Of a DNA stretch of 64,000 bases, positions 1-64,000 are shown in pieces. The number at the start of each line of letters is the position of its first letter. Position 1 is the first letter of the stretch. The stretch is taken from the sequence record OY720014. One strand, written 5' to 3'. The DNA is from Escherichia phage vB_Eco_QOTSP. The notes under the pieces are model-generated. The model saw nothing but the letters and a program-made list of their open reading frames with translations. It was not told the origin of the DNA and searched no databases. Position numbers and translations under genes: made by a program.

Positions 1-1467
1 TTGTACTTCACGAACCATTTGAATAGTCGCTGATGAACCAATGACAGAATGATCTGCATCATCTACATATGTCAACATCTTAGACTTGGCAAAAGACGAG
101 TTAAAAATTTCTACATCTTCGGTATAATAACGATCAATTTTATCAATTATTTGACCTTCGAGCCACTGTTCGGATTCTTGCAGCTTATTTAAAGCATATG
201 TGACTTTTAAATTAGTCTTAATAAAAAGATAATTAGGAGAAATAATTGATGGCGTAATAGGAGCTAAATTATAGTCTTTGAGATAATTTTTAATATCTTC
301 ACGTTGCACAGTAGTTAAATACAATCCTGATTTAGGTTTAGCAGCAATAAATGCATACCCAGGTTTAGTAGAATCAGTGAAAGTCTGAACAGCTTGAATA
401 ATAGAACCAAATCTCTCTGAAACGAATGTATCGTAGTCAGTCGCAGTTACGCAGCGTTGCTGGGTTTCGCGTTTAATAGTACCCAATTCGCGAATACGCT
501 CAATATCTTCTGGATCACCGCCGCCATCTGCTCCGACAAAATCTGGGTCGTCGTTTGGATTTTCATTAATATTGATGACAGTTATATTTGTTAATGTATC
601 TGCATATGAAAATCCGACTGCTCCGTTCGCGTCAGCGCCATTAGTACTGATGTACTCAATAACAATCGTAGAGTTCTGAGTAGGTTTAAGACCTCCGATA
701 TAATTAGCGGTCAAAGCTCCTTCAGAAGCATTAACAGAAATTTCACCTTCACCAAAATAGAATTCAGTGTTTCCATCAATAGTTTCACGCATATAGTAAA
801 TCGTTGATGTTGAACCAGCATGAACCATTGACTTTCTCGTCCAGTTAATCCATTCCGCTCCATCAACATATAATTTAACCTGGTTTCTATCAATATTTTT
901 ATCATAAATGATAATAGGTGTTAATTTATCATAAATGATTTCAGTTCTTACTATACGTCCCTGGGCCAATTTTAAACGTGGAAAATATTGGTTATTTTTA
1001 TCACGAATAGCAATAACATCTTCGGTAGATACAAAGTTATAAGGATTAACAGAAGTATCCTTTGCATATGCTAAAAAGCGAGTACCGCGAGGAATAGTAA
1101 TGTAATTTCTATTCAATGCATCTGTGCATGTTAACATAATTTCGGTCTGCGCAGCGGATTTTGAAGTAGGTAAATATCCGTTATCTTGCGCAGCTTGAAC
1201 AACTGAACTTCGTAAGTTAGCAGTACGCATAAAGCTTTCATACACAGCAGCATTACCAAACTGCTGAATGTATAATGTATTATAAGCTAAAAGGTCACAC
1301 AGAACGTTTAATCTTGAGCCTTCAAAATCATAATCCAAAAATTCATTTTGGCCATTAAGCCATTCAATGAGGTTTTGTTTTATTTCAGCAAATGTACCCC
1401 CGACGAATATCTCGGGAATAGCATTTGCTGTTCTTGTTAATTGATAATTTACAGGGGTATTTGCCAT
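1..1467 (-). CDS. 6: baseplate wedge protein gp6, N-terminal part (gene runs off the window start)
   Basis: Minus-strand ATG at 1465-1467 opens a frame reading MANTPVNYQ...; position directly after 5.4/5 as in T4; only the first codons were translated by eye. Confidence 0.7.
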   Translation of the reverse strand, partial: MANTPVNYQLTRTANAIPEIFVGGTFAEIKQNLIEWLNGQNEFLDYDFEGSRLNVLCDLLAYNTLYIQQFGNAAVYESFMRTANLRSSVVQAAQDNGYLPTSKSAAQTEIMLTCTDALNRNYITIPRGTRFLAYAKDTSVNPYNFVSTEDVIAIRDKNNQYFPRLKLAQGRIVRTEIIYDKLTPIIIYDKNIDRNQVKLYVDGAEWINWTRKSMVHAGSTSTIYYMRETIDGNTEFYFGEGEISVNASEGALTANYIGGLKPTQNSTIVIEYISTNGADANGAVGFSYADTLTNITVININENPNDDPDFVGADGGGDPEDIERIRELGTIKRETQQRCVTATDYDTFVSERFGSIIQAVQTFTDSTKPGYAFIAAKPKSGLYLTTVQREDIKNYLKDYNLAPITPSIISPNYLFIKTNLKVTYALNKLQESEQWLEGQIIDKIDRYYTEDVEIFNSSFAKSKMLTYVDDADHSVIGSSATIQMVREVQ

Positions 1468-1475
1468 TTTAAATC

Positions 1476-1769
1476 CTATTTAATGAATACTTTAGATGAT
1501 GCCTGAGCCACAGTATCACCGCATGATATTGGATCAGCCATTTGAACAGCTTTCTTTCCAGTGACATATACCTTAGAAGTTCTGGGTTGTGTCACTCCGC
1601 CATGTGTTTCATATGGCTTTTTAATTTCTGTATGTTCTGTAATTGGATCACCTGCTACGAGAACAGCAATTCCTCCAGTGAATACTTTACTTTGTGTAGC
1701 ATTCACAACTGTTGGAGGCCACGCTTCATGGCCAGCAGTAACACACTTATCATAACTTAATCCTGACAT
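1476..1769 (-). CDS. 5.4: gp5.4 PAAR-repeat baseplate spike tip protein (97 aa)
   Basis: 97-aa ORF immediately downstream of gene 5 on the same strand; size and position match T4 gp5.4. Confidence 0.8.
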
Positions 1770-2327
1770 TTATGGCCTCTCATACACGTAGCTTCTCAGT
1801 TTATTAGCCCAACGACTCCAATTTCCAACTATAGTTTTAGTATAATTTTTAACGAGAGTTTTTCTTACTAGAGCAGGAGGATCTGTCGGTTCAGTAGTAT
1901 CAGAAGATGACCTAGAATTACTACCAGAACCTCCAGATTCACTTTGTTCTTGGTAGTCATATATTAATGTTACTTCGTAAGTGAATGTCTTCTGGAGATT
2001 TTGAGGAGCTTTCCACAAATACAACTGAGTATCAGAATCAGTAGGAAGTTCTTCCCATGAAGCAGCAGTTTTAAATTCATCGCCTAAACGATATTTCAAC
2101 GCGTCATTTCCGAAACCAAATACAGATTCATATGTTCCATATAAGCGATTTTCTTCTACTAAAACCCCAGGAGTTTCTTCGTAACTAGTTATATTTATAG
2201 ATACTAACGTTTCACCTGTTTCTAATTGAGCGGTAAAGGTGACGTCGATAGAAGAACCTTCCATGGATTCTCCTAAATCAGCGCTCATTGGAAGTATATT
2301 AGCCAATGTCAATCCTCGATCCATCAA
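1770..2327 (-). CDS. 5.1: gp5.1-like protein (185 aa)
   Basis: ORF between 5 and 5.4, overlapping the gene 5 stop; synteny with T4. Confidence 0.6.
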
Positions 2328-4026
2328 TTGTGTATTGACCAGATGAAATAGAACTCATAGATGCCATTTTTTCTGTCCAATCACCACCAACGTCCCAATC
2401 AACTGTCCCAGCAACTTTCCAAGAAAGATTTCCATTTACTGTATTAGTCTGATTTCCTTCAACTAAAGTGGTAGCATCTCCTTTAACTGTAATGTCAGCA
2501 TTACCTTCAACTACAATAGTAACATTACCTTTAACTAGGATAGTTCCATTACCTTCAACCGTCTTAGTTTCATCGCCTCTAACAAATATCGTATTGCTTC
2601 CATCTATTTGGTGAAGACGATTATCCATGTTGTAATAAATTTCTGATCCACCGACGTTAGTCTTTTTATCACCGGCTACCAAAAAATTACCATCAGCATT
2701 GGTTATATCATACAAATTATCAACAGTTTTTCTTGTTCTTCTTCCTGACGGTGATACTTCTTCATAAGTTCCAGTTGGATGAACTAATCTGTATCGTTCT
2801 TGCCCAGGGGTATCATCAAATTCCTGAATATGTCCACTTTCAGTTTCCATTGTATGCACATAAGGATATTCGCCTTTATATGAAGAAACTGGTTCTTTGA
2901 ATAAAATTCTCGAGTCATTTGGAATAGGAGGGTCAGCAGGGTCAGAAGATTTAGCTACAGTCGCAGCCATTGCCGATAAAGACCTAGCTGGAGTTTTCAC
3001 TTCAACACCATATGATTCCAAATTCCCCGTAAGAATAATCATGGTAACACGGGATGCACGGCCTTTTGTTTGTTGATACCACAATGAATCACGACCGGCT
3101 TTATATGCTTTTTCCCAATCTCCTGCTAACATAGCAGTTAACATTGTGTTAAATTTAGCTACACCGCCAACACCCATCTGAAATGCCATATTTTCTAATG
3201 CCATTTGACGAGAACGGTTGACAGCTTGCCAGACTGGTCCTACTTTAGAATGCGATTTAATGTCACGTTGCATATCAGCCAAATCACGCTCAAATAAAGT
3301 CGTCGCTTCTTCCATTGTAATAGAACCTGGATTTCCTGTAATTTCACGACCAACTTGTTTTGATAAAACTTTATTAATTTGAGCCATATCACGAACTGGC
3401 TGCTTCATGATAAGATGACCAATACCAATTGTCGGATATCCTTCAGTATCCCAATAAACTTTTAGTCTTAATCCTTCATCACGGCGAAGCATTTCAGCCA
3501 TTGACATGTTTGGATTATCATCAGTTGGAATCTCTGATAGTGGTCTATCATCGGGATTTATTGCGGTGTCTAAGTTACTATCTTGAATAACATTAGAAGA
3601 GGAATCATATCCTACTTCTCCGCCTTGGTTTAGTACGTTAGTATCATTTCCTAAACGTCTAGGATATTGCCCAGTTGGGTCAGAAAATCCTTCAAGTCTA
3701 TTCGGTTTTTCGCGAACTATTCCACCATACGTGCCAAGGACAATTCCGTTAGTTTTCCATTTGTCTAAAAAATGACCATAAACTCTAGTTCCTTCTACCG
3801 GTCCAGTAACAGAACCTCCAATTCCTGACATTGCTGCAGAAGTTATAGGTTGAATAACTGACATCCATGGTAATTTTTCAGTTGGAATACCCATTACATC
3901 ACCTTGTGCTCTTTGTGGTGGATGCAGACCAACCACACGAACACGAACACGACCTAATTTTAATGGGTCCATTCTATCTTCAACAACACCAACAAACCAG
4001 TTGAGGTTATTACTTATCATTTCCAT
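2299..4026 (-). CDS. 5: gp5 baseplate hub subunit / tail lysozyme (575 aa)
   Basis: 575 aa; internal lysozyme domain (EMLRRDEGLRLKVYWDTEGYPTIGIGHL) paralogous to gene e; C-terminal VxGxxxxx beta-helix repeats. Confidence 0.95.
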   Translation of the reverse strand: MEMISNNLNWFVGVVEDRMDPLKLGRVRVRVVGLHPPQRAQGDVMGIPTEKLPWMSVIQPITSAAMSGIGGSVTGPVEGTRVYGHFLDKWKTNGIVLGTYGGIVREKPNRLEGFSDPTGQYPRRLGNDTNVLNQGGEVGYDSSSNVIQDSNLDTAINPDDRPLSEIPTDDNPNMSMAEMLRRDEGLRLKVYWDTEGYPTIGIGHLIMKQPVRDMAQINKVLSKQVGREITGNPGSITMEEATTLFERDLADMQRDIKSHSKVGPVWQAVNRSRQMALENMAFQMGVGGVAKFNTMLTAMLAGDWEKAYKAGRDSLWYQQTKGRASRVTMIILTGNLESYGVEVKTPARSLSAMAATVAKSSDPADPPIPNDSRILFKEPVSSYKGEYPYVHTMETESGHIQEFDDTPGQERYRLVHPTGTYEEVSPSGRRTRKTVDNLYDITNADGNFLVAGDKKTNVGGSEIYYNMDNRLHQIDGSNTIFVRGDETKTVEGNGTILVKGNVTIVVEGNADITVKGDATTLVEGNQTNTVNGNLSWKVAGTVDWDVGGDWTEKMASMSSISSGQYTIDGSRIDIG

Positions 4027-4600
4027 AAGATTTCTCCATTATACGTATAAGGTCGTTCATAAATGAATTAATGTCTGATTTTGCTATTATTTTTATTTGA
4101 CGAAGTTTTTCATTTTCAAGAACAGCAGCTTCATACGTATCGACCGCAGCAAGTGCTCCTTCATATTGAGGATATTTTCTAGCTTTATCACCTTTGTCAT
4201 ACCAAACATATGGATTATCATCGTATGATATTAAATTATAAAATTTTTCACCGTTCTCATTTACATGATATACTATTTGGTCTCCACCTACGTTTTTGTA
4301 TTTTTGTATAGATGCTTGATAAGCAGCTTCTTGCGAAGTAATCCATCCATAATACGGGTCATAATTATCATTACACATCAATAAAACCCAATACAACTGT
4401 GGATTTCCATATATAGTATTTGCTAATTCTTCCGGGCGTGGTGAACCTTTAATATAATAAGTACGTAAGCGGTATCCCGCAAGAGCACGTTTGAAATAGT
4501 CTTTATAGTTTCTAAAAATATCTGTCATAGGAATAGTCGGCGCGTTTTTATTCACCGTTTTGGCCGCATATTCAATCGGATCAAAAAATGTAAAGAGCAT
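4010..4600 (-). CDS. 53: gp53 baseplate wedge protein (196 aa)
   Basis: 196 aa ORF upstream of gene 5, overlapping its start; matches T4 gp53 size and position. Confidence 0.85.
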   Translation of the reverse strand: MLFTFFDPIEYAAKTVNKNAPTIPMTDIFRNYKDYFKRALAGYRLRTYYIKGSPRPEELANTIYGNPQLYWVLLMCNDNYDPYYGWITSQEAAYQASIQKYKNVGGDQIVYHVNENGEKFYNLISYDDNPYVWYDKGDKARKYPQYEGALAAVDTYEAAVLENEKLRQIKIIAKSDINSFMNDLIRIMEKSYGNDK

Positions 4601-4613
4601 GGGCCCTCCTGTT

Positions 4614-4621
4614 TATAAATA
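4614..4621 (+). promoter_or_regulatory. late promoter TATAAATA for gene 4
   Basis: Exact TATAAATA about 27 nt upstream of the gene 4 ATG. Confidence 0.6.
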
Positions 4622-4628
4622 TATTATC

Positions 4629-4636
4629 TATTTATA
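4629..4636 (-). promoter_or_regulatory. late promoter (TATAAATA on minus strand) for gene 53
   Basis: Plus-strand TATTTATA is TATAAATA on the minus strand, about 30 nt upstream of the gene 53 start; divergent with the gene 4 promoter. Confidence 0.55.
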
Positions 4637-4647
4637 AGGAGAATCCA

Positions 4648-5100
4648 ATGGCATATTCTGGAAAATGGGTTCCTAAAAATATATCAAAATATAGAGGTGA
4701 CCCTAAAAAAATTACGTATAGATCAAATTGGGAAAAATTCTTTTTTGAATGGTTAGATAAAAATCCAGAAATTATTGCATGGGGTAGTGAAACAGCAGTA
4801 ATTCCTTATTTTTGTAATGCAGAAGGGAAAAAACGTAGATACTTCATGGATATTTGGATGAAAGATTCTTCTGGACAAGAATTTTTTATTGAAATAAAAC
4901 CTAAAAAAGAAACACAACCACCAGTTAAACCAGCACATCTAACAACTGCAGCGAAGAAAAGATTTATGAATGAAATTTATACATATTCCGTTAATACCGA
5001 CAAATGGAAAGCAGCGCAAGCTTTAGCTGAAAAGCGTGGAATAAAATTTAGAATTCTAACAGAAGATGGATTACGAGCTCTTGGCTTTAAGGGGGCATAA
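4648..5100 (+). CDS. 4: gp4 head completion protein (150 aa)
   Basis: 150 aa ORF; synteny 53/4/2/3/1. Confidence 0.85.
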
Positions 5101-5924
5101 TGGCTATTTTTCAAATAATTAATGAAAGCACTCCCCAAGTTCCAAAGGTTAAGCAATCATTAAACGAAAAGAAATGGATTCAGATAGGTCTTGAATATAA
5201 AAAGGCCAAAGCAAAAGGAATGACAGGAAAGCAATTTGCTGAAGAAAGAGGAATCAAATACTCTACGTTTACTTCAGCAATGTCAAAATATGCTTCAGGA
5301 ATTAAAACGGCTGAAAAGATTCAAAAGCTTGAATCAAAACCAATGAATAAACTCAATAAGCAAGAAAGACAACTGCTTATGATAAATTCATTCAGACAAA
5401 CATTGCGTGATAAAATTCGTAATGAAGGTGCAGCAATTAATAATAAAACCAGAAAGTGGTTTGCTGAAACTATTAAGCAAGTAAAAGGACATAAAGTTGT
5501 TCGCCCGCAGCCGGGACGAATATATGCTTTTGCTTATGATGCTAAACACAAGGAAACTCTTCCTTACTGGGATAAATTTCCTTTGATAATTTACCTTGGT
5601 TTAGGTAAGCATAACTTAATGTACGGATTAAACTTGCACTATATTCCACCTAAAGCTCGTCAGCAATTCCTAGAAGAGCTTTTAAAGCAATATGCAAATA
5701 CACCTACTATTACTAATAAAACGAAATTAAAAATTGATTGGAGTCAAGTGAAAGGATTTAGGGGTGCAGACCAAATGATTAAGGCATATATACCTGGTAA
5801 TATTATGGGTAGCCTTGTTGAAATCGCCCCGAAAGACTGGGCGAACGTTGTGTTGATGCCACTTCAGCAGTTCGTTTCAAAAGGAAAACGTTTCTCTGCA
5901 AACAAAGTCTGGTCAAATATTTAA
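5100..5924 (+). CDS. 2: gp2 DNA end-protector protein (274 aa)
   Basis: 274 aa basic protein, start overlaps the gene 4 stop; size matches T4 gp2. Confidence 0.85.
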
Positions 5925-6030
5925 TTCTATTATCTTCCATTCTTTTCTGTTGTTTGTTCTAAATGGAATTGAATGGAAGGGACTTAGACCCATTATACCA
6001 CCAACAGTTATAAAGCATTATGAGGAATAT

Positions 6031-6561
6031 ATGTCGCAAGCTCTGCAACAAATTTTTAACCAAGCAAATACAACTAACTTTGTAGTATCAATACCACATA
6101 GTAATACTACATCTGCTTTTACTTTAAATGCTCAGTCAGTTCCTATTCCAGGAATTAGAATACCTGTTACTGATACCGTGACTGGGCCGTTTGGACTGGG
6201 CCGAGCACAACGTCCAGGTGTTACATTCGAGTATGATCCACTCATTGTGAGATTTATAGTTGATGAAGAACTTAAATCATGGATAGGAATGTATGAATGG
6301 ATGCTAGGAACTAGCAACTATCTTACAGGTGAAAATACTGCTCAAAAAACAGGTCCTGAGTACATTACGCTTTACATCTTAGATAATAGCAAAACTGAAA
6401 TCGTGATGTCAATAAATTTTTATAAGCCTTGGGTTTCTGACCTATCTGAAGTAGAATTTAGCTACACAGAAGATTCAGACCCGGCTTTAGTATGTACTGC
6501 AACGATTCCTTACACATATTTTCAAGTAGAAAAAGATGGAAAAATTATAGCAGAAGTTTAA
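6031..6561 (+). CDS. 3: gp3 tail completion / sheath stabiliser (176 aa)
   Basis: Internal ATG of track ORF 5950-6561 preceded by GAGGAA; gives the 176-aa length I recall for T4 gp3. Confidence 0.8.
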   Translation: MSQALQQIFNQANTTNFVVSIPHSNTTSAFTLNAQSVPIPGIRIPVTDTVTGPFGLGRAQRPGVTFEYDPLIVRFIVDEELKSWIGMYEWMLGTSNYLTGENTAQKTGPEYITLYILDNSKTEIVMSINFYKPWVSDLSEVEFSYTEDSDPALVCTATIPYTYFQVEKDGKIIAEV

Positions 6562-6610
6562 TGCTTCAGTTTTGTGTGTTATAATCTTAATTAAATTTGA
6601 GGAGAAACAC

Positions 6611-7335
6611 ATGAAACTAATCTTTTTAAGCGGTGTAAAGCGTAGTGGAAAAGATACTACTGCTGATTTTATCATGAGCAATTATTCTGCAGTTAAATAC
6701 CAACTTGCTGGTCCTATTAAGGATGCATTGGCTTATGCATGGGGCGTATTTGCAGAAAACACTGACTATCCTTGCTTAACTCGTAAAGAGTTTGAAGGAA
6801 TTGACTATGATCGTGAGACTAATTTAAATCTGACTAAATCAGAAGTAATCACGATTATGGAACAAGCATTTTGCTATCTTAACGGTAAAAGCCCAATTAA
6901 GGGTGTGTTTGTTTTTGATGACGAAGGACAAGAATCAGTTAATTCTGTAGCATTTAACAAGATTATTGACGTTATAAATAATATTGAAGATCAATGGTCA
7001 GTCCGTCGTCTGATGCAAGCCCTAGGTACGGATTTGATTGTTAATAACTTCGACCGCATGTACTGGGTAAAATTATTTGCTTTAGATTATCTTGATAAAT
7101 TTAACTCAGGTTATGATTATTATATCGTTCCTGATACTCGTCAAGATCATGAAATGGATGCGGCTAGGGCGATGGGTGCTACAGTAATTCATGTAGTTCG
7201 TCCTGGTCAAAAATCCAATGATACACATATTACAGAAGCTGGATTGCCAATTCGTGATGGCGATTTAGTAATTACAAACGATGGTTCTCTTGAAGAACTT
7301 TTTTCTAAAATTAAAAATACACTAAAGGTACTATA

Positions 7336-7336
<1 letters not shown>
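6611..7336 (+). CDS. 1: gp1 deoxynucleoside monophosphate kinase (241 aa)
   Basis: P-loop GVKRSGKDT near N-terminus; internal ATG after GAGGAGA gives 241 aa. Confidence 0.9.
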
Positions 7337-8033
<697 letters not shown>

Positions 8034-8044
8034 TTTCACAAAGT

Positions 8045-8076
8045 TGTTTACATACTGATGAGGTAGTGATACTATT
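8045..8076 (+). promoter_or_regulatory. early promoter within a stem-loop (PeSL-type)
   Basis: GTTTAC -35, about 17 bp spacer, TGaTACTAT -10 embedded in inverted repeat GAGGTAGTGATACTATTACCTC. Confidence 0.6.
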
Positions 8077-8106
8077 ACCTCATCAAAATTAATTAGGAAA
8101 ATAAAA

Positions 8107-8364
8107 ATGAAAACTTTCAAAGAGTTTGCTACAGAAACTATTATCACTGAATCTTCTCATGGTATGGAAGTAAAGCTTGGAATGGCTTTAGCTGAAGCTG
8201 AGCGTCTTTTTTCTCGTATTAAAGAACTTGCTGCTGCAGTCGATCCTTCATCTTTTAAAGGAGACCAAACTAAAGTTAAAGCACTTTTAGCATTATGCTC
8301 TGATGCAGGAGAAATCGCTAAGAACGGTTCTAAGATGAAGAAACGATTAGAAGATTTAAAATAA
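8107..8364 (+). CDS. internal-protein-like small protein with variant capsid-targeting N-terminus (85 aa)
   Basis: N-terminus MKTFKEFATE resembles the T4 internal-protein targeting sequence MKTYQEFIAEA; own promoter. Confidence 0.5.
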   Translation: MKTFKEFATETIITESSHGMEVKLGMALAEAERLFSRIKELAAAVDPSSFKGDQTKVKALLALCSDAGEIAKNGSKMKKRLEDLK

Positions 8365-8376
8365 TTTCACAAAGTT

Positions 8377-8410
8377 GTTTACACGGGGTTTTAGTAGTGA
8401 TACTATTACC
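8377..8410 (+). promoter_or_regulatory. early promoter (PeSL-type)
   Basis: GTTTAC -35 and TGATACTAT -10 inside a palindrome. Confidence 0.6.
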
Positions 8411-8424
8411 CTATCAAAACAAAT

Positions 8425-8676
8425 GTGAAATTGGAGAATAAAATGAAAACGTATCAAGAATTTATTGCTGAAGCTGCTGATGTAAAAGTTGAGTTTATTT
8501 ACATTGGCAAGAAAGATAAAATGGGCGAAATGCCTCATGGAGTTCTTCGTGATGCATTAGATAATTTCGGTCAACTCGCCGCAGAAGATTACGGTGATAA
8601 AATTGTTGTTACTGGTCCGGCTGCAGTTATTGAAAAATGGGCAGCAGAAAATAAATCAATTTTTCGTAAAAAATGA
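8425..8676 (+). CDS. ipI: internal protein I-like (83 aa)
   Basis: Begins with exact capsid-targeting sequence MKTYQEFIAEA; position between 57B and tRNAs as for T4 ipI. Confidence 0.6.
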   Translation: MKLENKMKTYQEFIAEAADVKVEFIYIGKKDKMGEMPHGVLRDALDNFGQLAAEDYGDKIVVTGPAAVIEKWAAENKSIFRKK

Positions 8677-8712
8677 GTTTACTTTTAGATAGGGTAGTGA
8701 TACTATTACCCT
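8677..8712 (+). promoter_or_regulatory. early promoter (PeSL-type)
   Basis: GTTTAC then perfect palindrome ATAGGGTAGTGATACTATTACCCTAT containing the -10. Confidence 0.6.
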
Positions 8713-8734
8713 ATCAACTACTGAGGAGAATAAA

Positions 8735-8920
8735 ATGAAACGTTGTGAATTAATTCGAAATGTTGCTATTGCAATTTCTGCTTCCGCTTTTAGTTTTTCA
8801 ATGTTTGTTGGATTTATATGCGGATTATTAACTACAGCAGAAAATGTGTTTTCACTTGTAGTAGCATTTTTAATTGGTTTAATTGCTATCGTTATGGATA
8901 AAATTTCTAAAGGTGAATAA
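8735..8920 (+). CDS. small hydrophobic membrane protein (61 aa)
   Basis: ORF after GAGGAGAATAAAATG; mostly hydrophobic residues. Confidence 0.45.
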   Translation: MKRCELIRNVAIAISASAFSFSMFVGFICGLLTTAENVFSLVVAFLIGLIAIVMDKISKGE

Positions 8921-9331
8921 ATGAGTATTAACGAATATTATGTTTATGCCGGGGATTATGCAAATCCTTCTCATTTTGAAGGTAATTTAATACCTGATAA
9001 AGTTTTTAATACTCCTTTTGAAGCGTGGAGTTGGATTGAAAGTAAAAATGGATTTTCTTACCGTTATGTTGAAGTAACTGATTGGAGAGGAACTAAATAT
9101 CCTAAAGACCATTATTACGTAAATCCATCTAAGGTAAATTTTCTTTTATTCGCAGGTGATAATTATTATCCTTGTGGTGGATATGATGATTTAATTGCGT
9201 ATGCTGAAACAGAAGATAAACTGCGTGATATCATTAAAGAAAATGAAAATAAACCGGATTATGGTTCCAATCGCTTTGACTGGTGGCAAATCGTAAATGC
9301 CCATACTCATGCTATCGTTGATAGAGGCTGA
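8921..9331 (+). CDS. hypothetical protein (136 aa)
   Basis: ORF abutting the previous stop; no recognisable motif. Confidence 0.5.
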   Translation: MSINEYYVYAGDYANPSHFEGNLIPDKVFNTPFEAWSWIESKNGFSYRYVEVTDWRGTKYPKDHYYVNPSKVNFLLFAGDNYYPCGGYDDLIAYAETEDKLRDIIKENENKPDYGSNRFDWWQIVNAHTHAIVDRG

Positions 9332-9405
9332 CAATGATTCTTTATGCTAAAGTACTACCTTATAGGAATGATATTGCTTAAATTAATATTGAGGTAGCTG
9401 AGACT

Positions 9406-9786
9406 ATGAAATTAATTAAATCGGGTGGAACCAGATGGGTACTACTAACACGTAAGTATGCTATTAAGTTCCCTATCCCCAAGACATGGAAACACTTCGT
9501 GCAGGGTATGCTCAGCAATCTTACAGAAGGTCAGTGGAAGGGGTATGATAACAAGCACCTATGCCCAATAGCATACTCAAACAGATTTGGTCTCATGGTT
9601 GTGATGCACAAAGCAGAGCCAGTTGAGGATAAGGAGCTTTTTAAATCTGATTTGCAAAAGCTCTATAATGATGTTGATGGTGATGAATGCAGAACGCTTG
9701 ACCGTGATTTCTTTGAGTATGATGCCTTTCCAAAGAACTTTGGCTACTACAAAGGTAGATTGGTCAAGATAGACTACGGAGTGTGA
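9406..9786 (+). CDS. hypothetical protein on an inserted, higher-GC cassette (126 aa)
   Basis: ORF with own GAGG RBS; codon usage visibly more G/C-rich than neighbours; flanked by direct repeats at about 9328-9354 and 9783-9809. Confidence 0.55.
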   Translation: MKLIKSGGTRWVLLTRKYAIKFPIPKTWKHFVQGMLSNLTEGQWKGYDNKHLCPIAYSNRFGLMVVMHKAEPVEDKELFKSDLQKLYNDVDGDECRTLDRDFFEYDAFPKNFGYYKGRLVKIDYGV

Positions 9787-9788
9787 TA

Positions 9789-10079
9789 ATGATTCTTTAT
9801 GCAAAAGTATCATCCATTGAAAATGGATATAAATATGATCAAGAAGCAGCTAAAGCCTTGATTGATGATTATGGCATTTTAACATGTTTTGAAGTTGAAA
9901 AGGTTTACATTGACCGTTCATCTTCTCAGGTTAAATTAGTAAAAGAAGACCGTAAATTTAATACAGTAAATTTTGATTTCTTTATTGAAACAGAAAAAGG
10001 TCCTCTTGAATATGATATTTTCAAGAATCCTTTGGGTCTTGAATGTATTCAGAAAACGTATATTAATGCAGCGTGGTGA
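9789..10079 (+). CDS. hypothetical protein (96 aa)
   Basis: ATG at 9789 (MILYAKV...); its first ~22 nt are duplicated upstream of the inserted cassette. Confidence 0.5.
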   Translation: MILYAKVSSIENGYKYDQEAAKALIDDYGILTCFEVEKVYIDRSSSQVKLVKEDRKFNTVNFDFFIETEKGPLEYDIFKNPLGLECIQKTYINAAW

Positions 10080-10676
10080 AAATGAATATTTGTTTAGGTA
10101 CTACAATTCCGCAGGGTTACGTAATTGATGTCACTACCTGGGAAAATGATGGTGACAACTATAAAACTAAAACACTGTTTGGCGTAGAAGAGCATGAAAT
10201 CTTACAATTCCAATATCTTTTAAAGAAGTTTAAAAGCAGACATTCTAGTACTAAAGCTGAACGTTATTGTGGTAATGGCTTGTTCAGCGAGCAATCGCTT
10301 TTTATTTATGAATACTTGGTTGAAGGACTGTTCTCAGAACAACTTTATCCAGAATTCATTAAAAAGGTAGCAATCGCTTTTTATTTATGAATACTTGGTT
10401 GAAGGACTGTTCTCAGAACAACTTTATCCAGAATTCATTAAAAAGGTCTTTGACATAGAAGTTGACCTTGGTAATAAATCCGAAGAAGACGAAGAACGTG
10501 TATTTGACTTATTCTTTGTGAATGGTAATAAAGTGCTTGAAGGACTTATTAATATTTTAGGCAGTGCTTCTGAGTATTATGATTATGATTTTTTGCGTGT
10601 AGTTGAGAGTGTTAAATACTCTTATATAGAAAAAGAAATTGTTTTGCCGACCGTTAAAATGTTTAATTTGCTTTAA
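10073..10676 (+). pseudogene. hypothetical gene split in two by a 79-bp perfect tandem duplication (ORFs 10073-10390 and 10395-10676)
   Basis: Units 10290-10368 and 10369-10447 are identical; 79 is not a multiple of 3, so the first ORF terminates in copy 2 and the second re-reads the same peptide (LVEGLFSEQLYPEFIKKV) from a TTG. Confidence 0.5.
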
Positions 10677-10762
10677 GAATTATTTGTTATTATTAACTCA
10701 TACCGCACTGATTAATACCCTCTATCATCAAGGGTTCTTGTTTGAGAGCCTTTGTTAATAAT

Positions 10763-10835
10763 TGGGAATTAGCCAAGTTGGTAAGGCACTGGATTTTGAT
10801 TCCAGGATGCAAAGGTTCGAGTCCTTTATTCCCAG
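10763..10835 (+). tRNA. tRNA-Gln (anticodon UUG); no encoded CCA
   Basis: Cloverleaf by eye: acceptor TGGGAAT/ATTCCCA, anticodon stem CTGGA/TCCAG, loop TTTTGAT, T-loop GGTTCGAGTCC. Confidence 0.8.
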
Positions 10836-10836
10836 C

Positions 10837-10923
10837 GCGAGAATGGTCAAATTGGTAAAGGCACAGCACTTAAAATGCTGCGGAATGATTTCCTTGTGGG
10901 TTCGAGTCCCACTTCTCGCACCA
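10837..10923 (+). tRNA. tRNA-Leu (anticodon UAA), long variable arm
   Basis: Acceptor GCGAGAA/TTCTCGC, anticodon loop CTTAAAA, long variable arm, encoded CCA. Confidence 0.8.
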
Positions 10924-10928
10924 AATTT

Positions 10929-11002
<74 letters not shown>

Positions 11003-11048
11003 ATTTATGACTCGTCGTGAGACGCTCAGTTCTTTATTAGGGACTGAT

Positions 11049-11657
11049 ATGCATTTTTATCTTTATAAAATAACAAATAAAATTAATAATAAAATTTATA
11101 TTGGTGTGCATTCTACCGAAAATTTAGATGATGGATATATGGGTTCTGGTAAATTATTAAAAAGAGCCCAAGATAAATATGGTATAGAAAATTTTTCTAA
11201 AGAAATATTAGAGTATTTTGACGATAAAGAATCTATGCTTGAAGCCGAGAAAAATATTGTCACAGAAGAGTTTTTAAATAGACCAGATGTGTATAATTTA
11301 AAACTTGGAGGTGAAGGTGGATGGGATCATATAAATAATTATCCTATGACAGATCAGCAACGCGAATTAATTTCATTGGGTGTTAAAAAGGCGCATTCTA
11401 ACGGAAAATTAAAAGGATGGTCTTCAAATGGATTAATGAAGAATGGCTTTGCTGGTAAAACTCATTCTCAAGAAGCTAAACGTAAAATAGCAAAAGCAAA
11501 CGAAGCAAAAGTTTCTGCGGATGAAAGAAAAAGAAGAATAGAAATTTCTAAATTATATGATTTTTCTAAACGTGGCGAATTGTCTAAATATGCTAAGCAT
11601 ATTGGCGTAAGTCATACTCAAGCAAAAAGAATTCTAAATCAAATTAACAATATATAA
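11049..11657 (+). mobile_element. segB: GIY-YIG homing endonuclease (SegB-like) inside the tRNA cluster
   Basis: N-terminal FYLYKITNKINNKIYIGV GIY-YIG motif and basic C-terminal DNA-binding region; splits the tRNA genes; track ORF begins at 11007, ATG at 11049 preferred. Confidence 0.8.
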
Positions 11658-11663
11658 ATATTT

Positions 11664-11753
11664 GGAGGCGTGGCAGAGTGGTTTAATGCACCGGTCTTGA
11701 AAACCGGCAGTCGCTCCGGCGACTCATAGGTTCAAATCCTATCGCCTCCGCCA
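11664..11753 (+). tRNA. tRNA-Ser (anticodon UGA), long variable arm
   Basis: Acceptor GGAGGCG/CGCCTCC, anticodon stem CCGGT/ACCGG with loop CTTGAAA, encoded CCA. Confidence 0.8.
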
Positions 11754-11759
11754 GTTTTT

Positions 11760-11835
11760 GCTGATTTAGCTCAGTAGGTAGAGCACCTCACTTGTAATGA
11801 GGACGTCGGCGGTTCGATTCCGTCAATCAGCACCA
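11760..11835 (+). tRNA. tRNA-Thr (anticodon UGU)
   Basis: Acceptor GCTGATT/AATCAGC, anticodon stem CCTCA/TGAGG with loop CTTGTAA, encoded CCA. Confidence 0.8.
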
Positions 11836-11836
11836 A

Positions 11837-11911
11837 GGCCCTGTAGCTGGAAGGTTCAAGCAAGCGACTCATAATCGCCAGATGGTGGTTCAATTCCACC
11901 CAGGGCCACCA
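11837..11911 (+). tRNA. tRNA with CAU anticodon (Ile, lysidine-type as in T4, or Met)
   Basis: Acceptor GGCCCTG/CAGGGCC, anticodon loop CTCATAA, T-arm GGTGG/CCACC, encoded CCA. Confidence 0.7.
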
Positions 11912-11920
11912 AATTAATTT

Positions 11921-12007
11921 GGGGAGTTATCCCGTAGAGGTAGCGGTGTGGACTGTAAATTCATTGTCATTGCGACTCGGGTGGTTCGACTCCACCACTC
12001 CCCACCA
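11921..12007 (+). tRNA. class-II tRNA-like gene, candidate tRNA-Tyr (anticodon GUA)
   Basis: Acceptor GGGGAGT/ACTCCCC, anticodon loop CTGTAAA, long variable arm, T-arm GGTGG TTCGACT CCACC, CCA; anticodon stem has two G-U pairs. Confidence 0.55.
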
Positions 12008-12011
12008 ATTT

Positions 12012-12086
12012 GGATGTGTAGCTCAATGGCAGAGCGATCGCCTGTTAAGCGATTGGTTATAGGTTCGAATCCTATCACGTCCGCCA
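12012..12086 (+). tRNA. tRNA-Asn (anticodon GUU)
   Basis: Acceptor GGATGTG/CACGTCC, D-stem GCTC/GAGC, anticodon stem ATCGC/GCGAT with loop CTGTTAA, encoded CCA. Confidence 0.7.
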
Positions 12087-12200
12087 AATTTGTGACAACT
12101 GTCACATTAATATCTACTTGACGCGATTATAGGGGTTGAACTGATCACTCTTCTCTTAATTTCGTGTGAAGACATCTTGATTGTTGGAGTAGGTATTAAT

Positions 12201-12276
12201 GTGGCCGTAGTTCAGTTGGTAGAACTCGAGATTGTGATTCTCGTAGTCATGGGTTCGACTCCCATCGGTCACCCCA
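12201..12276 (+). tRNA. tRNA-His (anticodon GUG)
   Basis: Acceptor GTGGCCG/CGGTCAC, anticodon stem CGAGA/TCTCG with loop TTGTGAT, discriminator C, CCA. Confidence 0.7.
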
Positions 12277-12280
12277 ATTA

Positions 12281-12356
12281 CGGGGCATAGCTCAGAAGGA
12301 AGAGCAAGGACCTTCTAAGTCCTAGGTCGTAGGTTCGATCCCTACTGCCTCGACCA
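12281..12356 (+). tRNA. tRNA-Arg (anticodon UCU)
   Basis: Acceptor CGGGGCA/TGCCTCG, anticodon stem AGGAC/GTCCT with loop CTTCTAA, encoded CCA. Confidence 0.75.
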
Positions 12357-12374
12357 ATTATAAGTGAGGAAAAT

Positions 12375-12725
12375 ATGAAAGGTAATGTTTATTTAGTAGT
12401 TCATGATTTAACATTTTACTTCAATGAATATGAAAAACATATCTCATTTCGTGAAATTAATTTACTTTATCAACATGCGGATTATATTTATATTCAAAAC
12501 GAATTTGGTCATTGGCAATTTCTCAAAAATCGTTCATTTGGCTTAGATGGTTACGAATACTTTGAACGTAAAGACCTTTTAGATAAAATTCCGTTATCTA
12601 CGCAATATCAAAATCACAAATCTTTATATAAATGCCGTCCAATTCGAAATGTTGAATCCGCGTATGAAGCAATTGATTTATGGCGTGAACGCCGTAAACA
12701 GATTGATGCTTTAAAAGAATATTAA
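12375..12725 (+). CDS. hypothetical protein (116 aa)
   Basis: ORF behind strong RBS TAAGTGAGGAAAATATG immediately after tRNA-Arg. Confidence 0.5.
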   Translation: MKGNVYLVVHDLTFYFNEYEKHISFREINLLYQHADYIYIQNEFGHWQFLKNRSFGLDGYEYFERKDLLDKIPLSTQYQNHKSLYKCRPIRNVESAYEAIDLWRERRKQIDALKEY

Positions 12726-12729
12726 GAAA

Positions 12730-13033
12730 CCGGGTCGCTACCGGTAAGTCGTCGGACTGATGTTCCCTGAGTAAGGAATTGCGTTAATAATCTTTGCGTT
12801 TATTGATGCCCTCTTACATCACAGCAGAAACGGCGCACCGAATTATCGATTCGAGGAAATATCTTTGCCGTAAGCCGAGTAGCGTTTTTGACGGAACGTT
12901 CGGATATGGTCGAGATATGGCCTTTTAAAAATATTGAGTAGCGTCAACTGCTTAATAACCGGGTTCGAATCCCGGCGTTTCGTACAAACACTTGCCTTAG
13001 CAGGTGGAACCCCGACAAGGTTGCCGCAAGGCT
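12730..13033 (+). ncRNA. structured GC-rich non-coding region, candidate T4-type small stable RNAs
   Basis: About 300 bp with no credible ORF, GC-rich relative to flanks, contains tRNA-like T-arm CCGGGTTCGAATCCCGG, ends in a terminator. Confidence 0.35.
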
Positions 13034-13064
13034 TAGCCCCGACCGAAAGGTTGGGGCTTTTTGG
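13034..13064 (+). terminator. rho-independent terminator
   Basis: Hairpin AGCCCCGACCGAAAGGTTGGGGCT followed by TTTTT. Confidence 0.65.
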
Positions 13065-13112
13065 TATAAATATAGTAGTATATTAAATCCACGAATTAAA
13101 ACAGGAAATAAG

Positions 13113-13586
13113 ATGAAATCATATACTCAATTTTTAAATGAAGCGGTGTTAAATGAAGCATCTAGCACCGAAATTCAAGCTGTCGCAAAAGCAGCCATTG
13201 CAGCGGGTAAATATTCCTATAAAGATGCTTCTGATGAATCGCGATTCCAGTTCGCACGCGACATGAAAGCGGAAGGATTTACGGGAAATGCAGTTAGTAT
13301 GGCCTGGAAAAGTTTAGTTGCTACTGGAGCTGCTTTTGCAAAGGCTTCAGGTAAACCTGCTCCTAAGGCTGACCCTAAAGCAGCACAAGAAAAAAATATT
13401 GCTAAAGGAATTATCTCTAGGTATGAAGCAATTCTTAAAGAACTTTTGATAATTAAGACCGAAGGCCAGAAACTTGCGCGAGCTCATAGTTTCAAAGATA
13501 ATCCACATGCTCATGACCTAGAGTATGTTGAAGACATCCAAAAAATTATTAAAGATCGCATTTGGTCTGCTAAACAAATCAAATAA
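13113..13586 (+). CDS. basic Ala/Lys-rich internal-protein-like protein (157 aa)
   Basis: N-terminus MKSYTQFLNEA resembles the capsid-targeting sequence; Lys/Ala-rich composition. Confidence 0.5.
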   Translation: MKSYTQFLNEAVLNEASSTEIQAVAKAAIAAGKYSYKDASDESRFQFARDMKAEGFTGNAVSMAWKSLVATGAAFAKASGKPAPKADPKAAQEKNIAKGIISRYEAILKELLIIKTEGQKLARAHSFKDNPHAHDLEYVEDIQKIIKDRIWSAKQIK

Positions 13587-13593
13587 CATTCTT

Positions 13594-13623
13594 AGCCCCG
13601 ACCAAAAGGTTGGGGCTTTTTGG
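13594..13623 (+). terminator. rho-independent terminator
   Basis: Hairpin AGCCCCGACCAAAAGGTTGGGGCT plus T-run; near-copy of the 13034 terminator. Confidence 0.65.
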
Positions 13624-13754
13624 TATCTAGGCCTTTCCGGGCCTCTCTAGACATCATTTAGTTTCTACCCTTTATAATATATTATCCTATCTTTTAATTG
13701 CCCCTCCCTGCCCTAGAATTCCCCAAAACTTTTTAAAAATTTTTTCACAAAACA

Positions 13755-13786
13755 GTTTACATCCTTACCCTTCCATGGTACTATAC
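13755..13786 (+). promoter_or_regulatory. early promoter with A/T-rich upstream element
   Basis: TTTTTCACAAAACAGTTTACA...TGGTACTATACAACTATCAACTACTGA; GTTTAC -35 and TACTAT -10. Confidence 0.65.
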
Positions 13787-13827
13787 AACTATCAACTACT
13801 GATACAGAAAACAACTTGGAGAATGAA

Positions 13828-14091
13828 ATGGATAATTACGGCGAACTGTTCAACTTCTTTATGAAATGTGTTTCAGAAGATTTTGGTCGTACAGTGAATG
13901 ATATTAAAGTTATCGGTCCTGATCATCCGATGTTTGAAACTTACGCAGTAATGGGTAATGAAGATGGTCAGTGGTATACTGTAAAGGTTGTGATTAACAT
14001 GTTCACTGCTGAAGGTTATGTTAAACTGTCTTCTAAAGTTTACCATGATAACGATGAAATCGCAGAAGAATATTTCAATAATATGAAATAA
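13828..14091 (+). CDS. hypothetical protein (87 aa)
   Basis: ATG after GGAGA RBS; track ORF starts 12 nt earlier at TTG. Confidence 0.5.
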   Translation: MDNYGELFNFFMKCVSEDFGRTVNDIKVIGPDHPMFETYAVMGNEDGQWYTVKVVINMFTAEGYVKLSSKVYHDNDEIAEEYFNNMK

Positions 14092-14122
14092 GTTTACACG
14101 GGCTCATGATTGAGATATTATG
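14092..14122 (+). promoter_or_regulatory. early promoter (PeSL-type)
   Basis: GTTTAC then stem-loop GGCTCAT...ATGAGCC around the -10. Confidence 0.55.
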
Positions 14123-14147
14123 AGCCTATAACTTTGAGGAGAACATT

Positions 14148-14480
14148 ATGAAACGTAACTTTAGTAAAGCTTTTTGTAATAGAAATTATTATCCTGAAGA
14201 GCTTTTTGAATCTAAGGACTTTAAAGAGTTTAACGAACGTTCTCAAAACATGCCTGTACAATGGGTGTTAGATTATGCCAAACGTATCTTTGAAGGTGTA
14301 CGTTGGTTCAGTCCTGATGATGAAGCCCCATATTTTCAAAGGGCATGGTCTATAGTCAATCAAGCTTATATTGATGCTTTAGAAAATATTAATATTATGG
14401 ATGATGATGCTTTGTTAATCATCGATGAGTCTATTAATAGTAGTATCGATAAATTTATTGATGAATTGGACGAAGAATAA
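14148..14480 (+). CDS. hypothetical acidic protein (110 aa)
   Basis: ORF after GAGGAGAACATTATG. Confidence 0.5.
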   Translation: MKRNFSKAFCNRNYYPEELFESKDFKEFNERSQNMPVQWVLDYAKRIFEGVRWFSPDDEAPYFQRAWSIVNQAYIDALENINIMDDDALLIIDESINSSIDKFIDELDEE

Positions 14481-14512
14481 GTTTACAAACTCTTGGGAGT
14501 AGAGTATAATAC
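14481..14512 (+). promoter_or_regulatory. early promoter (PeSL-type)
   Basis: GTTTAC -35, TATAAT -10 inside stem GGGAGTA...TACTCCC. Confidence 0.6.
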
Positions 14513-14555
14513 TCCCACGGATTATAAAAACCCTTAATTAACTAAAGGAAATGCT

Positions 14556-15149
14556 ATGAACATGCTGAAGAAAATTGTTGAGTTTATTCGCACTAAACTT
14601 GGTTCTGCTATGGCTAAAAATCTATCTGTTGAAGAACAGTATACTGCTGCAGCAGCAAAACTACTTGATAAGATTAAAGATCTAAAAACTGCTTCTGTTA
14701 AATCTATTAATGAAGAAAAACGTATTCGTGAACTTATTGTCGAAAAGAATCGACAGGCCGAATCAAAAGAGCGTGAAATTCGCAAGCTTCTTTCTGAAGG
14801 TCAAGATGTAACAATGCATGCTAAACTTGGTTTACTATATCGTCGAACAGCTGAGCAGTTGACTACTAAAGCTGATGGTTATGCTGAAATGCGAATTGAA
14901 ATCGCCAAGAAAGTAGTTGAGTTAGATGATGCTCGCCAAGAACTTGCAGTTAAATTGGAATATATCCGTGAAACTCGCGCCGCGAATGCCCTCGGAATTA
15001 GTACTGCTGATGATGTAGTTGAAATTGCAGCACTGACTAAGGTTGATATTGAAGATACTCTTGCTCGAGTTGAAACCTTTAATGGCAATATTTCTGGGGT
15101 TGAAACTACCTCTGCCGATGTTCAGGAATACATTAATTCTCTGAAATAA
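14556..15149 (+). CDS. coiled-coil protein with weak PspA/IM30-like character (197 aa)
   Basis: Long heptad-like helical sequence; similarity to PspA is by eye only. Confidence 0.45.
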
Positions 15150-15154
15150 TGATA

Positions 15155-15177
15155 AGGGGCTTCGGCCCCTATTACTT
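15155..15177 (+). terminator. UUCG-tetraloop hairpin, possible terminator
   Basis: AGGGGCTTCGGCCCCT followed by a weak T-run. Confidence 0.4.
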
Positions 15178-15190
15178 GGAGTAAGTAGGA

Positions 15191-15799
15191 ATGAAAATGC
15201 AAAGTGATTTCAATTCAATGTTTGAAGAGTTCCAAAGACAGGTTGATGTTCCAGACCAATTATTAAATGCTCTTAAACGTATGGCAGAAGGACGTAATTA
15301 TTATTGGGGTTCTTCATATGAAACTGATGAAAGTCTTTCTAGAGGATTTTCTAGAGGTAAAAAGTCTTTAATACGTCCTGGAATACTTATTAACAGTATT
15401 GAATCAATTCATTTATTAACATGCGATTTTGACGTTGAATTTACTGATTTTGTTTCTCCTGAATGGACGGTCTGTTATTTAAACGACGATTATGATTATC
15501 TTGGCGTTTATAGTTTAAGTGATGCATGGTTTAAACGTAATTTACAAAAGTCAAATTTATTTTATATTGATACTACGGTAAAATTTCAGGGAAAGAAATA
15601 TTTCTTTACTCTTATAGTTGACTCTGAAACGAAACATGAAAATAAACGTATTCTTAGTAAAAAGAATATCTTAACTATTGTTGATGATCTTTTTGATAAA
15701 TTTGTGGAAAATCCCAATTTTGAAAGCGATTTATTACTAGAAAAATTTGTTAAGGAATGTAGAGAATATGTCAAAGCCATCACTATACCTTCCAAGTAA
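15191..15799 (+). CDS. hypothetical protein (202 aa)
   Basis: ORF after GGAGTAAGTAGGAATG. Confidence 0.5.
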   Translation: MKMQSDFNSMFEEFQRQVDVPDQLLNALKRMAEGRNYYWGSSYETDESLSRGFSRGKKSLIRPGILINSIESIHLLTCDFDVEFTDFVSPEWTVCYLNDDYDYLGVYSLSDAWFKRNLQKSNLFYIDTTVKFQGKKYFFTLIVDSETKHENKRILSKKNILTIVDDLFDKFVENPNFESDLLLEKFVKECREYVKAITIPSK

Positions 15800-16160
15800 A
15801 CCGTTGAAGTATGAATTAAAGCGTCAGATAATTTCTACTGATGTGTTAATAGGTCCTGTGGTAGCCGTATCATTTGTGATTCTGCTGATTGCTGGAATAG
15901 TTATAGACGTTATGACTGATATTGAATCTGGTGCAATATTTGGAGCAACACTAATTCTTCCATTGGTAGTTCCGCTTTTATTAGTACCTATAAATTGGAT
16001 AGGATATTGGTATCAAGGAAGACACTATCGTAAACGTGTACGTGATTGGAAAGCTCAGTGTAAAAAGATTAAAAAGGAACATCAGCTTAAACTTGCTGCG
16101 CATGAATTTGATGAAATTATGAAATTTGTTAAGGAATCACGATGCAAAAGCCAAAACTAA
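15768..16160 (+). CDS. small membrane protein (about 130 aa)
   Basis: Internal ATG of track ORF 15747; hydrophobic segment; overlaps previous gene. Confidence 0.45.
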   Translation: MSKPSLYLPSKPLKYELKRQIISTDVLIGPVVAVSFVILLIAGIVIDVMTDIESGAIFGATLILPLVVPLLLVPINWIGYWYQGRHYRKRVRDWKAQCKKIKKEHQLKLAAHEFDEIMKFVKESRCKSQN

Positions 16161-16504
16161 ATAAAGTCAAATATTCTCTTCCTGAGTCATTTTTAATTTT
16201 TGCTGTAGCGTTGGCTGCAGCTCTTGCGGGTAGTCTTTTTGGATTGTTAATTGACTGTCTTATTTTAAACATTGACGGCACAGTAAATATAATAGAAGTT
16301 TGGAGTGAACTTCACTATACTAAAATTATTTCATTATTTTCATTCTTTGGTACAATGTTATATTTTCATTATGATAATTTTAAAATAAATTGGCAAAGAA
16401 AAAAGGATTACAAAATACAATTAAAGGAATATAATAGCTACATGTCTTATATTGAAAAAGAATCAATGGAAGAGTTTGTGAGTGATTGTAGGAAAATTAA
16501 ATGA
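16142..16504 (+). CDS. small membrane protein (120 aa)
   Basis: Two hydrophobic helices; start overlaps upstream stop. Confidence 0.45.
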   Translation: MQKPKLNKVKYSLPESFLIFAVALAAALAGSLFGLLIDCLILNIDGTVNIIEVWSELHYTKIISLFSFFGTMLYFHYDNFKINWQRKKDYKIQLKEYNSYMSYIEKESMEEFVSDCRKIK

Positions 16505-16985
16505 TTTTAAAAACTCGCTGGTATGATTTAGATGATGGGGATGATGGCATTTCAGTTGATAGAGTTGACTGGAATGGTTGTTCCGAAGATATGAAAAATT
16601 TGTTGATTAGGGAGTTTAGAATGGGATATCAAGCAGCTAAGCCATCTATTATAACAGATGATAAATTCGTGTGTATTCATAATGGTCGTGCTAAGTTAAC
16701 AAATGCTGATTGGTTTACAAATAAGATTATGATTCTGTGGTATATCATTAGTCTTCCTGTGTCATCATTTGTATTTTGCTTCTTTGGTGAAAGTCCAATA
16801 GGCAGAACAGGAGATTGGATTCTTTTAATTATGCTTGTTAATATTTTGACAGCAGCAATATTATCTGGGATATGGTACACGTTCATTGAAATGCCATGGC
16901 GGCTACGCAGACAACAAAAGATTTTTGATGAAAAGAAATACGCTCAAAATTTAAATAACTTTATCACTGAATGCAGGAAATTAAA

Positions 16986-16989
<4 letters not shown>
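16501..16989 (+). CDS. small membrane protein (162 aa)
   Basis: Hydrophobic helices; ATGA stop/start overlap with neighbours. Confidence 0.45.
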
Positions 16990-17958
<969 letters not shown>

Positions 17959-17962
17959 AGTT

Positions 17963-17994
17963 GTTTACTTTCTCCTAGAATTGTGATAGTATAT
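17963..17994 (+). promoter_or_regulatory. early promoter
   Basis: GTTTAC -35, TAGTAT -10 within stem TGTGA...TCACA. Confidence 0.55.
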
Positions 17995-18017
17995 TCACAG
18001 TTACTTGGAGGGATAAA

Positions 18018-18434
18018 ATGACTCGTATTAATTTGACTTTAGTATCTGAACTTGCTGATCAACATTTAATCGCAGAATACCGTGAATTGCCGCGTGTTTT
18101 TGGTATAGTTCGTAAGCATGTGGCAAACGGTAAGCGCGTTAAAGATTTTAAAATATCTTCCGAGTTTATTTTAGGTTCTGGTCATGTTACGTTCTTTTAC
18201 GATAAGTTAGAATTTTTGCGAAAGCGTCAATCGGACATTATAACGGAATGCTTAAAACGCGGGTTCAGTATAAAAGATACTGAAGTTCCTGACATCAGCG
18301 ATATTCCAGTAGAATGGAAAAATGATTATAATCCATGCAAATCAGCTATTAAATTGAGTCAACAACGACTTGATGAAAAAATTTTAATGAAACCACATTG
18401 GTATAAGTATTACGGTAAAAATATTTACATTTAA
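18018..18434 (+). CDS. denV: endonuclease V, pyrimidine-dimer DNA glycosylase (138 aa)
   Basis: [17 protein letters not shown]... close match to T4 DenV; 138 aa. Confidence 0.92.
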
Positions 18435-18443
18435 AGGAAACAT

Positions 18444-18917
18444 ATGAAAACATATCAAGAATTTATCGCTGAAGCAGCTATTAATTCTCAAATTATTGCT
18501 GAATCTTTTACTGATCTTTTGAAATTTAAAAAAGGTCAAAAAATCACTGCTGTATTGGATGATGGTACAGAAGTTGAGATGGATGTACAGGGATATAATT
18601 ATGCAGTAGATGGAAAACTGTATAATAAATCTCATGCTAAATTTGATTCATTTGACGACTTTGTTAATACAGTTGAAGATGAAAAAACTCGTAGATCCAT
18701 TGCAACTGGTGATGCTAAGGTTCTTATGGCACATGGTCATGAACGCATTCGCGCTAAACAGAATAAAATGGGTGAAGATAATTTCGCATTAGTTGGTTAT
18801 CAATCTGGTAAACAAACTTATGGCTATCAACGTACTGCTACCATGTATAATAAAAATGGTAAAATTGCCTTTGTGAATAGTAAAGGTTCTATTCAGTACG
18901 TTAAATCGTTCAAATAA
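18444..18917 (+). CDS. internal-protein-like protein with canonical capsid-targeting sequence (157 aa)
   Basis: Starts MKTYQEFIAEA exactly as T4 internal proteins; located beside denV. Confidence 0.6.
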   Translation: MKTYQEFIAEAAINSQIIAESFTDLLKFKKGQKITAVLDDGTEVEMDVQGYNYAVDGKLYNKSHAKFDSFDDFVNTVEDEKTRRSIATGDAKVLMAHGHERIRAKQNKMGEDNFALVGYQSGKQTYGYQRTATMYNKNGKIAFVNSKGSIQYVKSFK

Positions 18918-19058
18918 TATGGGAACAACCTGGACCTCATGATTCTATGAGGGATTCCCGCCAACCTGTAATAAGGTCGAGCCTGAGTGCGGTAATGGGT
19001 AAATACAGAAATGGACAATTCATGCGCCACGGAATGGCCCAAATTTAGAGAGAATAAA

Positions 19059-19598
19059 ATGAGAACATTTTTAACTGGTCCTTATCTATCCCTGATGAAT
19101 GCTTTTACACACCATTCTGACGCTAGAGTAGAAGAAATTTGTAAAAACGAATATATCCCGCCATTTGAAGAATTACTTAAACAGTACTGCACACTTCGTA
19201 TAGATGGTGGACGTCAATCCGGTAAATCAATTGCTGTGACTAACTTTGCTGCTAATTGGTTGTATGATGGCGGAACAGTTATTGTTCTTTCTAATACTTC
19301 AGCTTACGCTAAAATTTCTGCAAATAACATTAAAAAGGAATTTTCGCGTTATTCTAATGATGATATACGTTTTCGTTTATTTACTGATTCTGTGCGCAGT
19401 TTTATTGGTAATAAAGGAAGCAAGTTCAGAGGTTTATCGCTTTCGCGAATTTTGTATATAATTGATGAGCCTGTCAAATCTCCTGATATGGATAAGATTT
19501 ATAGCGTCCATATTGACACTGTACACTACTGCTGTAATAGTAAATGTTGCATTGGTGGTATTACTCGTCCACAGTTTTTCGTAATCGGAATGCAATAA
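19059..19598 (+). CDS. small P-loop NTPase-like protein (about 180 aa)
   Basis: Walker A-like GGRQSGKS and Walker B-like ILYIIDEP; internal ATG of track ORF 19011. Confidence 0.45.
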   Translation: MRTFLTGPYLSLMNAFTHHSDARVEEICKNEYIPPFEELLKQYCTLRIDGGRQSGKSIAVTNFAANWLYDGGTVIVLSNTSAYAKISANNIKKEFSRYSNDDIRFRLFTDSVRSFIGNKGSKFRGLSLSRILYIIDEPVKSPDMDKIYSVHIDTVHYCCNSKCCIGGITRPQFFVIGMQ

Positions 19599-19924
19599 TG
19601 ACAGACACACAGCTTTTCGAATATCTCTATTTTTCGCCAAAAACTATTAAAAATAAATTGGTAAATCATTTTGAAATTTTGGCAAATAACAACATTTTAA
19701 GCGAATTTTATCCCAAGCAATACAAATTACAAAAAGGCGTATTCAAAGGATGCAGAGTTTTGTGCACTGCTCCTAACGCGCAGTTAATGAATAAAATTCC
19801 ATATTTTACCATGGAATTTATTGATGGACCTTTTAAAGGACTAATCACCCAAAGTTTAATGGCATATGATTCTGAGCCATTTTTAATTAAAGAACAATCT
19901 TGGATAAATTTATTTTCTAATTGA
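19598..19924 (+). CDS. hypothetical protein (108 aa)
   Basis: TAATG stop/start overlap with the upstream gene. Confidence 0.45.
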
Positions 19925-19931
19925 GGTTTAT

Positions 19932-20294
19932 ATGAAAGCATATCAAATTCTTGAAGGCACACATAAAGGTACTATTTATTTTGAAGATGGTATTCAAGCA
20001 CGAATTATTGTCTCTAAAACCTTTAAAGAGGACTCTTTTGTAGACCCGGAAATTTTCTACGGTTTGCATGCCCGTGAAATTGAAATTGAAACACAACCTA
20101 CAGTTAAAATTGAAGGTGGTCAACACCTGAACGTTAACGTTCTGCGTCGCGAAACTCTGGAAGATGCAGTTAAGCATCCGGAAAAATATCCGCAGCTGAC
20201 CATCCGTGTATCCGGTTATGCAGTTCGCTTTAACTCTCTGACTCCGGAACAGCAGCGCGACGTTATCGCTCGTACCTTTACTGAGAGTTTGTAA
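19932..20294 (+). CDS. GrcA/YfiD-like autonomous glycyl-radical cofactor protein (120 aa)
   Basis: C-terminal ~60 aa carry the glycyl-radical motif RVSGYAV and match E. coli GrcA as I recall it; that part of the DNA is GC-rich with host-like codons. Confidence 0.8.
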
Positions 20295-20515
20295 TGGCAA
20301 AGATAATTATTGAAGGTTCTAAAGATGTGCTAAATGCTTTCGCCGAGTGGTTTAGTAATTCAGGCGAACAGCAATTTAACGAAGCCTGGAATATGGGTGA
20401 TATTGATGGAATTTATCCTACGACAGAAATTTCTGTTCAAGGATATGGCATTCATGAACCTATTCGTTTAGTTGAATATGATTTATGTACTGGTGAGGAA
20501 GTCAAATATGATTGA
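20294..20515 (+). CDS. hypothetical protein (73 aa)
   Basis: ORF overlapping the GrcA-like stop (TAATGG). Confidence 0.45.
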   Translation: MAKIIIEGSKDVLNAFAEWFSNSGEQQFNEAWNMGDIDGIYPTTEISVQGYGIHEPIRLVEYDLCTGEEVKYD

Positions 20516-20774
20516 AGATATTAAAGGTTATAAGCCACATACCGACGAAAAAATCGGTAAAGTAAATGCTATTAAAGACGCTGAAGTTCGTTTAGGACTT
20601 ATCTTTGATGCTTTATACGATGAATTTTGGGAAGCATTTGATAGCTGTGAAGATGATGAACTCGCGAAGAATTATGCCGAAAGCCTCGATCAGTTAACTA
20701 TTGCTAAAACGAAACTCAAAGAAGCCAGTATGTGGGCTTGTCGTGCAGTGTTCCAACCAGAGGAAAAATACTAA
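20508..20774 (+). CDS. hypothetical protein (88 aa)
   Basis: ATG after GAGGAA RBS; internal start of track ORF 20472. Confidence 0.45.
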
Positions 20775-21052
20775 TGGCTCAATTAAGTGCAGGGTTTGGT
20801 TATGAGTATTATACTGCACCTCGTCGTGTATCTGCCGCTCCTAAGAAAATTCAAAGTCTTGATGACTTCCAGGAAGTAGTCCGTAAAGCTTTCCAGGACT
20901 ATGCACGTTATCTTAAAGAAGATTCACAGGACTGTCTCGAAGAAGATGAAATTGCTTACTATGAGCAGCGTCTTGAACAGCTTAAAAACTTACATGAGGT
21001 TCGTGCAGAAGTTTCAAAGTCTATGAATAAATTGATTAGATTTAAAGAATAA
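20774..21052 (+). CDS. hypothetical small helical protein (92 aa)
   Basis: ATG after GAGGAAAAATACTA; lies in the vs/regB neighbourhood. Confidence 0.45.
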
Positions 21053-21054
21053 CT

Positions 21055-21086
21055 GTTTACTTTTCCTCTTGACTGTGGTATAATTT
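21055..21086 (+). promoter_or_regulatory. early promoter (PeSL-type)
   Basis: GTTTAC -35, TATAAT -10 enclosed by inverted repeat CCTCTTGACTG...CAGTTAAGAGG. Confidence 0.6.
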
Positions 21087-21111
21087 TTCTATCAGTTAAG
21101 AGGAGAACAAC

Positions 21112-21573
21112 ATGACTATCAATACAGAAGTTTTTATCCGTCGAAATAAGCTTCGTCGTCACTTTGAGTCGGAGTTTCGTCAAATTAACAATGAGATTCG
21201 TGAGGCATCAAAAGCAGCAGGAGTCTCATCGTTTCATCTAAAATATTCTCAACATCTTCTTGATCGTGCAATTCAACGGGAGATTGATGAGACATATGTT
21301 TTTGAATTATTCCATAAAATAAAAGACCATGTTTTAGAAGTTAATGAATTCCTGAGTATGCCTCCGCGTCCTGACATTGATGAGGATTTTATTGATGGGG
21401 TTGAATATCGTCCTGGACGTTTAGAAATCACAGATGGAAATCTTTGGCTTGGATTTACAGTTTGTAAGCCTAATGAGAAGTTCAAAAACCCGTCACTTCA
21501 ATGCAGGATGGCAATTATCAACAGTCGTCGTTTACCAGGAAAGGCTTCTAAAGCAGTAATTAAAACTCAATGA
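21112..21573 (+). CDS. regB: RegB site-specific endoribonuclease (153 aa)
   Basis: MTINTEVFIRRNKLRRHFESEFRQ... essentially identical to T4 RegB. Confidence 0.92.
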   Translation: MTINTEVFIRRNKLRRHFESEFRQINNEIREASKAAGVSSFHLKYSQHLLDRAIQREIDETYVFELFHKIKDHVLEVNEFLSMPPRPDIDEDFIDGVEYRPGRLEITDGNLWLGFTVCKPNEKFKNPSLQCRMAIINSRRLPGKASKAVIKTQ

Positions 21574-21580
21574 GGTAAGC

Positions 21581-22126
21581 ATGAGAAAAGCACTACTCGC
21601 TGGTCTATTGGCCATTTCAATGATGGCACATAGCTCCGAGCATACTTTCAGTAATGTCCAACTCGATAACATGCGTTACGCGTATCAATTCGGGGAACAA
21701 TTTTCTAAGGATGGAAAATATAAAACACACAAAAATATCCACAAGAGCGGATTAGGTCATATAATGGCTGCTATTTTATGGCAAGAAAGCTCTGGCGGAG
21801 TTAATTTAAAATCTAAACCAAAGCATCACGCCTACGGAATGTTCCAAAATTATTTGCCTACTATGCGAGCAAGAGTTAAGGAACTTGGTTATAATATGAC
21901 CGATGCTGAAATAAAAAGAATGTTGAATAAACGGTCCAATTCAGCTTCCTGGGCGTACATTGAACTTTCTTATTGGTTAAATATACATAAGGGCGATATA
22001 AGAAAAGCAATATCCTCTTATAATTCGGGATGGAATGTTAAAGCAGGTTCTAAATATGCTTCTGAAGTCCTAGAAAAGGCTAATTACCTTAAAAATAATA
22101 AACTTTTGGAAATAGTAAATGACTAA
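21581..22126 (+). CDS. secreted protein with lytic-transglycosylase-like core (181 aa)
   Basis: N-terminal signal peptide MRKALLAGLLAISMMAHS; ES...GMFQ segment resembling SLT-domain catalytic region. Confidence 0.5.
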   Translation: MRKALLAGLLAISMMAHSSEHTFSNVQLDNMRYAYQFGEQFSKDGKYKTHKNIHKSGLGHIMAAILWQESSGGVNLKSKPKHHAYGMFQNYLPTMRARVKELGYNMTDAEIKRMLNKRSNSASWAYIELSYWLNIHKGDIRKAISSYNSGWNVKAGSKYASEVLEKANYLKNNKLLEIVND

Positions 22127-22460
22127 AATTTTGGTTTTATGTATAGGATTAATTTCATTTTCTGCGTTAGCAGATACATCATATACTGAAATTAGAGAGT
22201 ATGTAAACCGTACTGCAGCGGATTATTGCGGGAAAAATAAAGCATGCCAAGCTGAATTTGCGCAGAAATTAATATATGCATATAAAGACGGAGAAAGAGA
22301 TAAATCAAGCAGATACAAAAATGATACATTGTTAAAACGATATGCTAAAAAGTGGAATACCTTAGAATGTTCAGTTGCGGAGGAGAAAGATAAAGCCGCT
22401 TGTCATTCAATGGTTGACCGTTTGGTAGATTCTTATAATCGAGGATTGAGTACTAGATGA
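22119..22460 (+). CDS. secreted Cys-containing small protein (113 aa), possibly Vs
   Basis: Signal peptide MTKILVLCIGLISFSALA, four Cys; size and position fit T4 vs. Confidence 0.4.
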   Translation: MTKILVLCIGLISFSALADTSYTEIREYVNRTAADYCGKNKACQAEFAQKLIYAYKDGERDKSSRYKNDTLLKRYAKKWNTLECSVAEEKDKAACHSMVDRLVDSYNRGLSTR

Positions 22461-22936
22461 TTGTAAAATATATCAAGGGCGATATTGTCGCCCTATTTCT
22501 TCAAGGTAATATTATTGCGCACGGGTGCAATTGTTTTCATACTATGGGTTCAGGTGTAGCTGGTCAATTAGCAAGAGCCTATCCCAAAATTTTAGAAATA
22601 GATAAAACCACTACTGAGTACGGTTCTCGTGATAAATTAGGCGATATGTCTATTGTTTTTAAACATAAACCTAATGGTTTTGGTATATGCTATAACCTGT
22701 ATACGCAATACGAACCAGGTCCTAATCTTGATTATGGTGCTTTAGTAAACTGCATGATAGAATTAAATCTACAGGCAGAAACCCTTTTGTTTAAACCAGT
22801 AATTTACATTCCACGCATAGGTTGTGGTATTGCTGGCGGCGATTGGGATAAGGTTTCTAAATTAATCGACATGTTTACTCCTGATATTGATTTAATAGTG
22901 GTGGATTATGAAAGTACATTACCCACATCCGTTTGA
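22457..22936 (+). CDS. macro-domain (ADP-ribose binding/processing) protein (159 aa)
   Basis: Motifs resembling the macro-domain N-x(6)-G-x-G-V-A-G (AHGCNCFHTMGSGVAGQLA) and P-x-I-G-x-G-I-x-G (IPRIGCGIAGGDW). Confidence 0.6.
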   Translation: MIVKYIKGDIVALFLQGNIIAHGCNCFHTMGSGVAGQLARAYPKILEIDKTTTEYGSRDKLGDMSIVFKHKPNGFGICYNLYTQYEPGPNLDYGALVNCMIELNLQAETLLFKPVIYIPRIGCGIAGGDWDKVSKLIDMFTPDIDLIVVDYESTLPTSV

Positions 22937-23120
22937 TCCTAAAAACAAAGTGGAAATTATTCGTCAATGGGAACGCATTTGCCGTACTAAATGTCCAATT
23001 AATAGTCCACATGATGTAGATAAAGACTACATTGGAACATTCGTTGAATATACCTTTATTGATAAGAAAGGTCGTAAACAACATGTAGAAGAATATTGCT
23101 TAAAGGTTACATGGTTATGA
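22908..23120 (+). CDS. hypothetical protein (70 aa)
   Basis: ORF overlapping the macro-domain gene end. Confidence 0.4.
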   Translation: MKVHYPHPFDPKNKVEIIRQWERICRTKCPINSPHDVDKDYIGTFVEYTFIDKKGRKQHVEEYCLKVTWL

Positions 23121-23323
23121 GCCAAACTAGTATTCTTAAAAATGCCCACTGTGAAAAGTGTAAGTGGCCGGTTGTTTTTGCTTTATGCAACGATGAAATG
23201 GCTTGTGATTTCGATTATTGGTGCTATTGTTCTAATAAAGGATGCATCAATCATAAAGGTGAAGGATTTTATTCAGGATTTTATCCTTATCCTGATTTCG
23301 TTAAAGAAGGTAAACCAAAATGA
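23117..23323 (+). CDS. Cys-rich small protein, putative metal-binding (68 aa)
   Basis: ATGA overlap with upstream stop; 9 Cys including CEKCK and CYCSNKGC. Confidence 0.45.
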   Translation: MSQTSILKNAHCEKCKWPVVFALCNDEMACDFDYWCYCSNKGCINHKGEGFYSGFYPYPDFVKEGKPK

Positions 23324-23489
23324 ATAGTTTTGAGTTACAATACGAAGTGTTACGTGAGCTTGATAATTTAATTGAACTCGCTGTTAATAAAGGTTTTGCC
23401 ATTGGAATCGGTCAAAAAGATACTGGTCATTTAACTATGGAAATATTTAAGCAAAAGCGAATTATTTTAAAACTCCTGGAAATTAATAT

Positions 23490-23675
23490 ATGAGTCTGAG
23501 TAAAGAACAAAAAGATAAATTGTTTGAGCTTATCCATGAACTTCTAGATGAGCATATAGAAGCAAACACCTTTTATGATGAATACGGCCCGCTATCTCCA
23601 GAACAGCAGGAAGAATTTGCTGATCGGTTTGATAAGAAAGAAAACGAATTAATAGCTTATGTGAATACGCTTTAA
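23490..23675 (+). CDS. small acidic protein (61 aa)
   Basis: ORF upstream of tk. Confidence 0.45.
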   Translation: MSLSKEQKDKLFELIHELLDEHIEANTFYDEYGPLSPEQQEEFADRFDKKENELIAYVNTL

Positions 23676-23684
23676 GAAGGTGAT

Positions 23685-24266
23685 ATGGCGAGTTTAATTT
23701 TTACTTATGCAGCAATGAATGCTGGAAAATCTGCTTCTCTTTTGACTGCTGCGCATAATTATAAAGAACGTGGAATGAGTGTATTAGTTCTTAAGCCTGC
23801 TATTGATACTCGCGACTCTGTCTGTGAAGTCGTTTCTCGCATTGGAATTAAACAGGAAGCGAATATTATCACAGATGATATGGATATTTTCGAGTTCTAT
23901 AAATGGGCTGAAGCACAAAAAGATATTCATTGCGTATTTGTAGATGAAGCCCAATTTTTAAAAACTGAACAGGTGCATCAATTAAGTCGAATTGTTGATA
24001 CATATAATGTTCCTGTTATGGCTTATGGATTAAGGACTGATTTCGCTGGAAAATTATTTGAAGGTTCTAAAGAACTTTTGGCGATTGCAGATAAACTTAT
24101 TGAACTAAAAGCAGTTTGTCACTGTGGTAAAAAAGCGATTATGACAGCTCGATTAATGGAAGATGGAACACCAGTTAAAGAAGGTAATCAAATCTGTATT
24201 GGTGATGAAATTTATGTTTCTTTGTGTAGAAAACATTGGAATGAATTAACTAAAAAGCTCGGTTAG
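23685..24266 (+). CDS. tk: thymidine kinase (193 aa)
   Basis: P-loop NAGKSAS near N-terminus, C-terminal zinc-ribbon Cys; 193 aa as T4 Tk. Confidence 0.92.
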   Translation: MASLIFTYAAMNAGKSASLLTAAHNYKERGMSVLVLKPAIDTRDSVCEVVSRIGIKQEANIITDDMDIFEFYKWAEAQKDIHCVFVDEAQFLKTEQVHQLSRIVDTYNVPVMAYGLRTDFAGKLFEGSKELLAIADKLIELKAVCHCGKKAIMTARLMEDGTPVKEGNQICIGDEIYVSLCRKHWNELTKKLG

Positions 24267-24308
24267 TGCAAAAGTTATAAATAGGTTTATCTAACTAAAG
24301 GGGTATAT

Positions 24309-24521
24309 ATGCTACAATTAACTGAAAAGCAACTTCGCAATCTTACTGTGCTTCAATTAGATGAAATTCGTAGGGAAGTTGGAAATATCATTTCAGCTTT
24401 GCGTCGAGAAGTATCACTCAACCAATCTCCGGCAGACTATACTAGATTGCGAAATTTTGAAAAATACCTTGATAAAGTTAAGGCCGTGCATCGGCATAAA
24501 GTAAATACAGGACAAAAATGA
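24309..24521 (+). CDS. rI.-1-like small protein (70 aa)
   Basis: Position between tk and rI. Confidence 0.5.
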
Positions 24522-24533
24522 TAGGAGGCCTTT

Positions 24534-24827
24534 ATGGCCTTAAAAGCAACGGCACTATTTGCCATGCTAGGATTGTCATTTGTTTTATCTCCATCGATTG
24601 AAGCGAATGTCGATCCTCATTTTGATAAATTTATGGAATCTGGTATTAGGCACGTTTATATGCTTTTTGAAAATAAAAGCGTAGAATCGTCTGAACAATT
24701 CTATAGTTTTATGAGAACGACCTATAAAAATGACCCGTGCTCTTCTGATTTTGAATGTATAGAACGAGGCGCGGAGATGGCACAATCATACGCTAGAATT
24801 ATGAACATTAAATTGGAGACTGAATGA
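24534..24827 (+). CDS. rI: RI lysis-inhibition regulator / antiholin (97 aa)
   Basis: 97 aa with N-terminal signal-anchor MALKATALFAMLGLSFVLSPSIEA; position after tk. Confidence 0.8.
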   Translation: MALKATALFAMLGLSFVLSPSIEANVDPHFDKFMESGIRHVYMLFENKSVESSEQFYSFMRTTYKNDPCSSDFECIERGAEMAQSYARIMNIKLETE

Positions 24828-25210
24828 AATTCAGCGACTTTTCACAAAGTGGAAAACCTTCAAAGGCAGATGAATACTTAGGTTTATTAATGGCTGCACA
24901 AGCTTATTTTCATTCTGCACATTTTGAAACTAAAAGTTATGCTAGACACAAAGCATACGATTTTATTTTCTCCGAGTTGCCAGATTTGATTGATAAATTT
25001 GGTGAGCAATATTTGGGGTATTCTGGTAGAAAATACACACCTTCAATTCCAGATGCCAGTAAACTTCCTACCGACACAATTAAAATGATTGATCGCATAC
25101 TAGACCAATCTAACAGCATTTATAAAGAAATGCCTCCAGCCATTCAAAGCACGATAGATGATATTACTGGAATGTTTTACCAGAGTAAGTATCTTCTTTC
25201 CCTCGAATAA
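24824..25210 (+). CDS. rI.1-like protein (128 aa)
   Basis: ORF overlapping the rI stop. Confidence 0.5.
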
Positions 25211-25214
25211 CATT

Positions 25215-25239
25215 AGTCTCCTTCGGGAGACTTTTTTCA
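25215..25239 (+). terminator. rho-independent terminator
   Basis: AGTCTCCTTCGGGAGACT hairpin plus TTTTTT. Confidence 0.7.
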
Positions 25240-25247
25240 TTTTACCG

Positions 25248-25280
25248 GTTTACTTTCCGTTTGAGTTGTGGTACTATACA
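25248..25280 (+). promoter_or_regulatory. early promoter
   Basis: GTTTAC...GTGGTACTATACAACTATCA; same core as promoters at 13755, 30705 and 56458. Confidence 0.6.
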
Positions 25281-25305
25281 ACTATCAGATAAAGAGGAGA
25301 ACATC

Positions 25306-25494
25306 ATGAAAATTGAAGCACTCAATCAAGAAGGAAATATCTACGTCATCATTAATGGTGATTTTTTCGTCGACATGGATGAAGTTACTAGTGAAGAACT
25401 TGTAGAACTTCTTAAGAAACGTTATAATATGTGTGATGAAGTTGCAACTCACATGGCGTGTGCAATATTCTCTCTTTCATATGTGGTAGAATAA
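25306..25494 (+). CDS. hypothetical small protein (62 aa)
   Basis: ATG after GAGGAGAACATC. Confidence 0.45.
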
Positions 25495-25697
25495 TGATTA
25501 GTATCGAACAAGCGGATAAAATTAAGGAATTGGTAGCTTTAATTCGTAAAGCAGATGAGGAACTTAGTGACTTTGCTTGGTTTTCGTCAGGCATTGCAAA
25601 TAAAAGTATTGAAGAACTTGAAGATAAAGTTAATAATGCTGTAGAAGCGTTAGATATGTTTCTTGATGAAATTATCGATCATAATACGAGAGTTTAA
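25494..25697 (+). CDS. hypothetical small protein (67 aa)
   Basis: TAATGA overlap start. Confidence 0.45.
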   Translation: MISIEQADKIKELVALIRKADEELSDFAWFSSGIANKSIEELEDKVNNAVEALDMFLDEIIDHNTRV

Positions 25698-25699
25698 GT

Positions 25700-25894
25700 A
25701 TGCTAACACGCGAACAGTTTGAAAAAATCATTAAATTAGCACGTGATATTGAAATAGATTCATATCAATTGGCAGTTGAGCATTGTGAAGGATATTCATA
25801 CGACGGTATAGAAGCAGCTAAAAAGGATTTGGATAAATCCAAAGCTAAGTTAGTTCAATATCTTGAAATGATTAGGTGGAATAATGAAAACTGA
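25700..25894 (+). CDS. hypothetical small protein (64 aa)
   Basis: ORF 2 nt after previous stop. Confidence 0.45.
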   Translation: MLTREQFEKIIKLARDIEIDSYQLAVEHCEGYSYDGIEAAKKDLDKSKAKLVQYLEMIRWNNEN

Positions 25895-26059
25895 AAAGCA
25901 GATGTTTTTAATGAAGCTAATTGAAGAATATGCTAATGCAGTTTCTGACTATGAGTGTTCTTCTCGGGAAAGAGGTACAGCTTTCGCCAAAGAAGAAATG
26001 AAAATCATGGTTGATGCTCATACAAAGCTTCAGAATTTTATCGAAAACGTCATTTAATG

Positions 26060-26090
26060 GTTTACAAGTTGGCAAGGTTATGGTATAGTA
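26060..26090 (+). promoter_or_regulatory. early promoter (PeSL-type)
   Basis: GTTTAC -35, TATAGT -10 within stem GTTGGCAAG...CTTGTCAAC. Confidence 0.55.
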
Positions 26091-26221
26091 ATCTTGTCAA
26101 CTGCCAAGGAGAAGAGAATGAAAGTTTTGTTTGTTGTGTATGTGATGATTCAATATAATTACCCAATGTTTACTTATAATTTGGTAAACAACATTATTGA
26201 TATGATTCAGAGGAGTATGTA

Positions 26222-26407
26222 ATGACAAGTGAGCAGGCTTTTAAATTAAGAGAATTAATTGAGACGTATAGTAAAGCTGTTCATACATCAACAATTATTG
26301 ATGAATCAGCTTTCTCCGGACATGCTAACAAGATTAAATACAAAACTCTTATGGAAGAAGCTAAAGTAAATCTTGATTCTTATATTGAAACTTTAACTGG
26401 TAAATAA
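26222..26407 (+). CDS. hypothetical small protein (61 aa)
   Basis: ORF after GAGGAGTATGTAATG. Confidence 0.45.
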   Translation: MTSEQAFKLRELIETYSKAVHTSTIIDESAFSGHANKIKYKTLMEEAKVNLDSYIETLTGK

Positions 26408-26408
26408 T

Positions 26409-26951
26409 ATGAAAGCTGTAATTGAAACAACTGATTTGTTCGGTGACCTGGTTATCGAAAAACGTGATAATGTATACGTTCTGACGCAGGAAGACGATAG
26501 TATTACTATTCTTCCTATGGAACTGGCTGCGATTTTATCTTATGCTCCCTCAGGAGTTACCGGTGTAACTAATATTACAGGCGACCTCCAAGTTCGTTTT
26601 TATCGTGGCCTTTACGGCGGTAATATTGAAACTGAATTTATGTGTCTTTCTATCAACAATTGGGCAACATTCGTTGCCAAGGTGAAAGAATTCTTGGAAT
26701 CTGAAACAGTCGAAACACCCGAAAAGGCTAAACTTCAATGGGCTAAAGATCGCGGTGCTAGCATTATTAATCCAGTAGCTGCAAATTATACTACGACTTT
26801 GGATGTCAAGACTTCTTATGAAGATGGCGATGTCGTACTTGTTCGCCAAATTGATGATTCTCGAGCACATATTGTCACATTTACCAAAGACGAAGCTATT
26901 GCACTAAAGACTTATCTTGATTCTGTTATTCCAACTATGATTTCAAAGTGA
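26409..26951 (+). CDS. hypothetical protein, paralog A (180 aa)
   Basis: C-terminus ...ALKTYLDSVIPTMISK resembles the next ORF. Confidence 0.5.
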   Translation: MKAVIETTDLFGDLVIEKRDNVYVLTQEDDSITILPMELAAILSYAPSGVTGVTNITGDLQVRFYRGLYGGNIETEFMCLSINNWATFVAKVKEFLESETVETPEKAKLQWAKDRGASIINPVAANYTTTLDVKTSYEDGDVVLVRQIDDSRAHIVTFTKDEAIALKTYLDSVIPTMISK

Positions 26952-26957
26952 GGAAAT

Positions 26958-27479
26958 ATGTTTATTTCAAGTGAAAGCGGTTTAATTCGTGTTGAATTTA
27001 AAAATGACATCTTCCTTAGTCAAGGAGATGATATTATTAAAATGAGTTATGACGAAATCAAGAAAATTTGTCATACTCTTGAAAGCCGTGGAAACGTAAA
27101 TGCTGTTATTGACATTGGTGATTTATGGGTAACGCTTTATGAAGTATCCGAAGGATTTAACATTGAAGATGAAAATAACATTTTAGCTATTGATAAAAGA
27201 ACTGATTTGCTTGATGTATTAAAAGCCTATGAGCAGTCAAATGGCGGAAGAAAAGCTGTATTGATTTATCAAAAACCACATTCATGTGGAACTGCTTCAA
27301 TCATTTCAAATATTGAAGGTGAAACTGATACTTATATGTGTGTTTTAAAAGCTGGTGGTGACCGTCATCCGGATTTTATTTCTATTCGTCAAAACAATGG
27401 AGAAATTTCATTATCAAAATCAGAAGCTGAAGCTATGATTAAGTATTTAACAACCGTTACGCCTTCAATGAAAGGATAA
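26958..27479 (+). CDS. hypothetical protein, paralog B (173 aa)
   Basis: C-terminus ...AMIKYLTTVTPSMKG similar to upstream ORF. Confidence 0.5.
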   Translation: MFISSESGLIRVEFKNDIFLSQGDDIIKMSYDEIKKICHTLESRGNVNAVIDIGDLWVTLYEVSEGFNIEDENNILAIDKRTDLLDVLKAYEQSNGGRKAVLIYQKPHSCGTASIISNIEGETDTYMCVLKAGGDRHPDFISIRQNNGEISLSKSEAEAMIKYLTTVTPSMKG

Positions 27480-27481
27480 TT

Positions 27482-27943
27482 ATGATTATTAATGAAAACT
27501 CTTGGCACTATAAATTATTCAAATTGTTTAACGATGAATGGCAACGACCTAAGACACTATGCGCATATTTTTGGTCTATTGCCATTCCTACATTTTTCGT
27601 TTCTATTTTTGGGTGTGCTATACTCGTAGGGCTAACAATTATTTGTGCAGAAAGCCTACAACGTTGGCTTATTTTCGGTAGTTTATGGACTCTTCTTCCA
27701 TCGGCATTTATACTTGCGCTTTTGGTTGTTTTACTTATTATCGGTTCATTTGTTATTCCTGCACATTTGCGTGAAAAATATAAAGATTATAAATGGAAAA
27801 AGGATTATGCTTTACACGTAGAAAATATTGATAGGGCGTATAAAGGTTTACCTCCTATTCAACCCAAGAAATCGATTATCGTTGAATTTTTAAAAGCTCG
27901 TAAAGCTAAAGTATGTCCTGTTATTGAATATAAGGCTGAATGA
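27482..27943 (+). CDS. integral membrane protein (153 aa)
   Basis: Two long hydrophobic segments. Confidence 0.5.
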   Translation: MIINENSWHYKLFKLFNDEWQRPKTLCAYFWSIAIPTFFVSIFGCAILVGLTIICAESLQRWLIFGSLWTLLPSAFILALLVVLLIIGSFVIPAHLREKYKDYKWKKDYALHVENIDRAYKGLPPIQPKKSIIVEFLKARKAKVCPVIEYKAE

Positions 27944-28953
27944 TGAAAACAGTAATGAAAAGCTATTTTGGTAGTCATCTTTATGGAACTTCTACCCCAG
28001 AATCTGATGTAGATTTTAAAGAAATCTTTGTTCCTCCTGCTCGCGATATTCTTATCGGAAATGTCAAAGAGCACATGAGTAAAAACACTAACAACACATC
28101 ATCTAAAAACACTAAAGATGATATTGACCATGAACTATACAGTCTTAAATATTTCTTTAAATTAGCGGCAGATGGTGAAACTGTAGCATTGGATATGCTT
28201 CACACTCCACCTGAACTAGTGGTTAAATCTGATTTGCCTGATGTGTGGAAGTTTATTCAAGACAACCGTTCTCGTTTTTATACGACTAACATGAAATCAT
28301 ATTTAGGATATGTCCGCAAGCAAGCTTCTAAATACGGTGTCAAGGGTTCTCGTTTGGCTGCATTACGTGATGTATTGAAAGTAGTTAATCAAATCCCTGA
28401 GCAATGGGTTGATTACCAAGAAGATGGTTCTATTAAGCAGCGTCGCACTAAAGTTGAAGATATTAAGCATCGTCTTCCAGAAAACGAATTCTGTGAATGG
28501 GTGTTTCATAATCATGAGAAAACAGGCCCACAGACGTTTTACACAGTGTTGGGTCGTAAATATCAGACAACGCTTTCTCTTATTGAGCTTAAGCAGTCAC
28601 TGAACAAATTAGATGCTGAATACGGTGAACGTGCTCGTAAGGCTGAAGCCAATGAAGGTATTGACTGGAAAGCTTTGAGTCATGCTTGTCGTGGTGGACT
28701 CCAACTATTGGAAATTTACAAAACTGGTGACTTAGTCTATCCACTTCAAGATGCTCCATTTATTCTCGACGTGAAGTTGGGTAAACATCCATTTAAAACA
28801 GTTCAAGAGTTTTTGGAAGATGTGGTCGATCAAGTAGAAGCAGCATCTACTGAAGCTTCTAAGAACGGTATGCCTAAAACAGTAGACATGAGTTTCTGGG
28901 ATGACTTCCTTGAGAAGGTCTATCTTGAAAACCACCGAAGTTATTATAAATGA
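27940..28953 (+). CDS. Pol-beta-superfamily nucleotidyltransferase with extra C-terminal domain (337 aa)
   Basis: Exact NTase signature G-S-x3-G-x5-S-D-V-D-F (GSHLYGTSTPESDVDF) at residues 11-26. Confidence 0.65.
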   Translation: MMKTVMKSYFGSHLYGTSTPESDVDFKEIFVPPARDILIGNVKEHMSKNTNNTSSKNTKDDIDHELYSLKYFFKLAADGETVALDMLHTPPELVVKSDLPDVWKFIQDNRSRFYTTNMKSYLGYVRKQASKYGVKGSRLAALRDVLKVVNQIPEQWVDYQEDGSIKQRRTKVEDIKHRLPENEFCEWVFHNHEKTGPQTFYTVLGRKYQTTLSLIELKQSLNKLDAEYGERARKAEANEGIDWKALSHACRGGLQLLEIYKTGDLVYPLQDAPFILDVKLGKHPFKTVQEFLEDVVDQVEAASTEASKNGMPKTVDMSFWDDFLEKVYLENHRSYYK

Positions 28954-28955
28954 TA

Positions 28956-28980
28956 GGGAGCCTTCGGGCTCCCTTTTTTA
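28956..28980 (+). terminator. rho-independent terminator
   Basis: GGGAGCCTTCGGGCTCCC hairpin plus TTTTT. Confidence 0.7.
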
Positions 28981-29003
28981 TTTCAAAAATTTTTCACAAA
29001 ACG

Positions 29004-29035
29004 GTTTACATGGTCTGTAGTTGTTGATACTATAG
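29004..29035 (+). promoter_or_regulatory. early promoter (PeSL-type) with UP-like element
   Basis: AAAAATTTTTCACAAAACGGTTTACA...GATACTAT within stem GGTCT...AGACC. Confidence 0.6.
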
Positions 29036-29071
29036 ACCTATCAAAACAAATGAGTAAATTGGAGATACAAA

Positions 29072-29272
29072 ATGACTACTTTGAATAAACGTTTCGGTAA
29101 AGCTAAATCTGGTTGTGCAGCTGAACGTCGTTATGTTTTCGCTCAATTAGAAGATGTAGAGTATCAGATTAATCAAGTTCACATTACTGGTATCGAGCCT
29201 ATGTGTGGCCTTGAAGCTCTTCGTGAAGTTCGTGACGGGTATCGTCGTGACATCGAAGAAATGTCAAAATAA
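29072..29272 (+). CDS. hypothetical small protein (66 aa)
   Basis: ORF after GGAGATACAAAATG. Confidence 0.45.
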   Translation: MTTLNKRFGKAKSGCAAERRYVFAQLEDVEYQINQVHITGIEPMCGLEALREVRDGYRRDIEEMSK

Positions 29273-29305
29273 GTATACAAACTGATAGGACTATGTTATA
29301 GTAGT
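29273..29305 (+). promoter_or_regulatory. probable early promoter (PeSL-type)
   Basis: GTATAC(-35-like)...TATAGT inside palindrome GATAGGACTA...TAGTCCTATC. Confidence 0.45.
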
Positions 29306-29329
29306 CCTATCAAATCAAAGGAGAATAAA

Positions 29330-30298
29330 ATGAAAACTGTAACTATCAATAAGGGTATCTACTTCGGTAAAGAAATCTCTGGAACTTTTGAGCTCTTAGG
29401 CGAATGGTTCCCAGATAATGCTCCGGTAGATGCACAAGGAGATGGTAAAGTTTTTGTTGAAATTGACGGTAAACGTCGCGGTGTTTGGGTTTACAAATCA
29501 GACATTTCATATGATGGTGTAAAAGTTGAAGAAGTTAAAGAATCGTATGAAGATATGAAAACCCGCATTAATAAAAGATTTAATGTTATGGGAATGATGA
29601 CGAATGGTATTATTAATGGAAATATTCGTTCATTAATTATCTCTGGTGCGGCGGGTATTGGTAAAACGTATTCTTTAGATAAAGCTTTAAATAAAGCAAA
29701 TGATATTGGATACATTGAATATAAAAGCATTAACGGTAAAATCTCTGGTATCGGTCTTTATGAACAGCTTTGGAATAATCGTGAAGAGAATTCTGTCCTT
29801 TTGATTGATGATGTGGATGTTTTCTCTGATATGGACATTCTTAATCTTCTGAAAGCTGCTCTGGACACTGGAGAGACCCGTAAAGTCTGCTGGAGCACTG
29901 CATCTTCTTACTTAGAAGAAAAAGGCATTGAGCGTGAGTTTGAATTTAAAGGAACGATTGTTTTTATCACAAACGTTGACATTGACCGCGAATTAGACCG
30001 TGGTACTAAACTTGCTCCACATTTACAAGCATTAGTGTCCCGCTCAGTTTATTTGGATTTGGGTGTTCACACTAATGAAGAAATTATGGTCAGGGTTGAA
30101 GATGTTATTCTTTCGACTGATATGATGCAAAAGCGCGGTCTTTCTGATGAAGAAACTTATAAAGCATTATCATGGATGAAAGTCAATGTTAATCGTTTAC
30201 GCAATGTTTCACTGCGTACTGCTCTTTATCTTGCTGACTTTATTATGACCGACAAAAATGGTTGGGAAGAAATTGCTGAGGTTACTCTTCTGAAATAA
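29330..30298 (+). CDS. AAA-type P-loop ATPase with N-terminal extra domain (322 aa)
   Basis: Walker A GAAGIGKT, Walker B LLIDDVD, sensor-like TNVD. Confidence 0.65.
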   Translation: MKTVTINKGIYFGKEISGTFELLGEWFPDNAPVDAQGDGKVFVEIDGKRRGVWVYKSDISYDGVKVEEVKESYEDMKTRINKRFNVMGMMTNGIINGNIRSLIISGAAGIGKTYSLDKALNKANDIGYIEYKSINGKISGIGLYEQLWNNREENSVLLIDDVDVFSDMDILNLLKAALDTGETRKVCWSTASSYLEEKGIEREFEFKGTIVFITNVDIDRELDRGTKLAPHLQALVSRSVYLDLGVHTNEEIMVRVEDVILSTDMMQKRGLSDEETYKALSWMKVNVNRLRNVSLRTALYLADFIMTDKNGWEEIAEVTLLK

Positions 30299-30396
30299 TT
30301 CATAAGAGGCCTTCTATGACAAAAAGGCAGTTCAGAAATAGATTATATGGACTGCCATCAAAAAGATGACTAGAATTAAACTGGTAAATGGAGGTA

Positions 30397-30702
30397 ATGA
30401 TGTTATACTCAAAGGCTCGTGAAATTTATGAAACTAAAATTAAAGAAGCAGTATTTCAGTTCGCAACAACGATGCGATGGACAAATGATTGGGAGTATTC
30501 AAAAAATCATAAGAAGCCCTTGGTGACAAGAAAGGCTCATATGTTAGTGTTAATAGACCGTGAGCAGATTAAAGCCCGAGAAGCCCTCCAGAATCATAAA
30601 AAGGCTGCCTTTGAATGGTTTATGGATAACACTGCTCCTGAGACTAAGAAAGCAGTGAGCGCGTGGTTCAGTGGAAAAAATTGTGAAAGAAGTTTCTTTT
30701 AG
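30397..30702 (+). CDS. hypothetical protein (about 101 aa)
   Basis: ATG after GGAGG; track ORF starts at 30388. Confidence 0.45.
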   Translation: MMLYSKAREIYETKIKEAVFQFATTMRWTNDWEYSKNHKKPLVTRKAHMLVLIDREQIKAREALQNHKKAAFEWFMDNTAPETKKAVSAWFSGKNCERSFF

Positions 30703-30704
30703 TT

Positions 30705-30737
30705 GTTTACAAGACCGTTCCTCTGTGGTACTATACA
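30705..30737 (+). promoter_or_regulatory. early promoter
   Basis: GTTTAC...TGGTACTATACAACTATCAACTAC. Confidence 0.6.
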
Positions 30738-30762
30738 ACTATCAACTACGGAGGAACAGAAA

Positions 30763-31290
30763 ATGAATGCTAAAGATATTTTCAACTTGGTAAACTACAA
30801 TGATGGTAAATTTAAATCTGAAGCTCAAAGCAAGTTCTTTAATGACATCTCAATTGGAGGTGAAATCACGGTTGATGGAGGACAAATTTACAAATCTCGT
30901 TGGAATTGGATCGTTATTATCGATGAGATTGGTATTGTAGAAATTTACAAAAATACGAATAAAAATCGTACATTACACTGGTCTCGTGATACTAACGAAC
31001 AGTACAAAAAGGATAAAGCATCTAAATTATCTCGTGTAACTCAAGAAGATATTGAGTTCATCAAGAAAGATATTTTGATGTATGATAACTTAATTGCTGA
31101 AGAGCAAGCTGTTATTGATAAATTTGACGAGATTAAAGCTTCTCGTGAAATTCCTGATTTTATGAAAGAATCAGTAAATGAACGATACACTCTCATTTCA
31201 GAGCGTATTGAAACTTACAAAAAGCAAAGAGCTGAACGCCAGAATACTCTTCGGAAGTTTGAAGAACGGTTAAAGACGGTACTCGCATAA
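30763..31290 (+). CDS. hypothetical protein with C-terminal coiled coil (175 aa)
   Basis: ATG after GGAGGAACAGAAA. Confidence 0.5.
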   Translation: MNAKDIFNLVNYNDGKFKSEAQSKFFNDISIGGEITVDGGQIYKSRWNWIVIIDEIGIVEIYKNTNKNRTLHWSRDTNEQYKKDKASKLSRVTQEDIEFIKKDILMYDNLIAEEQAVIDKFDEIKASREIPDFMKESVNERYTLISERIETYKKQRAERQNTLRKFEERLKTVLA

Positions 31291-31345
31291 CCGCTTTATA
31301 CCAAGGATGGTATAATGGTTCTAAGCCCTTTTAATTGAGATTATT

Positions 31346-31753
31346 ATGAAACAGTTGATAATTAAAAGATTGAATTTATTGATATGTTGTTTATGTATAG
31401 TAATTGCATATGGTTATTACGCAATTAATGATTATATGCATTATAAAGATTATGATGTTACTGTAGTTAATACCCTTACAGGAACTCAAGGAAAGGGGTC
31501 TAGTTTATCGTTTATTGCCGTATATGAACTCAAAGACGGTTATAGATTTAGTGAATATATTTCCCCAGAGATGTATTCATCAATAGAAAAAGGCGATAAT
31601 ATTACTGTAAGTTTACGTCCTTTCGACGTAAAACAGACATTGTTTGATAATATTGTTTGGTTCTTTGGAATGGTATTAGTTCAATCTGTATGCGGTGCTT
31701 ATATAGTCTTTTCCATCATATTCTGTGTATTTAGTAAAATTGAAATTGAGTGA
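31346..31753 (+). CDS. membrane protein (135 aa)
   Basis: N- and C-terminal hydrophobic helices. Confidence 0.5.
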   Translation: MKQLIIKRLNLLICCLCIVIAYGYYAINDYMHYKDYDVTVVNTLTGTQGKGSSLSFIAVYELKDGYRFSEYISPEMYSSIEKGDNITVSLRPFDVKQTLFDNIVWFFGMVLVQSVCGAYIVFSIIFCVFSKIEIE

Positions 31754-31760
31754 GGAAAAT

Positions 31761-32648
31761 ATGTCAGTAGTAATTAATAATGTCAATACAGTAATTAAAT
31801 CTTTAGTTAATAAAAAAATGAATGAATGGACTGTACTTCGTCGTGGAGAGCCAGATAAATTTTTTCATAGATTTAACCCAACTTTGGATTTGAATGTTAT
31901 TGACAGAGATGTTCATGCAGAAATTTTAGATAAGTTTAAAGTTGATATTGGATTTGGATTAGAAAAACACTTACAGCGAACAAACGGGTCTGGAATGGGT
32001 TTATCTAATCGCATTATGAAAGCCCTTAATAAAATTGGAGCATTGTCTCGTATTAATGCAAGTGAAATTCTTCGCAATTATAATAAAGGCTATGATCTTT
32101 ACGGTCGACTAATGCCGAAATTATCATTTGACCAAATGATCGCAGATTTGTGGGAAAATCAACGACGATTATTAGCATTAGGCGCTCGATTAGCTAAAGG
32201 TCTAGATAAACAAATGATTTTTAAGACCAATAATACAGAAGACCTTAAATGCTTTAAATTTAGTATTCGCGGCGATGATTATTACGTCAGAGCTCGCTCT
32301 ACAGATTATGTTAATATGGGGCATCATCTCTGTTTAGCTTTTGAAGTTTTAAAAGAAGCCGGAACATTAGAATATGTGTCTGGTGCTAAATGCCCGATTG
32401 GTTCAAGTTGTATTTTAATTTATCGCCCGGATGAATCCAGTTTAACTAAATTGCCTACAAAACCTGTACCAGTTCGCAGTAATGAAAAACATTCTGAGCA
32501 AATTGATTATTTTAATAAGCAAATTGAAGAGCTGAATATTTCTATTCAACAGTATGACGATGAAATTTTCAGACTATCTGGATTGAGTAGTAAAGCTAAA
32601 TCTGAGCGTGAAAAATTAATTAAAATTGTTGATTTACTTAAATCTTAA
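31761..32648 (+). CDS. paralog-array member 1 with C-terminal coiled coil (295 aa)
   Basis: ATG after GAGTGAGGAAAATATG; shares architecture and C-terminal helix with the next three genes. Confidence 0.55.
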   Translation: MSVVINNVNTVIKSLVNKKMNEWTVLRRGEPDKFFHRFNPTLDLNVIDRDVHAEILDKFKVDIGFGLEKHLQRTNGSGMGLSNRIMKALNKIGALSRINASEILRNYNKGYDLYGRLMPKLSFDQMIADLWENQRRLLALGARLAKGLDKQMIFKTNNTEDLKCFKFSIRGDDYYVRARSTDYVNMGHHLCLAFEVLKEAGTLEYVSGAKCPIGSSCILIYRPDESSLTKLPTKPVPVRSNEKHSEQIDYFNKQIEELNISIQQYDDEIFRLSGLSSKAKSEREKLIKIVDLLKS

Positions 32649-32656
32649 GGAACACC

Positions 32657-33676
32657 ATGAAAACTCGTTCTCAAATTGAAGATATGGTTCGTAATGCCAG
32701 CTATACCCGTAATGTTATGACATTTTTGTGCCAAAATAATTTAGACCCTGATAAAGTTAATCGTGATATTCACTTTAAGTATATGAATAGCAGTGAATGG
32801 TTACGTCATTTTAGTAAAGCGGGATATATTACACAAATGACTGCTCGTGAGCAGCTCACCGATTTCTGTAAAACTATTGATTATAAAAATCCTCTATTTG
32901 TTCAAGGCGTTGGTCAGAGTAAGGTTGATTTATCAACAGGATTTTTTAATCCAAATCATTATCGTCTTGAATGGAGATTTATTGCTCTATTCCGTAAACA
33001 ATTAAAGCAAATTTTGTCGACGGCTAGTCGATTAAAAGGTTCTGACATTAACTTAAAGAACCTGAAATTTGATGGTTATACTCTTCAGATGGAAGTAAGA
33101 CCATTAAAAGAAAATAATAGAACTGCACGAATTAGCTTTAAACCTAATACAAAAAATTCTCTTTCAATTTGCGAATGCCTTAAATCGCAGTTGACAGAAG
33201 CATTTAAGTATATGGATGTTGTTGCCGCTGTTCATTCTAAGATTTTACCTCGTTTTGAGCGAAATTGGGAACATACAACAACATATGAACTTGATATGAT
33301 CGTTTCATTTAAATACGATTTTTTGAGAAAGGATGAAGTCCCGCAAGAGAAAAAGCAAGAAGTGCAAGATAACTTAAATTTATCTAATTACTCATCAAAC
33401 GATCCTAAATTTTGGATGTATAGTTCAGGCAATAAAGATGCATGGAAATTCAATAAAGTGAATTTTCTTCCTATTGAAAATCCGAGTCTTAAACCTGTTG
33501 AAAAATGGCACGCGGATGCGATTGAGAAGTCTATCAAGGCAGTAGATGATGAACTCGTTAAAGCGACCAATGAAGTGCTAGAAGCTGAAAAGATGCTAGA
33601 AAAAGCTCAAGAAAAAGTCAAAAATCTCACGAAGCAACGTTCTAAACTGAACAACGCACTAAATGCACTGAACTAG
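32657..33676 (+). CDS. paralog-array member 2 with C-terminal coiled coil (339 aa)
   Basis: C-terminal ...KVKNLTKQRSKLNNALNALN heptad helix; N-terminus MKTR... similar to member 4. Confidence 0.55.
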   Translation: MKTRSQIEDMVRNASYTRNVMTFLCQNNLDPDKVNRDIHFKYMNSSEWLRHFSKAGYITQMTAREQLTDFCKTIDYKNPLFVQGVGQSKVDLSTGFFNPNHYRLEWRFIALFRKQLKQILSTASRLKGSDINLKNLKFDGYTLQMEVRPLKENNRTARISFKPNTKNSLSICECLKSQLTEAFKYMDVVAAVHSKILPRFERNWEHTTTYELDMIVSFKYDFLRKDEVPQEKKQEVQDNLNLSNYSSNDPKFWMYSSGNKDAWKFNKVNFLPIENPSLKPVEKWHADAIEKSIKAVDDELVKATNEVLEAEKMLEKAQEKVKNLTKQRSKLNNALNALN

Positions 33677-33706
33677 TTTACTTCGCCACAAGGATGTGGT
33701 ATAATG
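33676..33706 (+). promoter_or_regulatory. early promoter
   Basis: GTTTAC -35 and TATAAT -10 17 bp apart. Confidence 0.6.
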
Positions 33707-33733
33707 TTCTTACTTTCTACTGAGGAGATTAAT

Positions 33734-34735
33734 ATGACTCGTAACGAATATATCAAATCATTCAATAGCGTTATTGATGATAAAGTTATACCGCTGTTTG
33801 GCCAAAATAGTGTTCTTTCTATTATCAATCAATGGCTCAATAATATTGATGCAAGTATTGTTTCTTCCGGCAAATTTATTCATGAAGTTCATGAAATTTC
33901 TAGTCGTACAAATAAAGATGCCATTAAGAAAACCTTTAAAGGATCTCGTCTTCTTTCATATTTGGTTAATCGGGATATTCTTGGTAATTTTGGGAAAGAA
34001 ATTAAACGAACCAAAGATGTAGTAGGATATAATTGGTTCGGTGATGTTAATTCTTATCATCTTAATATCAAAGAAGACCCTGAGAATATTTTTACTCGTC
34101 GTTGGATTAGTAATTTCAGACTTTTCAAAGGACAAATTCTAAAATCAGCTTCTAAATTATGTTATGGCGATTATCGTCAAATTCATCCTTTGGCTTCTGA
34201 TATGATTATCGTAAAAGAATATGAGCTTGATAAAAATAAAGTAGCTATTTTTGTGAATTATGGATTTTTTACACCAGCAGCTAATCAAAAGAACATTAAT
34301 AAATTTTTCTCAATTGCTAGCACTATAACTCATCAATTAGAGACGGCTTTGGGCTGTATGGAAACTGTAAAAAGTATTCATACATATCCTTTCAAAAATA
34401 TGTGTGGATGGGAAGGATATAAAATTATAATTAGTCTTCGTGAAGTAAAGTGTGCGTACTCACCGACTAATAAAGAAATTTACCAACAAAAATGTGATGA
34501 AATTGTGAATACTCCTAAAGAAGAAACTACCCTTGAGGAACTAATGGAATGTCTTGATGATTCACCTGAACCGGTAGAAATTCGTCCAGAAGTTATTGCG
34601 CTAGAAAAAGCTTATAAAGAAGTTCTAGAAATTTCTAATAAAGCGCACAAAGAATATGAGCAGGCTAAAAAGATTTGGGAAGAATCCGTTAATCGTCTTG
34701 ATCGTCTAGAACAAGCTTTACAGTTAATTAAGTAA
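33734..34735 (+). CDS. paralog-array member 3 with C-terminal coiled coil (333 aa)
   Basis: ATG after TGAGGAGATTAAT; C-terminal ...NRLDRLEQALQLIK. Confidence 0.55.
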   Translation: MTRNEYIKSFNSVIDDKVIPLFGQNSVLSIINQWLNNIDASIVSSGKFIHEVHEISSRTNKDAIKKTFKGSRLLSYLVNRDILGNFGKEIKRTKDVVGYNWFGDVNSYHLNIKEDPENIFTRRWISNFRLFKGQILKSASKLCYGDYRQIHPLASDMIIVKEYELDKNKVAIFVNYGFFTPAANQKNINKFFSIASTITHQLETALGCMETVKSIHTYPFKNMCGWEGYKIIISLREVKCAYSPTNKEIYQQKCDEIVNTPKEETTLEELMECLDDSPEPVEIRPEVIALEKAYKEVLEISNKAHKEYEQAKKIWEESVNRLDRLEQALQLIK

Positions 34736-34789
34736 AATTTAAAGCCAAGGATGGCTCGGAGTATAAATCATTAACCAAGTGAGAAGAAC

Positions 34790-35716
34790 ATGAAAACTCG
34801 TAAACATTATATTGATTATTTTGACAGTCTTATTACTAAACATCGTGATTATCAGATAGGACACAGAGCAGTAATCAATAATATTCTTCGTGATTTTTTA
34901 GATTATACTGGACAGGAAAATCATATCTGTAAGGATACTCAGAATGCGTATTCACAATCTCTTGGTTCTTTACTTGAGTGGTTCAAGCGTTCTCGTGTGT
35001 TATCTTCTACTGTAGCTCGTGAGAACATTAAAAAATTTATGTATCCAAGCTACATTGAGACTAATGTATCAAATGCTAGTGTTGTTACATTTAATATTAT
35101 TAACGACGTGAAAAGAACTTATTTAGAAGAATGGTTTTCTAAAAATAGTAAAGAAAAATTTACTAGTGAGTTTTCACGCGAATTCAATAATAACGTGAAT
35201 ATGCTTTTTAAGCATTCTCGTAGACTGTTTTGTCATGGCGATGATCGTACTATTAATGTGAATGTAAAAGACTGGGTTACGGCTAAATTCATTCCATCAT
35301 CCCAGAATAAATCATCTGAATTATCAGTTATTATCTGTGCTCCGCACGAGATATATAAAAATCTTCCGTATATGAAACCGCGTGAAGCTAATAAACACAA
35401 TGAAACAATTCGTTCTTTGACTTATAATTTGCGTATGTTATTATCTAAAATGGATGTAGTTGAATCCTTTGATGATAATACAAATTATGGTCTTTCGTTG
35501 TTTGAAACTAAAGTTGTTATTAAGTTAAAGGACCCTAGTGAATTTAAACCTACGTCAAAACCCAATCATGGGAATGATACTATGAAAGAAGAACGCGAAT
35601 ATCTCAATACTCGTTTGATTGAAGTTGAAGCCCAAATTGCAGAACACACCAAATTGTTAAAAGCTCTTAATGCAAAAGCAAATGGTTTACGTAATGCTAT
35701 TGAGGTATTGAAATGA
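34790..35716 (+). CDS. paralog-array member 4 with C-terminal coiled coil (308 aa)
   Basis: C-terminal ...[21 protein letters not shown]; N-terminus MKTRKHYIDYF. Confidence 0.55.
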   Translation: MKTRKHYIDYFDSLITKHRDYQIGHRAVINNILRDFLDYTGQENHICKDTQNAYSQSLGSLLEWFKRSRVLSSTVARENIKKFMYPSYIETNVSNASVVTFNIINDVKRTYLEEWFSKNSKEKFTSEFSREFNNNVNMLFKHSRRLFCHGDDRTINVNVKDWVTAKFIPSSQNKSSELSVIICAPHEIYKNLPYMKPREANKHNETIRSLTYNLRMLLSKMDVVESFDDNTNYGLSLFETKVVIKLKDPSEFKPTSKPNHGNDTMKEEREYLNTRLIEVEAQIAEHTKLLKALNAKANGLRNAIEVLK

Positions 35717-36102
35717 AAAAGCGTCTATTAGAAGATATTGCAGCTTCTAGTAATTCCAGTCTAATTAAAATTATTATGGCTGGTGAAGAAGACGATCTGG
35801 AAATGCGTGGAAAGATTCACGGCTGCGACGATTTAGATTTTAAACCTCCAGCATGGGATGCTATTATGGCTATGGTTGAACGACGTGAAAGAGCTTCTAA
35901 AAACGTTCCTAATTGCCCTGAATGCGGTACTGAACAAGTTCAATTGATTAACTGGCGTAAACCAGAGCTTGAATATAAATGCCGTCATTGTAAACATAAA
36001 TTTAATAAGCATGCTCCGGAAATGGTTAAATTGCCTGACTCTACTGAGTTCTTTAAAGAACTTGTGAGTGTTCAACCAATGCCTAATAATATTTTGGATT
36101 AA
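35713..36102 (+). CDS. zinc-ribbon protein (129 aa)
   Basis: CPEC...CRHC four-Cys motif; overlaps upstream stop. Confidence 0.5.
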
Positions 36103-36104
36103 AA

Positions 36105-36347
36105 ATGACCAAGCGTAAAGAATATATGGAGACTGCTAAAAAGGCAGTCCGTGAATTAGCAATAGCTTATTATAATGAACATGGTAAATTTCCTGATAGA
36201 TACAGCGTGCTTAAATCTGCTTTAACTCGTTCATATAAAAATATGCTATCAGAAGTAAGTGATATTATATACAAACATAAAGAACAAACGGGCCAAAGTC
36301 TTGATTACGACGAGACTTTTAAACAAGTACTAGGAATTAAGGAATAA
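36105..36347 (+). CDS. hypothetical small protein (80 aa)
   Basis: ORF just upstream of nrdC. Confidence 0.45.
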
Positions 36348-36348
36348 T

Positions 36349-36612
36349 ATGTTTAAAGTATATGGTTATGATAACAACATCCATAAATGTGTGTATTGCG
36401 ATAATGCAAAACGTCTTTTGACTGTGAAGAAACAGCCGTTTGAATTTATCAACATTATGCCGGAAAAAGGTGTTTTTGATGATGAGAAAATTGCTGAGCT
36501 TCTGACTAAACTGGGTCGTGATACTCAAATTGGCTTGACGATGCCTCAAGTATTTGCTCCTGATGGAAGTCATATTGGTGGATTTGACCAATTGCGGGAA
36601 TACTTTAAATGA
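36349..36612 (+). CDS. nrdC: phage thioredoxin/glutaredoxin NrdC (87 aa)
   Basis: Active-site CVYC; MFKVYGYD... matches T4 NrdC. Confidence 0.9.
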   Translation: MFKVYGYDNNIHKCVYCDNAKRLLTVKKQPFEFINIMPEKGVFDDEKIAELLTKLGRDTQIGLTMPQVFAPDGSHIGGFDQLREYFK

Positions 36613-36824
36613 TGCTCGAAGGAACTGACTATATTCATGATTACCGCGGAAGCGCGGTATATGTAGGTGATGAAGTTGCAGTTTATTATGGGTATGGAAC
36701 TTTGATGACAGCAAAGGTTATTCAAATTAAAAATAATCGTGCTAAACTTGAAGTTTATTATTCTAATGGTGAAAAGTCTATTTCTAAGTGGAAATACGGC
36801 GATTGTATGGTCAAACTGGGGTAA
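36609..36824 (+). CDS. hypothetical small protein (71 aa)
   Basis: ORF overlapping the nrdC stop. Confidence 0.45.
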   Translation: MMLEGTDYIHDYRGSAVYVGDEVAVYYGYGTLMTAKVIQIKNNRAKLEVYYSNGEKSISKWKYGDCMVKLG

Positions 36825-37119
36825 ATATGATTTACGATATTAATGTAGCAAAAGCTCCGTCAATGGTTACTATTCCTGCTGAAGAACTAGATCGTCTTCA
36901 TAAAATTGAAGAACTTCTTTGGGAAATTGAATCTGATTTGCCATCAGGATTAGAATCCTGGATTGATTATGAAGAACTTAATAAGCTTCGGGGTTAAACC
37001 TTGGTGGGCGGCTAGATGGGAAACTGTAGAGCCAGAGCCGGAAGAACCGGTTTACACTGATGAAGAAACAGTATATAATGAACCAACGATAAATGACTTA
37101 ATTGATATGGAGATGGGAC

Positions 37120-37605
37120 ATGATTACAGTAGATAAGTGGTTTAGAATTAATCGTGCTGATACAGGGCTGTGTAATTACTGGCCGGAACTTAGCGCAGGT
37201 ACTGTCTTTAAAGTTCGTGAACTTGCAAAAGAATGTGAAGATGATATAGAGCCTGATACTGGAATTATTGAAATTGAACTTTCCGACGGAAAGATTATTA
37301 ATATCTATGATAAGCCAATTACGTATTGGTGCTTGTGGAATACTGAATCAGTAGAAAATGGCGAAATTGAAGAAGTTGTAGATAGAACTAATCAAGTTGT
37401 TCAGAAGCCTAAAGCTGATTTTCAAGGTGAACGTATTTCATACGCATTAGCTAAATTAGCTGCACAAGAAAATAATGATGGCTATGAAGGAAATTTAATG
37501 CAAGCTGCCGCAGAGTACATTGAATGGCTTGAAACTCAAATTTCTTTTTCTGACCGAATGATTCAGCAATATAAGCGATTGCATCAAATGTTTTACAATA
37601 CTTGA
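37120..37605 (+). CDS. pin: Pin-like protein (host Lon protease inhibitor), 161 aa
   Basis: Internal ATG of track ORF 37102 gives 161 aa; position upstream of gene 49 as in T4. Confidence 0.6.
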   Translation: MITVDKWFRINRADTGLCNYWPELSAGTVFKVRELAKECEDDIEPDTGIIEIELSDGKIINIYDKPITYWCLWNTESVENGEIEEVVDRTNQVVQKPKADFQGERISYALAKLAAQENNDGYEGNLMQAAAEYIEWLETQISFSDRMIQQYKRLHQMFYNT

Positions 37606-37615
37606 AAATAATAAA

Positions 37616-37646
37616 TACCCTTATCTATTTAAGGTAAGGGTTTTAT
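37616..37646 (+). terminator. possible stem-loop terminator
   Basis: ACCCTTA...TAAGGGT stem followed by TTTTA. Confidence 0.35.
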
Positions 37647-37647
37647 T

Positions 37648-38121
37648 ATGTTATTGACTGGCAAATTATATAAAGAAGAAAAACAAAAATTTTATGATGC
37701 ACAAAACGGTAAATGCTTAATTTGCCAACGAGAACTAAATCCTGATGTTCAAGCTAATCACCTCGATCATGACCATGAATTAAATGGACCAAAAGCAGGA
37801 AAGGTACGTGGATTGCTTTGTAATCTCTGCAATGCTGCAGAAGGTCAAATGAAACATAAATTTAATCGCTCTGGTTTAAAGGGACAAGGCGTTGATTATC
37901 TTGAATGGTTAGAAAATTTACTTACTTATTTAAAATCCGATTACACCCAAAATAATATTCACCCTAACTTTGTTGGAGATAAATCAAAGGAATTTTCTCG
38001 TTTAGGAAAAGAGGAAATGATGGCCGAGATGCTTCAAAGAGGATTTGAATATAATGAATCTGACACCAAAACACAGTTAATAGCTTCATTTAAGAAGCAG
38101 CTTAGAAAGAGTTTAAAATGA
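37648..38121 (+). CDS. 49: endonuclease VII, Holliday-junction resolvase (157 aa)
   Basis: Zinc-binding CLICQ...CNLCN; 157 aa; matches T4 gp49. Confidence 0.9.
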   Translation: MLLTGKLYKEEKQKFYDAQNGKCLICQRELNPDVQANHLDHDHELNGPKAGKVRGLLCNLCNAAEGQMKHKFNRSGLKGQGVDYLEWLENLLTYLKSDYTQNNIHPNFVGDKSKEFSRLGKEEMMAEMLQRGFEYNESDTKTQLIASFKKQLRKSLK

Positions 38122-39935
38122 CAATTGAAAAAGAAATTGAAGGATTGATTCATAAAACTAATAAAGACCTTTTAAACGAGAATGCTAATAAAGATTCTCG
38201 TGTTTTTCCAACTCAACGGGACCTTATGGCTGGTATTGTGTCTAAACACATTGCCAAAAATATGGTCCCGTCTTTTATTATGAAAGCGCATGAAAGCGGA
38301 ATTATCCATTTCCATGATATTGATTATTCCCCTGCTCTTCCATTTACTAATTGCTGTTTAGTAGATTTAAAAGGAATGCTTGAGAACGGATTTAAGCTTG
38401 GTAATGCGCAGATTGAAACTCCTAAATCAATCGGTGTTGCTACTGCAATTATGGCACAAATTACTGCGCAAGTTGCTTCCCATCAATACGGCGGAACGAC
38501 TTTTGCTAATGTAGATAAAGTACTTTCTCCTTATGTTAAACGCACCTATGCAAAACATATTGAGGATGCAGAAAAATGGCAAATCGCTGATGCGTTGAAT
38601 TATGCTCAATCTAAAACAGAAAAAGACGTATACGATGCATTCCAAGCTTATGAATATGAAGTAAATACTCTCTTTAGTTCAAACGGGCAAACACCTTTTG
38701 TAACAATTACATTTGGTACGGGAACTGACTGGACTGAACGAATGATTCAGAAAGCAATTCTGAAAAATCGTATTAAAGGTCTCGGTCGTGATGGGATAAC
38801 TCCTATTTTTCCTAAGCTTGTTATGTTCGTCGAAGAAGGCGTTAATCTTTACAAAGACGATCCGAGCTATGATATTAAGCTGCTTGCTCTAGAGTGTGCA
38901 AGCAAAAGGATGTATCCTGATATTATTTCAGCTAAGAACAATAAAGCTATTACTGGTTCATCTGTTCCTGTTTCTCCAATGGGTTGCCGTAGTTTCTTGA
39001 GCGTATGGAAAGATTCGACTGGTAATGAAATTCTTGATGGACGTAATAATCTTGGTGTTGTAACACTGAATCTTCCTCGTATTGCATTAGATTCTTATAT
39101 TGGAACACAGTTCAATGAACAGAAATTTGTTGAATTGTTCAATGAACGAATGGATTTGTGTTTTGAAGCTTTGATGTGTAGAATTAGTTCCTTAAAAGGA
39201 GTTAAAGCGACTGTTGCTCCTATTCTTTACCAAGAAGGTGCATTTGGGGTTCGTCTTAAACCTGATGACGACATAATTGAGTTATTTAAAAACGGTAGAA
39301 GTTCAGTGTCTTTAGGATACATTGGTATTCACGAATTGAATATTCTTGTCGGTCGTGATATTGGACAAGAAATTTTAACTAAAATGAATGCCCATCTTAA
39401 ACAGTGGACTGAAAGAACCGGATTTGCTTTTAGTTTATATTCGACTCCTGCTGAAAACCTTTGTTATCGCTTCTGTAAACTTGATACAGAAAAATATGGA
39501 AGTGTAAAAGATGTTACCGATAAAGGCTGGTACACTAACAGTTTCCATGTTTCAGTAGAAGAAAATATTACTCCGTTTGAAAAGATTTCTCGTGAAGCGC
39601 CATATCATTTCATTGCGACAGGTGGTCACATTTCTTATGTTGAACTTCCTGATATGAAAAATAACCTAAAAGGTCTTGAGGCTGTATGGGATTATGCTGC
39701 ACAACATTTAGATTATTTTGGTGTTAACATGCCGGTAGATAAATGTTTTACATGCGGAAGTACCCATGAAATGACTCCTACTGAAAACGGATTTGTTTGT
39801 TCTATTTGTGGAGAAACTGATCCTAAAAAGATGAACACAATAAGAAGAACATGTGGTTATTTGGGAAATCCGAACGAACGCGGATTTAATCTCGGTAAAA
39901 ATAAAGAAATCATGCATAGGGTTAAACACCAATGA
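38118..39935 (+). CDS. nrdD: anaerobic ribonucleotide reductase NrdD (605 aa), uninterrupted
   Basis: 605 aa continuous ORF with C-terminal zinc Cys cluster and glycyl-radical region; no intron. Confidence 0.92.
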   Translation: MTIEKEIEGLIHKTNKDLLNENANKDSRVFPTQRDLMAGIVSKHIAKNMVPSFIMKAHESGIIHFHDIDYSPALPFTNCCLVDLKGMLENGFKLGNAQIETPKSIGVATAIMAQITAQVASHQYGGTTFANVDKVLSPYVKRTYAKHIEDAEKWQIADALNYAQSKTEKDVYDAFQAYEYEVNTLFSSNGQTPFVTITFGTGTDWTERMIQKAILKNRIKGLGRDGITPIFPKLVMFVEEGVNLYKDDPSYDIKLLALECASKRMYPDIISAKNNKAITGSSVPVSPMGCRSFLSVWKDSTGNEILDGRNNLGVVTLNLPRIALDSYIGTQFNEQKFVELFNERMDLCFEALMCRISSLKGVKATVAPILYQEGAFGVRLKPDDDIIELFKNGRSSVSLGYIGIHELNILVGRDIGQEILTKMNAHLKQWTERTGFAFSLYSTPAENLCYRFCKLDTEKYGSVKDVTDKGWYTNSFHVSVEENITPFEKISREAPYHFIATGGHISYVELPDMKNNLKGLEAVWDYAAQHLDYFGVNMPVDKCFTCGSTHEMTPTENGFVCSICGETDPKKMNTIRRTCGYLGNPNERGFNLGKNKEIMHRVKHQ

Positions 39936-40402
39936 ATTATGATAGATTTTATCCTTGCGATTTTGTGAATGGCCCTGGTTGCAGGGTCGTTCTTTTCGTT
40001 ACAGGTTGTTTGCATAAATGCGAAGGGTGTTATAATAAATCAACATGGAATGCTAGAAATGGTATTCCATTCACTGGTGAAACACTAGAACAATTAATTG
40101 AATGTTTGAATAATGATTATATAGAAGGATTAACTATAACTGGAGGAGACCCTCTCTATCCTGATAATCGAGATGTTATTCATTGCATTGTTCAAACAGT
40201 AAAAAATCTTTATCCCAATAAAAGCATTTGGTTGTGGACAGGATATAAATTTGAAGATATTAAACAACTAGAAATGCTTAAATATGTTGATGTTATTATT
40301 GATGGGAAGTATGATAAAAATCTTCCGACCAAAAAGCTGTGGAGAGGATCAGATAATCAGCGGCTTTGGTCAAATACCGATGGGGTGTGGAAACATGATT
40401 AA
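39932..40402 (+). CDS. nrdG: anaerobic RNR activase NrdG, radical SAM (156 aa)
   Basis: CxxxCxxC radical-SAM motif (CLHKCEGC); overlaps nrdD stop. Confidence 0.9.
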   Translation: MNYDRFYPCDFVNGPGCRVVLFVTGCLHKCEGCYNKSTWNARNGIPFTGETLEQLIECLNNDYIEGLTITGGDPLYPDNRDVIHCIVQTVKNLYPNKSIWLWTGYKFEDIKQLEMLKYVDVIIDGKYDKNLPTKKLWRGSDNQRLWSNTDGVWKHD

Positions 40403-40517
40403 ATTGAATTACATTATGGATACTATAAATGATATGATTTTTCATTTTGGTCCAGAATTTTATTCGCAGTATAGTTTAGTGCTTATCAATGCTTGGTTAA
40501 TCAATTAAGGGTAAAAT

Positions 40518-40733
40518 ATGTATAAATTTCGTAAAGGTTTAGCTGATTTTCTTACAACTGTAACATTCTTTTTGTTTATGGCAGTTGGAGCTATTTTCCT
40601 TATTCCTTTTATTGCTATATTTTTCGTGATTAGTTTGATTTCTCCAGAAAAGGGCTTATCTTCTAGTGAGTTCAATGAGCGTCTGGATAAAATTACTAAC
40701 AAGCTGAATTCTGTTCTTGATAAAAAGGCTTAA
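40518..40733 (+). CDS. small membrane protein (71 aa)
   Basis: Hydrophobic helix. Confidence 0.45.
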   Translation: MYKFRKGLADFLTTVTFFLFMAVGAIFLIPFIAIFFVISLISPEKGLSSSEFNERLDKITNKLNSVLDKKA

Positions 40734-40735
40734 TT

Positions 40736-41047
40736 ATGATTAGTTTTGAGCGGTATGTGGTAGAGAGTTGGAAGGGTTTTGATATGTTCGGTAATGACTA
40801 TTATTTTTACGAATGTAGTCTAAATCCTAGTTTTTGGGCTGGACGTGAACGAGATCTCGAAGAAATTAATGCTCGTGCCGAATTGTTAGGTGAACTGCCT
40901 ACGGTTTATTTTACCTTTGATGCATCTGGATTTGTTATCCAGGTTTATTTTCCTGAAGAAAACTCTGGTGAGGATTCTGTTAATCCTCCTTATTGGGCTT
41001 ACCAAGGAATTATTTCTCGTGGAACAAAACTCGAACTTAAAGAATAA
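40736..41047 (+). CDS. hypothetical protein (103 aa)
   Basis: ORF; its 3' half overlaps the only in-frame initiator of the nrdH frame. Confidence 0.5.
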   Translation: MISFERYVVESWKGFDMFGNDYYFYECSLNPSFWAGRERDLEEINARAELLGELPTVYFTFDASGFVIQVYFPEENSGEDSVNPPYWAYQGIISRGTKLELKE

Positions 41048-41342
41048 GATTGAAGTCTATGGAATTCCAGATGAAGTAGGTCGTTGTCCTGGATGTCAAT
41101 CAGTTACAAAACTTCTAAAGGAGCTCAATGCTCCTTTTACTTTCTATAAAGTTCTTACTAATAATGGTAAGATTGAGTACGATCGCCCATTGATTGTATC
41201 TCTTGCCAAACGCGCCGGATTCACATCTCTTAATATTCGGTATCCTGTCATTTTCATTAATGATTCTAGACAAAAGAACATTAAACACTTCAAAGAAACT
41301 CTCATTTCACTTGGATATGATAGAGATATCATAGAAGATTAA
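40890..41342 (+). CDS. nrdH: glutaredoxin-like NrdH; conserved domain begins near 41046, start codon unclear
   Basis: Conserved KIEVYGIPDEVGRCPGCQS (CPGC active site) has no ATG/GTG/TTG just upstream; frame open back to GTG at 40890. Confidence 0.6.
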   Translation: MNCLRFILPLMHLDLLSRFIFLKKTLVRILLILLIGLTKELFLVEQNSNLKNKIEVYGIPDEVGRCPGCQSVTKLLKELNAPFTFYKVLTNNGKIEYDRPLIVSLAKRAGFTSLNIRYPVIFINDSRQKNIKHFKETLISLGYDRDIIED

Positions 41343-41344
41343 GA

Positions 41345-41368
41345 CGGGCCCTCTGGGCCTTTCTTTCT
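41345..41368 (+). terminator. probable terminator hairpin
   Basis: GGCCC TCT GGGCC stem-loop followed by TTTCTTTCT. Confidence 0.45.
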
Positions 41369-41440
41369 CGCATTCTGTATATTACCATTCTAAGCTATCG
41401 TTCCTTTCTTATCATTCCCTAAAATATTTTTCACAAAGTT

Positions 41441-41472
41441 GTTTACAACAAGTTCAAACCGTGGTATTATTA
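41441..41472 (+). promoter_or_regulatory. early promoter with UP-like element
   Basis: TTTTTCACAAAGTTGTTTACA...TATTAT. Confidence 0.55.
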
Positions 41473-41676
41473 ACATATGAATTACCTTTGAGGAATTGAT
41501 ATGGTTGTGGTTGATAAAGAAATTAAAAAGGGGGCAGTATTATCTCATTAATGGTAATGCTGTTCGTGTTACTCATGTAAATAGTTTTGAAGTTTGCTAT
41601 ATTATACTCAAGTTACATAAACGCATGATTTGCGATCGTGCTGCATTTAGTTCAGTTGCTAAGGAAATTAAACTCC

Positions 41677-41970
41677 ATGGGTAAAACGTATCGTCGTAAA
41701 GATTTAAAAGTACGTGATTATGACTATTTCGGAAAGCGTAAAGCTCCTGATGGGGTAAGTCATAAAGATATGGTTGAAAACATTTTTCGCTCAGATAAAT
41801 GGCGTAGAATGAAAGGTATTGATTCAGAAGTTAAAGATGAGCTAAATCGCCAATTACGTGGTGAAGTAAGAAAGTTGAAAAAATCAGTTTACATTGACGA
41901 TGATTTTGATTATAATACTTCTCAACGAGTTGCTAAACGTAAATCAAACGAGTGTTATCGTTACAGCTGA
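41677..41970 (+). CDS. basic small protein (97 aa)
   Basis: ATG after AAGGAAATTAAACTCC; Arg/Lys-rich. Confidence 0.45.
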   Translation: MGKTYRRKDLKVRDYDYFGKRKAPDGVSHKDMVENIFRSDKWRRMKGIDSEVKDELNRQLRGEVRKLKKSVYIDDDFDYNTSQRVAKRKSNECYRYS

Positions 41971-42109
41971 GGAAATTATGAATATCAAACGAATGCTTTT
42001 TAAGCAGGGGTTATACACTTTAAATGTTACTCCAAAAGGTGATACAACTAAGTGGTCAGTAAATGACTGGATTAAATTTATTGATGAAAACGGTAACTGG
42101 AAAATTTAA

Positions 42110-42310
42110 ATGAATCCTGAATCTAAATTATCACAACGAATTGCCGAATCTCGTCGTCAGTTCTTTGAAAATATGATAGCCCAAGGTATTGATGATGAAG
42201 TTTTTCTAAACTGGTTTTGGAATCACAAATATTCAAGTTGCTCAGGAGCAATATTAATATCAGCCGCAATGATGTATGAAGGCTGGAAGGGTGCCAAAAA
42301 GTTTAGCTAA
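42110..42310 (+). CDS. hypothetical small protein (66 aa)
   Basis: ORF followed by terminator. Confidence 0.45.
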   Translation: MNPESKLSQRIAESRRQFFENMIAQGIDDEVFLNWFWNHKYSSCSGAILISAAMMYEGWKGAKKFS

Positions 42311-42328
42311 GGGCTTCGGCCCTTTTTG
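42310..42328 (+). terminator. rho-independent terminator
   Basis: GGGCTTCGGCCC hairpin plus TTTTT. Confidence 0.65.
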
Positions 42329-42362
42329 GATAATAAAATTTTAACGTAATTGAGGATAATGT

Positions 42363-42689
42363 ATGACTATTCAAATTAAAAACGCCATCAATTCTTACGC
42401 ATATGATAAAGTAGTTTCTTTGTTAGAAAAAGGCGATATTGTAACTCCTCAAATTTTGGATAAATGGGAAAAAGAGCTTCATCAGACGATGAAACAGAAT
42501 GATCAGAAGATTGGACGTAATACTGTCCGTGAATTGCTGGTTCAATATATCTTGTCGGAATTTGATGTTAAAGCTTTTGGCGTAGAATCTAAAGCTTATC
42601 AAAAGCATGAAATTTCCGATAAAACTATTCGTCGCATGAAAAATCAACGCAAGAAAAAATTTGCAGACCTGAAAATTGCTAAGGTATGA
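42363..42689 (+). CDS. hypothetical protein (108 aa)
   Basis: ORF after GAGGATAATGTATG. Confidence 0.45.
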   Translation: MTIQIKNAINSYAYDKVVSLLEKGDIVTPQILDKWEKELHQTMKQNDQKIGRNTVRELLVQYILSEFDVKAFGVESKAYQKHEISDKTIRRMKNQRKKKFADLKIAKV

Positions 42690-42907
42690 ATATGAACGAA
42701 GCTCTTATTAACGATTTGCGTCTTTCCGGATATGAAGTAAATACAAATGGCATTGGTTTAACTCAAATTGAAGGAAACGGATTCATCCTTGAGTATGAAT
42801 TTAGCCAATGGTGGTTATATGCCAATTACGGCGAATTGATTGAATATGTTGATCAATTTGATTCACTAGATGCAGCTCTTGAAGCGGCTAAGTTGATGAA
42901 TGTATGA
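42686..42907 (+). CDS. hypothetical protein (73 aa)
   Basis: Overlapping start/stop. Confidence 0.45.
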   Translation: MNMNEALINDLRLSGYEVNTNGIGLTQIEGNGFILEYEFSQWWLYANYGELIEYVDQFDSLDAALEAAKLMNV

Positions 42908-43173
42908 AATTTATTAATATTTCTATTACTATTGAAAATTATGGCATTTTCTATGTTGACCAATACATGAAAATTTCATTTTTCCCAAATAAGACTGGTG
43001 TTGGATATTGGGAAAGTCATGTTTCTGAATTAAATGAAAGTGAATATGCTAGCACACATGAAAAGTTTTTAGACTTTTTATATCATGCTGATTTAACTAG
43101 TCATTATATAGATATTCATGAATTTAAAAAGATGATGGAGAAAGTGTTCCAAGCATACTGTTTACTTAGATAA
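42904..43173 (+). CDS. hypothetical protein (89 aa)
   Basis: Overlapping start/stop. Confidence 0.45.
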   Translation: MKFINISITIENYGIFYVDQYMKISFFPNKTGVGYWESHVSELNESEYASTHEKFLDFLYHADLTSHYIDIHEFKKMMEKVFQAYCLLR

Positions 43174-43253
43174 CTGATTCATCCTCTATGCTTTAAGATA
43201 GATCTTCAAATATTATGATATAATAGATCTATGAATTGAGCTAAGAGGTGAAA

Positions 43254-43811
43254 ATGTCAGAAACTAAGCCTAAATATAATTACGTAAACAATAAAGAGCT
43301 TTTACAAGCTATTATTGATTGGAAAACAGAATTAGCAAATAATAAAGACCCAAATAAAGTAGTTCGTCAGAATGATACTATCGGATTAGCCATTATGCTT
43401 ATTGCAGAAGGCTTATCTAAACGTTTCAACTTTTCAGGATACACCCAGTCTTGGAAACAAGAAATGATTGCAGATGGTATAGAAGCTTCTATTAAGGGGC
43501 TTCATAATTTTGATGAAACGAAATATAAAAACCCACATGCGTATATAACTCAAGCTTGTTTTAATGCATTCGTCCAACGTATTAAAAAAGAACGTAAGGA
43601 AGTTGCAAAGAAATATAGTTACTTCGTTCACAATGTCTATGACAGCCGTGACGACGATATGGTTGCGTTAGTAGATGAAACTTTTATTCAAGACATCTAC
43701 GATAAAATGACGCATTACGAAGAATCAACCTATAGAACACCGGGGGCTGAAAAGAAAAGTGTTGTAGACGATTCTCCTAGTTTGGATTTTTTATATGAGG
43801 CTAACGATTAA
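43254..43811 (+). CDS. 55: gp55 late-transcription sigma factor (185 aa)
   Basis: [24 protein letters not shown]...; 185 aa from ATG after GAGGTGAAA. Confidence 0.9.
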
Positions 43812-44013
43812 CCTCTCCGGATTCTTGGAAGAAATACCTGAAGTTGAAGCTATTCCCTATTTACTTAAAATGTATCTCAGGGAAGTTTTAGCTCTTGACA
43901 TTGATATTGATCCAGAAAATCCGTATGATACCGCTTTTAAATCTAATGGTGTAGAATTAAATTACAGGTATCATTTAACAGATGATGATTTTTATTTTAT
44001 ATTAGAGAAATAA
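43795..44013 (+). CDS. hypothetical small protein (72 aa)
   Basis: ORF overlapping gene 55 end. Confidence 0.4.
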
Positions 44014-44014
44014 T

Positions 44015-44332
44015 ATGACTGATAAACCCGAAATTAATGATGAAGTGGAAAAGCTTATTTCTTCTATTGAAGAAAAGAACCGTCTTGAAGCAGAAAGAAA
44101 AGCAAATAAGTTATTGTCTAAAAACAAACGCGAACTGAATCGTCTTTATAAGCACGCTCAGATCGCAGCTGAAAACAATAATTTTGCTCAATACGAATAT
44201 GCTATCAAGAAAAGTCGGGATATTCTAAAACAGCCATATAACGATGAACTCATCAGTATTCTTTGGAAGACTACTAGATCGCAAATTGAGGATATGATTG
44301 ATGCTTACACACGTAAAATTCAAGCGTCTTAA
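44015..44332 (+). CDS. hypothetical coiled-coil protein (105 aa)
   Basis: ORF 1 nt after previous stop. Confidence 0.45.
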   Translation: MTDKPEINDEVEKLISSIEEKNRLEAERKANKLLSKNKRELNRLYKHAQIAAENNNFAQYEYAIKKSRDILKQPYNDELISILWKTTRSQIEDMIDAYTRKIQAS

Positions 44333-44504
44333 AATTAATGCAGGATTTACTGAATCTTTGAATGGTCATCTTTGTGTGAAAATTTCTGAAAAAGAATACC
44401 ATGATAGTTCAATTAAAGAAGTTAATCCTCCTATTGTAAGAGCAGACCCTAATATGAAAGTGTGGGTTGATTCTTATCAAGTCAAAAAATGGTGGCAGTT
44501 ATGA
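44298..44504 (+). CDS. hypothetical small protein (68 aa)
   Basis: Overlapping ORF. Confidence 0.4.
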   Translation: MMLTHVKFKRLKINAGFTESLNGHLCVKISEKEYHDSSIKEVNPPIVRADPNMKVWVDSYQVKKWWQL

Positions 44505-44677
44505 AAGATGAACACCCAGACTTCTGAAATAGATTATAATAAAATTCGTTCCTCTAAAGAGGAAATGATGAGACTCTTTAAAGCGTCTCATGATAAAGCT
44601 AAAGCAGAAGGAACTATAAAATATAAGCGCATAAAATTTAAAAGTTCTAACGAGCCTCTGTATGGCGTATTATGTGG

Positions 44678-44705
44678 ATAGGAGCTTCGGCTCCTATATT
44701 GCTTT
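44678..44705 (+). terminator. UUCG-tetraloop hairpin, possible terminator
   Basis: ATAGGAGCTTCGGCTCCTAT. Confidence 0.45.
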
Positions 44706-44747
44706 ATAAATTTTTGGTAAAATAAACCAAAACAAAGAGGATATTAA

Positions 44748-45950
44748 ATGAAAGTATGTATTTTTATGGCTCGAGGTCTTGAAGGTTGTGGTGTAACTAA
44801 ATTTTCTCTTGAGCAACGTGATTGGTTTATTAAGAATGGTCATGAAGTAACTTTGGTTTATGCTAAAGATAAATCATTTACTCGTAATTGCGCGCATGAT
44901 TATAAATCATTTTCAATTCCGGTTTTATTGGCAAAAGAATATGATAAAACACTTAAGCTGGTAAATGATTGTGATATTCTAATTATCAATTCAGTTCCTG
45001 CTACTTCGGTTGAAGAAGACACTATTAATAACTATAAAAAAATTATTGATAACATTAAACCTTCTGTTCGTGTTGTAGTTTATCAACATGACCATTCTTC
45101 TCTTTCTTTGCGCCGAAATTTGGGATTAGAAGAAACTGTTCGTCGAGCTGATGTTATTTTTAGCCATTCTGATAATGGTGATTTTAATAAAGTTCTGATG
45201 AAAGAATGGTATCCTGAAACAGTTTCTCTGTTTGATGATATTGAAGAAGCACCGACAGTATATAACTTTCAGCCTCCTATGGATATTGCGAAGGTTCGGT
45301 CAACCTACTGGAAAGATGTTTCTGAAATTAACATGAATATCAATCGTTGGATTGGTCGTACGACTACATGGAAAGGTTTTTATCAGATGTTTGATTTTCA
45401 TGAAAAACATCTTAAACCTGCAGGACTAAGTACTATTATGGAAGGTCTGGAACGTTCTCCAGCGTTCATTCCTATTAAAGAAAAAGGAATTCCATACGAG
45501 TATTATCGTCTTCATCAAGTAGACCAAATTAAAATTGCTCCTAATTTGCCAACGCAAATTCTTGACCGTTATGTAAATAGCGAAATGCTTGAACGTATGA
45601 GTAAATCCGGATTTGGTTATCAGTTGAGTAAGTTGGATAAAAAATATCTACAGCGCTCTTTAGAATATACTCATCTCGAGCTTGGTGCATGTGGAACAAT
45701 TCCGGTATTTTGGAAATCTACTGGCGAAAATTTAAAATTCCGTGTTGATAATACTCCTTTGACCTCGCATGATAGCGGTATCATTTGGTTTGATGAAAAT
45801 GATATGGAATCAACATTTGAACGTATTAAAGAACTGTCATCTGACCGAGCTCTTTATGACCGTGAGCGTGAAAAAGCATATGAATTTTTGTATCAGCATC
45901 AAGATTCAAGCTTCTGCTTTAAAGAACAGTTTGACATTATTACAAAATAA
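44748..45950 (+). CDS. agt: DNA alpha-glucosyltransferase (400 aa)
   Basis: 400 aa; MKVCIFMARGLEGCGVTKFSLEQRDWFIKNGHEVTLVYAKDK... close to T4 alpha-gt. Confidence 0.92.
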   Translation: MKVCIFMARGLEGCGVTKFSLEQRDWFIKNGHEVTLVYAKDKSFTRNCAHDYKSFSIPVLLAKEYDKTLKLVNDCDILIINSVPATSVEEDTINNYKKIIDNIKPSVRVVVYQHDHSSLSLRRNLGLEETVRRADVIFSHSDNGDFNKVLMKEWYPETVSLFDDIEEAPTVYNFQPPMDIAKVRSTYWKDVSEINMNINRWIGRTTTWKGFYQMFDFHEKHLKPAGLSTIMEGLERSPAFIPIKEKGIPYEYYRLHQVDQIKIAPNLPTQILDRYVNSEMLERMSKSGFGYQLSKLDKKYLQRSLEYTHLELGACGTIPVFWKSTGENLKFRVDNTPLTSHDSGIIWFDENDMESTFERIKELSSDRALYDREREKAYEFLYQHQDSSFCFKEQFDIITK

Positions 45951-45972
45951 AGGGCTTCGGCCCTTTAGCTTT
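45950..45972 (+). terminator. UUCG-tetraloop terminator-like hairpin
   Basis: AGGGCTTCGGCCCT followed by TTAGCTTT. Confidence 0.5.
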
Positions 45973-46126
45973 ATACGGAGTTTGATATAATGATATTTCT
46001 TGGATATGTGATACTTTTTCTTGCATTTTATCTATTCACTAGAGCATGTTGGATTGGGTTCTTTAGCACTCCAGATGGATTTATTTCAATAATTTTATTT
46101 TGCATTTCAATGACGGTTCTTGATAT

Positions 46127-47146
46127 ATGAAAATTTTAAATTTAGGTGATTGGCATTTAGGCGTTAAAGCCGATGATGAGTGGGTTCAATCCATTCAGTT
46201 GGATGGAATTAAGCAAGCGATAGAATATTCTAAGAAAAATGGAATTACTACCTGGATTCAATACGGCGATATTTTTGATGTGCGAAAAGCAATCACGCAT
46301 AAAACTATGGAGTTCGCTCGTGAAATAGTTCAAATGCTTGATGATGCTGGTATTACCCTACATACTGTTGTAGGAAACCATGATATGCACTTTAAAAATA
46401 CTTTAACTCCAAATGCCTCTACTGAGCTTTTGGCTAAATATCCTAATGTTAAAGTATATGATAAGCCTACTACAGTAGATTTTGACGGATGTTTAATTGA
46501 TTTAATTCCTTGGATGTGTGAAGAAAATACTGGTGAAATTCTTGAACACATCAAAACTTCATCTGCTTCTTTTTGCGTTGGTCACTGGGAACTGAACGGA
46601 TTTTATTTTTATAAAGGAATGAAATCTCACGGTCTTGAACCTGATTTCCTTAAGACTTATAAGGAAGTGTGGTCTGGTCACTTCCATACTATCTCTGAGG
46701 CTGCTAACGTCAGATATATTGGGACACCATGGACACTAACTGCAGGTGACGAGAATGACCCTCGTGGGTTCTGGATGTTTGATACAGAAACAGAACGAAT
46801 GGAATTTATTCCAAACAACACTACCTGGCATCGTAGAATTCATTATCCATTTAAAGGAAAAATTGATTATAAAGATTTTACAAATCTATCAGTACGTGTT
46901 ATAGTAACTGAAGTAGACAAAAATCTAACGAAGTTCGAATCTGAACTAGAAAAAGTTGTGCATTCATTACGAGTTGTGTCAAAAATTGATAACTCTGTCG
47001 AGTCAGATGACAGTGAAGAAGTTGAAGTTCAATCTCTTCAGACGTTGATGGAAGAATACATTAATGCAATTCCAGACATCACTGATTCTGACCGTGAAGC
47101 ACTTATTCAATATGCAAATCAGCTATATGTAGAGGCAACACAATGA
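46127..47146 (+). CDS. 47: gp47 recombination nuclease subunit (Mre11/SbcD-like), 339 aa
   Basis: Metallophosphatase motifs (GDWH, GNHD); 339 aa. Confidence 0.92.
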   Translation: MKILNLGDWHLGVKADDEWVQSIQLDGIKQAIEYSKKNGITTWIQYGDIFDVRKAITHKTMEFAREIVQMLDDAGITLHTVVGNHDMHFKNTLTPNASTELLAKYPNVKVYDKPTTVDFDGCLIDLIPWMCEENTGEILEHIKTSSASFCVGHWELNGFYFYKGMKSHGLEPDFLKTYKEVWSGHFHTISEAANVRYIGTPWTLTAGDENDPRGFWMFDTETERMEFIPNNTTWHRRIHYPFKGKIDYKDFTNLSVRVIVTEVDKNLTKFESELEKVVHSLRVVSKIDNSVESDDSEEVEVQSLQTLMEEYINAIPDITDSDREALIQYANQLYVEATQ

Positions 47147-47406
47147 CTTTTGATGAATTTAAAAATGTTATGATGAGTCAGCATTTTGAATGCGAAGTAA
47201 AAGATGATATTGGGCATAAAGAAATTATTGAATATTGGTTTGAACCGTTAGAGGTTGAAGATAATTGTATTAAAAAGGTTACAGTCTGCACTGACTGGGC
47301 TGTATCTTTTAACTTCAACATTTTAGATAATGACACACCTAAATCATTACGAGATATGGCTGTATCTTGTATTAAGGATGCATACTGTGAAGTTTTCGAC
47401 ATTTGA
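47143..47406 (+). CDS. hypothetical small protein (87 aa)
   Basis: ORF overlapping gene 47 stop. Confidence 0.45.
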   Translation: MTFDEFKNVMMSQHFECEVKDDIGHKEIIEYWFEPLEVEDNCIKKVTVCTDWAVSFNFNILDNDTPKSLRDMAVSCIKDAYCEVFDI

Positions 47407-47593
47407 CATTAATGATGAATTCATAGCAAATATTGATTATATCGAAGAAGATTCTAGATATGTTGGAATAATTTACATTACATCAAAAACAGCACAAGGC
47501 GTTGTTTGCATGGCTGAATTTGACGAATACTTTTTAGATTATGATGATATGATAGAATGGTCTAAAAGATACATTAAAAGGAATCTTTTGTGA
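47378..47593 (+). CDS. hypothetical small protein (start uncertain: ATG 47378 or GTG 47387)
   Basis: In-frame starts with AAGGA RBS; overlaps upstream ORF end. Confidence 0.4.
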   Translation: MHTVKFSTFDINDEFIANIDYIEEDSRYVGIIYITSKTAQGVVCMAEFDEYFLDYDDMIEWSKRYIKRNLL

Positions 47594-49278
47594 AGAATTT
47601 TAAACTAAATCGAGTTAGGTATCAAAATATAATGTCAGTAGGTGGAAATCCTATTGACATTCAATTAGATAAGGTTCAAAAAACTCTTATTACTGGACGA
47701 AATGGCGGTGGTAAGTCTACTATGTTAGAAGCCATCACATTTGGGCTTTTTGGCAAGCCATTCCGTGATGTAAAGAAAGGTCAATTAATAAACAGCACAA
47801 ATAAGAAAGAACTTTTAGTTGAACTGTGGATGGAATATGATGAGAAAAAGTACTATATCAAAAGAGGACAAAAACCAAACGTTTTCGAAATCACCGTTAA
47901 CGGTACACGTCTTAATGAATCTGCCAGCAGTAAAGATTTCCAAGCAGAATTTGAACAGCTTATCGGAATGTCATATGCCAGTTTCAAGCAGATTGTTGTC
48001 CTTGGTACAGCAGGGTATACCCCTTTCATGGGTTTGTCGACCCCTGCGCGAAGAAAGCTCGTGGAAGACCTGCTCGAGGTAGGAACATTAGCTGAAATGG
48101 ATAAGCTTAATAAAGCACTAATACGTGAATTAAATTCACAAAACCAAGTGCTTGATGTTAAAAAAGATAGTATTATCCAACAAATTAAAATATATAATGA
48201 TAACGTTGAACGCCAGAAAAAATTAACGGGTGACAACCTTACTCGTCTTCAAAATATGTATGATGATTTGGCAAAAGAAGCTAGAACGCTAAAATCGGAA
48301 ATAGAAGAAGCTAATGAAAGATTAGTTAATATTGTTTTAGATGAAGACCCGACTGATGCATTTAATAAAATCGGTCAAGAAGCAGTTTTAATTAAATCAA
48401 AAATTGACTCGTATAATAAAGTCATTAATATGTATCACGAAGGTGGATTATGTCCAACCTGCTTGTCACAATTAAGTTCCGGTGATAAAGTTGTTTCTAA
48501 AATTAAAGATAAAGTTTCTGAATGTACGCATTCGTTTGAACAGCTTTCAACACATCGTGATAATTTAAAAGTTCTTGTTGATGAATACCGAGATAATATT
48601 AAAACCCAGCAGTCGTTGGCAAATGATATTCGCAATAAAAAGCAATCTCTAATCACGACGGTAGATAAAGCTAAAAAAGTTAAAGCAGCTATAGAAAAAG
48701 CATCTTCTGAGTTTATTGACCATGCTGATGAAATAGCACTGCTTCAAGAAGAACTTGATAAAATTGTTAAGACAAAAACTAATTTAGTAATGGAAAAATA
48801 CCACCGAGGAATTTTGACTGATATGCTCAAAGATTCTGGTATTAAAGGTGCTATTATTAAAAAGTACATTCCATTATTTAATAAGCAGATTAACCATTAT
48901 CTTAAAATAATGGAAGCGGATTATGTGTTTACATTAGATGAAGAATTTAATGAGACAATTAAATCCCGTGGTCGTGAAGATTTTAGTTATGCTTCATTCA
49001 GTCAAGGTGAAAAAGCGCGAATTGATATTGCTCTTTTATTTACTTGGCGTGATATTGCTGAAAAAGTTTCAGGTGTTAAAATAAGTTGTTTATTTCTTGA
49101 TGAAGTGTATGACGGTGCATTTGATGCTGAAGGTATTAAAAATGTAGCTAAAATTTTAGATGGTTTGAAGGATACCAACTTCTTCATAATTTCACATAAA
49201 GACCATGACCCACAAGAATATGGTCAGCATATTCAGATGGAAAAAGTTGGTAGATTTAGTTTAGCTAAGATTAGCTAA
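47590..49278 (+). CDS. 46: gp46 recombination ATPase subunit (Rad50/SbcC-like), 562 aa
   Basis: Walker A GRNGGGKST, central coiled coil with CPTC zinc hook, C-terminal signature/Walker B; GTG start. Confidence 0.92.
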   Translation: MKNFKLNRVRYQNIMSVGGNPIDIQLDKVQKTLITGRNGGGKSTMLEAITFGLFGKPFRDVKKGQLINSTNKKELLVELWMEYDEKKYYIKRGQKPNVFEITVNGTRLNESASSKDFQAEFEQLIGMSYASFKQIVVLGTAGYTPFMGLSTPARRKLVEDLLEVGTLAEMDKLNKALIRELNSQNQVLDVKKDSIIQQIKIYNDNVERQKKLTGDNLTRLQNMYDDLAKEARTLKSEIEEANERLVNIVLDEDPTDAFNKIGQEAVLIKSKIDSYNKVINMYHEGGLCPTCLSQLSSGDKVVSKIKDKVSECTHSFEQLSTHRDNLKVLVDEYRDNIKTQQSLANDIRNKKQSLITTVDKAKKVKAAIEKASSEFIDHADEIALLQEELDKIVKTKTNLVMEKYHRGILTDMLKDSGIKGAIIKKYIPLFNKQINHYLKIMEADYVFTLDEEFNETIKSRGREDFSYASFSQGEKARIDIALLFTWRDIAEKVSGVKISCLFLDEVYDGAFDAEGIKNVAKILDGLKDTNFFIISHKDHDPQEYGQHIQMEKVGRFSLAKIS

Positions 49279-49987
49279 GTTTATATTTACAGTTATCATT
49301 ATGCCATCTTGATAAATTTCCGAAAGTGGTAACTTTACCACAATGGACGCAAGTACCAGTCTTTTCAGTTTTCTTGCGTCCATTTGGATTTTTCTTGCAG
49401 AAATTTCTATGCGCTGCGATAACGCATTTCTTGCCTATCATTCCGCAGAATTCGCAGGATGTTTCTTCAAGAACGATTGCTTTAAGCCCGTTTGAGATAT
49501 TATTTCTGTGTTCTTTAGACATTGGTGGTCTAACTTTAGGATTAGGGTGATTTGGGCAGTTATCAAAATGCCAACGATTCATATTCCCGCTTAATCCAGA
49601 CTTACCGCAATGAGGACAAGTTAGTCTTGCTTTATTAGCTACTGCATCAGACATTTTCTTTCGTGTCTCCTGGGAGAATTCTTTATTCTTTTCTATTTCC
49701 CAGAGTTTACGACGAATCCAACCGAAAGTTTTATTGTTGCGTTTAGCGTATTTCGTAGAAACTGTCATCATGTTAGCAGCATAGACTAATTTTGGTTCAG
49801 AAGGATAAATTTTTACTAAAAGTTGATGAGCTACATAGTGCTCTTCTGGTGTTAAATCTACTAAGTTTGAAGCATCATCGCTGCCATTTAAACAGCGTGG
49901 TATAATGTGATGAGATTCAGTATAACAATCAAGTTTTCGAGATTTAGCATTAGAGATTAACTTTTCATAAATTAGTTTATAATTCAT
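49271..49987 (-). mobile_element. free-standing HNH homing endonuclease with three Cys2-His-Cys repeats (238 aa)
   Basis: HNH motif ESHHIIPRCLNGSDDASNLVDLTPEEHYVAH; three C-x2-C...RWH-x-DNC-like repeats; opposite strand to all neighbours; 3' end overlaps gene 46 stop. Confidence 0.8.
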
Positions 49988-50020
49988 AACATATCCTTTT
50001 GATACAGCGAGTGATAAACA

Positions 50021-50028
50021 TATTTATA
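50021..50028 (-). promoter_or_regulatory. late promoter (TATAAATA on minus strand) for the HNH gene
   Basis: Plus-strand TATTTATA about 30 nt upstream of the minus-strand ATG. Confidence 0.5.
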
Positions 50029-50038
50029 CGGAGGAACT

Positions 50039-50230
50039 GTGGCAGAATATTCAACTGGACAGCATCTATTAACTATTCCTGAAATAAAACGATATATTCT
50101 GAGAAATAATTTTTCTAATGAAGAGCATATAGTTACTGAATCTATGCTTAGGAATGCATTTAAATCAGAATATACAAAAATAATGTCCAATAGAAATGAA
50201 GCTTGGACTGTTACTGATTATTATGACTAA
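50039..50230 (+). CDS. small protein 45.2-like (63 aa)
   Basis: GTG start after GGAGGA RBS. Confidence 0.45.
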   Translation: MAEYSTGQHLLTIPEIKRYILRNNFSNEEHIVTESMLRNAFKSEYTKIMSNRNEAWTVTDYYD

Positions 50231-50239
50231 AGGTGTATT

Positions 50240-50629
50240 ATGACTAAAATTACTGTGAATTATACTGTTGATGTAAAAGATATTCAGCCAAAACACGTGC
50301 GTTCTGAATCAAATCCACAAAACCAAAATAAAATTCGTCGAGCATGGGTTTTGTCTCTTTCTGATAACGCAATGGAAGTTATTCAGAACAAAATTAAATC
50401 TGCACCTGCTCGTCATGCGTATTATGAAGCTATCGATCGTGAAGTAAGTAATAAATGGATTGAACTAATGCGCAAACATACTACAGAATCCCTAAACGCC
50501 GGTGCTAAATTTATTATGACTTCATGTGGTGAACGTCTTGAAGATGATTATTGCGGTAATGCAGATGAACGTCTAATTGTTGCTGCTCAAATTGTTGCCG
50601 AAACAATCGCAGCTGATTTTAATCGTTAA
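50240..50629 (+). CDS. rpbA: RpbA RNA-polymerase-binding protein (129 aa)
   Basis: 129 aa ORF immediately upstream of gene 45. Confidence 0.75.
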
Positions 50630-50655
50630 TTGCTTTATTAAATTAGTTATAAAAT
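50628..50655 (+). promoter_or_regulatory. middle promoter (MotA box) for gene 45
   Basis: TTGCTTTA MotA-box-like element about 10-12 bp upstream of TATAAAAT. Confidence 0.5.
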
Positions 50656-50684
50656 TAAATCTCATTTGAATTGAAGGAAATTAC

Positions 50685-51371
50685 ATGAAACTGTCTAAAG
50701 ATACTACTGCTCTGCTTAAAAATTTCGCTACTATTAACTCCGGTATTATGCTTAAATCCGGTCAATTTATTATGACTCGCGCAGTTAATGGTACAACTTA
50801 CGCGGAAGCAAATATTTCTGACACTATTGATTTTGATGTAGCAATTTACGATTTAAACGGTTTTCTTGGTATTCTGTCTCTAGTTAATGATGATGCAGAA
50901 ATTTCCCAGTCAGAAGATGGAAATATTAAAATTGCTGATGCCCGTTCAACAATTTTTTGGCCAGCAGCCGATCCGAGTACAGTAGTTGCTCCTAATAAAC
51001 CAATTCCATTCCCGGTAGCATCTGTTGTTACTGAAATTAAAGCTGAAGACCTTCAACAACTGTTGCGTGTATCTCGTGGTCTGCAGATTGATACAATTGC
51101 TATCACGGTAAAAGAAGGTAAAATCGTAATTAACGGTTTTAATAAAGTAGAAGATTCTGCTTTGACTCGTGTTAAATATTCTTTGACTCTTGGTGATTAT
51201 GATGGTGAAAATACATTTAATTTCATTATCAATATGGCAAATATGAAAATGCAACCAGGAAATTATAAACTTCTGCTCTGGGCAAAAGGTAAACAAGGTG
51301 CTGCTAAATTTGAAGGTGAACATGCGAATTATGTAGTAGCTCTTGAAGCTGATTCTACCCACGATTTTTAA
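50685..51371 (+). CDS. 45: gp45 sliding clamp (228 aa)
   Basis: 228 aa acidic protein; synteny 45-44-62-regA-43. Confidence 0.95.
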   Translation: MKLSKDTTALLKNFATINSGIMLKSGQFIMTRAVNGTTYAEANISDTIDFDVAIYDLNGFLGILSLVNDDAEISQSEDGNIKIADARSTIFWPAADPSTVVAPNKPIPFPVASVVTEIKAEDLQQLLRVSRGLQIDTIAITVKEGKIVINGFNKVEDSALTRVKYSLTLGDYDGENTFNFIINMANMKMQPGNYKLLLWAKGKQGAAKFEGEHANYVVALEADSTHDF

Positions 51372-51374
51372 TAG

Positions 51375-51395
51375 AGGGCTTCGGCCCTTTATAAT
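51375..51395 (+). terminator. UUCG-tetraloop hairpin between 45 and 44
   Basis: AGGGCTTCGGCCCT followed by TTATAATTT. Confidence 0.5.
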
Positions 51396-51422
51396 TTACA
51401 CTAAAACTTGAATGAGGAAATT

Positions 51423-52382
51423 ATGATTACCGTAAATGAAAAAGAACACATTCTTGAACAGAAATATCGTCCATCTACTATCGATGAATGTATTCTTCCC
51501 GCCTTTGATAAAGAAACCTTTAAATCTATTACAAGTAAAGGTAAGATTCCACATATTATTCTTCATTCTCCTTCTCCAGGAACAGGTAAAACAACTGTAG
51601 CAAAAGCATTGTGTCATGATGTAAATGCTGATATGATGTTTGTGAATGGTTCAGATTGTAAAATTGATTTCGTTCGTGGTCCTTTGACTAATTTTGCCAG
51701 CGCCGCTTCATTTGATGGTCGTCAAAAAGTAATCGTTATTGATGAATTTGACCGTTCAGGTTTAGCAGAATCTCAGCGACATCTTCGTTCCTTTATGGAA
51801 GCTTATAGTTCAAACTGTAGTATTATTATTACTGCTAACAATATTGATGGTATTATTAAACCGCTTCAGTCACGCTGCCGAGTTATTACATTCGGTCAAC
51901 CAACTGATGAAGATAAAATTGAAATGATGAAGCAGATGATTCGTCGATTGACTGAAATCTGTAAACATGAAGGAATTGCTATAGCTGATATGAAAGTTGT
52001 AGCAGCTTTGGTTAAAAAGAATTTTCCTGATTTTCGTAAAACTATTGGCGAGCTCGATAGTTATTCATCTAAAGGTGTTTTGGATGCTGGTATTTTATCA
52101 CTGGTTACTAACGATCGTGGTGCTATTGATGATGTTCTTGAGTCTCTCAAAAATAAAGATGTTAAACAACTCAGAGCTTTAGCACCAAAATATGCAGCCG
52201 ATTATTCGTGGTTCGTGGGTAAACTTGCCGAAGAAATCTATTCACGTGTAACTCCACAGAGTATTATTCGTATGTACGAAATTGTCGGCGAAAATAATCA
52301 GTATCATGGTATTGCAGCTAATACTGAATTGCATTTAGCTTATCTTTTCATTCAGTTAGCATGTGAAATGCAGTGGAAGTGA
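51423..52382 (+). CDS. 44: gp44 clamp-loader large subunit, AAA+ (319 aa)
   Basis: Walker [11 protein letters not shown], Walker B VIVIDEFD; ATG after GAGGAA gives 319 aa. Confidence 0.95.
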
Positions 52383-52383
52383 T

Positions 52384-52947
52384 ATGAGCTTATTTGAAGA
52401 TGATATTCAATTAAACGAGCATCAAGTTGCTTGGTATTCAAAAGATTGGACAGCTGTCCAATCCGCTGCTGATTCTTTTAAAGAAAAAGCTGAAAATGAG
52501 TTTTTTGAAATAATTGGAGCTATTAATAATAAAACTAAATGCTCTATTGCTCAAAAAGATTATTCAAAATTCATGGTTGAAAATGCATTATCACAATTTC
52601 CAGAGTGCATGCCAGCTGTATATGCTATGAATTTAATTGGATCAGGTTTAAGTGATGAAGCTCATTTTAATTATCTAATGGCTGCAGTTCCTCGTGGTAA
52701 AAGATATGGTAAATGGGCAAAACTGGTTGAAGATTCCACCGAAGTATTGATTATTAAGTTACTTGCTAAACGGTATCAAGTTAATACAAATGATGCAATT
52801 AACTATAAATCAATTCTTACTAAAAATGGAAAACTTCCTTTAGTATTAAAAGAACTAAAAGGTTTAGTCACGGATGATTTTTTGAAAGAAGTGACTAAGA
52901 ACGTAAAAGAACAGAAACAACTCAAAAAACTAGCATTGGAATGGTAA
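52384..52947 (+). CDS. 62: gp62 clamp-loader small subunit (187 aa)
   Basis: ATG overlapping the gene 44 stop (TGATATG); 187 aa. Confidence 0.9.
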
Positions 52948-52948
52948 A

Positions 52949-53317
52949 ATGATTGAAATTACTCTTAAAAAACCTGAAGATTTTCTGAAAGTAAAAGAAA
53001 CTTTGACTCGTATGGGAATTGCTAATAATAAAGATAAAGTTCTGTATCAGTCCTGTCATATTCTTCAGAAAAAAGGACTATACTATATCGTTCATTTTAA
53101 AGAAATGCTTCGTATGGATGGCCGTCAAGTTGAAATGACAGAAGAAGATGAAGTTCGTCGTGATTCGATTGCATGGCTATTAGAAGATTGGGGACTGATT
53201 GAAATCGTTCCTGGTCAAAGAACTTTTATGAAAGATTTAACTAATAACTTCCGAGTTATTTCTTTTAAACAAAAACATGAATGGAAACTCGTTCCTAAAT
53301 ATACGATTGGTAATTAA
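52949..53317 (+). CDS. regA: RegA translational repressor (122 aa)
   Basis: 122 aa; MIEITLKKPEDFLKVKETLTRMGIANNKDKVLYQSCHILQKKGLYYIVHFKEM... Confidence 0.92.
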   Translation: MIEITLKKPEDFLKVKETLTRMGIANNKDKVLYQSCHILQKKGLYYIVHFKEMLRMDGRQVEMTEEDEVRRDSIAWLLEDWGLIEIVPGQRTFMKDLTNNFRVISFKQKHEWKLVPKYTIGN

Positions 53318-53327
53318 GGTAAATTAT

Positions 53328-53564
53328 ATGACACAATCAGAGATTCAGTTTACCGAAGCTTTTCTAATATTCGAAAATCTAAAACAAACATATGGTCTGT
53401 CTTCTACCCAACTGGTTTTTGACCTCCCGGAAGATAAACAAATAGAATTCCAAAAAGAATTCCAACGATTAGTTTACCCACGCCAACGCGCATTTCATGC
53501 GATTATCAAAACCACAAATACAGATGGCAAGTCCGTTATATCGCGTCGTACAATAGAAATTTAA
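53328..53564 (+). CDS. hypothetical small protein (78 aa)
   Basis: ATG after AAGGTAAATTAT; lies between regA and gene 43. Confidence 0.4.
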   Translation: MTQSEIQFTEAFLIFENLKQTYGLSSTQLVFDLPEDKQIEFQKEFQRLVYPRQRAFHAIIKTTNTDGKSVISRRTIEI

Positions 53565-53569
53565 AGCAA

Positions 53570-53592
53570 AGGGGCTTCGGCCCCTTATTTGG
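53570..53592 (+). terminator. rho-independent terminator
   Basis: AGGGGCTTCGGCCCCT hairpin plus TATTTGG. Confidence 0.6.
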
Positions 53593-53644
53593 AGTATAAT
53601 ATATCAAGAGCCTAATAACTCGGGCTATAAACTAAGGAATATCT

Positions 53645-56341
53645 ATGAAAGAATTTTATATCTCTATCGAAACAGTTGGAAATAACATTGTTGAACGTTA
53701 TATTGATGAAAACGGAAAGGAACGTACTCGTGAAGTAGAATATCTTCCAACTATGTTTAGGCATTGTAAGGAAGAGTCAAAATACAAAGACATCTATGGT
53801 AAAAACTGTGCTCCTCAAAAATTTCCATCAATGAAAGATGCACGAGACTGGATGAAGCGAATGGAAGACATCGGTCTCGAAGCTCTCGGTATGAACGATT
53901 TTAAACTCGCTTATATCAGTGATACATATGGTTCAGAAATTGTTTATGACCGAAAATTTGTTCGTGTAGCTAACTGTGACATTGAGGTTACTGGTGATAA
54001 ATTTCCTGACCCAATGAAAGCAGAATATGAAATTGATGCTATCACTCATTACGATTCAATTGACGATCGTTTTTACGTCTTTGATTTGTTGAATTCAATG
54101 TACGGTTCAGTATCAAAATGGGATGCAAAGTTAGCTGCTAAGCTCGACTGTGAAGGTGGTGATGAAGTTCCTCAAGAAATTCTTGACCGAGTAATTTATA
54201 TGCCATTCGATAATGAGCGTGATATGCTCATGGAATATATCAATCTCTGGGAACAGAAACGACCTGCTATTTTTACTGGTTGGAATATTGAGGGATTTGA
54301 CGTTCCGTATATCATGAATCGCGTTAAAATGGTTCTCGGTGAACGCAGTATGAAACGTTTCTCTCCAATCGGTCGAGTAAAATCTAAACTTATCCAAAAT
54401 ATGTACGGTAGCAAAGAAATTTATTCTATTGATGGCGTATCTATTCTTGATTATTTAGATTTGTATAAGAAATTCGCATTTACTAATTTGCCGTCATTCT
54501 CTTTGGAATCAGTTGCTCAGCATGAAACCAAAAAAGGTAAATTACCGTATGATGGTCCTATTAATAAACTTCGTGAGACTAATCATCAACGATACATTAG
54601 TTATAACATCATTGACGTAGAATCAGTTCAAGCAATTGATAAAATTCGCGGGTTTATCGATCTAGTTTTAAGTATGTCTTATTACGCTAAAATGCCTTTT
54701 TCCGGTGTAATGAGTCCTATTAAAACTTGGGATGCTATTATTTTTAACTCATTGAAAGGTGAACATAAGGTTATTCCTCAGCAAGGTTCACACGTTAAAC
54801 AGAGTTTTCCGGGTGCATTTGTGTTTGAACCTAAACCAATTGCTCGTCGATATATTATGAGTTTTGACTTGACGTCTCTGTATCCGAGCATTATTCGTCA
54901 GGTTAACATTAGTCCTGAGACTATTCGTGGTCAGTTTAAAGTTCATCCAATTCATGAATATATCGCAGGAACAGCTCCTAAACCGAGTGATGAATATTCT
55001 TGTTCTCCGAATGGATGGATGTATGATAAGCATCAAGAAGGTATCATTCCAAAGGAAATCGCTAAAGTATTTTTCCAGCGTAAAGATTGGAAAAAGAAAA
55101 TGTTCGCTGAAGAAATGAATGCCGAAGCTATTAAAAAGATTATTATGAAAGGCGCAGGGTCTTGTTCAACTAAACCTGAAGTTGAACGATATGTTAAGTT
55201 CAGTGATGATTTCTTAAATGAACTATCGAATTATACTGAATCTGTTCTCAATAGTCTGATTGAAGAATGTGAAAAAGCAGCTACACTTGCTAACACAAAT
55301 CAGCTAAACCGTAAAATTCTCATTAACAGTCTTTATGGTGCTCTTGGTAATATTCATTTCCGTTACTATGATTTGCGAAATGCTACTGCTATCACAATTT
55401 TCGGCCAAGTTGGTATTCAGTGGATTGCTCGTAAAATTAATGAATATCTGAATAAAGTATGCGGAACTAATGGCGAAGATTTCATTGCAGCAGGTGATAC
55501 TGATTCGGTATATGTTTGTGTAGATAAAGTTATTGAAAAAGTTGGTCTTGACCGATTCAAAGAGCAGAACGATTTAGTTGAATTTATGAATCAGTTCGGT
55601 AAGAAAAAGATGGAACCTATGATTGATGTTGCATATCGTGAGTTATGTGATTATATGAATAACCGCGAGCATCTGATGCATATGGACCGTGAAGCTATTT
55701 CTTGTCCTCCGCTTGGTTCAAAGGGCGTTGGCGGATTTTGGAAAGCGAAAAAGCGTTATGCTCTGAACGTTTATGATATGGAAGATAAGCGTTTTGCTGA
55801 ACCACATCTAAAAATCATGGGTATGGAAACTCAGCAGAGTTCAACGCCTAAAGCGGTCCAAGAAGCTCTCGAAGAAAGTATTCGTCGTATTCTTCAGGAA
55901 GGTGAAGAGTCTGTCCAAGAATATTACAAGAACTTCGAGAAAGAATATCGTCAACTTGACTATAAAGTTATTGCTGAAGTAAAAACTGCGAACGATATAG
56001 CGAAATATGATGATAAAGGTTGGCCAGGATTTAAATGTCCGTTCCATATTCGTGGTGTGCTAACTTATCGTCGAGCTGTTAGCGGTTTAGGTGTAGCTCC
56101 AATTTTGGATGGAAATAAAGTAATGGTTCTTCCATTGCGTGAAGGAAATCCATTTGGTGACAAGTGCATTGCTTGGCCGTCGGGAACAGAACTTCCAAAA
56201 GAAATTCGTTCTGACGTACTGTCTTGGATTGACTACTCAACTTTGTTCCAAAAATCGTTTGTTAAACCGCTTGCGGGCATGTGTGAATCGGCTGGTATGG
56301 ACTATGAAGAAAAAGCTTCGTTAGACTTCCTGTTTGGCTGA
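53645..56341 (+). CDS. 43: gp43 DNA polymerase, family B (898 aa)
   Basis: 898 aa; MKEFYISIETVGNNIVERYIDENGKERTREVEYLP...; exonuclease and polymerase motifs (DxE, YGDTDS). Confidence 0.98.
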   Translation: MKEFYISIETVGNNIVERYIDENGKERTREVEYLPTMFRHCKEESKYKDIYGKNCAPQKFPSMKDARDWMKRMEDIGLEALGMNDFKLAYISDTYGSEIVYDRKFVRVANCDIEVTGDKFPDPMKAEYEIDAITHYDSIDDRFYVFDLLNSMYGSVSKWDAKLAAKLDCEGGDEVPQEILDRVIYMPFDNERDMLMEYINLWEQKRPAIFTGWNIEGFDVPYIMNRVKMVLGERSMKRFSPIGRVKSKLIQNMYGSKEIYSIDGVSILDYLDLYKKFAFTNLPSFSLESVAQHETKKGKLPYDGPINKLRETNHQRYISYNIIDVESVQAIDKIRGFIDLVLSMSYYAKMPFSGVMSPIKTWDAIIFNSLKGEHKVIPQQGSHVKQSFPGAFVFEPKPIARRYIMSFDLTSLYPSIIRQVNISPETIRGQFKVHPIHEYIAGTAPKPSDEYSCSPNGWMYDKHQEGIIPKEIAKVFFQRKDWKKKMFAEEMNAEAIKKIIMKGAGSCSTKPEVERYVKFSDDFLNELSNYTESVLNSLIEECEKAATLANTNQLNRKILINSLYGALGNIHFRYYDLRNATAITIFGQVGIQWIARKINEYLNKVCGTNGEDFIAAGDTDSVYVCVDKVIEKVGLDRFKEQNDLVEFMNQFGKKKMEPMIDVAYRELCDYMNNREHLMHMDREAISCPPLGSKGVGGFWKAKKRYALNVYDMEDKRFAEPHLKIMGMETQQSSTPKAVQEALEESIRRILQEGEESVQEYYKNFEKEYRQLDYKVIAEVKTANDIAKYDDKGWPGFKCPFHIRGVLTYRRAVSGLGVAPILDGNKVMVLPLREGNPFGDKCIAWPSGTELPKEIRSDVLSWIDYSTLFQKSFVKPLAGMCESAGMDYEEKASLDFLFG

Positions 56342-56353
56342 TAGAATAAATCT

Positions 56354-56376
56354 AGGGACCTCCGGGTCCCTTTTTC
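56354..56376 (+). terminator. rho-independent terminator after gene 43
   Basis: GGGACCTCCGGGTCCC hairpin plus TTTTT. Confidence 0.7.
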
Positions 56377-56457
56377 ATACAAGTAATATAAATCTATACT
56401 TATGAAAAACAGATGATTCTGGACATTTAGAATTCCCTAAAAAATTTTCACAAAACT

Positions 56458-56490
56458 GTTTACAAGAATGTTCTTCCATGGTACTATACA
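56458..56490 (+). promoter_or_regulatory. early promoter with UP-like element
   Basis: AAAAAATTTTCACAAAACTGTTTACA...TGGTACTATACAACTATCAACTACTGA. Confidence 0.65.
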
Positions 56491-56524
56491 ACTATCAACT
56501 ACTGATACGGATTTGGAGAATAAA

Positions 56525-56761
56525 ATGAAAATTGTTATGGGATGCTTAGCAGTTTGTTTAGTTGCATTAGCAGCAGTTCCATTTGTTAGTGTTGAAAATG
56601 ATACTCAACCTGTGATTGAATCTAGCACTGTTATTCACACTAATGGTAAAATATCAGTTAAAATTGATGATAATCTTCATGTGAATACAAATGGATCTTT
56701 AGGTGTGCAAATGGGTAATACCTGCATAAGCACTACTGAAGTAATTACTACTTGCATTTGA
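56525..56761 (+). CDS. secreted small protein (79 aa)
   Basis: Signal peptide MKIVMGCLAVCLVALAAVPFVSV; internal ATG of track ORF 56468. Confidence 0.5.
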   Translation: MKIVMGCLAVCLVALAAVPFVSVENDTQPVIESSTVIHTNGKISVKIDDNLHVNTNGSLGVQMGNTCISTTEVITTCI

Positions 56762-56771
56762 GGAAATTATT

Positions 56772-57152
56772 ATGAAAATCGCTATTTTGGTTATTGCATT
56801 AGGTCTTACTGGTTGTGTAGCTCAAGGACCGGTAGTAAATCAGTCTGATGCAGGAAAAATTGTAAACTGTTCAAGCAAATTTTATAATCCTAATGTCAAG
56901 TGTTATAAAGAAGCTCCAAAGCAAACAGTCGAACAAATGCAGGCGAATTTTGACGAAGCTATTCGTCCAGATGAATCTGCTCAAGCATATCGTAATTCGG
57001 ATGTAATTACACGCGAAGAAAAAATTGAAAACTACTGCGCCGAGCTTTGGGCTAATTGGGCTAATAATTACCAATGGCGTACTGGTAAAAATGCTCCGAT
57101 GGAGTATGTAGTGAATTCTTATAATTCATGTGTAAAAAATTTGACTAAGTGA
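56772..57152 (+). CDS. putative lipoprotein (126 aa)
   Basis: Signal peptide with lipobox LTGC. Confidence 0.55.
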   Translation: MKIAILVIALGLTGCVAQGPVVNQSDAGKIVNCSSKFYNPNVKCYKEAPKQTVEQMQANFDEAIRPDESAQAYRNSDVITREEKIENYCAELWANWANNYQWRTGKNAPMEYVVNSYNSCVKNLTK

Positions 57153-57159
57153 GGAAAAT

Positions 57160-57411
57160 ATGGAAACTTTAGTAGCAGGTTCAATTTTTATGGTTTTAGT
57201 TTCAGGTGTGTTGGCTATTATTATATACATGCTTCCATGGTTTATTGCTTTGATGCGTGGGTCAAAATCGACAGTAGGAATCTTTTTCACATCTTTACTG
57301 TTTAACTGGTCAATTATTGGTTGGTTTATTACATTTATTTGGTCAATTGCGGGTGAAACTAAAAAGTCTGCACAACCAAATCAGGTAATTATCATCAGAG
57401 ATAAGGAATGA
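57160..57411 (+). CDS. imm: Imm superinfection-immunity membrane protein (83 aa)
   Basis: 83 aa with two transmembrane helices; position between 43 and 42. Confidence 0.8.
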   Translation: METLVAGSIFMVLVSGVLAIIIYMLPWFIALMRGSKSTVGIFFTSLLFNWSIIGWFITFIWSIAGETKKSAQPNQVIIIRDKE

Positions 57412-57564
57412 AAAGCAAAATTATAACAGTGTTGCTTTTAATCTTGATGATTATAATAAGTATATACTATAGTGTAACGGTTCCTCTTATGATTCCAACT
57501 ATTATTTTAGGTTGGGGTTTATTACTGTTACAAGTTAAATATGAATGTATCAATTGAGGTTTAA

Positions 57565-58305
57565 ATGATTAGTGACTCTATGACAGTTGAAGAAATCCGT
57601 CTTCATTTGGGGCTTGCATTAAAAGAAAAAGATTTCGTAGTTGATAAAACTGGTGTTAAAACTATTGAAATTATTGGCGCATCATTTGTAGCAGATGAAC
57701 CGTTTATTTTTGGTGCTCTTAATGATGAATACATTCAGCGCGAACTTGAATGGTATAAATCTAAGAGCTTGTTTGTTAAAGATATTCCAGGTGAAACACC
57801 AAAGATTTGGCAGCAGGTAGCATCTTCTAAAGGCGAAATTAACTCGAATTATGGTTGGGCTATTTGGTCAGAAGATAACTATGCCCAGTATGATATGTGT
57901 TTAGCTGAACTTGGTCAAAATCCTGATTCTCGGCGTGGTATCATGATTTATACTCGTCCATCCATGCAATTTGACTACAATAAAGATGGTATGTCAGATT
58001 TCATGTGTACTAATACAGTACAGTACCTGATTCGTGATAAGAAAGTCAATGCAGTAGTAAGCATGCGCTCAAATGACGTGGTCTTCGGATTCCGTAATGA
58101 TTATGCATGGCAAAAATACGTATTAGATAAATTAGTATCTGATTTGAATGCAGGCGATTCAACTCGTCAGTATAAAGCAGGTTCTATTATATGGAATGTT
58201 GGAAGTCTTCATGTATATTCTCGTCATTTTTACTTGGTTGATCATTGGTGGAATACTGGCGAAACTCATATTGTGAAAAAAGACTATAAAGGTGAGTGGA
58301 AATGA
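57565..58305 (+). CDS. 42: gp42 dCMP hydroxymethylase (246 aa)
   Basis: 246 aa thymidylate-synthase-fold protein; synteny. Confidence 0.92.
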   Translation: MISDSMTVEEIRLHLGLALKEKDFVVDKTGVKTIEIIGASFVADEPFIFGALNDEYIQRELEWYKSKSLFVKDIPGETPKIWQQVASSKGEINSNYGWAIWSEDNYAQYDMCLAELGQNPDSRRGIMIYTRPSMQFDYNKDGMSDFMCTNTVQYLIRDKKVNAVVSMRSNDVVFGFRNDYAWQKYVLDKLVSDLNAGDSTRQYKAGSIIWNVGSLHVYSRHFYLVDHWWNTGETHIVKKDYKGEWK

Positions 58306-59144
58306 TTCAATTCGTAATTCCAAGTTATCAGCGTGTCGGGGCAGTTTCTGCCCTTGATATGTTTCCGACTAATTATGAACCCCATATTGTAGTGCGTGAA
58401 CATGAAGAAAAAGCTTATTATGATGCCTATGGGTCTAGAGCTAAAATTATAACTATTCCTGACGATGTAAATGGAATTGCTGGTACTCGTAAAGCAATTA
58501 CTGATATGTATGCAGGTCAACGAATCTGGATGATTGACGATGATACTACTATTCGTATGAGTTCAATGCGAAAAAGAGATGACCGTCGTTGTGTAGATAA
58601 AGTCAATCAATTAACCCGTGAACAGTTCTATGAATTGATTCAATACGTCGAAGATGCCATGGATTGCGGGTATTATCATGGCCATGCTCGTCTACCAATT
58701 TTTAAAATTACTTCATCTTGGGGTAATTATCGTGAAAATTCATATGGATTCACGAATACATGGTATGACCTTGGAAAACTTACGACAGAACAAATTGGGT
58801 ATGGAAAAATTGATTTGTGCGAAGATATGTATGCATTTCTCAATTTAATTAATCAAGGTTATCCGCATTTGGCCTTGTTCAAATATCTGGTTGTATCTGG
58901 AAAAGCACAAGCTCCTGGCGGGTGCAGTTCAATTCGTAGTAATTCTAAACATAATAGAGCGCTTGAGCAAATCAATAGAGAGTTTCCAGAGCAAGCTCGT
59001 TGGAAAACATCGAATATTGAAAAACGAAAATCGTTGGGTGAAGAAGACGAGCCATTAAAGGTTCTTCGCATGTGTGTTTCACGTAAAGAAAAATCAGAAG
59101 CATTTCATAAGTTTAATGCTATTCATCCAATAGCAGTTGATTAA
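58302..59144 (+). CDS. DxD-motif glycosyltransferase at the beta-gt locus, candidate beta-glucosyl-HMC alpha-glucosyltransferase (280 aa)
   Basis: DxD-type motif (WMIDDDTT); does not resemble T4 beta-gt as I recall it; ATG overlaps gene 42 stop. Confidence 0.55.
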   Translation: MIQFVIPSYQRVGAVSALDMFPTNYEPHIVVREHEEKAYYDAYGSRAKIITIPDDVNGIAGTRKAITDMYAGQRIWMIDDDTTIRMSSMRKRDDRRCVDKVNQLTREQFYELIQYVEDAMDCGYYHGHARLPIFKITSSWGNYRENSYGFTNTWYDLGKLTTEQIGYGKIDLCEDMYAFLNLINQGYPHLALFKYLVVSGKAQAPGGCSSIRSNSKHNRALEQINREFPEQARWKTSNIEKRKSLGEEDEPLKVLRMCVSRKEKSEAFHKFNAIHPIAVD

Positions 59145-59221
59145 TGCCTAAATTTATTGTGTTATAATTACTCTATCTTTAACCAGTGAGGAAAATATAA
59201 TGATGCCTATGGAAAAAATGA

Positions 59222-60403
59222 ATGTCTATTGCAGATTTAAAATCCCGTTTGATTAAAGCTTCCACTTCTAAAATGACTGCTGAACTGACTACATCTAAAT
59301 TCTTTAATGAAAAGGATGTAATCCGTACAAAAATCCCAATGCTTAATATTGCTATTTCTGGCGCGATTGATGGCGGTATGCAGTCTGGTTTAACTATTTT
59401 CGCAGGGCCTTCTAAACACTTTAAATCAAATATGTCTTTGACTATGGTTGCGGCATATTTGAACAAATATCCTGACGCGGTTTGTCTATTCTATGATAGT
59501 GAATTTGGTATTACTCCAGCTTATTTACGATCCATGGGAGTTGACCCGGAACGAGTAATTCATACGCCAATCCAGTCAGTTGAACAGCTGAAAATTGATA
59601 TGGTGAATCAGCTTGAAGCTATTGAGCGCGGTGAAAAAGTTATTGTATTCATCGACTCAATCGGTAATATGGCTTCTAAGAAAGAAACGGAAGATGCCTT
59701 GAATGAAAAATCTGTGGCAGATATGACTCGTGCTAAATCACTGAAGTCATTATTCCGTATTGTTACTCCTTACTTTAGCATTAAAAATATTCCATGTGTT
59801 GCGGTTAATCATACAATTGAAACAATTGAAATGTTTAGTAAAACCGTGATGACAGGTGGTACAGGCGTAATGTATTCGGCTGATACCGTATTCATTATCG
59901 GTAAGCGTCAGATTAAAGATGGTTCTGATCTTCAGGGGTATCAATTTGTTCTAAATGTAGAAAAATCTCGTACCGTTAAAGAAAAAAGTAAATTCTTTAT
60001 TGATGTTAAATTTGACGGTGGTATCGATCCTTATTCTGGATTGTTAGATATGGCTCTAGAATTAGGATTCGTGGTAAAACCTAAAAATGGCTGGTATGCT
60101 CGTGAATTTCTTGATGAAGAAACCGGCGAGATGATTCGCGAAGAAAAATCTTGGCGTGCAAAAGATACCAACTGCACTACATTCTGGGGTCCTTTATTTA
60201 AGCATCAACCATTCCGAGATGCTATTAAACGTGCTTATCAGTTAGGTGCTATTGATAGTAATGAAATTGTTGAAGCTGAAGTTGATGAATTGATTAACTC
60301 AAAGGTTGAAAAATTTAAATCTCCAGAAAGTAAAAGTAAATCAGCAGCTGATTTAGAAACTGACCTCGAACAGTTAAGTGATATGGAAGAATTTAATGAA
60401 TAA
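59222..60403 (+). CDS. uvsX: UvsX recombinase, RecA-like (393 aa)
   Basis: Walker A-like segment and RecA fold signature; MSIADLKSRLIKASTSK... Confidence 0.95.
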   Translation: MSIADLKSRLIKASTSKMTAELTTSKFFNEKDVIRTKIPMLNIAISGAIDGGMQSGLTIFAGPSKHFKSNMSLTMVAAYLNKYPDAVCLFYDSEFGITPAYLRSMGVDPERVIHTPIQSVEQLKIDMVNQLEAIERGEKVIVFIDSIGNMASKKETEDALNEKSVADMTRAKSLKSLFRIVTPYFSIKNIPCVAVNHTIETIEMFSKTVMTGGTGVMYSADTVFIIGKRQIKDGSDLQGYQFVLNVEKSRTVKEKSKFFIDVKFDGGIDPYSGLLDMALELGFVVKPKNGWYAREFLDEETGEMIREEKSWRAKDTNCTTFWGPLFKHQPFRDAIKRAYQLGAIDSNEIVEAEVDELINSKVEKFKSPESKSKSAADLETDLEQLSDMEEFNE

Positions 60404-60740
60404 AGATGATTTAGATTTAGATCTAGAAATTATCGATGAATCCCCCTCTTCGGAGGGGGAAGAAGAAAGAAAAGAACGTCTTTTTAATGAGTCTCTTAAG
60501 ATAATTAAATCTGCCATGGAAAATGTTATCCAGGAGATTGTCATTAAACTAGAAGATGGTTCTACACATATAGTGTATGTAACAAAACTGGATTGGGTTG
60601 ATGGAAAGGTTGTAATGGACTTTGCTGTTCTTGACCAAGAAAGAAAAGCTGAGTTAGCTCCTCATGTAGAAAAATGTATTACAATGCAACTACAAGATGC
60701 ATTTAATAAAAGGTCAAAGAAAAAATTTAAATTCTTTTAA
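60396..60740 (+). CDS. 40: gp40 head vertex assembly chaperone (114 aa)
   Basis: ATG overlapping the uvsX stop gives 114 aa; track ORF starts at GTG 60378. Confidence 0.75.
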   Translation: MNKDDLDLDLEIIDESPSSEGEEERKERLFNESLKIIKSAMENVIQEIVIKLEDGSTHIVYVTKLDWVDGKVVMDFAVLDQERKAELAPHVEKCITMQLQDAFNKRSKKKFKFF

Positions 60741-60749
60741 GGAGTAAGT

Positions 60750-62177
60750 GTGGTAGAAATTATTCTTTCTCATCTCATATTTGATCAAGCTTATTTTTCA
60801 AAAGTTTGGCCATATATGGATTCAGAATATTTTGAAAGTGGTCCAGCTAAAAATACATTCAAATTAATTAAATCTCATGTTAATGAGTATCATAGCGTTC
60901 CATCTATTAATGCGTTAAATGTTGCATTAGAAAATAGTTCATTTACTGAAACAGAATATTCTGGTGTAAAAACACTTATTTCAAAACTGGCTGATTCTCC
61001 AGAAGACCACAGCTGGTTAGTAAAAGAAACAGAAAAATATGTTCAGCAAAGGGCGATGTTTAATGCTACGTCTAAAATAATCGAAATTCAAACTAATGCT
61101 GAGCTTCCTCCGGAAAAACGAAATAAGAAAATGCCAGATGTAGGTGCTATTCCTGACATCATGCGCCAAGCATTATCAATTTCATTTGATAGCTACGTTG
61201 GTCATGATTGGATGGATGACTATGAAGCGCGTTGGCTATCTTATATGAATAAAGCTCGTAAGGTTCCATTTAAACTCAGAATTCTAAACAAAATTACTAA
61301 AGGCGGAGCTGAAACTGGAACACTGAACGTTTTAATGGCTGGCGTTAACGTTGGTAAATCATTAGGATTGTGTTCATTAGCGGCAGATTATTTACAGCTC
61401 GGACATAATGTTCTTTACATTTCCATGGAAATGGCAGAAGAAGTCTGTGCTAAGCGTATTGACGCTAACATGCTTGATGTTTCTCTTGATGACATTGATG
61501 ATGGGCATATTTCTTACGCTGAGTATAAAGGAAAAATGGAAAAATGGCGCGAGAAATCTACTCTCGGTCGTTTAATCGTTAAACAGTATCCTACTGGTGG
61601 AGCAGATGCTAATACATTTCGATCACTTTTAAACGAATTGAAGCTTAAGAAGAATTTTGTTCCAACAATCATTATTGTCGACTATCTGGGTATTTGTAAA
61701 TCTTGCCGCATTAGAGTTTATTCAGAAAATAGTTACACAACTGTTAAAGCTATTGCAGAGGAATTGCGTGCTCTTGCTGTTGAAACCGAAACTGTTCTTT
61801 GGACTGCAGCACAGGTTGGTAAACAAGCTTGGGACTCTTCCGATGTTAACATGAGCGATATTGCAGAATCTGCCGGTCTTCCAGCAACAGCCGATTTTAT
61901 GCTTGCGGTCATTGAAACCGAGGAGTTAGCAGCTGCTGAACAACAACTCATTAAGCAAATCAAATCACGATATGGTGATAAAAATAAATGGAATAAGTTT
62001 TTGATGGGTGTTCAAAAGGGAAATCAGAAATGGGTAGAAATCGAACAAGATTCTACTCCAACTGAAGTGAGTGAAGTAGCAGGTTCACAACAGATTCAGG
62101 CTGAGCAGAATCGCTATCAAAGAAATGAATCCACTCGAGCTCAGTTAGATGCTTTGGCGAATGAATTAAAATTTTAG
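60750..62177 (+). CDS. 41: gp41 replicative DNA helicase, DnaB family (475 aa)
   Basis: 475 aa, GTG start after GGAG; Walker A GVNVGKS. Confidence 0.97.
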   Translation: MVEIILSHLIFDQAYFSKVWPYMDSEYFESGPAKNTFKLIKSHVNEYHSVPSINALNVALENSSFTETEYSGVKTLISKLADSPEDHSWLVKETEKYVQQRAMFNATSKIIEIQTNAELPPEKRNKKMPDVGAIPDIMRQALSISFDSYVGHDWMDDYEARWLSYMNKARKVPFKLRILNKITKGGAETGTLNVLMAGVNVGKSLGLCSLAADYLQLGHNVLYISMEMAEEVCAKRIDANMLDVSLDDIDDGHISYAEYKGKMEKWREKSTLGRLIVKQYPTGGADANTFRSLLNELKLKKNFVPTIIIVDYLGICKSCRIRVYSENSYTTVKAIAEELRALAVETETVLWTAAQVGKQAWDSSDVNMSDIAESAGLPATADFMLAVIETEELAAAEQQLIKQIKSRYGDKNKWNKFLMGVQKGNQKWVEIEQDSTPTEVSEVAGSQQIQAEQNRYQRNESTRAQLDALANELKF

Positions 62178-62208
62178 TTTACAAGCTGACGAGACTATGG
62201 TATAGTAG
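62177..62208 (+). promoter_or_regulatory. early promoter (PeSL-type)
   Basis: GTTTAC -35 and TATAGT -10 in stem-loop. Confidence 0.55.
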
Positions 62209-62235
62209 TCTTGTTGGTTAAATGAGGAGATTGTT

Positions 62236-62418
62236 ATGGAATTGGTAAAGGTAGTTTTTATGGGGTGGTTTAAGAATGAAAGCATGTTTACTAAAGAAAC
62301 CACAATGATGAAAGATGACGTTCAATGGGCTACTACTCAATATGCTGAAGTTAATAAAGCATTAGTTAAAGCTTTCATTGATGACAAGAAAGTATGTGAA
62401 GTAGATTGCCGAGGATAA
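62236..62418 (+). CDS. hypothetical small protein (60 aa)
   Basis: ORF after GAGGAGATTGTTATG. Confidence 0.45.
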   Translation: MELVKVVFMGWFKNESMFTKETTMMKDDVQWATTQYAEVNKALVKAFIDDKKVCEVDCRG

Positions 62419-62419
62419 T

Positions 62420-62677
62420 ATGCATATTGTTTTATTTAAACCTACTCCGTATAACGTCAGGAAAAATACTCAATTCAAAGCACTTATTGCAGATACGTGG
62501 GAATTGGTGCTAGATATTCCAGCAGAAGAAAGTCCTCCATTTGGTCGAGTGGAATTTATTAAGTTTGCTGTACGTCCTACGAAGAGGCAGATTCGTCAGT
62601 ATAAAAGGTATTTTCGTAAAATCGTTAAGCTAGAGAAACAGTTTGTAACATGTGATTACGCAGAAGTTTTAAAATAG
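62420..62677 (+). CDS. basic small protein (85 aa)
   Basis: ORF 1 nt after previous stop. Confidence 0.45.
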   Translation: MHIVLFKPTPYNVRKNTQFKALIADTWELVLDIPAEESPPFGRVEFIKFAVRPTKRQIRQYKRYFRKIVKLEKQFVTCDYAEVLK

Positions 62678-62679
62678 CT

Positions 62680-62711
62680 GTTTACTTTTGTTGGAAATTG
62701 AGATACTATAT
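62680..62711 (+). promoter_or_regulatory. early promoter
   Basis: GTTTAC -35, TACTAT -10. Confidence 0.55.
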
Positions 62712-62737
62712 AAACATAAACTACTGAGGAGATTATC

Positions 62738-63031
62738 ATGAAAAAATTTATTTTTGCTACAATTTTTACTTTGGCTTCTTGTGCTGCTCAGCCTGCTATG
62801 GCAGGATATGATAAAGATTTGTGTGAATGGTCTATGACTGCAGATCAGACTGAAGTTGAAACTCAAATTGAAGCGGATATTATGAATATCGTTGAGCGCG
62901 ATCGTCCTGAAATGAAAGCTGAAGTGCAAAAACAACTTAAGTCTGGTGGTGTAATGCAGTATAATTATGTTCTGTATTGCGATAAAAACTTTAATAACAA
63001 AAATATCGTAACCGAAATCACAGGCGAATAA
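62738..63031 (+). CDS. putative lipoprotein (97 aa)
   Basis: Signal peptide MKKFIFATIFTLASCAAQPAMA with lipobox-like LASC. Confidence 0.5.
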   Translation: MKKFIFATIFTLASCAAQPAMAGYDKDLCEWSMTADQTEVETQIEADIMNIVERDRPEMKAEVQKQLKSGGVMQYNYVLYCDKNFNNKNIVTEITGE

Positions 63032-63032
63032 T

Positions 63033-63665
63033 ATGATTTATTATATGCACAAAAATCCACCGTTTAAATACGGTAAATTTCCTGATGCACAATGTTATAA
63101 TATAACACCTGATGAAAATAACCGTGGATATCTTATTGGCACAATTTTTGTAATTGTTAAAGATAACGAAATCGTTGCCTGGGCAGATTTTAAAGGTACA
63201 ACATATGATGTTAATCCGGTGCCTTTCACATATTACAATTTAATGGATTTGGCATACGATTATAATTGGTTTAATCATGATACTTTGGCTCATATTGAAG
63301 GTGTAGGATTTGATATTTCATATTCGGAATACACTTTAAGCCCTATGAGTCGAGCCCATAAAGAACCTGAATATTTTTCATTTAGGAAACGTGTAAACTT
63401 TAAACGCAGCACAGAGTATGTCGGTGGAATCTTTGTTAAAGATAATCGAATTATTCGTATTAATTATCCTTTGAGCGTTAGTCAAAAAGATATTGATGTT
63501 GATTTAGATTTCACTGAAAATAATATTAATAATATTGCTTCTGTGTATTTTGGTATCGATCACAAAATTGTAATATGTGGATATGAATTACCGTTTGAAG
63601 AACAGCCTAAAGTAAAAGTTTCTATTGACGATCAAATTTTTAATGCTTTTATGAATAAAGGTTAA
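63033..63665 (+). CDS. hypothetical protein, tandem paralog 1 (210 aa)
   Basis: Shares motifs (VKDN.I, SIDDQIF) with the following partial ORF. Confidence 0.5.
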   Translation: MIYYMHKNPPFKYGKFPDAQCYNITPDENNRGYLIGTIFVIVKDNEIVAWADFKGTTYDVNPVPFTYYNLMDLAYDYNWFNHDTLAHIEGVGFDISYSEYTLSPMSRAHKEPEYFSFRKRVNFKRSTEYVGGIFVKDNRIIRINYPLSVSQKDIDVDLDFTENNINNIASVYFGIDHKIVICGYELPFEEQPKVKVSIDDQIFNAFMNKG

Positions 63666-63666
63666 T

Positions 63667-64000
63667 ATGTATAGTTCTGAATTTTCATATTTAAAAATGG
63701 AAAAAATTTCATACGATTTTATAGATGAAAAGGTTTATTACAGTTTCCATGAACCGCGTTTTAATAGTGAGGTTGGGTTTATTGTAGTAAAAGACAATTT
63801 CATTTTAAAGATATATTCGGCATTAAAGGATTTTCACTACGAAAATATTAACCTAAAATTTGATAAAGAAAACGTTCGTAATTGTGCAGTAACAATTACA
63901 GGAAATAAAGGTACATGTGTTATGCTATCCGATGAAATTAATGATTTGCTAAATGATGCAGAAAATATTACTGCGCCATCTATTGATGACCAAATTTTTA
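63667..64000 (+). CDS. hypothetical protein, tandem paralog 2 (partial, runs off window end)
   Basis: ATG at 63667; open to window end; FIVVKDNFILKIY and terminal SIDDQIF echo the upstream paralog. Confidence 0.45.
   Translation, partial: MYSSEFSYLKMEKISYDFIDEKVYYSFHEPRFNSEVGFIVVKDNFILKIYSALKDFHYENINLKFDKENVRNCAVTITGNKGTCVMLSDEINDLLNDAENITAPSIDDQIF

Follow-up and report, generated by a model that had tools for sequence, protein, structure and literature searches.

The closest described relative of the genes considered here is nrdC.5 of phage T4 (Srikant, Guegler and Laub, eLife 2022, PMC9391042). When carried on a plasmid, T4 nrdC.5 restores plating of the deletion mutant on cells that carry dsr1. 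The activity is known for the T4 protein against ECOR17 Dsr1 only; the study treats nrdC.5 as an early gene and does not describe the mechanism, structure or family relationship of the protein. A working analogy is offered by DSAD1, a phage protein that neutralises the SIR2-domain NADase defence protein DSR2, and by this analogy NrdC.5 may act by binding directly to Dsr1. DSAD1 differs in its target, DSR2, which is triggered by the tail tube protein (PMC10973363), and has no sequence or fold relation to the nrdC proteins in the searches run. Other T4 genes are alike in setting: the neighbouring nrdC.1 (which counters Septu) and gp49.2 (which counters OLD), together with Pin (anti-Lon), occupy the same hyperplastic region in the same orientation, and are non-essential and variable among T-even phages. 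They are, however, small proteins (80-160 aa) made of a single domain; they show no sequence relationship to the array and have neither a coiled-coil tail nor tandem paralogs. At the level of fold only, the nrdC core gives a lead to the tail proteins lambda gpU, T5 p142, the SPP1 gp17-like proteins and DUF3168 (at most 17% identity). Compared with tail terminators and completion proteins, those of the array are probably made early, are non-essential and three times larger, they carry an extra helical subdomain and a putative coiled coil, and there is no indication that they assemble into rings or reside in the virion.

The window analysed here is a 64,000-nucleotide stretch of Escherichia phage vB_Eco_QOTSP (OY720014), a T4-like phage (Tequatrovirus); hundreds of Tequatrovirus genomes are ~95% nucleotide-identical to it, and gene names were taken from RB51 and T4. 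The array (Table 1) consists of already known T4 genes, mostly uncharacterised, and its four consecutive reading frames have exactly the sizes given in a first-pass annotation of the sequence. Amino acid identity to T4 is 97% for nrdC.6, 92% over the full length for nrdC.5, 92% for nrdC.4 and 89% for nrdC.3, and the gene order between nrdC.7 and nrdC.2 is identical to that of T4, which places the genes in the T4 orthologous groups; the PHROG matches have E values from 1e-100 to 6e-171. The window's nrdC.5, in the same position as its T4 ortholog, is a member of DUF7235 (PF23882; 420.8 bits, E 4.8e-126, Pfam gathering threshold 30 bits) and, given its identity to the T4 protein, is expected to be active against Dsr1 as well. 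The DUF7235 Pfam model has no match in nrdC.6, nrdC.4 or nrdC.3. The MKTR N-terminus pointed out earlier is common to nrdC.5 and nrdC.3, and nrdC.4 starts with the similar MTRNEYI. Little space separates the genes nrdC.7, nrdC.6 and nrdC.5, and the stop codon of nrdC.3 overlaps the start of nrdC.2 (ATGA). Upstream of nrdC.4, a site with 10 of 12 matches in a consensus scan resembles the T4 early-promoter consensus and may be an active promoter.

Table 1. Features of the nrdC.6-nrdC.3 array in the window
Feature	Position	Strand	Extent or parts	Evidence and remarks
nrdC.6	31761-32648	+	295 aa	RBS GAGG; RB51/T4 annotation; phrog_2257; precomputed PF26899
nrdC.6 parts			head 1-226; low-confidence linker 227-241; helices 245-271 and 277-294	AF2; end KLIKIVDLLKS
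GATGAAATT (Asp-Glu-Ile) in nrdC.6	32559-32567	+	9-mer	identical 9-mer also in nrdC.4
nrdC.5	32657-33676	+	339 aa	Pfam DUF7235; ortholog of T4 anti-Dsr1 gene; PHROG 2351
nrdC.5 heptad-periodic C-terminal segment	33497-33673		residues ~281-339	heptad scan; end KLNNALNALN
Promoter-like site	33677-33705	+	TTTACT-17-TATAAT, extended -10 TG	lies within the 57 nt between nrdC.5 and nrdC.4
nrdC.4	33734-34735	+	333 aa	phrog_1435; precomputed PF26897
GATGAAATT (Asp-Glu-Ile) in nrdC.4	34496-34504	+	9-mer	partner of the nrdC.6 9-mer
nrdC.4 parts	34586-34732 (long helix)		head 1-258; disordered linker 260-284; one long helix 285-332	AF2; end RLEQALQLIK
nrdC.3	34790-35716	+	308 aa	phrog_1435, E 1e-100
Mosaic block over nrdC.3 head	34830-35590	+		sliding-window identity; dS 0.73; domain-wise identity
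nrdC.3 parts	35573-35713 (C-terminal helix)		head ~1-258; C-terminal helix ~262-308	heptad scan

Each protein is built from a helical and alpha/beta head of ~230-260 aa, a disordered linker and a heptad-periodic C-terminal helix. The helix had been put at ~40 aa; it is amphipathic in all four proteins as claimed, and its length is 45-60 aa. The hydrophobic moment at 3.5 residues in the C-terminal segments of nrdC.6, nrdC.5, nrdC.4 and nrdC.3 gives z = 3.4, 4.9, 4.4 and 2.1 (compared with 2000 shuffles), the segments are free of proline over 47-59 aa, and all four form an amphipathic heptad helix of at least 4-5 heptads, the pattern taken to indicate a coiled coil. The similar L-x-x-A-L-x-L strings quoted for the termini are present in all four. 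A motif derived from these strings post hoc, L..[AIV][LIVM]..[LI][KN] ending at most one residue from the C-terminus, is found in four of the 254 ORFs of the window, namely these four, and is retained in each family across genera. Of 16 comparisons, 12 show a helix better conserved than the head, and these 12 contain every one of the nine made between genera. The earlier description of a variable N-terminal domain joined to a common C-terminal helix is supported. We suggest that the proteins oligomerise through this helix by forming a coiled coil. The helices are well conserved within each paralog and differ between paralogs except in the last ~10 residues, so homo-oligomerisation fits at least as well as the hetero-oligomerisation or the common host partner that had been proposed for them. 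Searches of Pfam, NCBIfam, PADLOC and PDB sequences revealed no known domain or enzymatic motif other than DUF7235, in agreement with the first reading of the sequence, and the four proteins have no match among known anti-defence or defence families.

Profile comparison makes nrdC.4 and nrdC.3 clear paralogs (hhalign 98.2%, E 5e-14; phrog_1435 common to both), and the nrdC.4 profile matches nrdC.3 at E 1.8e-7, one of only 7 matches in total among 1.84 billion representatives. The nrdC.4 AF2 model likewise matches nrdC.3 (Foldseek E 9e-8). Paralogy of nrdC.5 and nrdC.4 is likely, judged by an hhalign match of 91% (E 1.1e-6) over 258 columns; the match of nrdC.5 to nrdC.3 (51%) covers the helix only. 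Through these profile comparisons, nrdC.4 and nrdC.3 become paralogs of the T4 anti-Dsr1 protein. The place of nrdC.6 is considered below.

The array had been described as divergent within an otherwise highly conserved genome, and its extra divergence over the flanking genes is real by both identity and dN/dS. Identity across ~600 phage records falls mainly at 99% or more for nrdC.10, 95-99% for nrdC.6, 90-99% for nrdC.5, 90-95% for nrdC.4 and mostly 60-80% for nrdC.3. Pairwise, gene-wide dN/dS (Nei-Gojobori) is 0.09-0.36 for nrdC.5, nrdC.4 and nrdC.3; nrdC.6 is as low as ordinary genes (0.06-0.08), and flanking genes give 0-0.17, the sole exception being a value of 0.35 in a comparison of nrdC.7. 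Diversifying selection, which had been suggested as the cause, is not borne out by gene-wide values of 0.06-0.36, which lie well below 1 rather than above it, although positive selection may act locally at individual sites. We note that such values give no arms-race signature, a point that counts against the explanation we prefer below. The largest divergence is that of the mosaic block over the nrdC.3 head, and because dS there is ~0.73, we attribute it to an imported old allele and not to rapid local substitution. Imported alleles, more than local mutation, account for much of the divergence of the array.

Across the mosaic block, nucleotide identity to phage OE5505 is 42-87% and returns to 96% exactly at the start of the C-terminal helix; against T4 and RB51, the pattern of nrdC.3 is reversed and the helix is 77-83% identical. 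The nrdC.3 mosaic breakpoint is at the linker, and breakpoints in the array lie at the linker or within the C-terminal helical region. Salmonella phage Manna carries a natural in-frame nrdC.6::nrdC.4 chimera whose junction falls in GATGAAATT, and phages Pinarejo and ACG-C40 have helix-only remnants. The position of the array between nrdC.10 and nrdC is conserved while the copy number varies from one in Moonvirus to four in Tequatrovirus; Citrobacter phage Moon has a single syntenic relative and Acinetobacter phage Acj61 has syntenic tandem relatives.

On balance, we lean towards the view that the array is an early-expressed family of accessory counter-defence (host-range) proteins, dispensable in the laboratory host and specific to the Straboviridae (T4-like phages), in which swappable target-binding heads sit on an oligomerising helix. 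Duplication, loss and exchange between phages would produce the differing copy number. The head evolves fast, is swapped by recombination and would bind a particular host immune protein, with a flexible linker connecting it to the conserved amphipathic helix, which in turn would form a coiled-coil oligomer. Early expression, with nrdC.4 possibly transcribed from its own early-type promoter, would allow the proteins to meet host sensors before these fire. The anti-defence role implied by the first-pass annotation holds for one member, T4 nrdC.5 against Dsr1 (PMC9391042). As nrdC.5 already counters Dsr1, nrdC.3, nrdC.4 and nrdC.6 are good candidate counter-defence proteins, which presumably target other defence systems.

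A minor but real possibility is that the four genes are accessory host-takeover factors, acting on metabolism, transcription or the nucleoid and unrelated to immunity, and that nrdC.5 counteracts Dsr1 only indirectly. The rescue by nrdC.5 could indeed come about indirectly, and dN/dS below 1 would suit such factors. So would the T4 genetics: in a T4 insertion library (bioRxiv 10.1101/2025.11.20.689424), nrdC.6, nrdC.5, nrdC.4 and nrdC.3 are all classed as non-essential, and the one conditional-fitness comparison quoted from its HIDEN-SEQ supplement scores none of the four, leaving nrdC.3, nrdC.4 and nrdC.6 without a phenotype in that comparison. Indirect routes that can be named are a delayed or lowered Dsr1 trigger or the buffering of NAD+. 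We are nevertheless inclined away from general host takeover, since many genes at this locus act directly against defence systems, the exchange of a hypervariable head on a retained helix is typical of proteins that track variable host targets, and no enzymatic or nucleic-acid-binding signature was found.

The fold of the head invites a more specific proposal. In one form, which we consider quite unlikely, recombination, both at the linker and from one paralog to another, exchanges heads on a common stalk, and a head descended from a tail-terminator or tail-tube-like structural fold decoys or blocks sensors of structural proteins early in infection, Dsr1 being the first target and nrdC.3, nrdC.4 and nrdC.6 each meeting another sensor. 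Improbable, too, is the reading in which a tail-terminator or tail-completion-like fold was repurposed as the alpha/beta core and each paralog, made early, is a decoy for a different structural-protein sensor, which it occupies ahead of the genuine late proteins. A 'tail completion protein' does appear in the Foldseek BFVD list with probability 0.91, and bacteria do have sensors that respond to tail terminators and to further structural proteins (bioRxiv 10.64898/2026.01.04.697583). However, Z is below 8 with identity no higher than 17%, and nearly the same scores are reached by nitroreductases, RNA polymerase subunits and ribosomal proteins, so the core may be a generic two-layer sandwich. 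Moreover, the only known target, Dsr1, reportedly senses the major capsid protein and not a tail protein.

The counter-defence family that we favour includes nrdC.6, and this membership is probable on the predicted structures. Of the four paralogs originally claimed, nrdC.4 and nrdC.3 stand by sequence, nrdC.5 likely does, and nrdC.6 joins them by predicted structure only. Its hhalign probability against the other three is only 1-6%, and leave-one-out motif HMMs did not retrieve it (their sole retrieval was nrdC.3, E 0.005); Foldseek TM-scores, too, are only 0.40-0.47. These values would suit an unrelated nrdC.6 whose C-terminal coiled coil is of a generic kind and arose convergently, the four genes then not being one family, but we consider this hardly probable. 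The nrdC.4 AF2 model matches the BFVD model of JS10 NrdC.6 (Foldseek E 7.2e-6, probability 1.0), and the nrdC.6 and nrdC.4 models both match the same six uncharacterised Straboviridae proteins. The two models (monomers of moderate confidence; pLDDT 78.7 for nrdC.6 and 82.6 for nrdC.4) have their secondary-structure elements in the same order, H-H-h-E-E-H-E-E, linker and C-terminal helix, as expected of one fold and one superfamily. Collinear motifs align in a relaxed alignment (LSRINASEIL/LSYLVNRDIL, GARLAKGLD/ASKLCYGD and QQYDDEI/QQKCDEI), the natural chimera is joined within the common DEI codons, and the terminal motif is the same.

Packaging in the phage head and injection with the DNA, in the manner of the T4 internal proteins and with the conserved M(K)TR-x-x-Y-I N-termini targeting the capsid, is very improbable: the internal proteins of the window (at 8443 and 18444) start with MKTYQEFIAE, which nrdC.3 (MKTRKHYIDY), nrdC.4 (MTRNEYIKSF, with M1, T2, R3, E5, Y6, I7 and F10 invariant across genera) and nrdC.5 (MKTRSQIEDM) partly resemble, but the resemblance of these three is limited to M(K)T..[YF]I, the I-x-E cleavage site is absent from them, nrdC.6 has none of the leader motif, and nrdC.5 is active when expressed from a plasmid in the host. 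In T4 internal proteins, the capsid-targeting sequence ends at the I-x-E cleavage site. Membership of the T4 internal proteins, taken as a MKTYQEFIAE-like leader plus an I/L-x-E site, was rejected for the four proteins. We know of no report of NrdC.3-NrdC.6 in T4 virions.

T4 is the best-studied phage, yet three-quarters of these genes have no known function. The comparison extends an anecdotal anti-Dsr1 gene to what is probably a family, the kin of nrdC.5 at one Straboviridae locus, in which heads are exchanged at one defined junction and the tail helix persists. The array may therefore serve as a natural system for counter-defence specificity that is diversified by domain exchange and not by point mutation.

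The window comes from a T4-like phage, with 31000-36400 matched at about 95% nucleotide identity by hundreds of Tequatrovirus genomes of Escherichia, Shigella and Yersinia phages, and the four tandem genes are those annotated as nrdC.6, nrdC.5, nrdC.4 and nrdC.3 in the comparison phages RB51 and T4. The membrane protein gene nrdC.7 lies on one side of the array and nrdC.2, nrdC.1 and the thioredoxin gene nrdC on the other. ORF calls reproduce the sizes of 295, 339, 333 and 308 aa given in the first-pass annotation, each of the four starts has a Shine-Dalgarno sequence, the spacing from nrdC.7 to nrdC.6 and on to nrdC.5 is 7-8 nt, and the stop codon of nrdC.3 overlaps the start of nrdC.2. No RNA family was found in an Rfam scan of 29000-37500. 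In the gap 5′ of nrdC.3, a short GC-rich hairpin (AGCCAAGGATGGCT) is followed by TATAAAT, which resembles a T4 late-promoter core. The nearby nrdC.10 (322 aa) carries a Walker A motif, GAAGIGKT, with weak Pfam matches to AAA/STAND NTPases; its relatives at 35-66% identity extend from Acinetobacter and Vibrio T4-like phages through to jumbo phages, and it is near-invariant in Tequatrovirus, in strong contrast to the adjoining variable array.

Table. Array genes and other features of the window. Identity is that of phage proteins to the window protein, main bands only (number of records in brackets); dN/dS is pairwise, window against RB51, T4 and OE5505.
Feature	Position	Strand	Identity	dN/dS	Remark
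ORF with capsid-targeting leader or variant	8107-8364				Presumed internal protein
ORF with capsid-targeting leader or variant	8443-8676				Presumed internal protein
ORF with capsid-targeting leader or variant	18444-18917				Presumed internal protein
nrdC.10	29330-30298		at least 99% (482)		Control
nrdC.8	30763-31290				
nrdC.6	31761-32648	+	95-99% (460)	0.06-0.08	
nrdC.5	32657-33676	+	95-99% (173), 90-95% (246), 80-90% (66)	0.09-0.22	
Promoter-like site	33677-33705	+			TTTACT-17-TATAAT, extended -10 TG; 57-nt gap 5′ of nrdC.4; like T4 early promoter
nrdC.4	33734-34735	+	90-95% (392), 80-90% (61)	0.21-0.28	
Hairpin and TATAAAT	34742-34775				
nrdC.3	34790-35716	+	60-80% (360), 80-90% (124), at least 99% (1)	0.20-0.36	
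nrdC.2 3′ end	35950-36130				
Flanking genes				0-0.17	Exception: nrdC.7 against T4, 0.35

Each array protein consists of a variable N-terminal head, a linker and a C-terminal helix. The last 47-59 residues are free of proline in all four, and the 3.5-residue hydrophobic periodicity exceeds that of shuffles (z = 3.4, 4.9, 4.4 and 2.1 for nrdC.6, nrdC.5, nrdC.4 and nrdC.3). The motif L-x-x-[AIV]-[LIVM]-x-x-[LI]-[KN], composed post hoc from the four sequences, lies at most one residue from each C-terminus, ends only these four of the 254 ORFs in the window, and is kept across genera within each family. The helix is better conserved than the head, at 74% against 53% identity between nrdC.3 and its Mosigvirus ortholog, 71% against 37% for nrdC.6 and Gaprivervirus, and 67% against 40% for nrdC.4 and Dhakavirus, which argues that it is no low-complexity filler. 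Periodicity, motif and identities thus agree with the shared helix and variable N-terminal domain noticed at first reading. A charged, heptad-like C-terminal helix (…RQNTLRKFEERLKTVLA) is also seen in nrdC.8 (175 aa), which matches neither the terminal motif nor any of the four array families.

Among the array proteins, blastp gives a sole link, nrdC.4 to nrdC.3 (24.6% over 203 aa), and the same two have phrog_1435 of PHROGs in common. When family alignments assembled from database homologs were compared by hhalign, nrdC.4 was joined to nrdC.3 (98.2%, E 5e-14) and nrdC.5 to nrdC.4 (91%, E 1.1e-6, 258 columns); nrdC.5 with nrdC.3 gave 51%, the helix alone being aligned, and nrdC.6 gave at most 6% with each other array family. 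The nrdC.4 profile family is extremely narrow, since seven matches in all were found among 1.84 billion representative proteins, nrdC.3 (E 1.8e-7) being one of them. Leave-one-out HMMs of a conserved 25-residue motif recovered nrdC.3 (E 0.005) and neither nrdC.5 nor nrdC.6. The relaxed hhalign alignment is collinear and holds each family's most conserved motifs in register (LSRINASEIL / ITQMTAREQL / LSYLVNRDIL, GARLAKGLD / ASRLKGSD / ASKLCYGD and QQYDDEI / AVDDEL / QQKCDEI).

Predicted structures close part of the gap between nrdC.6 and the other families. The AlphaFold2 models of nrdC.6 and nrdC.4 (pLDDT 78.7 and 82.6) have their elements in the same order: an N-terminal helical bundle comes first, then two helices and a short one, then two beta hairpins separated by a helix, and a low-confidence linker leads on to the C-terminal helices. 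A BFVD search with the nrdC.4 model matched nrdC.3 at E 9e-8 and, at E 7e-6 and probability 1.0, the model of JS10 NrdC.6 (TM 0.40/0.47), and six uncharacterised proteins of 300-335 aa, from Enterobacter, Pectobacterium, Klebsiella and Acinetobacter T4-like phages, are matched by both the nrdC.6 and the nrdC.4 models. In view of the sequence and profile links and the structure matches, we take nrdC.5, nrdC.4 and nrdC.3 as shown paralogs and nrdC.6 as a probable member at the level of structure. The first-pass observation of the array is confirmed.

Tequatrovirus carries all four genes, Mosigvirus nrdC.6, nrdC.5 and nrdC.3, and Gaprivervirus and Dhakavirus nrdC.6, a 71-aa hydrophobic ORF, nrdC.5 and nrdC.4. 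This ORF, probably a membrane protein (VR7, record L004 4844-5059; WG01, L005 4856-5071), follows nrdC.6 and overlaps the start of nrdC.5; the membrane protein found in Tequatrovirus is nrdC.7, located 5′ of nrdC.6 instead. In the same position 5′ of nrdC, Acinetobacter phage Acj61 has two adjoining relatives and Citrobacter phage Moon a single one, with C-terminal coiled coils, an A-[LV]-x-x-[LM]-type tail and an otherwise unrecognisable sequence. Comparison by hhalign of these structure-found relatives (Acj61 p120 and p121, Moon_89) with the array families gave nothing significant except the Moon helix with nrdC.5 (47%).

The large difference in nrdC.3 is a mosaic block. Against OE5505, nucleotide identity is 42-87% over the head (34830-35590) and abruptly 96% once the helix begins; in comparisons with T4 and RB51, the helix is the divergent part (77-83%). 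The window nrdC.3 thus joins a T4-type head to a helix of OE5505 type, and the breakpoint lies at the linker. Salmonella phage Manna (L011 3215-4252) has, in place of nrdC.6, nrdC.5 and nrdC.4, a 345-aa in-frame chimera of nrdC.6 (1-269) and nrdC.4 (257-333), whose junction is a 9-nt identity, GATGAAATT (Asp-Glu-Ile), common to nrdC.6 (32559-32567) and nrdC.4 (34496-34504). P0056, a protein from metagenomic data, fuses nrdC.5 to nrdC.3 (nrdC.5::nrdC.3), phage ACG-C40 keeps the nrdC.3 helix but lacks the head of that gene, the whole of nrdC.4 and the greater part of nrdC.5, and the part coding for the nrdC.6 helix is the sole remnant in phage Pinarejo.

Other sequence differences were noted at this locus. 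Nucleotide identity falls to 10-30% at the nrdC.2 3′ end, which marks another mosaic junction directly 3′ of the array; nrdC.2 has 129 aa with a zinc-ribbon-like CxxC...CxxC C-terminus in the window and RB51, and a 104-aa version in T4 and OE5505. In NrdC.6 of Shigella phage Sf25 (P0123, 378 aa), an internal stretch of about 83 aa that covers the second half of the head is duplicated in tandem (IRAHSTDYVNMGHH...NKQIEEL, twice). In the reference T4 record AF158101 (L002 4740-4800 against window 32530-32650), nrdC.6 is annotated with a length of 275 aa and an unrelated C-terminus, owing to a 1-nt deletion (gagctg-atattt against gagctgaatattt), and the coiled-coil coding sequence is intact in another frame. 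As nrdC.6 is full length in other T4 records, and in the HIDEN-SEQ T4 annotation (891 nt), the deletion is either an error in sequencing or a mutation of the laboratory strain.

Identity to the window proteins declines steadily along the array in about 600 phage records. Gene-wide positive selection was set aside, and the diversifying selection first proposed is not demonstrated, since pairwise dN/dS is below 1 in every array gene; judged from these ratios, constraint is relaxed or partly diversifying.

Pfam, NCBIfam and PADLOC scans of the array proteins matched DUF7235 alone, with no enzymatic or known domain, and searches of the PDB by sequence and by profile, run with three family alignments, gave nothing but spurious matches to designed helical repeats, in keeping with the initial remark that no enzymatic motif is visible. 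Literature searches found no papers on DUF7235, PF26897 or PF26899, and none after eLife 2022 on nrdC.5 or the anti-Dsr1 mechanism. A T4 clone missing a segment of its genome did not plate on ECOR17 unless dsr1, which encodes a defence-associated sirtuin, was deleted, and T4 nrdC.5 expressed alone restored plating on MG1655 carrying dsr1 (eLife 2022, PMC9391042). All four genes are non-essential in a T4 insertion library (bioRxiv 10.1101/2025.11.20.689424). Neighbouring genes also act in counter-defence, nrdC.1 against Septu and gp49.2 against OLD. The earlier interpretation finds partial support: its anti-defence side stands, diversifying selection is not demonstrated, and hetero-oligomerisation is a possible role of the helices.

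On balance, we lean towards the array being an early counter-defence family with a target-binding head and an oligomerising helix, the heads being exchanged at the linker. On this reading, each variable head would have a host immune protein as its binding partner, for nrdC.5 Dsr1, the conserved C-terminal helix would oligomerise the protein, and heads would pass between phages and between paralogs with the linker as the exchange point. Mimicry of the Dsr1 trigger through a tail-terminator-like fold was set aside as weakened, because the phage major capsid protein is reported as the ligand of the Dsr1 sensor domain. A capsid-targeting sequence was likewise set aside, as the N-termini of nrdC.3 (MKTRKHYIDY), nrdC.4 (MTRNEYIKSF) and nrdC.5 (MKTRSQIEDM) partly resemble the leader and have no I-x-E cleavage site. 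Three ORFs elsewhere in the window do begin with the capsid-targeting leader of T4 or a variant of it (MKTYQEFIAE in two, MKTFKEFATE in one) and are presumably internal proteins.

The four T4 genes, one with a published function, were already known; the family relationship and the modular head-and-helix anatomy with junction-level recombination are new. They make nrdC.6, nrdC.4 and nrdC.3 candidates for new counter-defence proteins.

Follow-up and report, generated by a model that had tools for sequence, protein, structure and literature searches.

Endonucleases of the Mob family are free-standing and inserted between conserved genes, with MobE as the characterised member (PMC2988022). I-TevIII of phage RB3, which is intron-encoded in nrdB, has an N-terminal HNH domain (H26/H27...N...H) and a C-terminal pair of tandem CX2CX12-13HX3C fingers. 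It acts as a dimer and makes double-strand breaks with 2-nt 3' overhangs; alanine mutants of H26, H27, N39 and H48 lose cleavage, and its fingers each bind approximately one zinc and are required for DNA binding (PMC1865063). The endonuclease genes of T4 are co-oriented with their neighbours, with the exception of segD, a free-standing GIY-YIG gene for which no promoter can be identified and whose expression is believed to be minimal.

Here we analyse a gene lying antisense to its neighbours in a 64,000-nt stretch of Escherichia phage vB_Eco_QOTSP (OY720014; 'the window'), which is very probably an intact free-standing homing endonuclease gene working by the homing steps proposed below. The gene is already known: it has been annotated as a homing endonuclease in RB32 (2006), RB51 and dozens of other genomes. 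The RB32 annotation (RB32ORF054w) adds 'similar to mobB', and the window CDS is 99.3% identical to it; together with its orthologues in RB51, RB68 and RB33 it is the same gene (97–99% nucleotide identity), identically placed and oriented and likewise overlapping gene 46. Two mob-like HNH genes have been tallied for RB32 (PMC2993671), of which RB32ORF054w is presumably one. In our literature search, neither RB32ORF054w nor any 46/45.2 homing endonuclease was mentioned by name, and no paper testing the protein experimentally was found.

The first-pass annotation had described a minus-strand HNH gene with three C-x2-C...H-x3-C repeats, spanning 49271–50030 between genes 46 and rpbA (Table 1). The gene is real, and C-x2-C-x11/12-H-x3-C does occur three times after the HNH domain. 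The beginning of that span stands, but the ORF runs from an ATG at 49987 to a stop codon at 49271–49273, and the extension to 50030 takes in the promoter; the adjoining gene on the right is 45.2, not rpbA, which lies at 50240–50629. Its standing as the sole sizeable minus-strand gene was also confirmed: among minus-strand ORFs of 110 aa or more in the 4.6–64 kb interval, it alone has family support. The remaining four have TTG or GTG starts and overlie plus-strand ORFs. Neither of the two that were checked has a PHROG match, whereas the plus-strand partner checked for one of them does.

Table 1. Features of the endonuclease locus (window coordinates).
Feature	Position	Strand	Remarks
Gene 46, SbcC/Rad50-like recombination nuclease subunit	47590–49278	+	Left neighbour
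Diverged gene 46 3' end	49060–49278	+	Walker B to gp46 C-terminus; inherited together with the endonuclease gene
DNA without T4 counterpart	49264–50029		~766 bp in place of ~53 bp of T4; alignment with T4
Palindrome TTAGCTAA	49271–49278		Stop codons of both convergent genes; own reverse complement
Homing endonuclease gene	49271–49987	-	238 codons and a stop; RB32ORF054w orthologue; ORF listing, sequence, PHROG 655
Predicted zinc finger 3, CVHCGKVTTFGNLSRWHNDNC	49289–49351	-	Residues 213–233, C213-x2-C216-x12-H229-x3-C233; regular expression
Predicted zinc finger 2, CEFCGMIGKKCVIAAHRNFC	49397–49456	-	Residues 178–197, C178-x2-C181-x11-H193-x3-C197; regular expression
Predicted zinc finger 1, CPHCGKSGLSGNMNRWHFDNC	49556–49618	-	Residues 124–144, C124-x2-C127-x12-H140-x3-C144; regular expression
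NUMOD3-like helix	49643–49681	-	Residues 103–115; Pfam NUMOD3 sub-threshold (E 0.13); alignment
Mob-type HNH nuclease domain	49688–49987	-	Residues 1–100; N-terminal BLASTP matches to Mob proteins
HNH core E24, H26, H27, N41, H50, H54	49826–49918	-	Invariant in 42 homologues (alignment)
Shine-Dalgarno AAGGA	49994–49998	-	6 nt before endonuclease ATG; also in homologues
Late-promoter motif TATAAATA (T4 type)	50021–50028	-	33 nt upstream of endonuclease ATG; sequence
Gene 45.2	50039–50230	+	Right neighbour; PHROG 1045, E 1.2e-32

In T4 the 46–45.2 spacer is 55 bp, in agreement with the first-pass statement that T4 is not known to have a homing endonuclease at this position. The inserted DNA supplies the last codons of gene 46, which ends ...GRFSLAKIS as against ...GRFTVMV in T4, and gene 45.2 starts with GTG (MAEYS...) rather than the ATG of T4 (MEYS...). 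The overlap reported between the endonuclease and gene 46 stop is likewise present, the two ORFs sharing the 8 bp of the palindrome; in RB51-type copies the last two codons differ and the overlap is 4 bp (TTAA) instead. By promoter pattern search, the T4 DNA replaced by the insert includes a MotA-type middle-promoter motif upstream of 45.2. The insert itself gave one match as a replacement for this promoter (49478, 13-nt spacer), to which we attach no weight.

Comparison with Mob enzymes by BLASTP, as proposed at first pass, places the protein in the HNH homing endonuclease family. Its N-terminal domain matches T4 MobB (44% over 126 aa, E 6e-30), MobD (53% over 75 aa, E 9e-24) and MobC (E 9e-23), as well as RB3 MobE (E 2e-23), at 37–53% identity overall, and has in common with MobA–E of T4 the nuclease domain MNYxxIY...HHIIPxCxGGxDDxxNLVxLTxEEHxxAHxLLxKI. 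The ORF also matches PHROG 655, 'homing endonuclease' (E 7.5e-69). Within the HNH segment ESHHIIPRCLNGSDDASNLVDLTPEEHYVAH (residues 24–54), the pattern E24-x-H26-H27...N41-L...E49-H50-x3-H54 keeps its spacing and every named residue across the 42 homologues, and the core residues align by inspection with the four I-TevIII positions required for cleavage; the head is probably an active nuclease. In subtype, however, the I-TevIII HNH domain differs, and BLAST gives no significant match between it and the N-terminus here. A structure model of the region gives a strand (24–27), a second strand (42–45) and a helix (47–60), and a PDB sequence search with the endonuclease returned no E-value below 0.17. 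The score against Pfam HNH (PF01844; 16.9 bits, E 0.0071) falls below the gathering cut-off of 21.4. This Pfam model covers the Mob subtype poorly, and certain homologues do carry PF01844.

The tail, in contrast, is not that of the T4 Mob proteins: MobB, MobC and MobD lack CCHC fingers (regular expression), and BLAST detected no C-terminal similarity to these three or to RB3 MobE. Nor is it unusual, being of the I-TevIII type. Residues 174–238 align with I-TevIII residues 207–268 (36% identity in a 67-aa alignment; pairwise E 5e-8), finger 2 with its finger 1 (C211/C214) and finger 3 with its finger 2 (C242/C245), and a CKxNPN linker is common to the I-TevIII fingers and fingers 2 and 3 here; on this alignment the two pairs are homologous. 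The protein thus shares the overall plan of I-TevIII but is free-standing and has three fingers rather than two, finger 1 being 50% identical to I-TevIII finger 2 over 28 aa. The whole-protein model (mean pLDDT 91.4) shows three hairpin-plus-helix modules, among them those of finger 1 (hairpin 121–132, helix 133–143, pLDDT >90) and finger 2 (hairpin 175–186, helix 187–199). Finger 3 is found in every family member examined, its C213, C216, H229 and C233 invariant in the 42 homologues. Given this ligand conservation and the modelled modules, the three predicted fingers probably bind zinc. The helix at residues 103–115 occupies the position of the NUMOD3 repeats of most family members; homologues of the protein carry PF07460. 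Across ~2300 relatives the tail varies, with NUMOD3 repeats or between one and three fingers.

Homing endonuclease genes in phages are often defunct, and this one might be a decaying, pseudogene-like relic without activity, as is the truncated I-TevIII of T4. We consider this extremely improbable: the ORF is full length in 58 of 58 Tequatrovirus records, every catalytic and zinc-ligand residue is intact, and dN/dS is 0.08–0.19 (~0.1). The window–RB51 comparison, which is not saturated, gives a dS of 0.105 and a dN of 0.009. The gene is under purifying selection.

The gene is present in 58 Tequatrovirus records as against ~503 that have the locus, i.e. about one in nine T4-type phages with ~89% of records lacking it, and always at the 46/45.2 site; in Mosigvirus it is present in 14 of ~156 records. 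It is therefore no conserved resident of all relatives, and this patchy occurrence supports the mobile insertion envisaged at first pass. In being free-standing, intergenic between two conserved genes and sporadic, it behaves as the Mob family does. 'Recent', the other part of that proposal, holds in a relative sense, since copies ~70% identical occur at the same site and in the same orientation in Dhakavirus, Mosigvirus and an unclassified Klebsiella phage (Bp7, FL31, Roth04), so the association of element and site is old. A search of IMG/VR with RpbA yielded just six loci, none with the endonuclease gene; these were used as controls, and are too few for a SNP association test.

The shared site and orientation in four genera could also mean that the gene was resident in the 46/45.2 interval of their common ancestor and has been repeatedly lost, rather than inserted. 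Its divergence between genera (68–72% nucleotide identity) is comparable to that of gene 46 (75–78%), which fits long vertical residence with repeated loss. Yet the empty sites of T4 and of the gene-free Mosigvirus KAW3E185 are compact spacers of 54–55 bp with no gene remnant, that of T4 holds the MotA-type motif, and the FL31 insertion is precise relative to KAW3E185. Within Tequatrovirus, moreover, no copy falls below 96.9% identity, and all adjoin one common, foreign-looking gene 46 tail in backbones otherwise 97–100% like those of gene-free phages, so that horizontal spread fits better than ~450 independent clean deletions. Ancestral residence therefore seems to us very unlikely.

Across 49060–49278, identity of gene 46 to gene-free phages drops from 97–100% to 57–82%. 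Records fall into two classes over this 220-bp tail, 59 at ≥95% identity and 458 at 80–90%, with none at 90–95%, and the endonuclease gene is carried by 58 of the 59. The exception, KMB22, is a recombinant that crosses over ~40 bp ahead of the stop codon of gene 46 and has an empty site. In Mosigvirus the diverged linked tract is absent. From these population data the linked tail in Tequatrovirus looks like a co-conversion tract, although suppression of recombination where the DNA has diverged, and not immunity of the target, could account for the linkage.

The late-type promoter claimed for the gene is also present as a motif. By itself the TATAAATA octamer is not rare in this AT-rich window (13 copies observed, 10.4 expected), but it is kept at the same position in four genera. 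Roth04, Bp7 and FL31 have kept not just this motif but also the leader TTTATC..GCTGTATCA and the Shine-Dalgarno, although the proteins encoded across these genera are just 57–64% identical. We infer that this sequence is the late promoter of the endonuclease gene, which would then differ from the likewise opposed segD in having a conserved, predicted promoter of its own. A scan of 48800–50400 revealed no terminator-like site, so a late endonuclease transcript would run antisense into gene 46.

The conserved leader, for which we identified no reason, bears on a further reading, in which the protein no longer homes and is kept for the benefit of the phage as a domesticated nuclease or DNA-binding protein. 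It might, for example, cut competing co-infecting phages without copying itself, or act as a late transcriptional repressor at 46/45.2 in the manner of I-TevI, which is also an autorepressor at its own promoter (PMC2988022). An I-TevI-style operator was rejected: in local alignment the promoter and leader share with the T4 empty site just the 45.2 Shine-Dalgarno, and 628 of 1000 shuffles scored equally well. A hairpin sequestering the ribosome binding site, as in mobE or I-TevI, was also rejected, as RNAalifold predicts zero pairs for the four leaders. All that the low dN/dS shows is that something benefits from the protein, absence from most Tequatrovirus records argues against a general benefit, and homing is classically marked by a fixed site, clean empty sites and a linked flank, as seen here. 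Domestication is thus, in our judgement, quite unlikely.

We therefore favour an endonuclease that still homes, as follows. Late in infection, the gene's own promoter would drive its transcription antisense to the early and middle genes around it, giving a protein with a Mob-type HNH head and a DNA-binding tail made up of a single NUMOD3-like helix plus three Cys2-His-Cys fingers of the I-TevIII type. On co-infection with a gene-free relative, the tail would bind a long site at or near the 46–45.2 junction, suspected to include the final ~40 bp of gene 46 together with the spacer next to it, and the head would cut there. Phage recombination proteins would resect the break and repair it from the carrier template, copying in the gene and neighbouring sequence. 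Carrier genomes would be immune because the insertion splits the target site, and in Tequatrovirus the diverged gene 46 3' end may alter the site too.

For the field at large this changes little, adding one more Mob-like homing endonuclease gene that annotators had already labelled correctly. It does exemplify module shuffling, in that the nuclease head of a Mob protein is combined with fingers of the I-TevIII type, and suggests that the problem of antisense placement can be solved by a conserved, predicted late promoter of the gene's own. A bolder extension, which we think unlikely, is that the element must carry its own last ~75 codons of gene 46 for self-immunity, with homing rewriting gp46, late antisense RNA being made and the 45.2 middle promoter being removed. 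If true, each homing event would rewrite the part of the gp46 ATPase with the Walker B, D-loop, H-loop and C-terminus (Rad50-like), in a recombination nuclease thought to help process the very breaks the endonuclease makes. Antisense RNA from the late promoter would pass through genes 46 and 47, and with the 45.2/rpbA middle promoter lost, carriers and non-carriers would differ in recombination and in 45.2/rpbA expression. More modestly, the locus offers a clean natural case: empty sites number in the hundreds, the site is filled in 58 Tequatrovirus records and also in Mosigvirus, Dhakavirus and the Klebsiella phage, and there are one natural recombinant and a two-state flanking gene 46 allele. 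With such unusually good comparative material, the target site and co-conversion behaviour should be mappable with very little work.

The window derives from a phage of the T4 type (Tequatrovirus). The 238-amino-acid open reading frame on the minus strand, predicted to encode an HNH homing endonuclease, interrupts an otherwise plus-strand order of 47 – 46.2 – 46.1 – 46 – endonuclease gene – 45.2 – rpbA – 45 – 44 – 62 – regA – 43. The first-pass annotation had placed it between 46 and rpbA; the left side holds, while the right-hand neighbour is 45.2. The HNH gene with three CCHC motifs, the upstream TATAAATA and the overlap with the gene 46 stop that it described are all seen in the sequence. 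The overlap, TTAGCTAA, is a palindrome from which both convergent genes take 'AGC TAA'. From 4.6 to 64 kb this is the sole minus-strand frame of at least 110 amino acids with family support. The remaining ones have TTG or GTG starts and lie on top of plus-strand frames; the two checked found no match in PHROG, and the plus-strand partner checked for one of these has a PHROG match.

Features of the endonuclease locus and identity of its flanks to gene-free Tequatroviruses
Feature	Position	Strand	Detail
Endonuclease ORF	ATG 49987, stop 49271–49273	minus	238 aa
HNH segment quoted in first-pass annotation	endonuclease residues 24–54
C-x2-C-x11/12-H-x3-C motifs (three)	endonuclease residues 124–144, 178–197, 213–233
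Shine–Dalgarno AAGGA	6 nt upstream of endonuclease ATG
Late-promoter motif TATAAATA	50021–50028	minus	33 nt upstream of endonuclease ATG
Gene 46/endonuclease gene overlap	gene 46 end 49278		8 bp common to both, TTAGCTAA
Gene 45.2	50039–50230		right-hand neighbour
Empty site, left conserved block			CATCTTCAAATGA..AAAGTTGG.CGATTTAC.GTAATG
Empty site, right conserved block			ATGGAG.A.AACATGGA.TATTCAACTGG
Gene 46, most 100-bp windows	up to ~49000		97–100% identity
Gene 46	49000–49100		80–92% identity
Gene 46	49100–49200		64–78% identity
Gene 46, last 80 bp			~57% identity
45.2 start onward			~99% identity

The gene has been annotated before: phage RB32 (2006) names it RB32ORF054w and describes it as 'putative site-specific intron-like DNA endonuclease / similar to mobB', the RB51 record uses the same name for its copy, and most of 58 carrier records label it a homing endonuclease. 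A survey of T4-related genomes in 2010 counted two mob-like HNH genes for RB32 (PMC2993671), presumably including this orthologue. Our literature search found no experimental paper on the gene.

The homing endonuclease reading is supported by similarity searches. The protein matches PHROG 655 'homing endonuclease' end to end (E 7.5e-69) and scores just under the Pfam HNH threshold. In BLASTP, its first ~110 residues are 53% identical to T4 MobD, 44% to MobB, 37% to MobC and 36% to RB3 MobE, in line with the family first proposed. T4 MobB, MobC and MobD, when scanned for CCHC fingers, had none; residues 174–238 instead align with RB3 I-TevIII, an intron-encoded HNH enzyme, across its two zinc fingers (36% over 67 amino acids, E 5e-8, CKxNPN linker included), finger 1 being a further copy. 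As judged from these alignments, the architecture is chimeric Mob/I-TevIII. Experiments on I-TevIII showed that each CX2CX12-13HX3C motif binds one zinc ion, that finger mutants have reduced DNA binding and cleavage, that H26, H27, N39 and H48 are catalytic, and that the enzyme is a dimer whose double-strand breaks carry 2-nt 3' overhangs (PMC1865063). By inspection, the catalytic pattern is echoed by H26, H27, N41 and H50 of the window protein; BLAST of I-TevIII against this protein did not align the HNH domains. Database searching returned about 2300 relatives, and in an alignment of 42 the HNH residues and last finger (C213, C216, H229, C233) are invariant, the middle consisting of NUMOD3 repeats or additional fingers. 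Values of dN/dS of 0.08–0.19, the unsaturated window–RB51 pair included, indicate purifying selection on the protein. T4's mobB, mobC and mobD and its nrdD intron with I-TevII are all missing from the window, where tblastn with these T4 endonucleases matched only 49271–49987; in the 36000–45000 part of the window, nrdD (38118–39935) is uninterrupted and abuts nrdG (39932–40402), and a-gt lies at 44748–45950.

In T4 the 46/45.2 spacer is 55 bp, and alignment places ~766 bp of the window (49264–50029) against ~53 bp. A phage-collection search with the 1.9-kb locus matched 590 records (503 at ≥90% identity), just 59 of them over its full length. The endonuclease gene occurs in 58 records, including RB32, RB33, RB51 and RB68, at 96.9–100% identity and always at the 46/45.2 site; also among them are isolates with Escherichia, Shigella, Salmonella, Serratia or even Pseudomonas named as host in their records. 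In Bp7 (Dhakavirus), FL31 (Mosigvirus) and the Klebsiella phage Roth04, this site holds copies 68–72% identical in nucleotide sequence, likewise antisense and abutting or overlapping the gene 46 end. Among Mosigvirus records 14 of ~156 are carriers, and the flanks of FL31 are 96–100% identical to those of gene-free KAW3E185 up to a precise junction following ...GATTTACTGTAATG. The gene is not a conserved resident in all relatives, and the 'recent mobile insertion' originally suggested is supported as an insertion, given the short T4 spacer, patchy carriers and fixed site, with 'recent' to be taken in a relative sense. On these comparisons, the gene is distributed in the manner of a homing element whose target is conserved. 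Beside the Bp7 copy (L004), gene 46 is annotated as two CDS within 803–2303 (803–2041 and 2121–2303), which may reflect a frameshift, sequencing error or damage.

The insertion is accompanied by a divergent 3' tract of gene 46, as shown by a sliding identity profile of the window against six Tequatroviruses without the endonuclease gene (T4 plus five contigs from IMG/VR; see the table); RB32 and RB51 have the window's version. Database-wide, the 231–271-bp tract is strictly two-state, with 59 records at ≥95% identity, none at 90–95% and 458 at 80–90%. Fifty-eight of the 59 are exactly the endonuclease-gene carriers. The other, vB-Eco-KMB22 (L016 1460–1830; window 49000–49278), has the carrier-type tract until about 49237, then switches to T4-type sequence for the final ~40 bp of gene 46 and for the spacer, which is empty as in T4; by this pattern it is a natural recombinant, and would make a useful substrate for target-site mapping. 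The tract codes for the part of the Rad50/SbcC-like gp46 that bears Walker B, the D-loop and the H-loop, together with the C-terminus, keeping key motifs through about 20 amino-acid changes and ending ...GRFSLAKIS in the window versus ...GRFTVMV in T4. We read it as a fossil co-conversion tract: the gene would have entered Tequatrovirus once, along with its donor's gene 46 end, and spread since as a ~1-kb unit. The linkage may have lasted because the tract is needed for immunity to the nuclease, or recombination may simply be poor within 60–80%-identical DNA. The clean Mosigvirus junction suggests that the tract is dispensable in principle, insertion alone being able to destroy the site. At 49085–49200, gene-free Tequatroviruses have two gene 46 alleles, T4-type and L007/L011-type (two gene-free loci); thus the 3' end is mosaic even without the element.

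Thirteen copies of TATAAATA occur in the window versus 10.4 expected, and by itself the motif is uninformative in DNA this AT-rich. Roth04, Bp7 and FL31, whose proteins are just 57–64% identical, nonetheless all retain TATAAATA, the leader TTTATC..GCTGTATCA and the Shine–Dalgarno in the same order ahead of the ATG, which makes the predicted late promoter credible. The leader motif (window 49988–50020, minus strand; homologue leaders L003, L004, L005) is kept in four genera; we found no consensus RNA structure across these leaders and no resemblance to the empty site. Elsewhere, at 4614–4636, each strand bears a copy of TATAAATA, the two 8 bp apart, where a minus-strand gene block (1770–4600) gives way to a plus-strand block; the pair looks like divergent late promoters.

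The T4 spacer (L002 ~7263–7288; record ~33262–33287) holds a motif upstream of 45.2, TGCTTTAATTTATTAGAGTATAAT, that fits the MotA-dependent middle-promoter consensus TGCTTTA-11 nt-TATAAT as a pattern match only. It is absent from the window, and by this comparison the insertion has replaced T4's putative MotA-type motif. A comparable motif ahead of gene 45 (window 50631) is present in both phages, and FL31 retains a MotA-type motif between 45.2 and the promoter of the element. A scan of the region around the gene gave no terminator-like site, so late transcripts would continue antisense into gene 46. Since T4 homing endonuclease genes are all co-oriented with their neighbours except segD, which lacks its own promoter (PMC2988022), an antisense gene with a conserved putative late promoter is a minor variation on known arrangements. 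Further along, the regA–43 interval (53318–53644) is about 330 bp versus about 78 bp in T4; T4 and most other loci no longer align well there, and RB32 has a small '43.1-like' ORF annotated at the matching place.

We propose that the gene is transcribed late from its own promoter, and that the finger/NUMOD3 tail would recognize, in a co-infecting gene-free phage, a long target at the 46/45.2 junction. The HNH domain would then cleave that genome, and recombinational repair templated by the carrier would copy the element with co-conversion. The T4 and KAW3E185 empty sites have conserved blocks on both sides (see the table), natural candidates for the recognition site. As gp46/gp47 are listed as possible exonucleases in T4 homing (PMC2988022), the element lies beside a gene whose product may process its breaks, and alters the end of that gene; we regard this adjacency as no more than a curiosity. 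The element is of a known kind, with no novelty at the level of discovery, and the additions made here are incremental: a chimeric Mob/I-TevIII architecture, a linked gene 46 tract with its recombinant, conservation of the promoter and a displaced putative middle promoter.

Follow-up and report, generated by a model that had tools for sequence, protein, structure and literature searches.

Downstream of gene 42, where T4 encodes its beta-glucosyltransferase (beta-gt), Escherichia phage vB_Eco_QOTSP (sequence record OY720014) carries a different reading frame, which raises the question of what enzyme occupies this slot and which sugar it places on the phage DNA. In the 64,000-nucleotide stretch that we analysed, hereafter the window, a first-pass annotation had located a protein of 280 amino acids with the motif WMIDDDTT between gene 42 and uvsX, considered it unlike T4 beta-gt, and predicted from an intact alpha-glucosyltransferase gene (alpha-gt) at 44748 that it adds a second sugar as described for T2 and T6, thereby changing which host restriction systems the DNA evades. 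Our analysis identifies the protein at 58302–59144, with high confidence, as the T2/T6-type ba-gt (also called ggt or g-gt; Pfam family TAGT), which would transfer a second glucose onto alpha-glucosyl-hmC to form gentiobiosyl-hmC, in a pathway with gene 42 and alpha-gt and with a T6/NR1-like DNA composition expected. This identification draws on sequence identity, synteny, family membership, fold and motif conservation, while the product of the enzyme, the phenotype of its deletion in T6 and its interactions with defence systems are taken from the literature.

The ggt reading frame lies on the + strand (58302–59144; 280 amino acids plus stop), starting at an ATG at 58302 and closing with a TAA that ends at 59144, and it contains WMIDDDTT at residues 76–83, as the first-pass annotation had described. 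Upstream is gene 42 (57565–58305, + strand), annotated as the dCMP hydroxymethylase that makes the hmC precursor (Pfam Thymidylat_synt, E 1.1e-15), and downstream is an open reading frame annotated as the uvsX recombinase (59222–60403, + strand). The order gene 42–ggt–uvsX is common to the window, T2, T6, NR1 and EL. The ATG of ggt overlaps the TGA stop of gene 42 (ATGA; tggaaATGAttc), and translational coupling to gene 42, directly upstream, is probable. A GTG at 58296 in the open reading frame listing, two codons 5′ of this ATG, would yield a 282-amino acid version; we chose the ATG, the start also annotated in homologous records. A promoter scan of 57000–59500 returned 12 promoter-like sites against 11.1 in the shuffled expectation and thus no evidence of a promoter belonging to ggt itself, and a terminator scan of the same interval returned 1 terminator-like site against 0.8. 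This site, at 58338–58354, consists of a G+C-rich hairpin with a T-rich tail behind it (GGGGCAGTTTCTGCCCT TGATATGTTT) and lies 36 nt into the ggt coding sequence; it is also present in T6 and, given the shuffled count, may have arisen by chance.

Comparisons with characterized phages place the protein among the T2/T6-type enzymes, which likewise have 280 residues and occupy the same slot between gene 42 and uvsX. Over 280 gap-free positions, the window ggt is 98.9% identical to that of T2 (R11H, N24D and P251S, window residue first) and 98.2% identical to that of T6 (N24D, Y40N, D55G and R106H, together with a stop at codon 10 in the compared record). It is 97.1% identical to the ggt of vB_Eco_EL, with eight substitutions, and differs at no position from that of vB_Eco_NR1 (LR990704; 100%). 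The protein matches PHROG 842, 'beta-glucosyl-HMC-alpha-glucosyltransferase' (E 6.9e-89), and Pfam TAGT (PF20691), the latter at 38.4 bits against a gathering cut-off of 27.5 and over profile positions 3–205 of 205. On these sequence grounds, the T2/T6-type second-glucose activity foreseen by the first-pass annotation is supported. NCBIfam holds no model for either this transferase or alpha-gt. The T2 and T6 genes were reportedly cloned by Winkler and Rueger in 1993 (in Nucleic Acids Res), and the enzyme is one that we take to be EC 2.4.1.28. UniProt entries Q06717 and Q06718 are cited for the T2 and T6 enzymes (PMC6024577).

Furthermore, the 2.1 kb around ggt match Shigella phage JK38 (MK962755) at 100% identity; its coding sequence at this locus bears the annotation beta-glucosyl-HMC-alpha-glucosyl-transferase, the name that many GenBank records give to this gene. 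The ggt at this locus is already known, having been annotated, genetically dissected and chemically characterized in identical or near-identical form. The window as a whole is a mosaic, with 100% identity to JK38 over 57400–59500 and approximately 97–98% identity to the best records over 1–25000 and 39001–64000; the phage collection contains no exact match to the window outside the ggt locus, and JK38 does not cover the window ends.

Structure prediction assigns ggt to the GT-A glycosyltransferases. The AlphaFold2 model, for which 10 sequences were aligned (mean pLDDT 70.5, pTM 0.73), is confident over the N-terminal 120 residues and falls below a pLDDT of 50 at residues 125–151 and 194–211. 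Its structural matches are GT-A enzymes, with the DxD-type motif predicted to sit where a core beta-strand ends. The protein can also be compared with inverting GT-A enzymes of family GT2, such as bacterial cellulose synthase, TarP/TarS and K4 chondroitin polymerase, to which ggt is only 8–18% identical in sequence and from which it differs in using as acceptor a sugar carried by double-stranded DNA. Querying the PDB with the ggt sequence returned no relative (best E 1.6, spurious), and Pfam Glycos_transf_2, representing CAZy GT2, was not matched at E≤1, TAGT being the sole profile reported. The protein is thus GT2-like in structure and not a GT2 member by sequence. With a GT2-like GT-A fold, ggt is therefore probably an inverting transferase, and an inverting mechanism is consistent with a donor in alpha configuration, UDP-alpha-glucose, giving a beta-linked product.

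Conservation across the family singles out a small set of residues. As a word-indexed protein search gave only 11 homologues, we based family-wide conservation on an exhaustive profile search of cluster representatives, which yielded 2145 TAGT-family matches at E≤1e-3; the window ggt was aligned with 152 of these 2145 representatives (median 22% identity). Arg11, Asp79–81, Asp175, Gly186, Gly206–Gly207 and Arg212 are all present in the window ggt, and each is 95–100% conserved among the 153 sequences. The first motif, IPSYQR (residues 6–11; 58317–58334, + strand), follows on from a model strand at residues 3–7 and ends in the invariant Arg11 (Arg in all 151 sequences aligned at this position; Ile6, 94%; Pro7, 90%). 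WMIDDDTT (58527–58550, + strand) follows a strand at residues 74–77 and contributes the three aspartates, of which Asp79 is Asp in 151 and Glu in 2 of the 153 sequences, Asp80 is Asp in all 153 and Asp81 in 146. Further along, a C-E-D tripeptide (residues 173–175; 58818–58826, + strand) supplies Asp175 (153 of 153), a candidate catalytic base resembling the 'ED' of GT2, and is followed by Gly186 (152 of 153). The conserved C-terminal motif GGCSSIR (residues 206–212; 58917–58937, + strand) contains Gly206 (152 of 153), Gly207 (153 of 153) and Arg212 (150 of 153) and lies in a low-confidence region of the model. From GT-A architecture and GT2 precedent, we infer the roles of these residues and the inverting mechanism: a divalent metal, along with the diphosphate of UDP, would be held by Asp79–Asp80–Asp81, the nucleotide-sugar would be bound by Arg11 and the rest of the IPSYQR loop after the first beta-strand, and Asp175 would be the likely catalytic base of the inverting reaction.

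The acceptor for such an enzyme can be supplied from within the window, which contains both gene 42 and an intact alpha-gt. The latter, as the first-pass annotation had recognized, is a full-length DNA alpha-glucosyltransferase of 400 amino acids (44748–45950, + strand), which matches Pfam AGT (E 1.8e-237) and aligns along residues 1–400 to the crystallized enzyme (PDB 1XV5, E 5.6e-258). It is a T2-type allele, with 99.5% identity to T2, 99.8% to NR1 (I198V only) and 91.5% over the full length to T4, and identities of about 92% to T4, T6 and EL. In the proposed pathway, gene 42 would make hm-dCMP for incorporation into DNA by replication, alpha-gt would use UDP-glucose to alpha-glucosylate the hmC, and ggt, again with UDP-alpha-glucose as donor, would attach a second glucose to the first through a beta-1,6 linkage, giving gentiobiosyl-hmC.

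Published measurements on close relatives give an indication of the resulting DNA composition. By LC-MS, DNA of NR1, TB37, Solly and relatives contains about one-third 5-hmdC and two-thirds alpha-gentiobiosyl-mdC, with alpha-glucosyl-mdC at background only, while EL, BGP and Geo show 5-hmdC, alpha-glucosyl-mdC and alpha-gentiobiosyl-mdC at about 1:2:2 (PMC13390438). The beta-glucosyl form was undetected by LC-MS in all of these phages and their relatives from the Durham phage collection (PMC13390438). For NR1, these data in effect supply the nucleoside LC-MS that the first-pass annotation had put forward as a check. NR1 resembles the window in gene order, in its identical ggt and in an alpha-gt one residue apart, and these two enzymes are the reason that an NR1/T6-like composition is expected; the surrounding genomes are related as mosaics, and the 2.1-kb locus is 99.4% identical in nucleotide sequence. 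For the modification ratio in this phage, we infer by analogy that approximately two-thirds of the hmC is gentiobiosylated and one-third bare, with monoglucosyl-hmC making up very little. The T2/NR1 and T4/T6/EL alleles of alpha-gt are separated by 32–34 residue differences, with a dense block at residues 254–276 (45507–45575), and the NR1-type and EL-type alleles accompany different measured ratios of monoglucosyl- to gentiobiosyl-hmC. Besides the second enzyme, alpha-gt may contribute to this difference between NR1 and EL.

The only rival reading with some substance is that ggt is present and performs poorly, as in T2, leaving DNA that is mostly alpha-monoglucosyl-hmC with a few per cent of gentiobiosyl-hmC. 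The reported gentiobiosyl fraction of hmC is 5% in T2 and 72% in T6 (PMC6024577; PMC11078745), about 70% of the hmC in T2 being alpha-glucosylated, and the window carries the T2 allele of alpha-gt together with a ggt that is only three residues from that of T2. As T2, with enzymes 98.9% and 99.5% identical to those of the window, is yet only about 5% gentiobiosylated, gene presence does not fix the extent of modification. Against a T2-like weak enzyme, however, stands the identity of the window ggt with that of NR1, whose DNA is about two-thirds gentiobiosylated. One of the three differences also falls on the invariant Arg11, which is retained in the window, T6 and NR1 and is His in T2. Moreover, a 50-mer from the T2 N terminus is restricted, among 683 records, to those of T2 and to SV76. 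We therefore disfavour a poorly active ggt and regard it as unlikely; an NR1-like second-glucose transferase remains our reading.

The substitution at position 11 bears on T2 itself. In the T2 record (MH751506; our L004, 4289–5128, minus strand), codon 11 encodes His where the corresponding window codon (58332–58334) encodes Arg. The two T6 records show lesions of their own. In MH550421 (our L003, about 4951–4953, minus strand), codon 10 is changed from CAG to an amber TAG and the annotated coding sequence begins at Met20; in AP018814 (also NC_054907; our L010, 2135–2974, minus strand), one aspartate of the DDD has been lost in frame, leaving WMIDDTT and a protein of 279 amino acids. Both lesions are probably inactivating, and no intact T6-type ggt allele was found among the phage collection records. 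The invariance of Arg11 in 151 of 151 aligned sequences, and the near-identity of alpha-gt in T2 (approximately 5% gentiobiosylated) and NR1 (approximately two-thirds), single out R11H as a possible cause of the long-standing quantitative gap that separates T2 from T6 in diglucosylation. We put this forward tentatively, as something that R11H may but need not explain, together with the suggestion that lesions in both independent T6 records would point to easy loss of ggt in laboratory passage. A further candidate, P251S, was weakened as a cause of low T2 activity, since P251 is conserved in close homologues and not across the family.

The gene is widespread. A tblastn search found the ggt protein in about 680 phage records (688), of which about 470, from coliphages and phages of Shigella, Yersinia and Citrobacter, show at least 95% identity, and about 200, from phages of Klebsiella, Enterobacter and Salmonella, show 60–80%. 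In addition, 474 further phage records align to 80% or more of the 2.1-kb locus, mostly at 95–99% identity. The literature agrees: alpha-gt and ba-gt occur together in 12 of 14 T4-like RB phages, in a survey of 753 phage genomes TAGT accompanies alpha-GT or beta-GT in the large majority, and published surveys describe alpha-GT with TAGT as the usual Tequatrovirus arrangement, with T4 as the exception. The window thus shows the normal arrangement of its genus and not an unusual substitution, a point that the first-pass annotation had missed.

The breadth of the family also gives some room to a TAGT transferase of other specificity, one using another donor sugar, acting directly on hmC or accepting beta-glucosyl-hmC. 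The 2145 cluster representatives make up a large and diverse family, homologues with about 65% identity in CC31 and PS2 are paired with beta-GT and not with alpha-GT, and many phages encode a solitary TAGT. Such a divergence of function is very unlikely, however, at 98–100% identity to the enzymes of T2, T6 and NR1, and the window encodes the alpha-gt that would make the expected acceptor, with no beta-gt found in its 64 kb. We consequently give another specificity very little credence and retain alpha-glucosyl-hmC as the probable acceptor of ggt.

Comparison with T4 delimits the segment that differs. In blastn alignments, homology to T4 stops at 58287, with 95.6% identity upstream, and restarts at 59234, with 88% identity downstream; the segment in between, 946 bp without T4 homology (58288–59233), takes in the last 18 nt of gene 42 and the first 12 nt of uvsX. 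Between the same flanks, T4 (NC_000866, 23556–25496) carries beta-gt and the homing endonuclease gene segA in about 1.94 kb, whereas the window has 946 bp and no segA. As read from the alignments, this is a clean cassette difference with conserved flanks. The two gene products share the slot 3′ of gene 42, UDP-glucose as donor and the formation of a beta linkage, but are unrelated in sequence and differ in fold (GT-B, PF09198, for T4 beta-gt; GT-A for ggt) and in acceptor, which is bare hmC for T4 beta-gt and alpha-glucosyl-hmC for ggt. The dissimilarity to T4 beta-gt that the first-pass annotation had noted is borne out by our searches: BLASTP of ggt against T4 beta-gt gave no alignment (best E 2.2), tblastn with T4 beta-gt had no hit at E≤10 across all 64 kb of the window, and ggt did not match Pfam beta-GT at E≤1. 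A search of the whole JK38 genome likewise found no beta-gt, a result that holds for JK38 and is not transferable to the genome of this phage. Divergent orthology of ggt to T4 beta-gt, with beta-monoglucosyl-hmC as the product, is a reading favoured by shared position only; it is refuted by sequence and fold, finds no echo in the beta-glucosyl-free DNA of NR1 and its relatives, and has a negligible probability.

The expectation that a second sugar changes which host systems the DNA evades is only partly documented. T6 lacking ba-gt contains alpha-glucosyl-hmC only; its DNA can be degraded by the Brig1 glycosylase in vitro, and the phage is more sensitive to Brig1 in vivo (PMC11078745). Gentiobiosylated T6 DNA resists Brig1 in vitro, and T6 is nonetheless restricted in vivo (PMC11078745). 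The deglucosylase BapA acts on DNA of the T6 ba-gt deletion and cannot act on gentiobiosyl-hmC (bioRxiv 10.64898/2026.02.25.707755). The GmrSD-family enzyme BrxU, on the other hand, is effective against NR1, TB37, Solly, EL, BGP, Geo and relatives alike (PMC13390438).

Taken across these systems, Brig1 and BapA act in vitro on monoglucosyl-hmC and not on gentiobiosyl-hmC, Brig3 acts on bare hmC, and GmrSD/BrxU-type enzymes cut all forms; gentiobiosyl modification also alters the behaviour of DNA with restriction enzymes and in sequencing. These effects on defence, restriction and sequencing were known beforehand from T2, T6 and their close relatives, and the value of the present result lies mainly in the correct annotation of the locus. 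For the biology of this phage, the presence of ggt predicts DNA bearing gentiobiosyl-hmC, as opposed to the mixture of alpha- and beta-monoglucosyl-hmC found in T4, a difference that bears on host defences that read the sugars on phage DNA.
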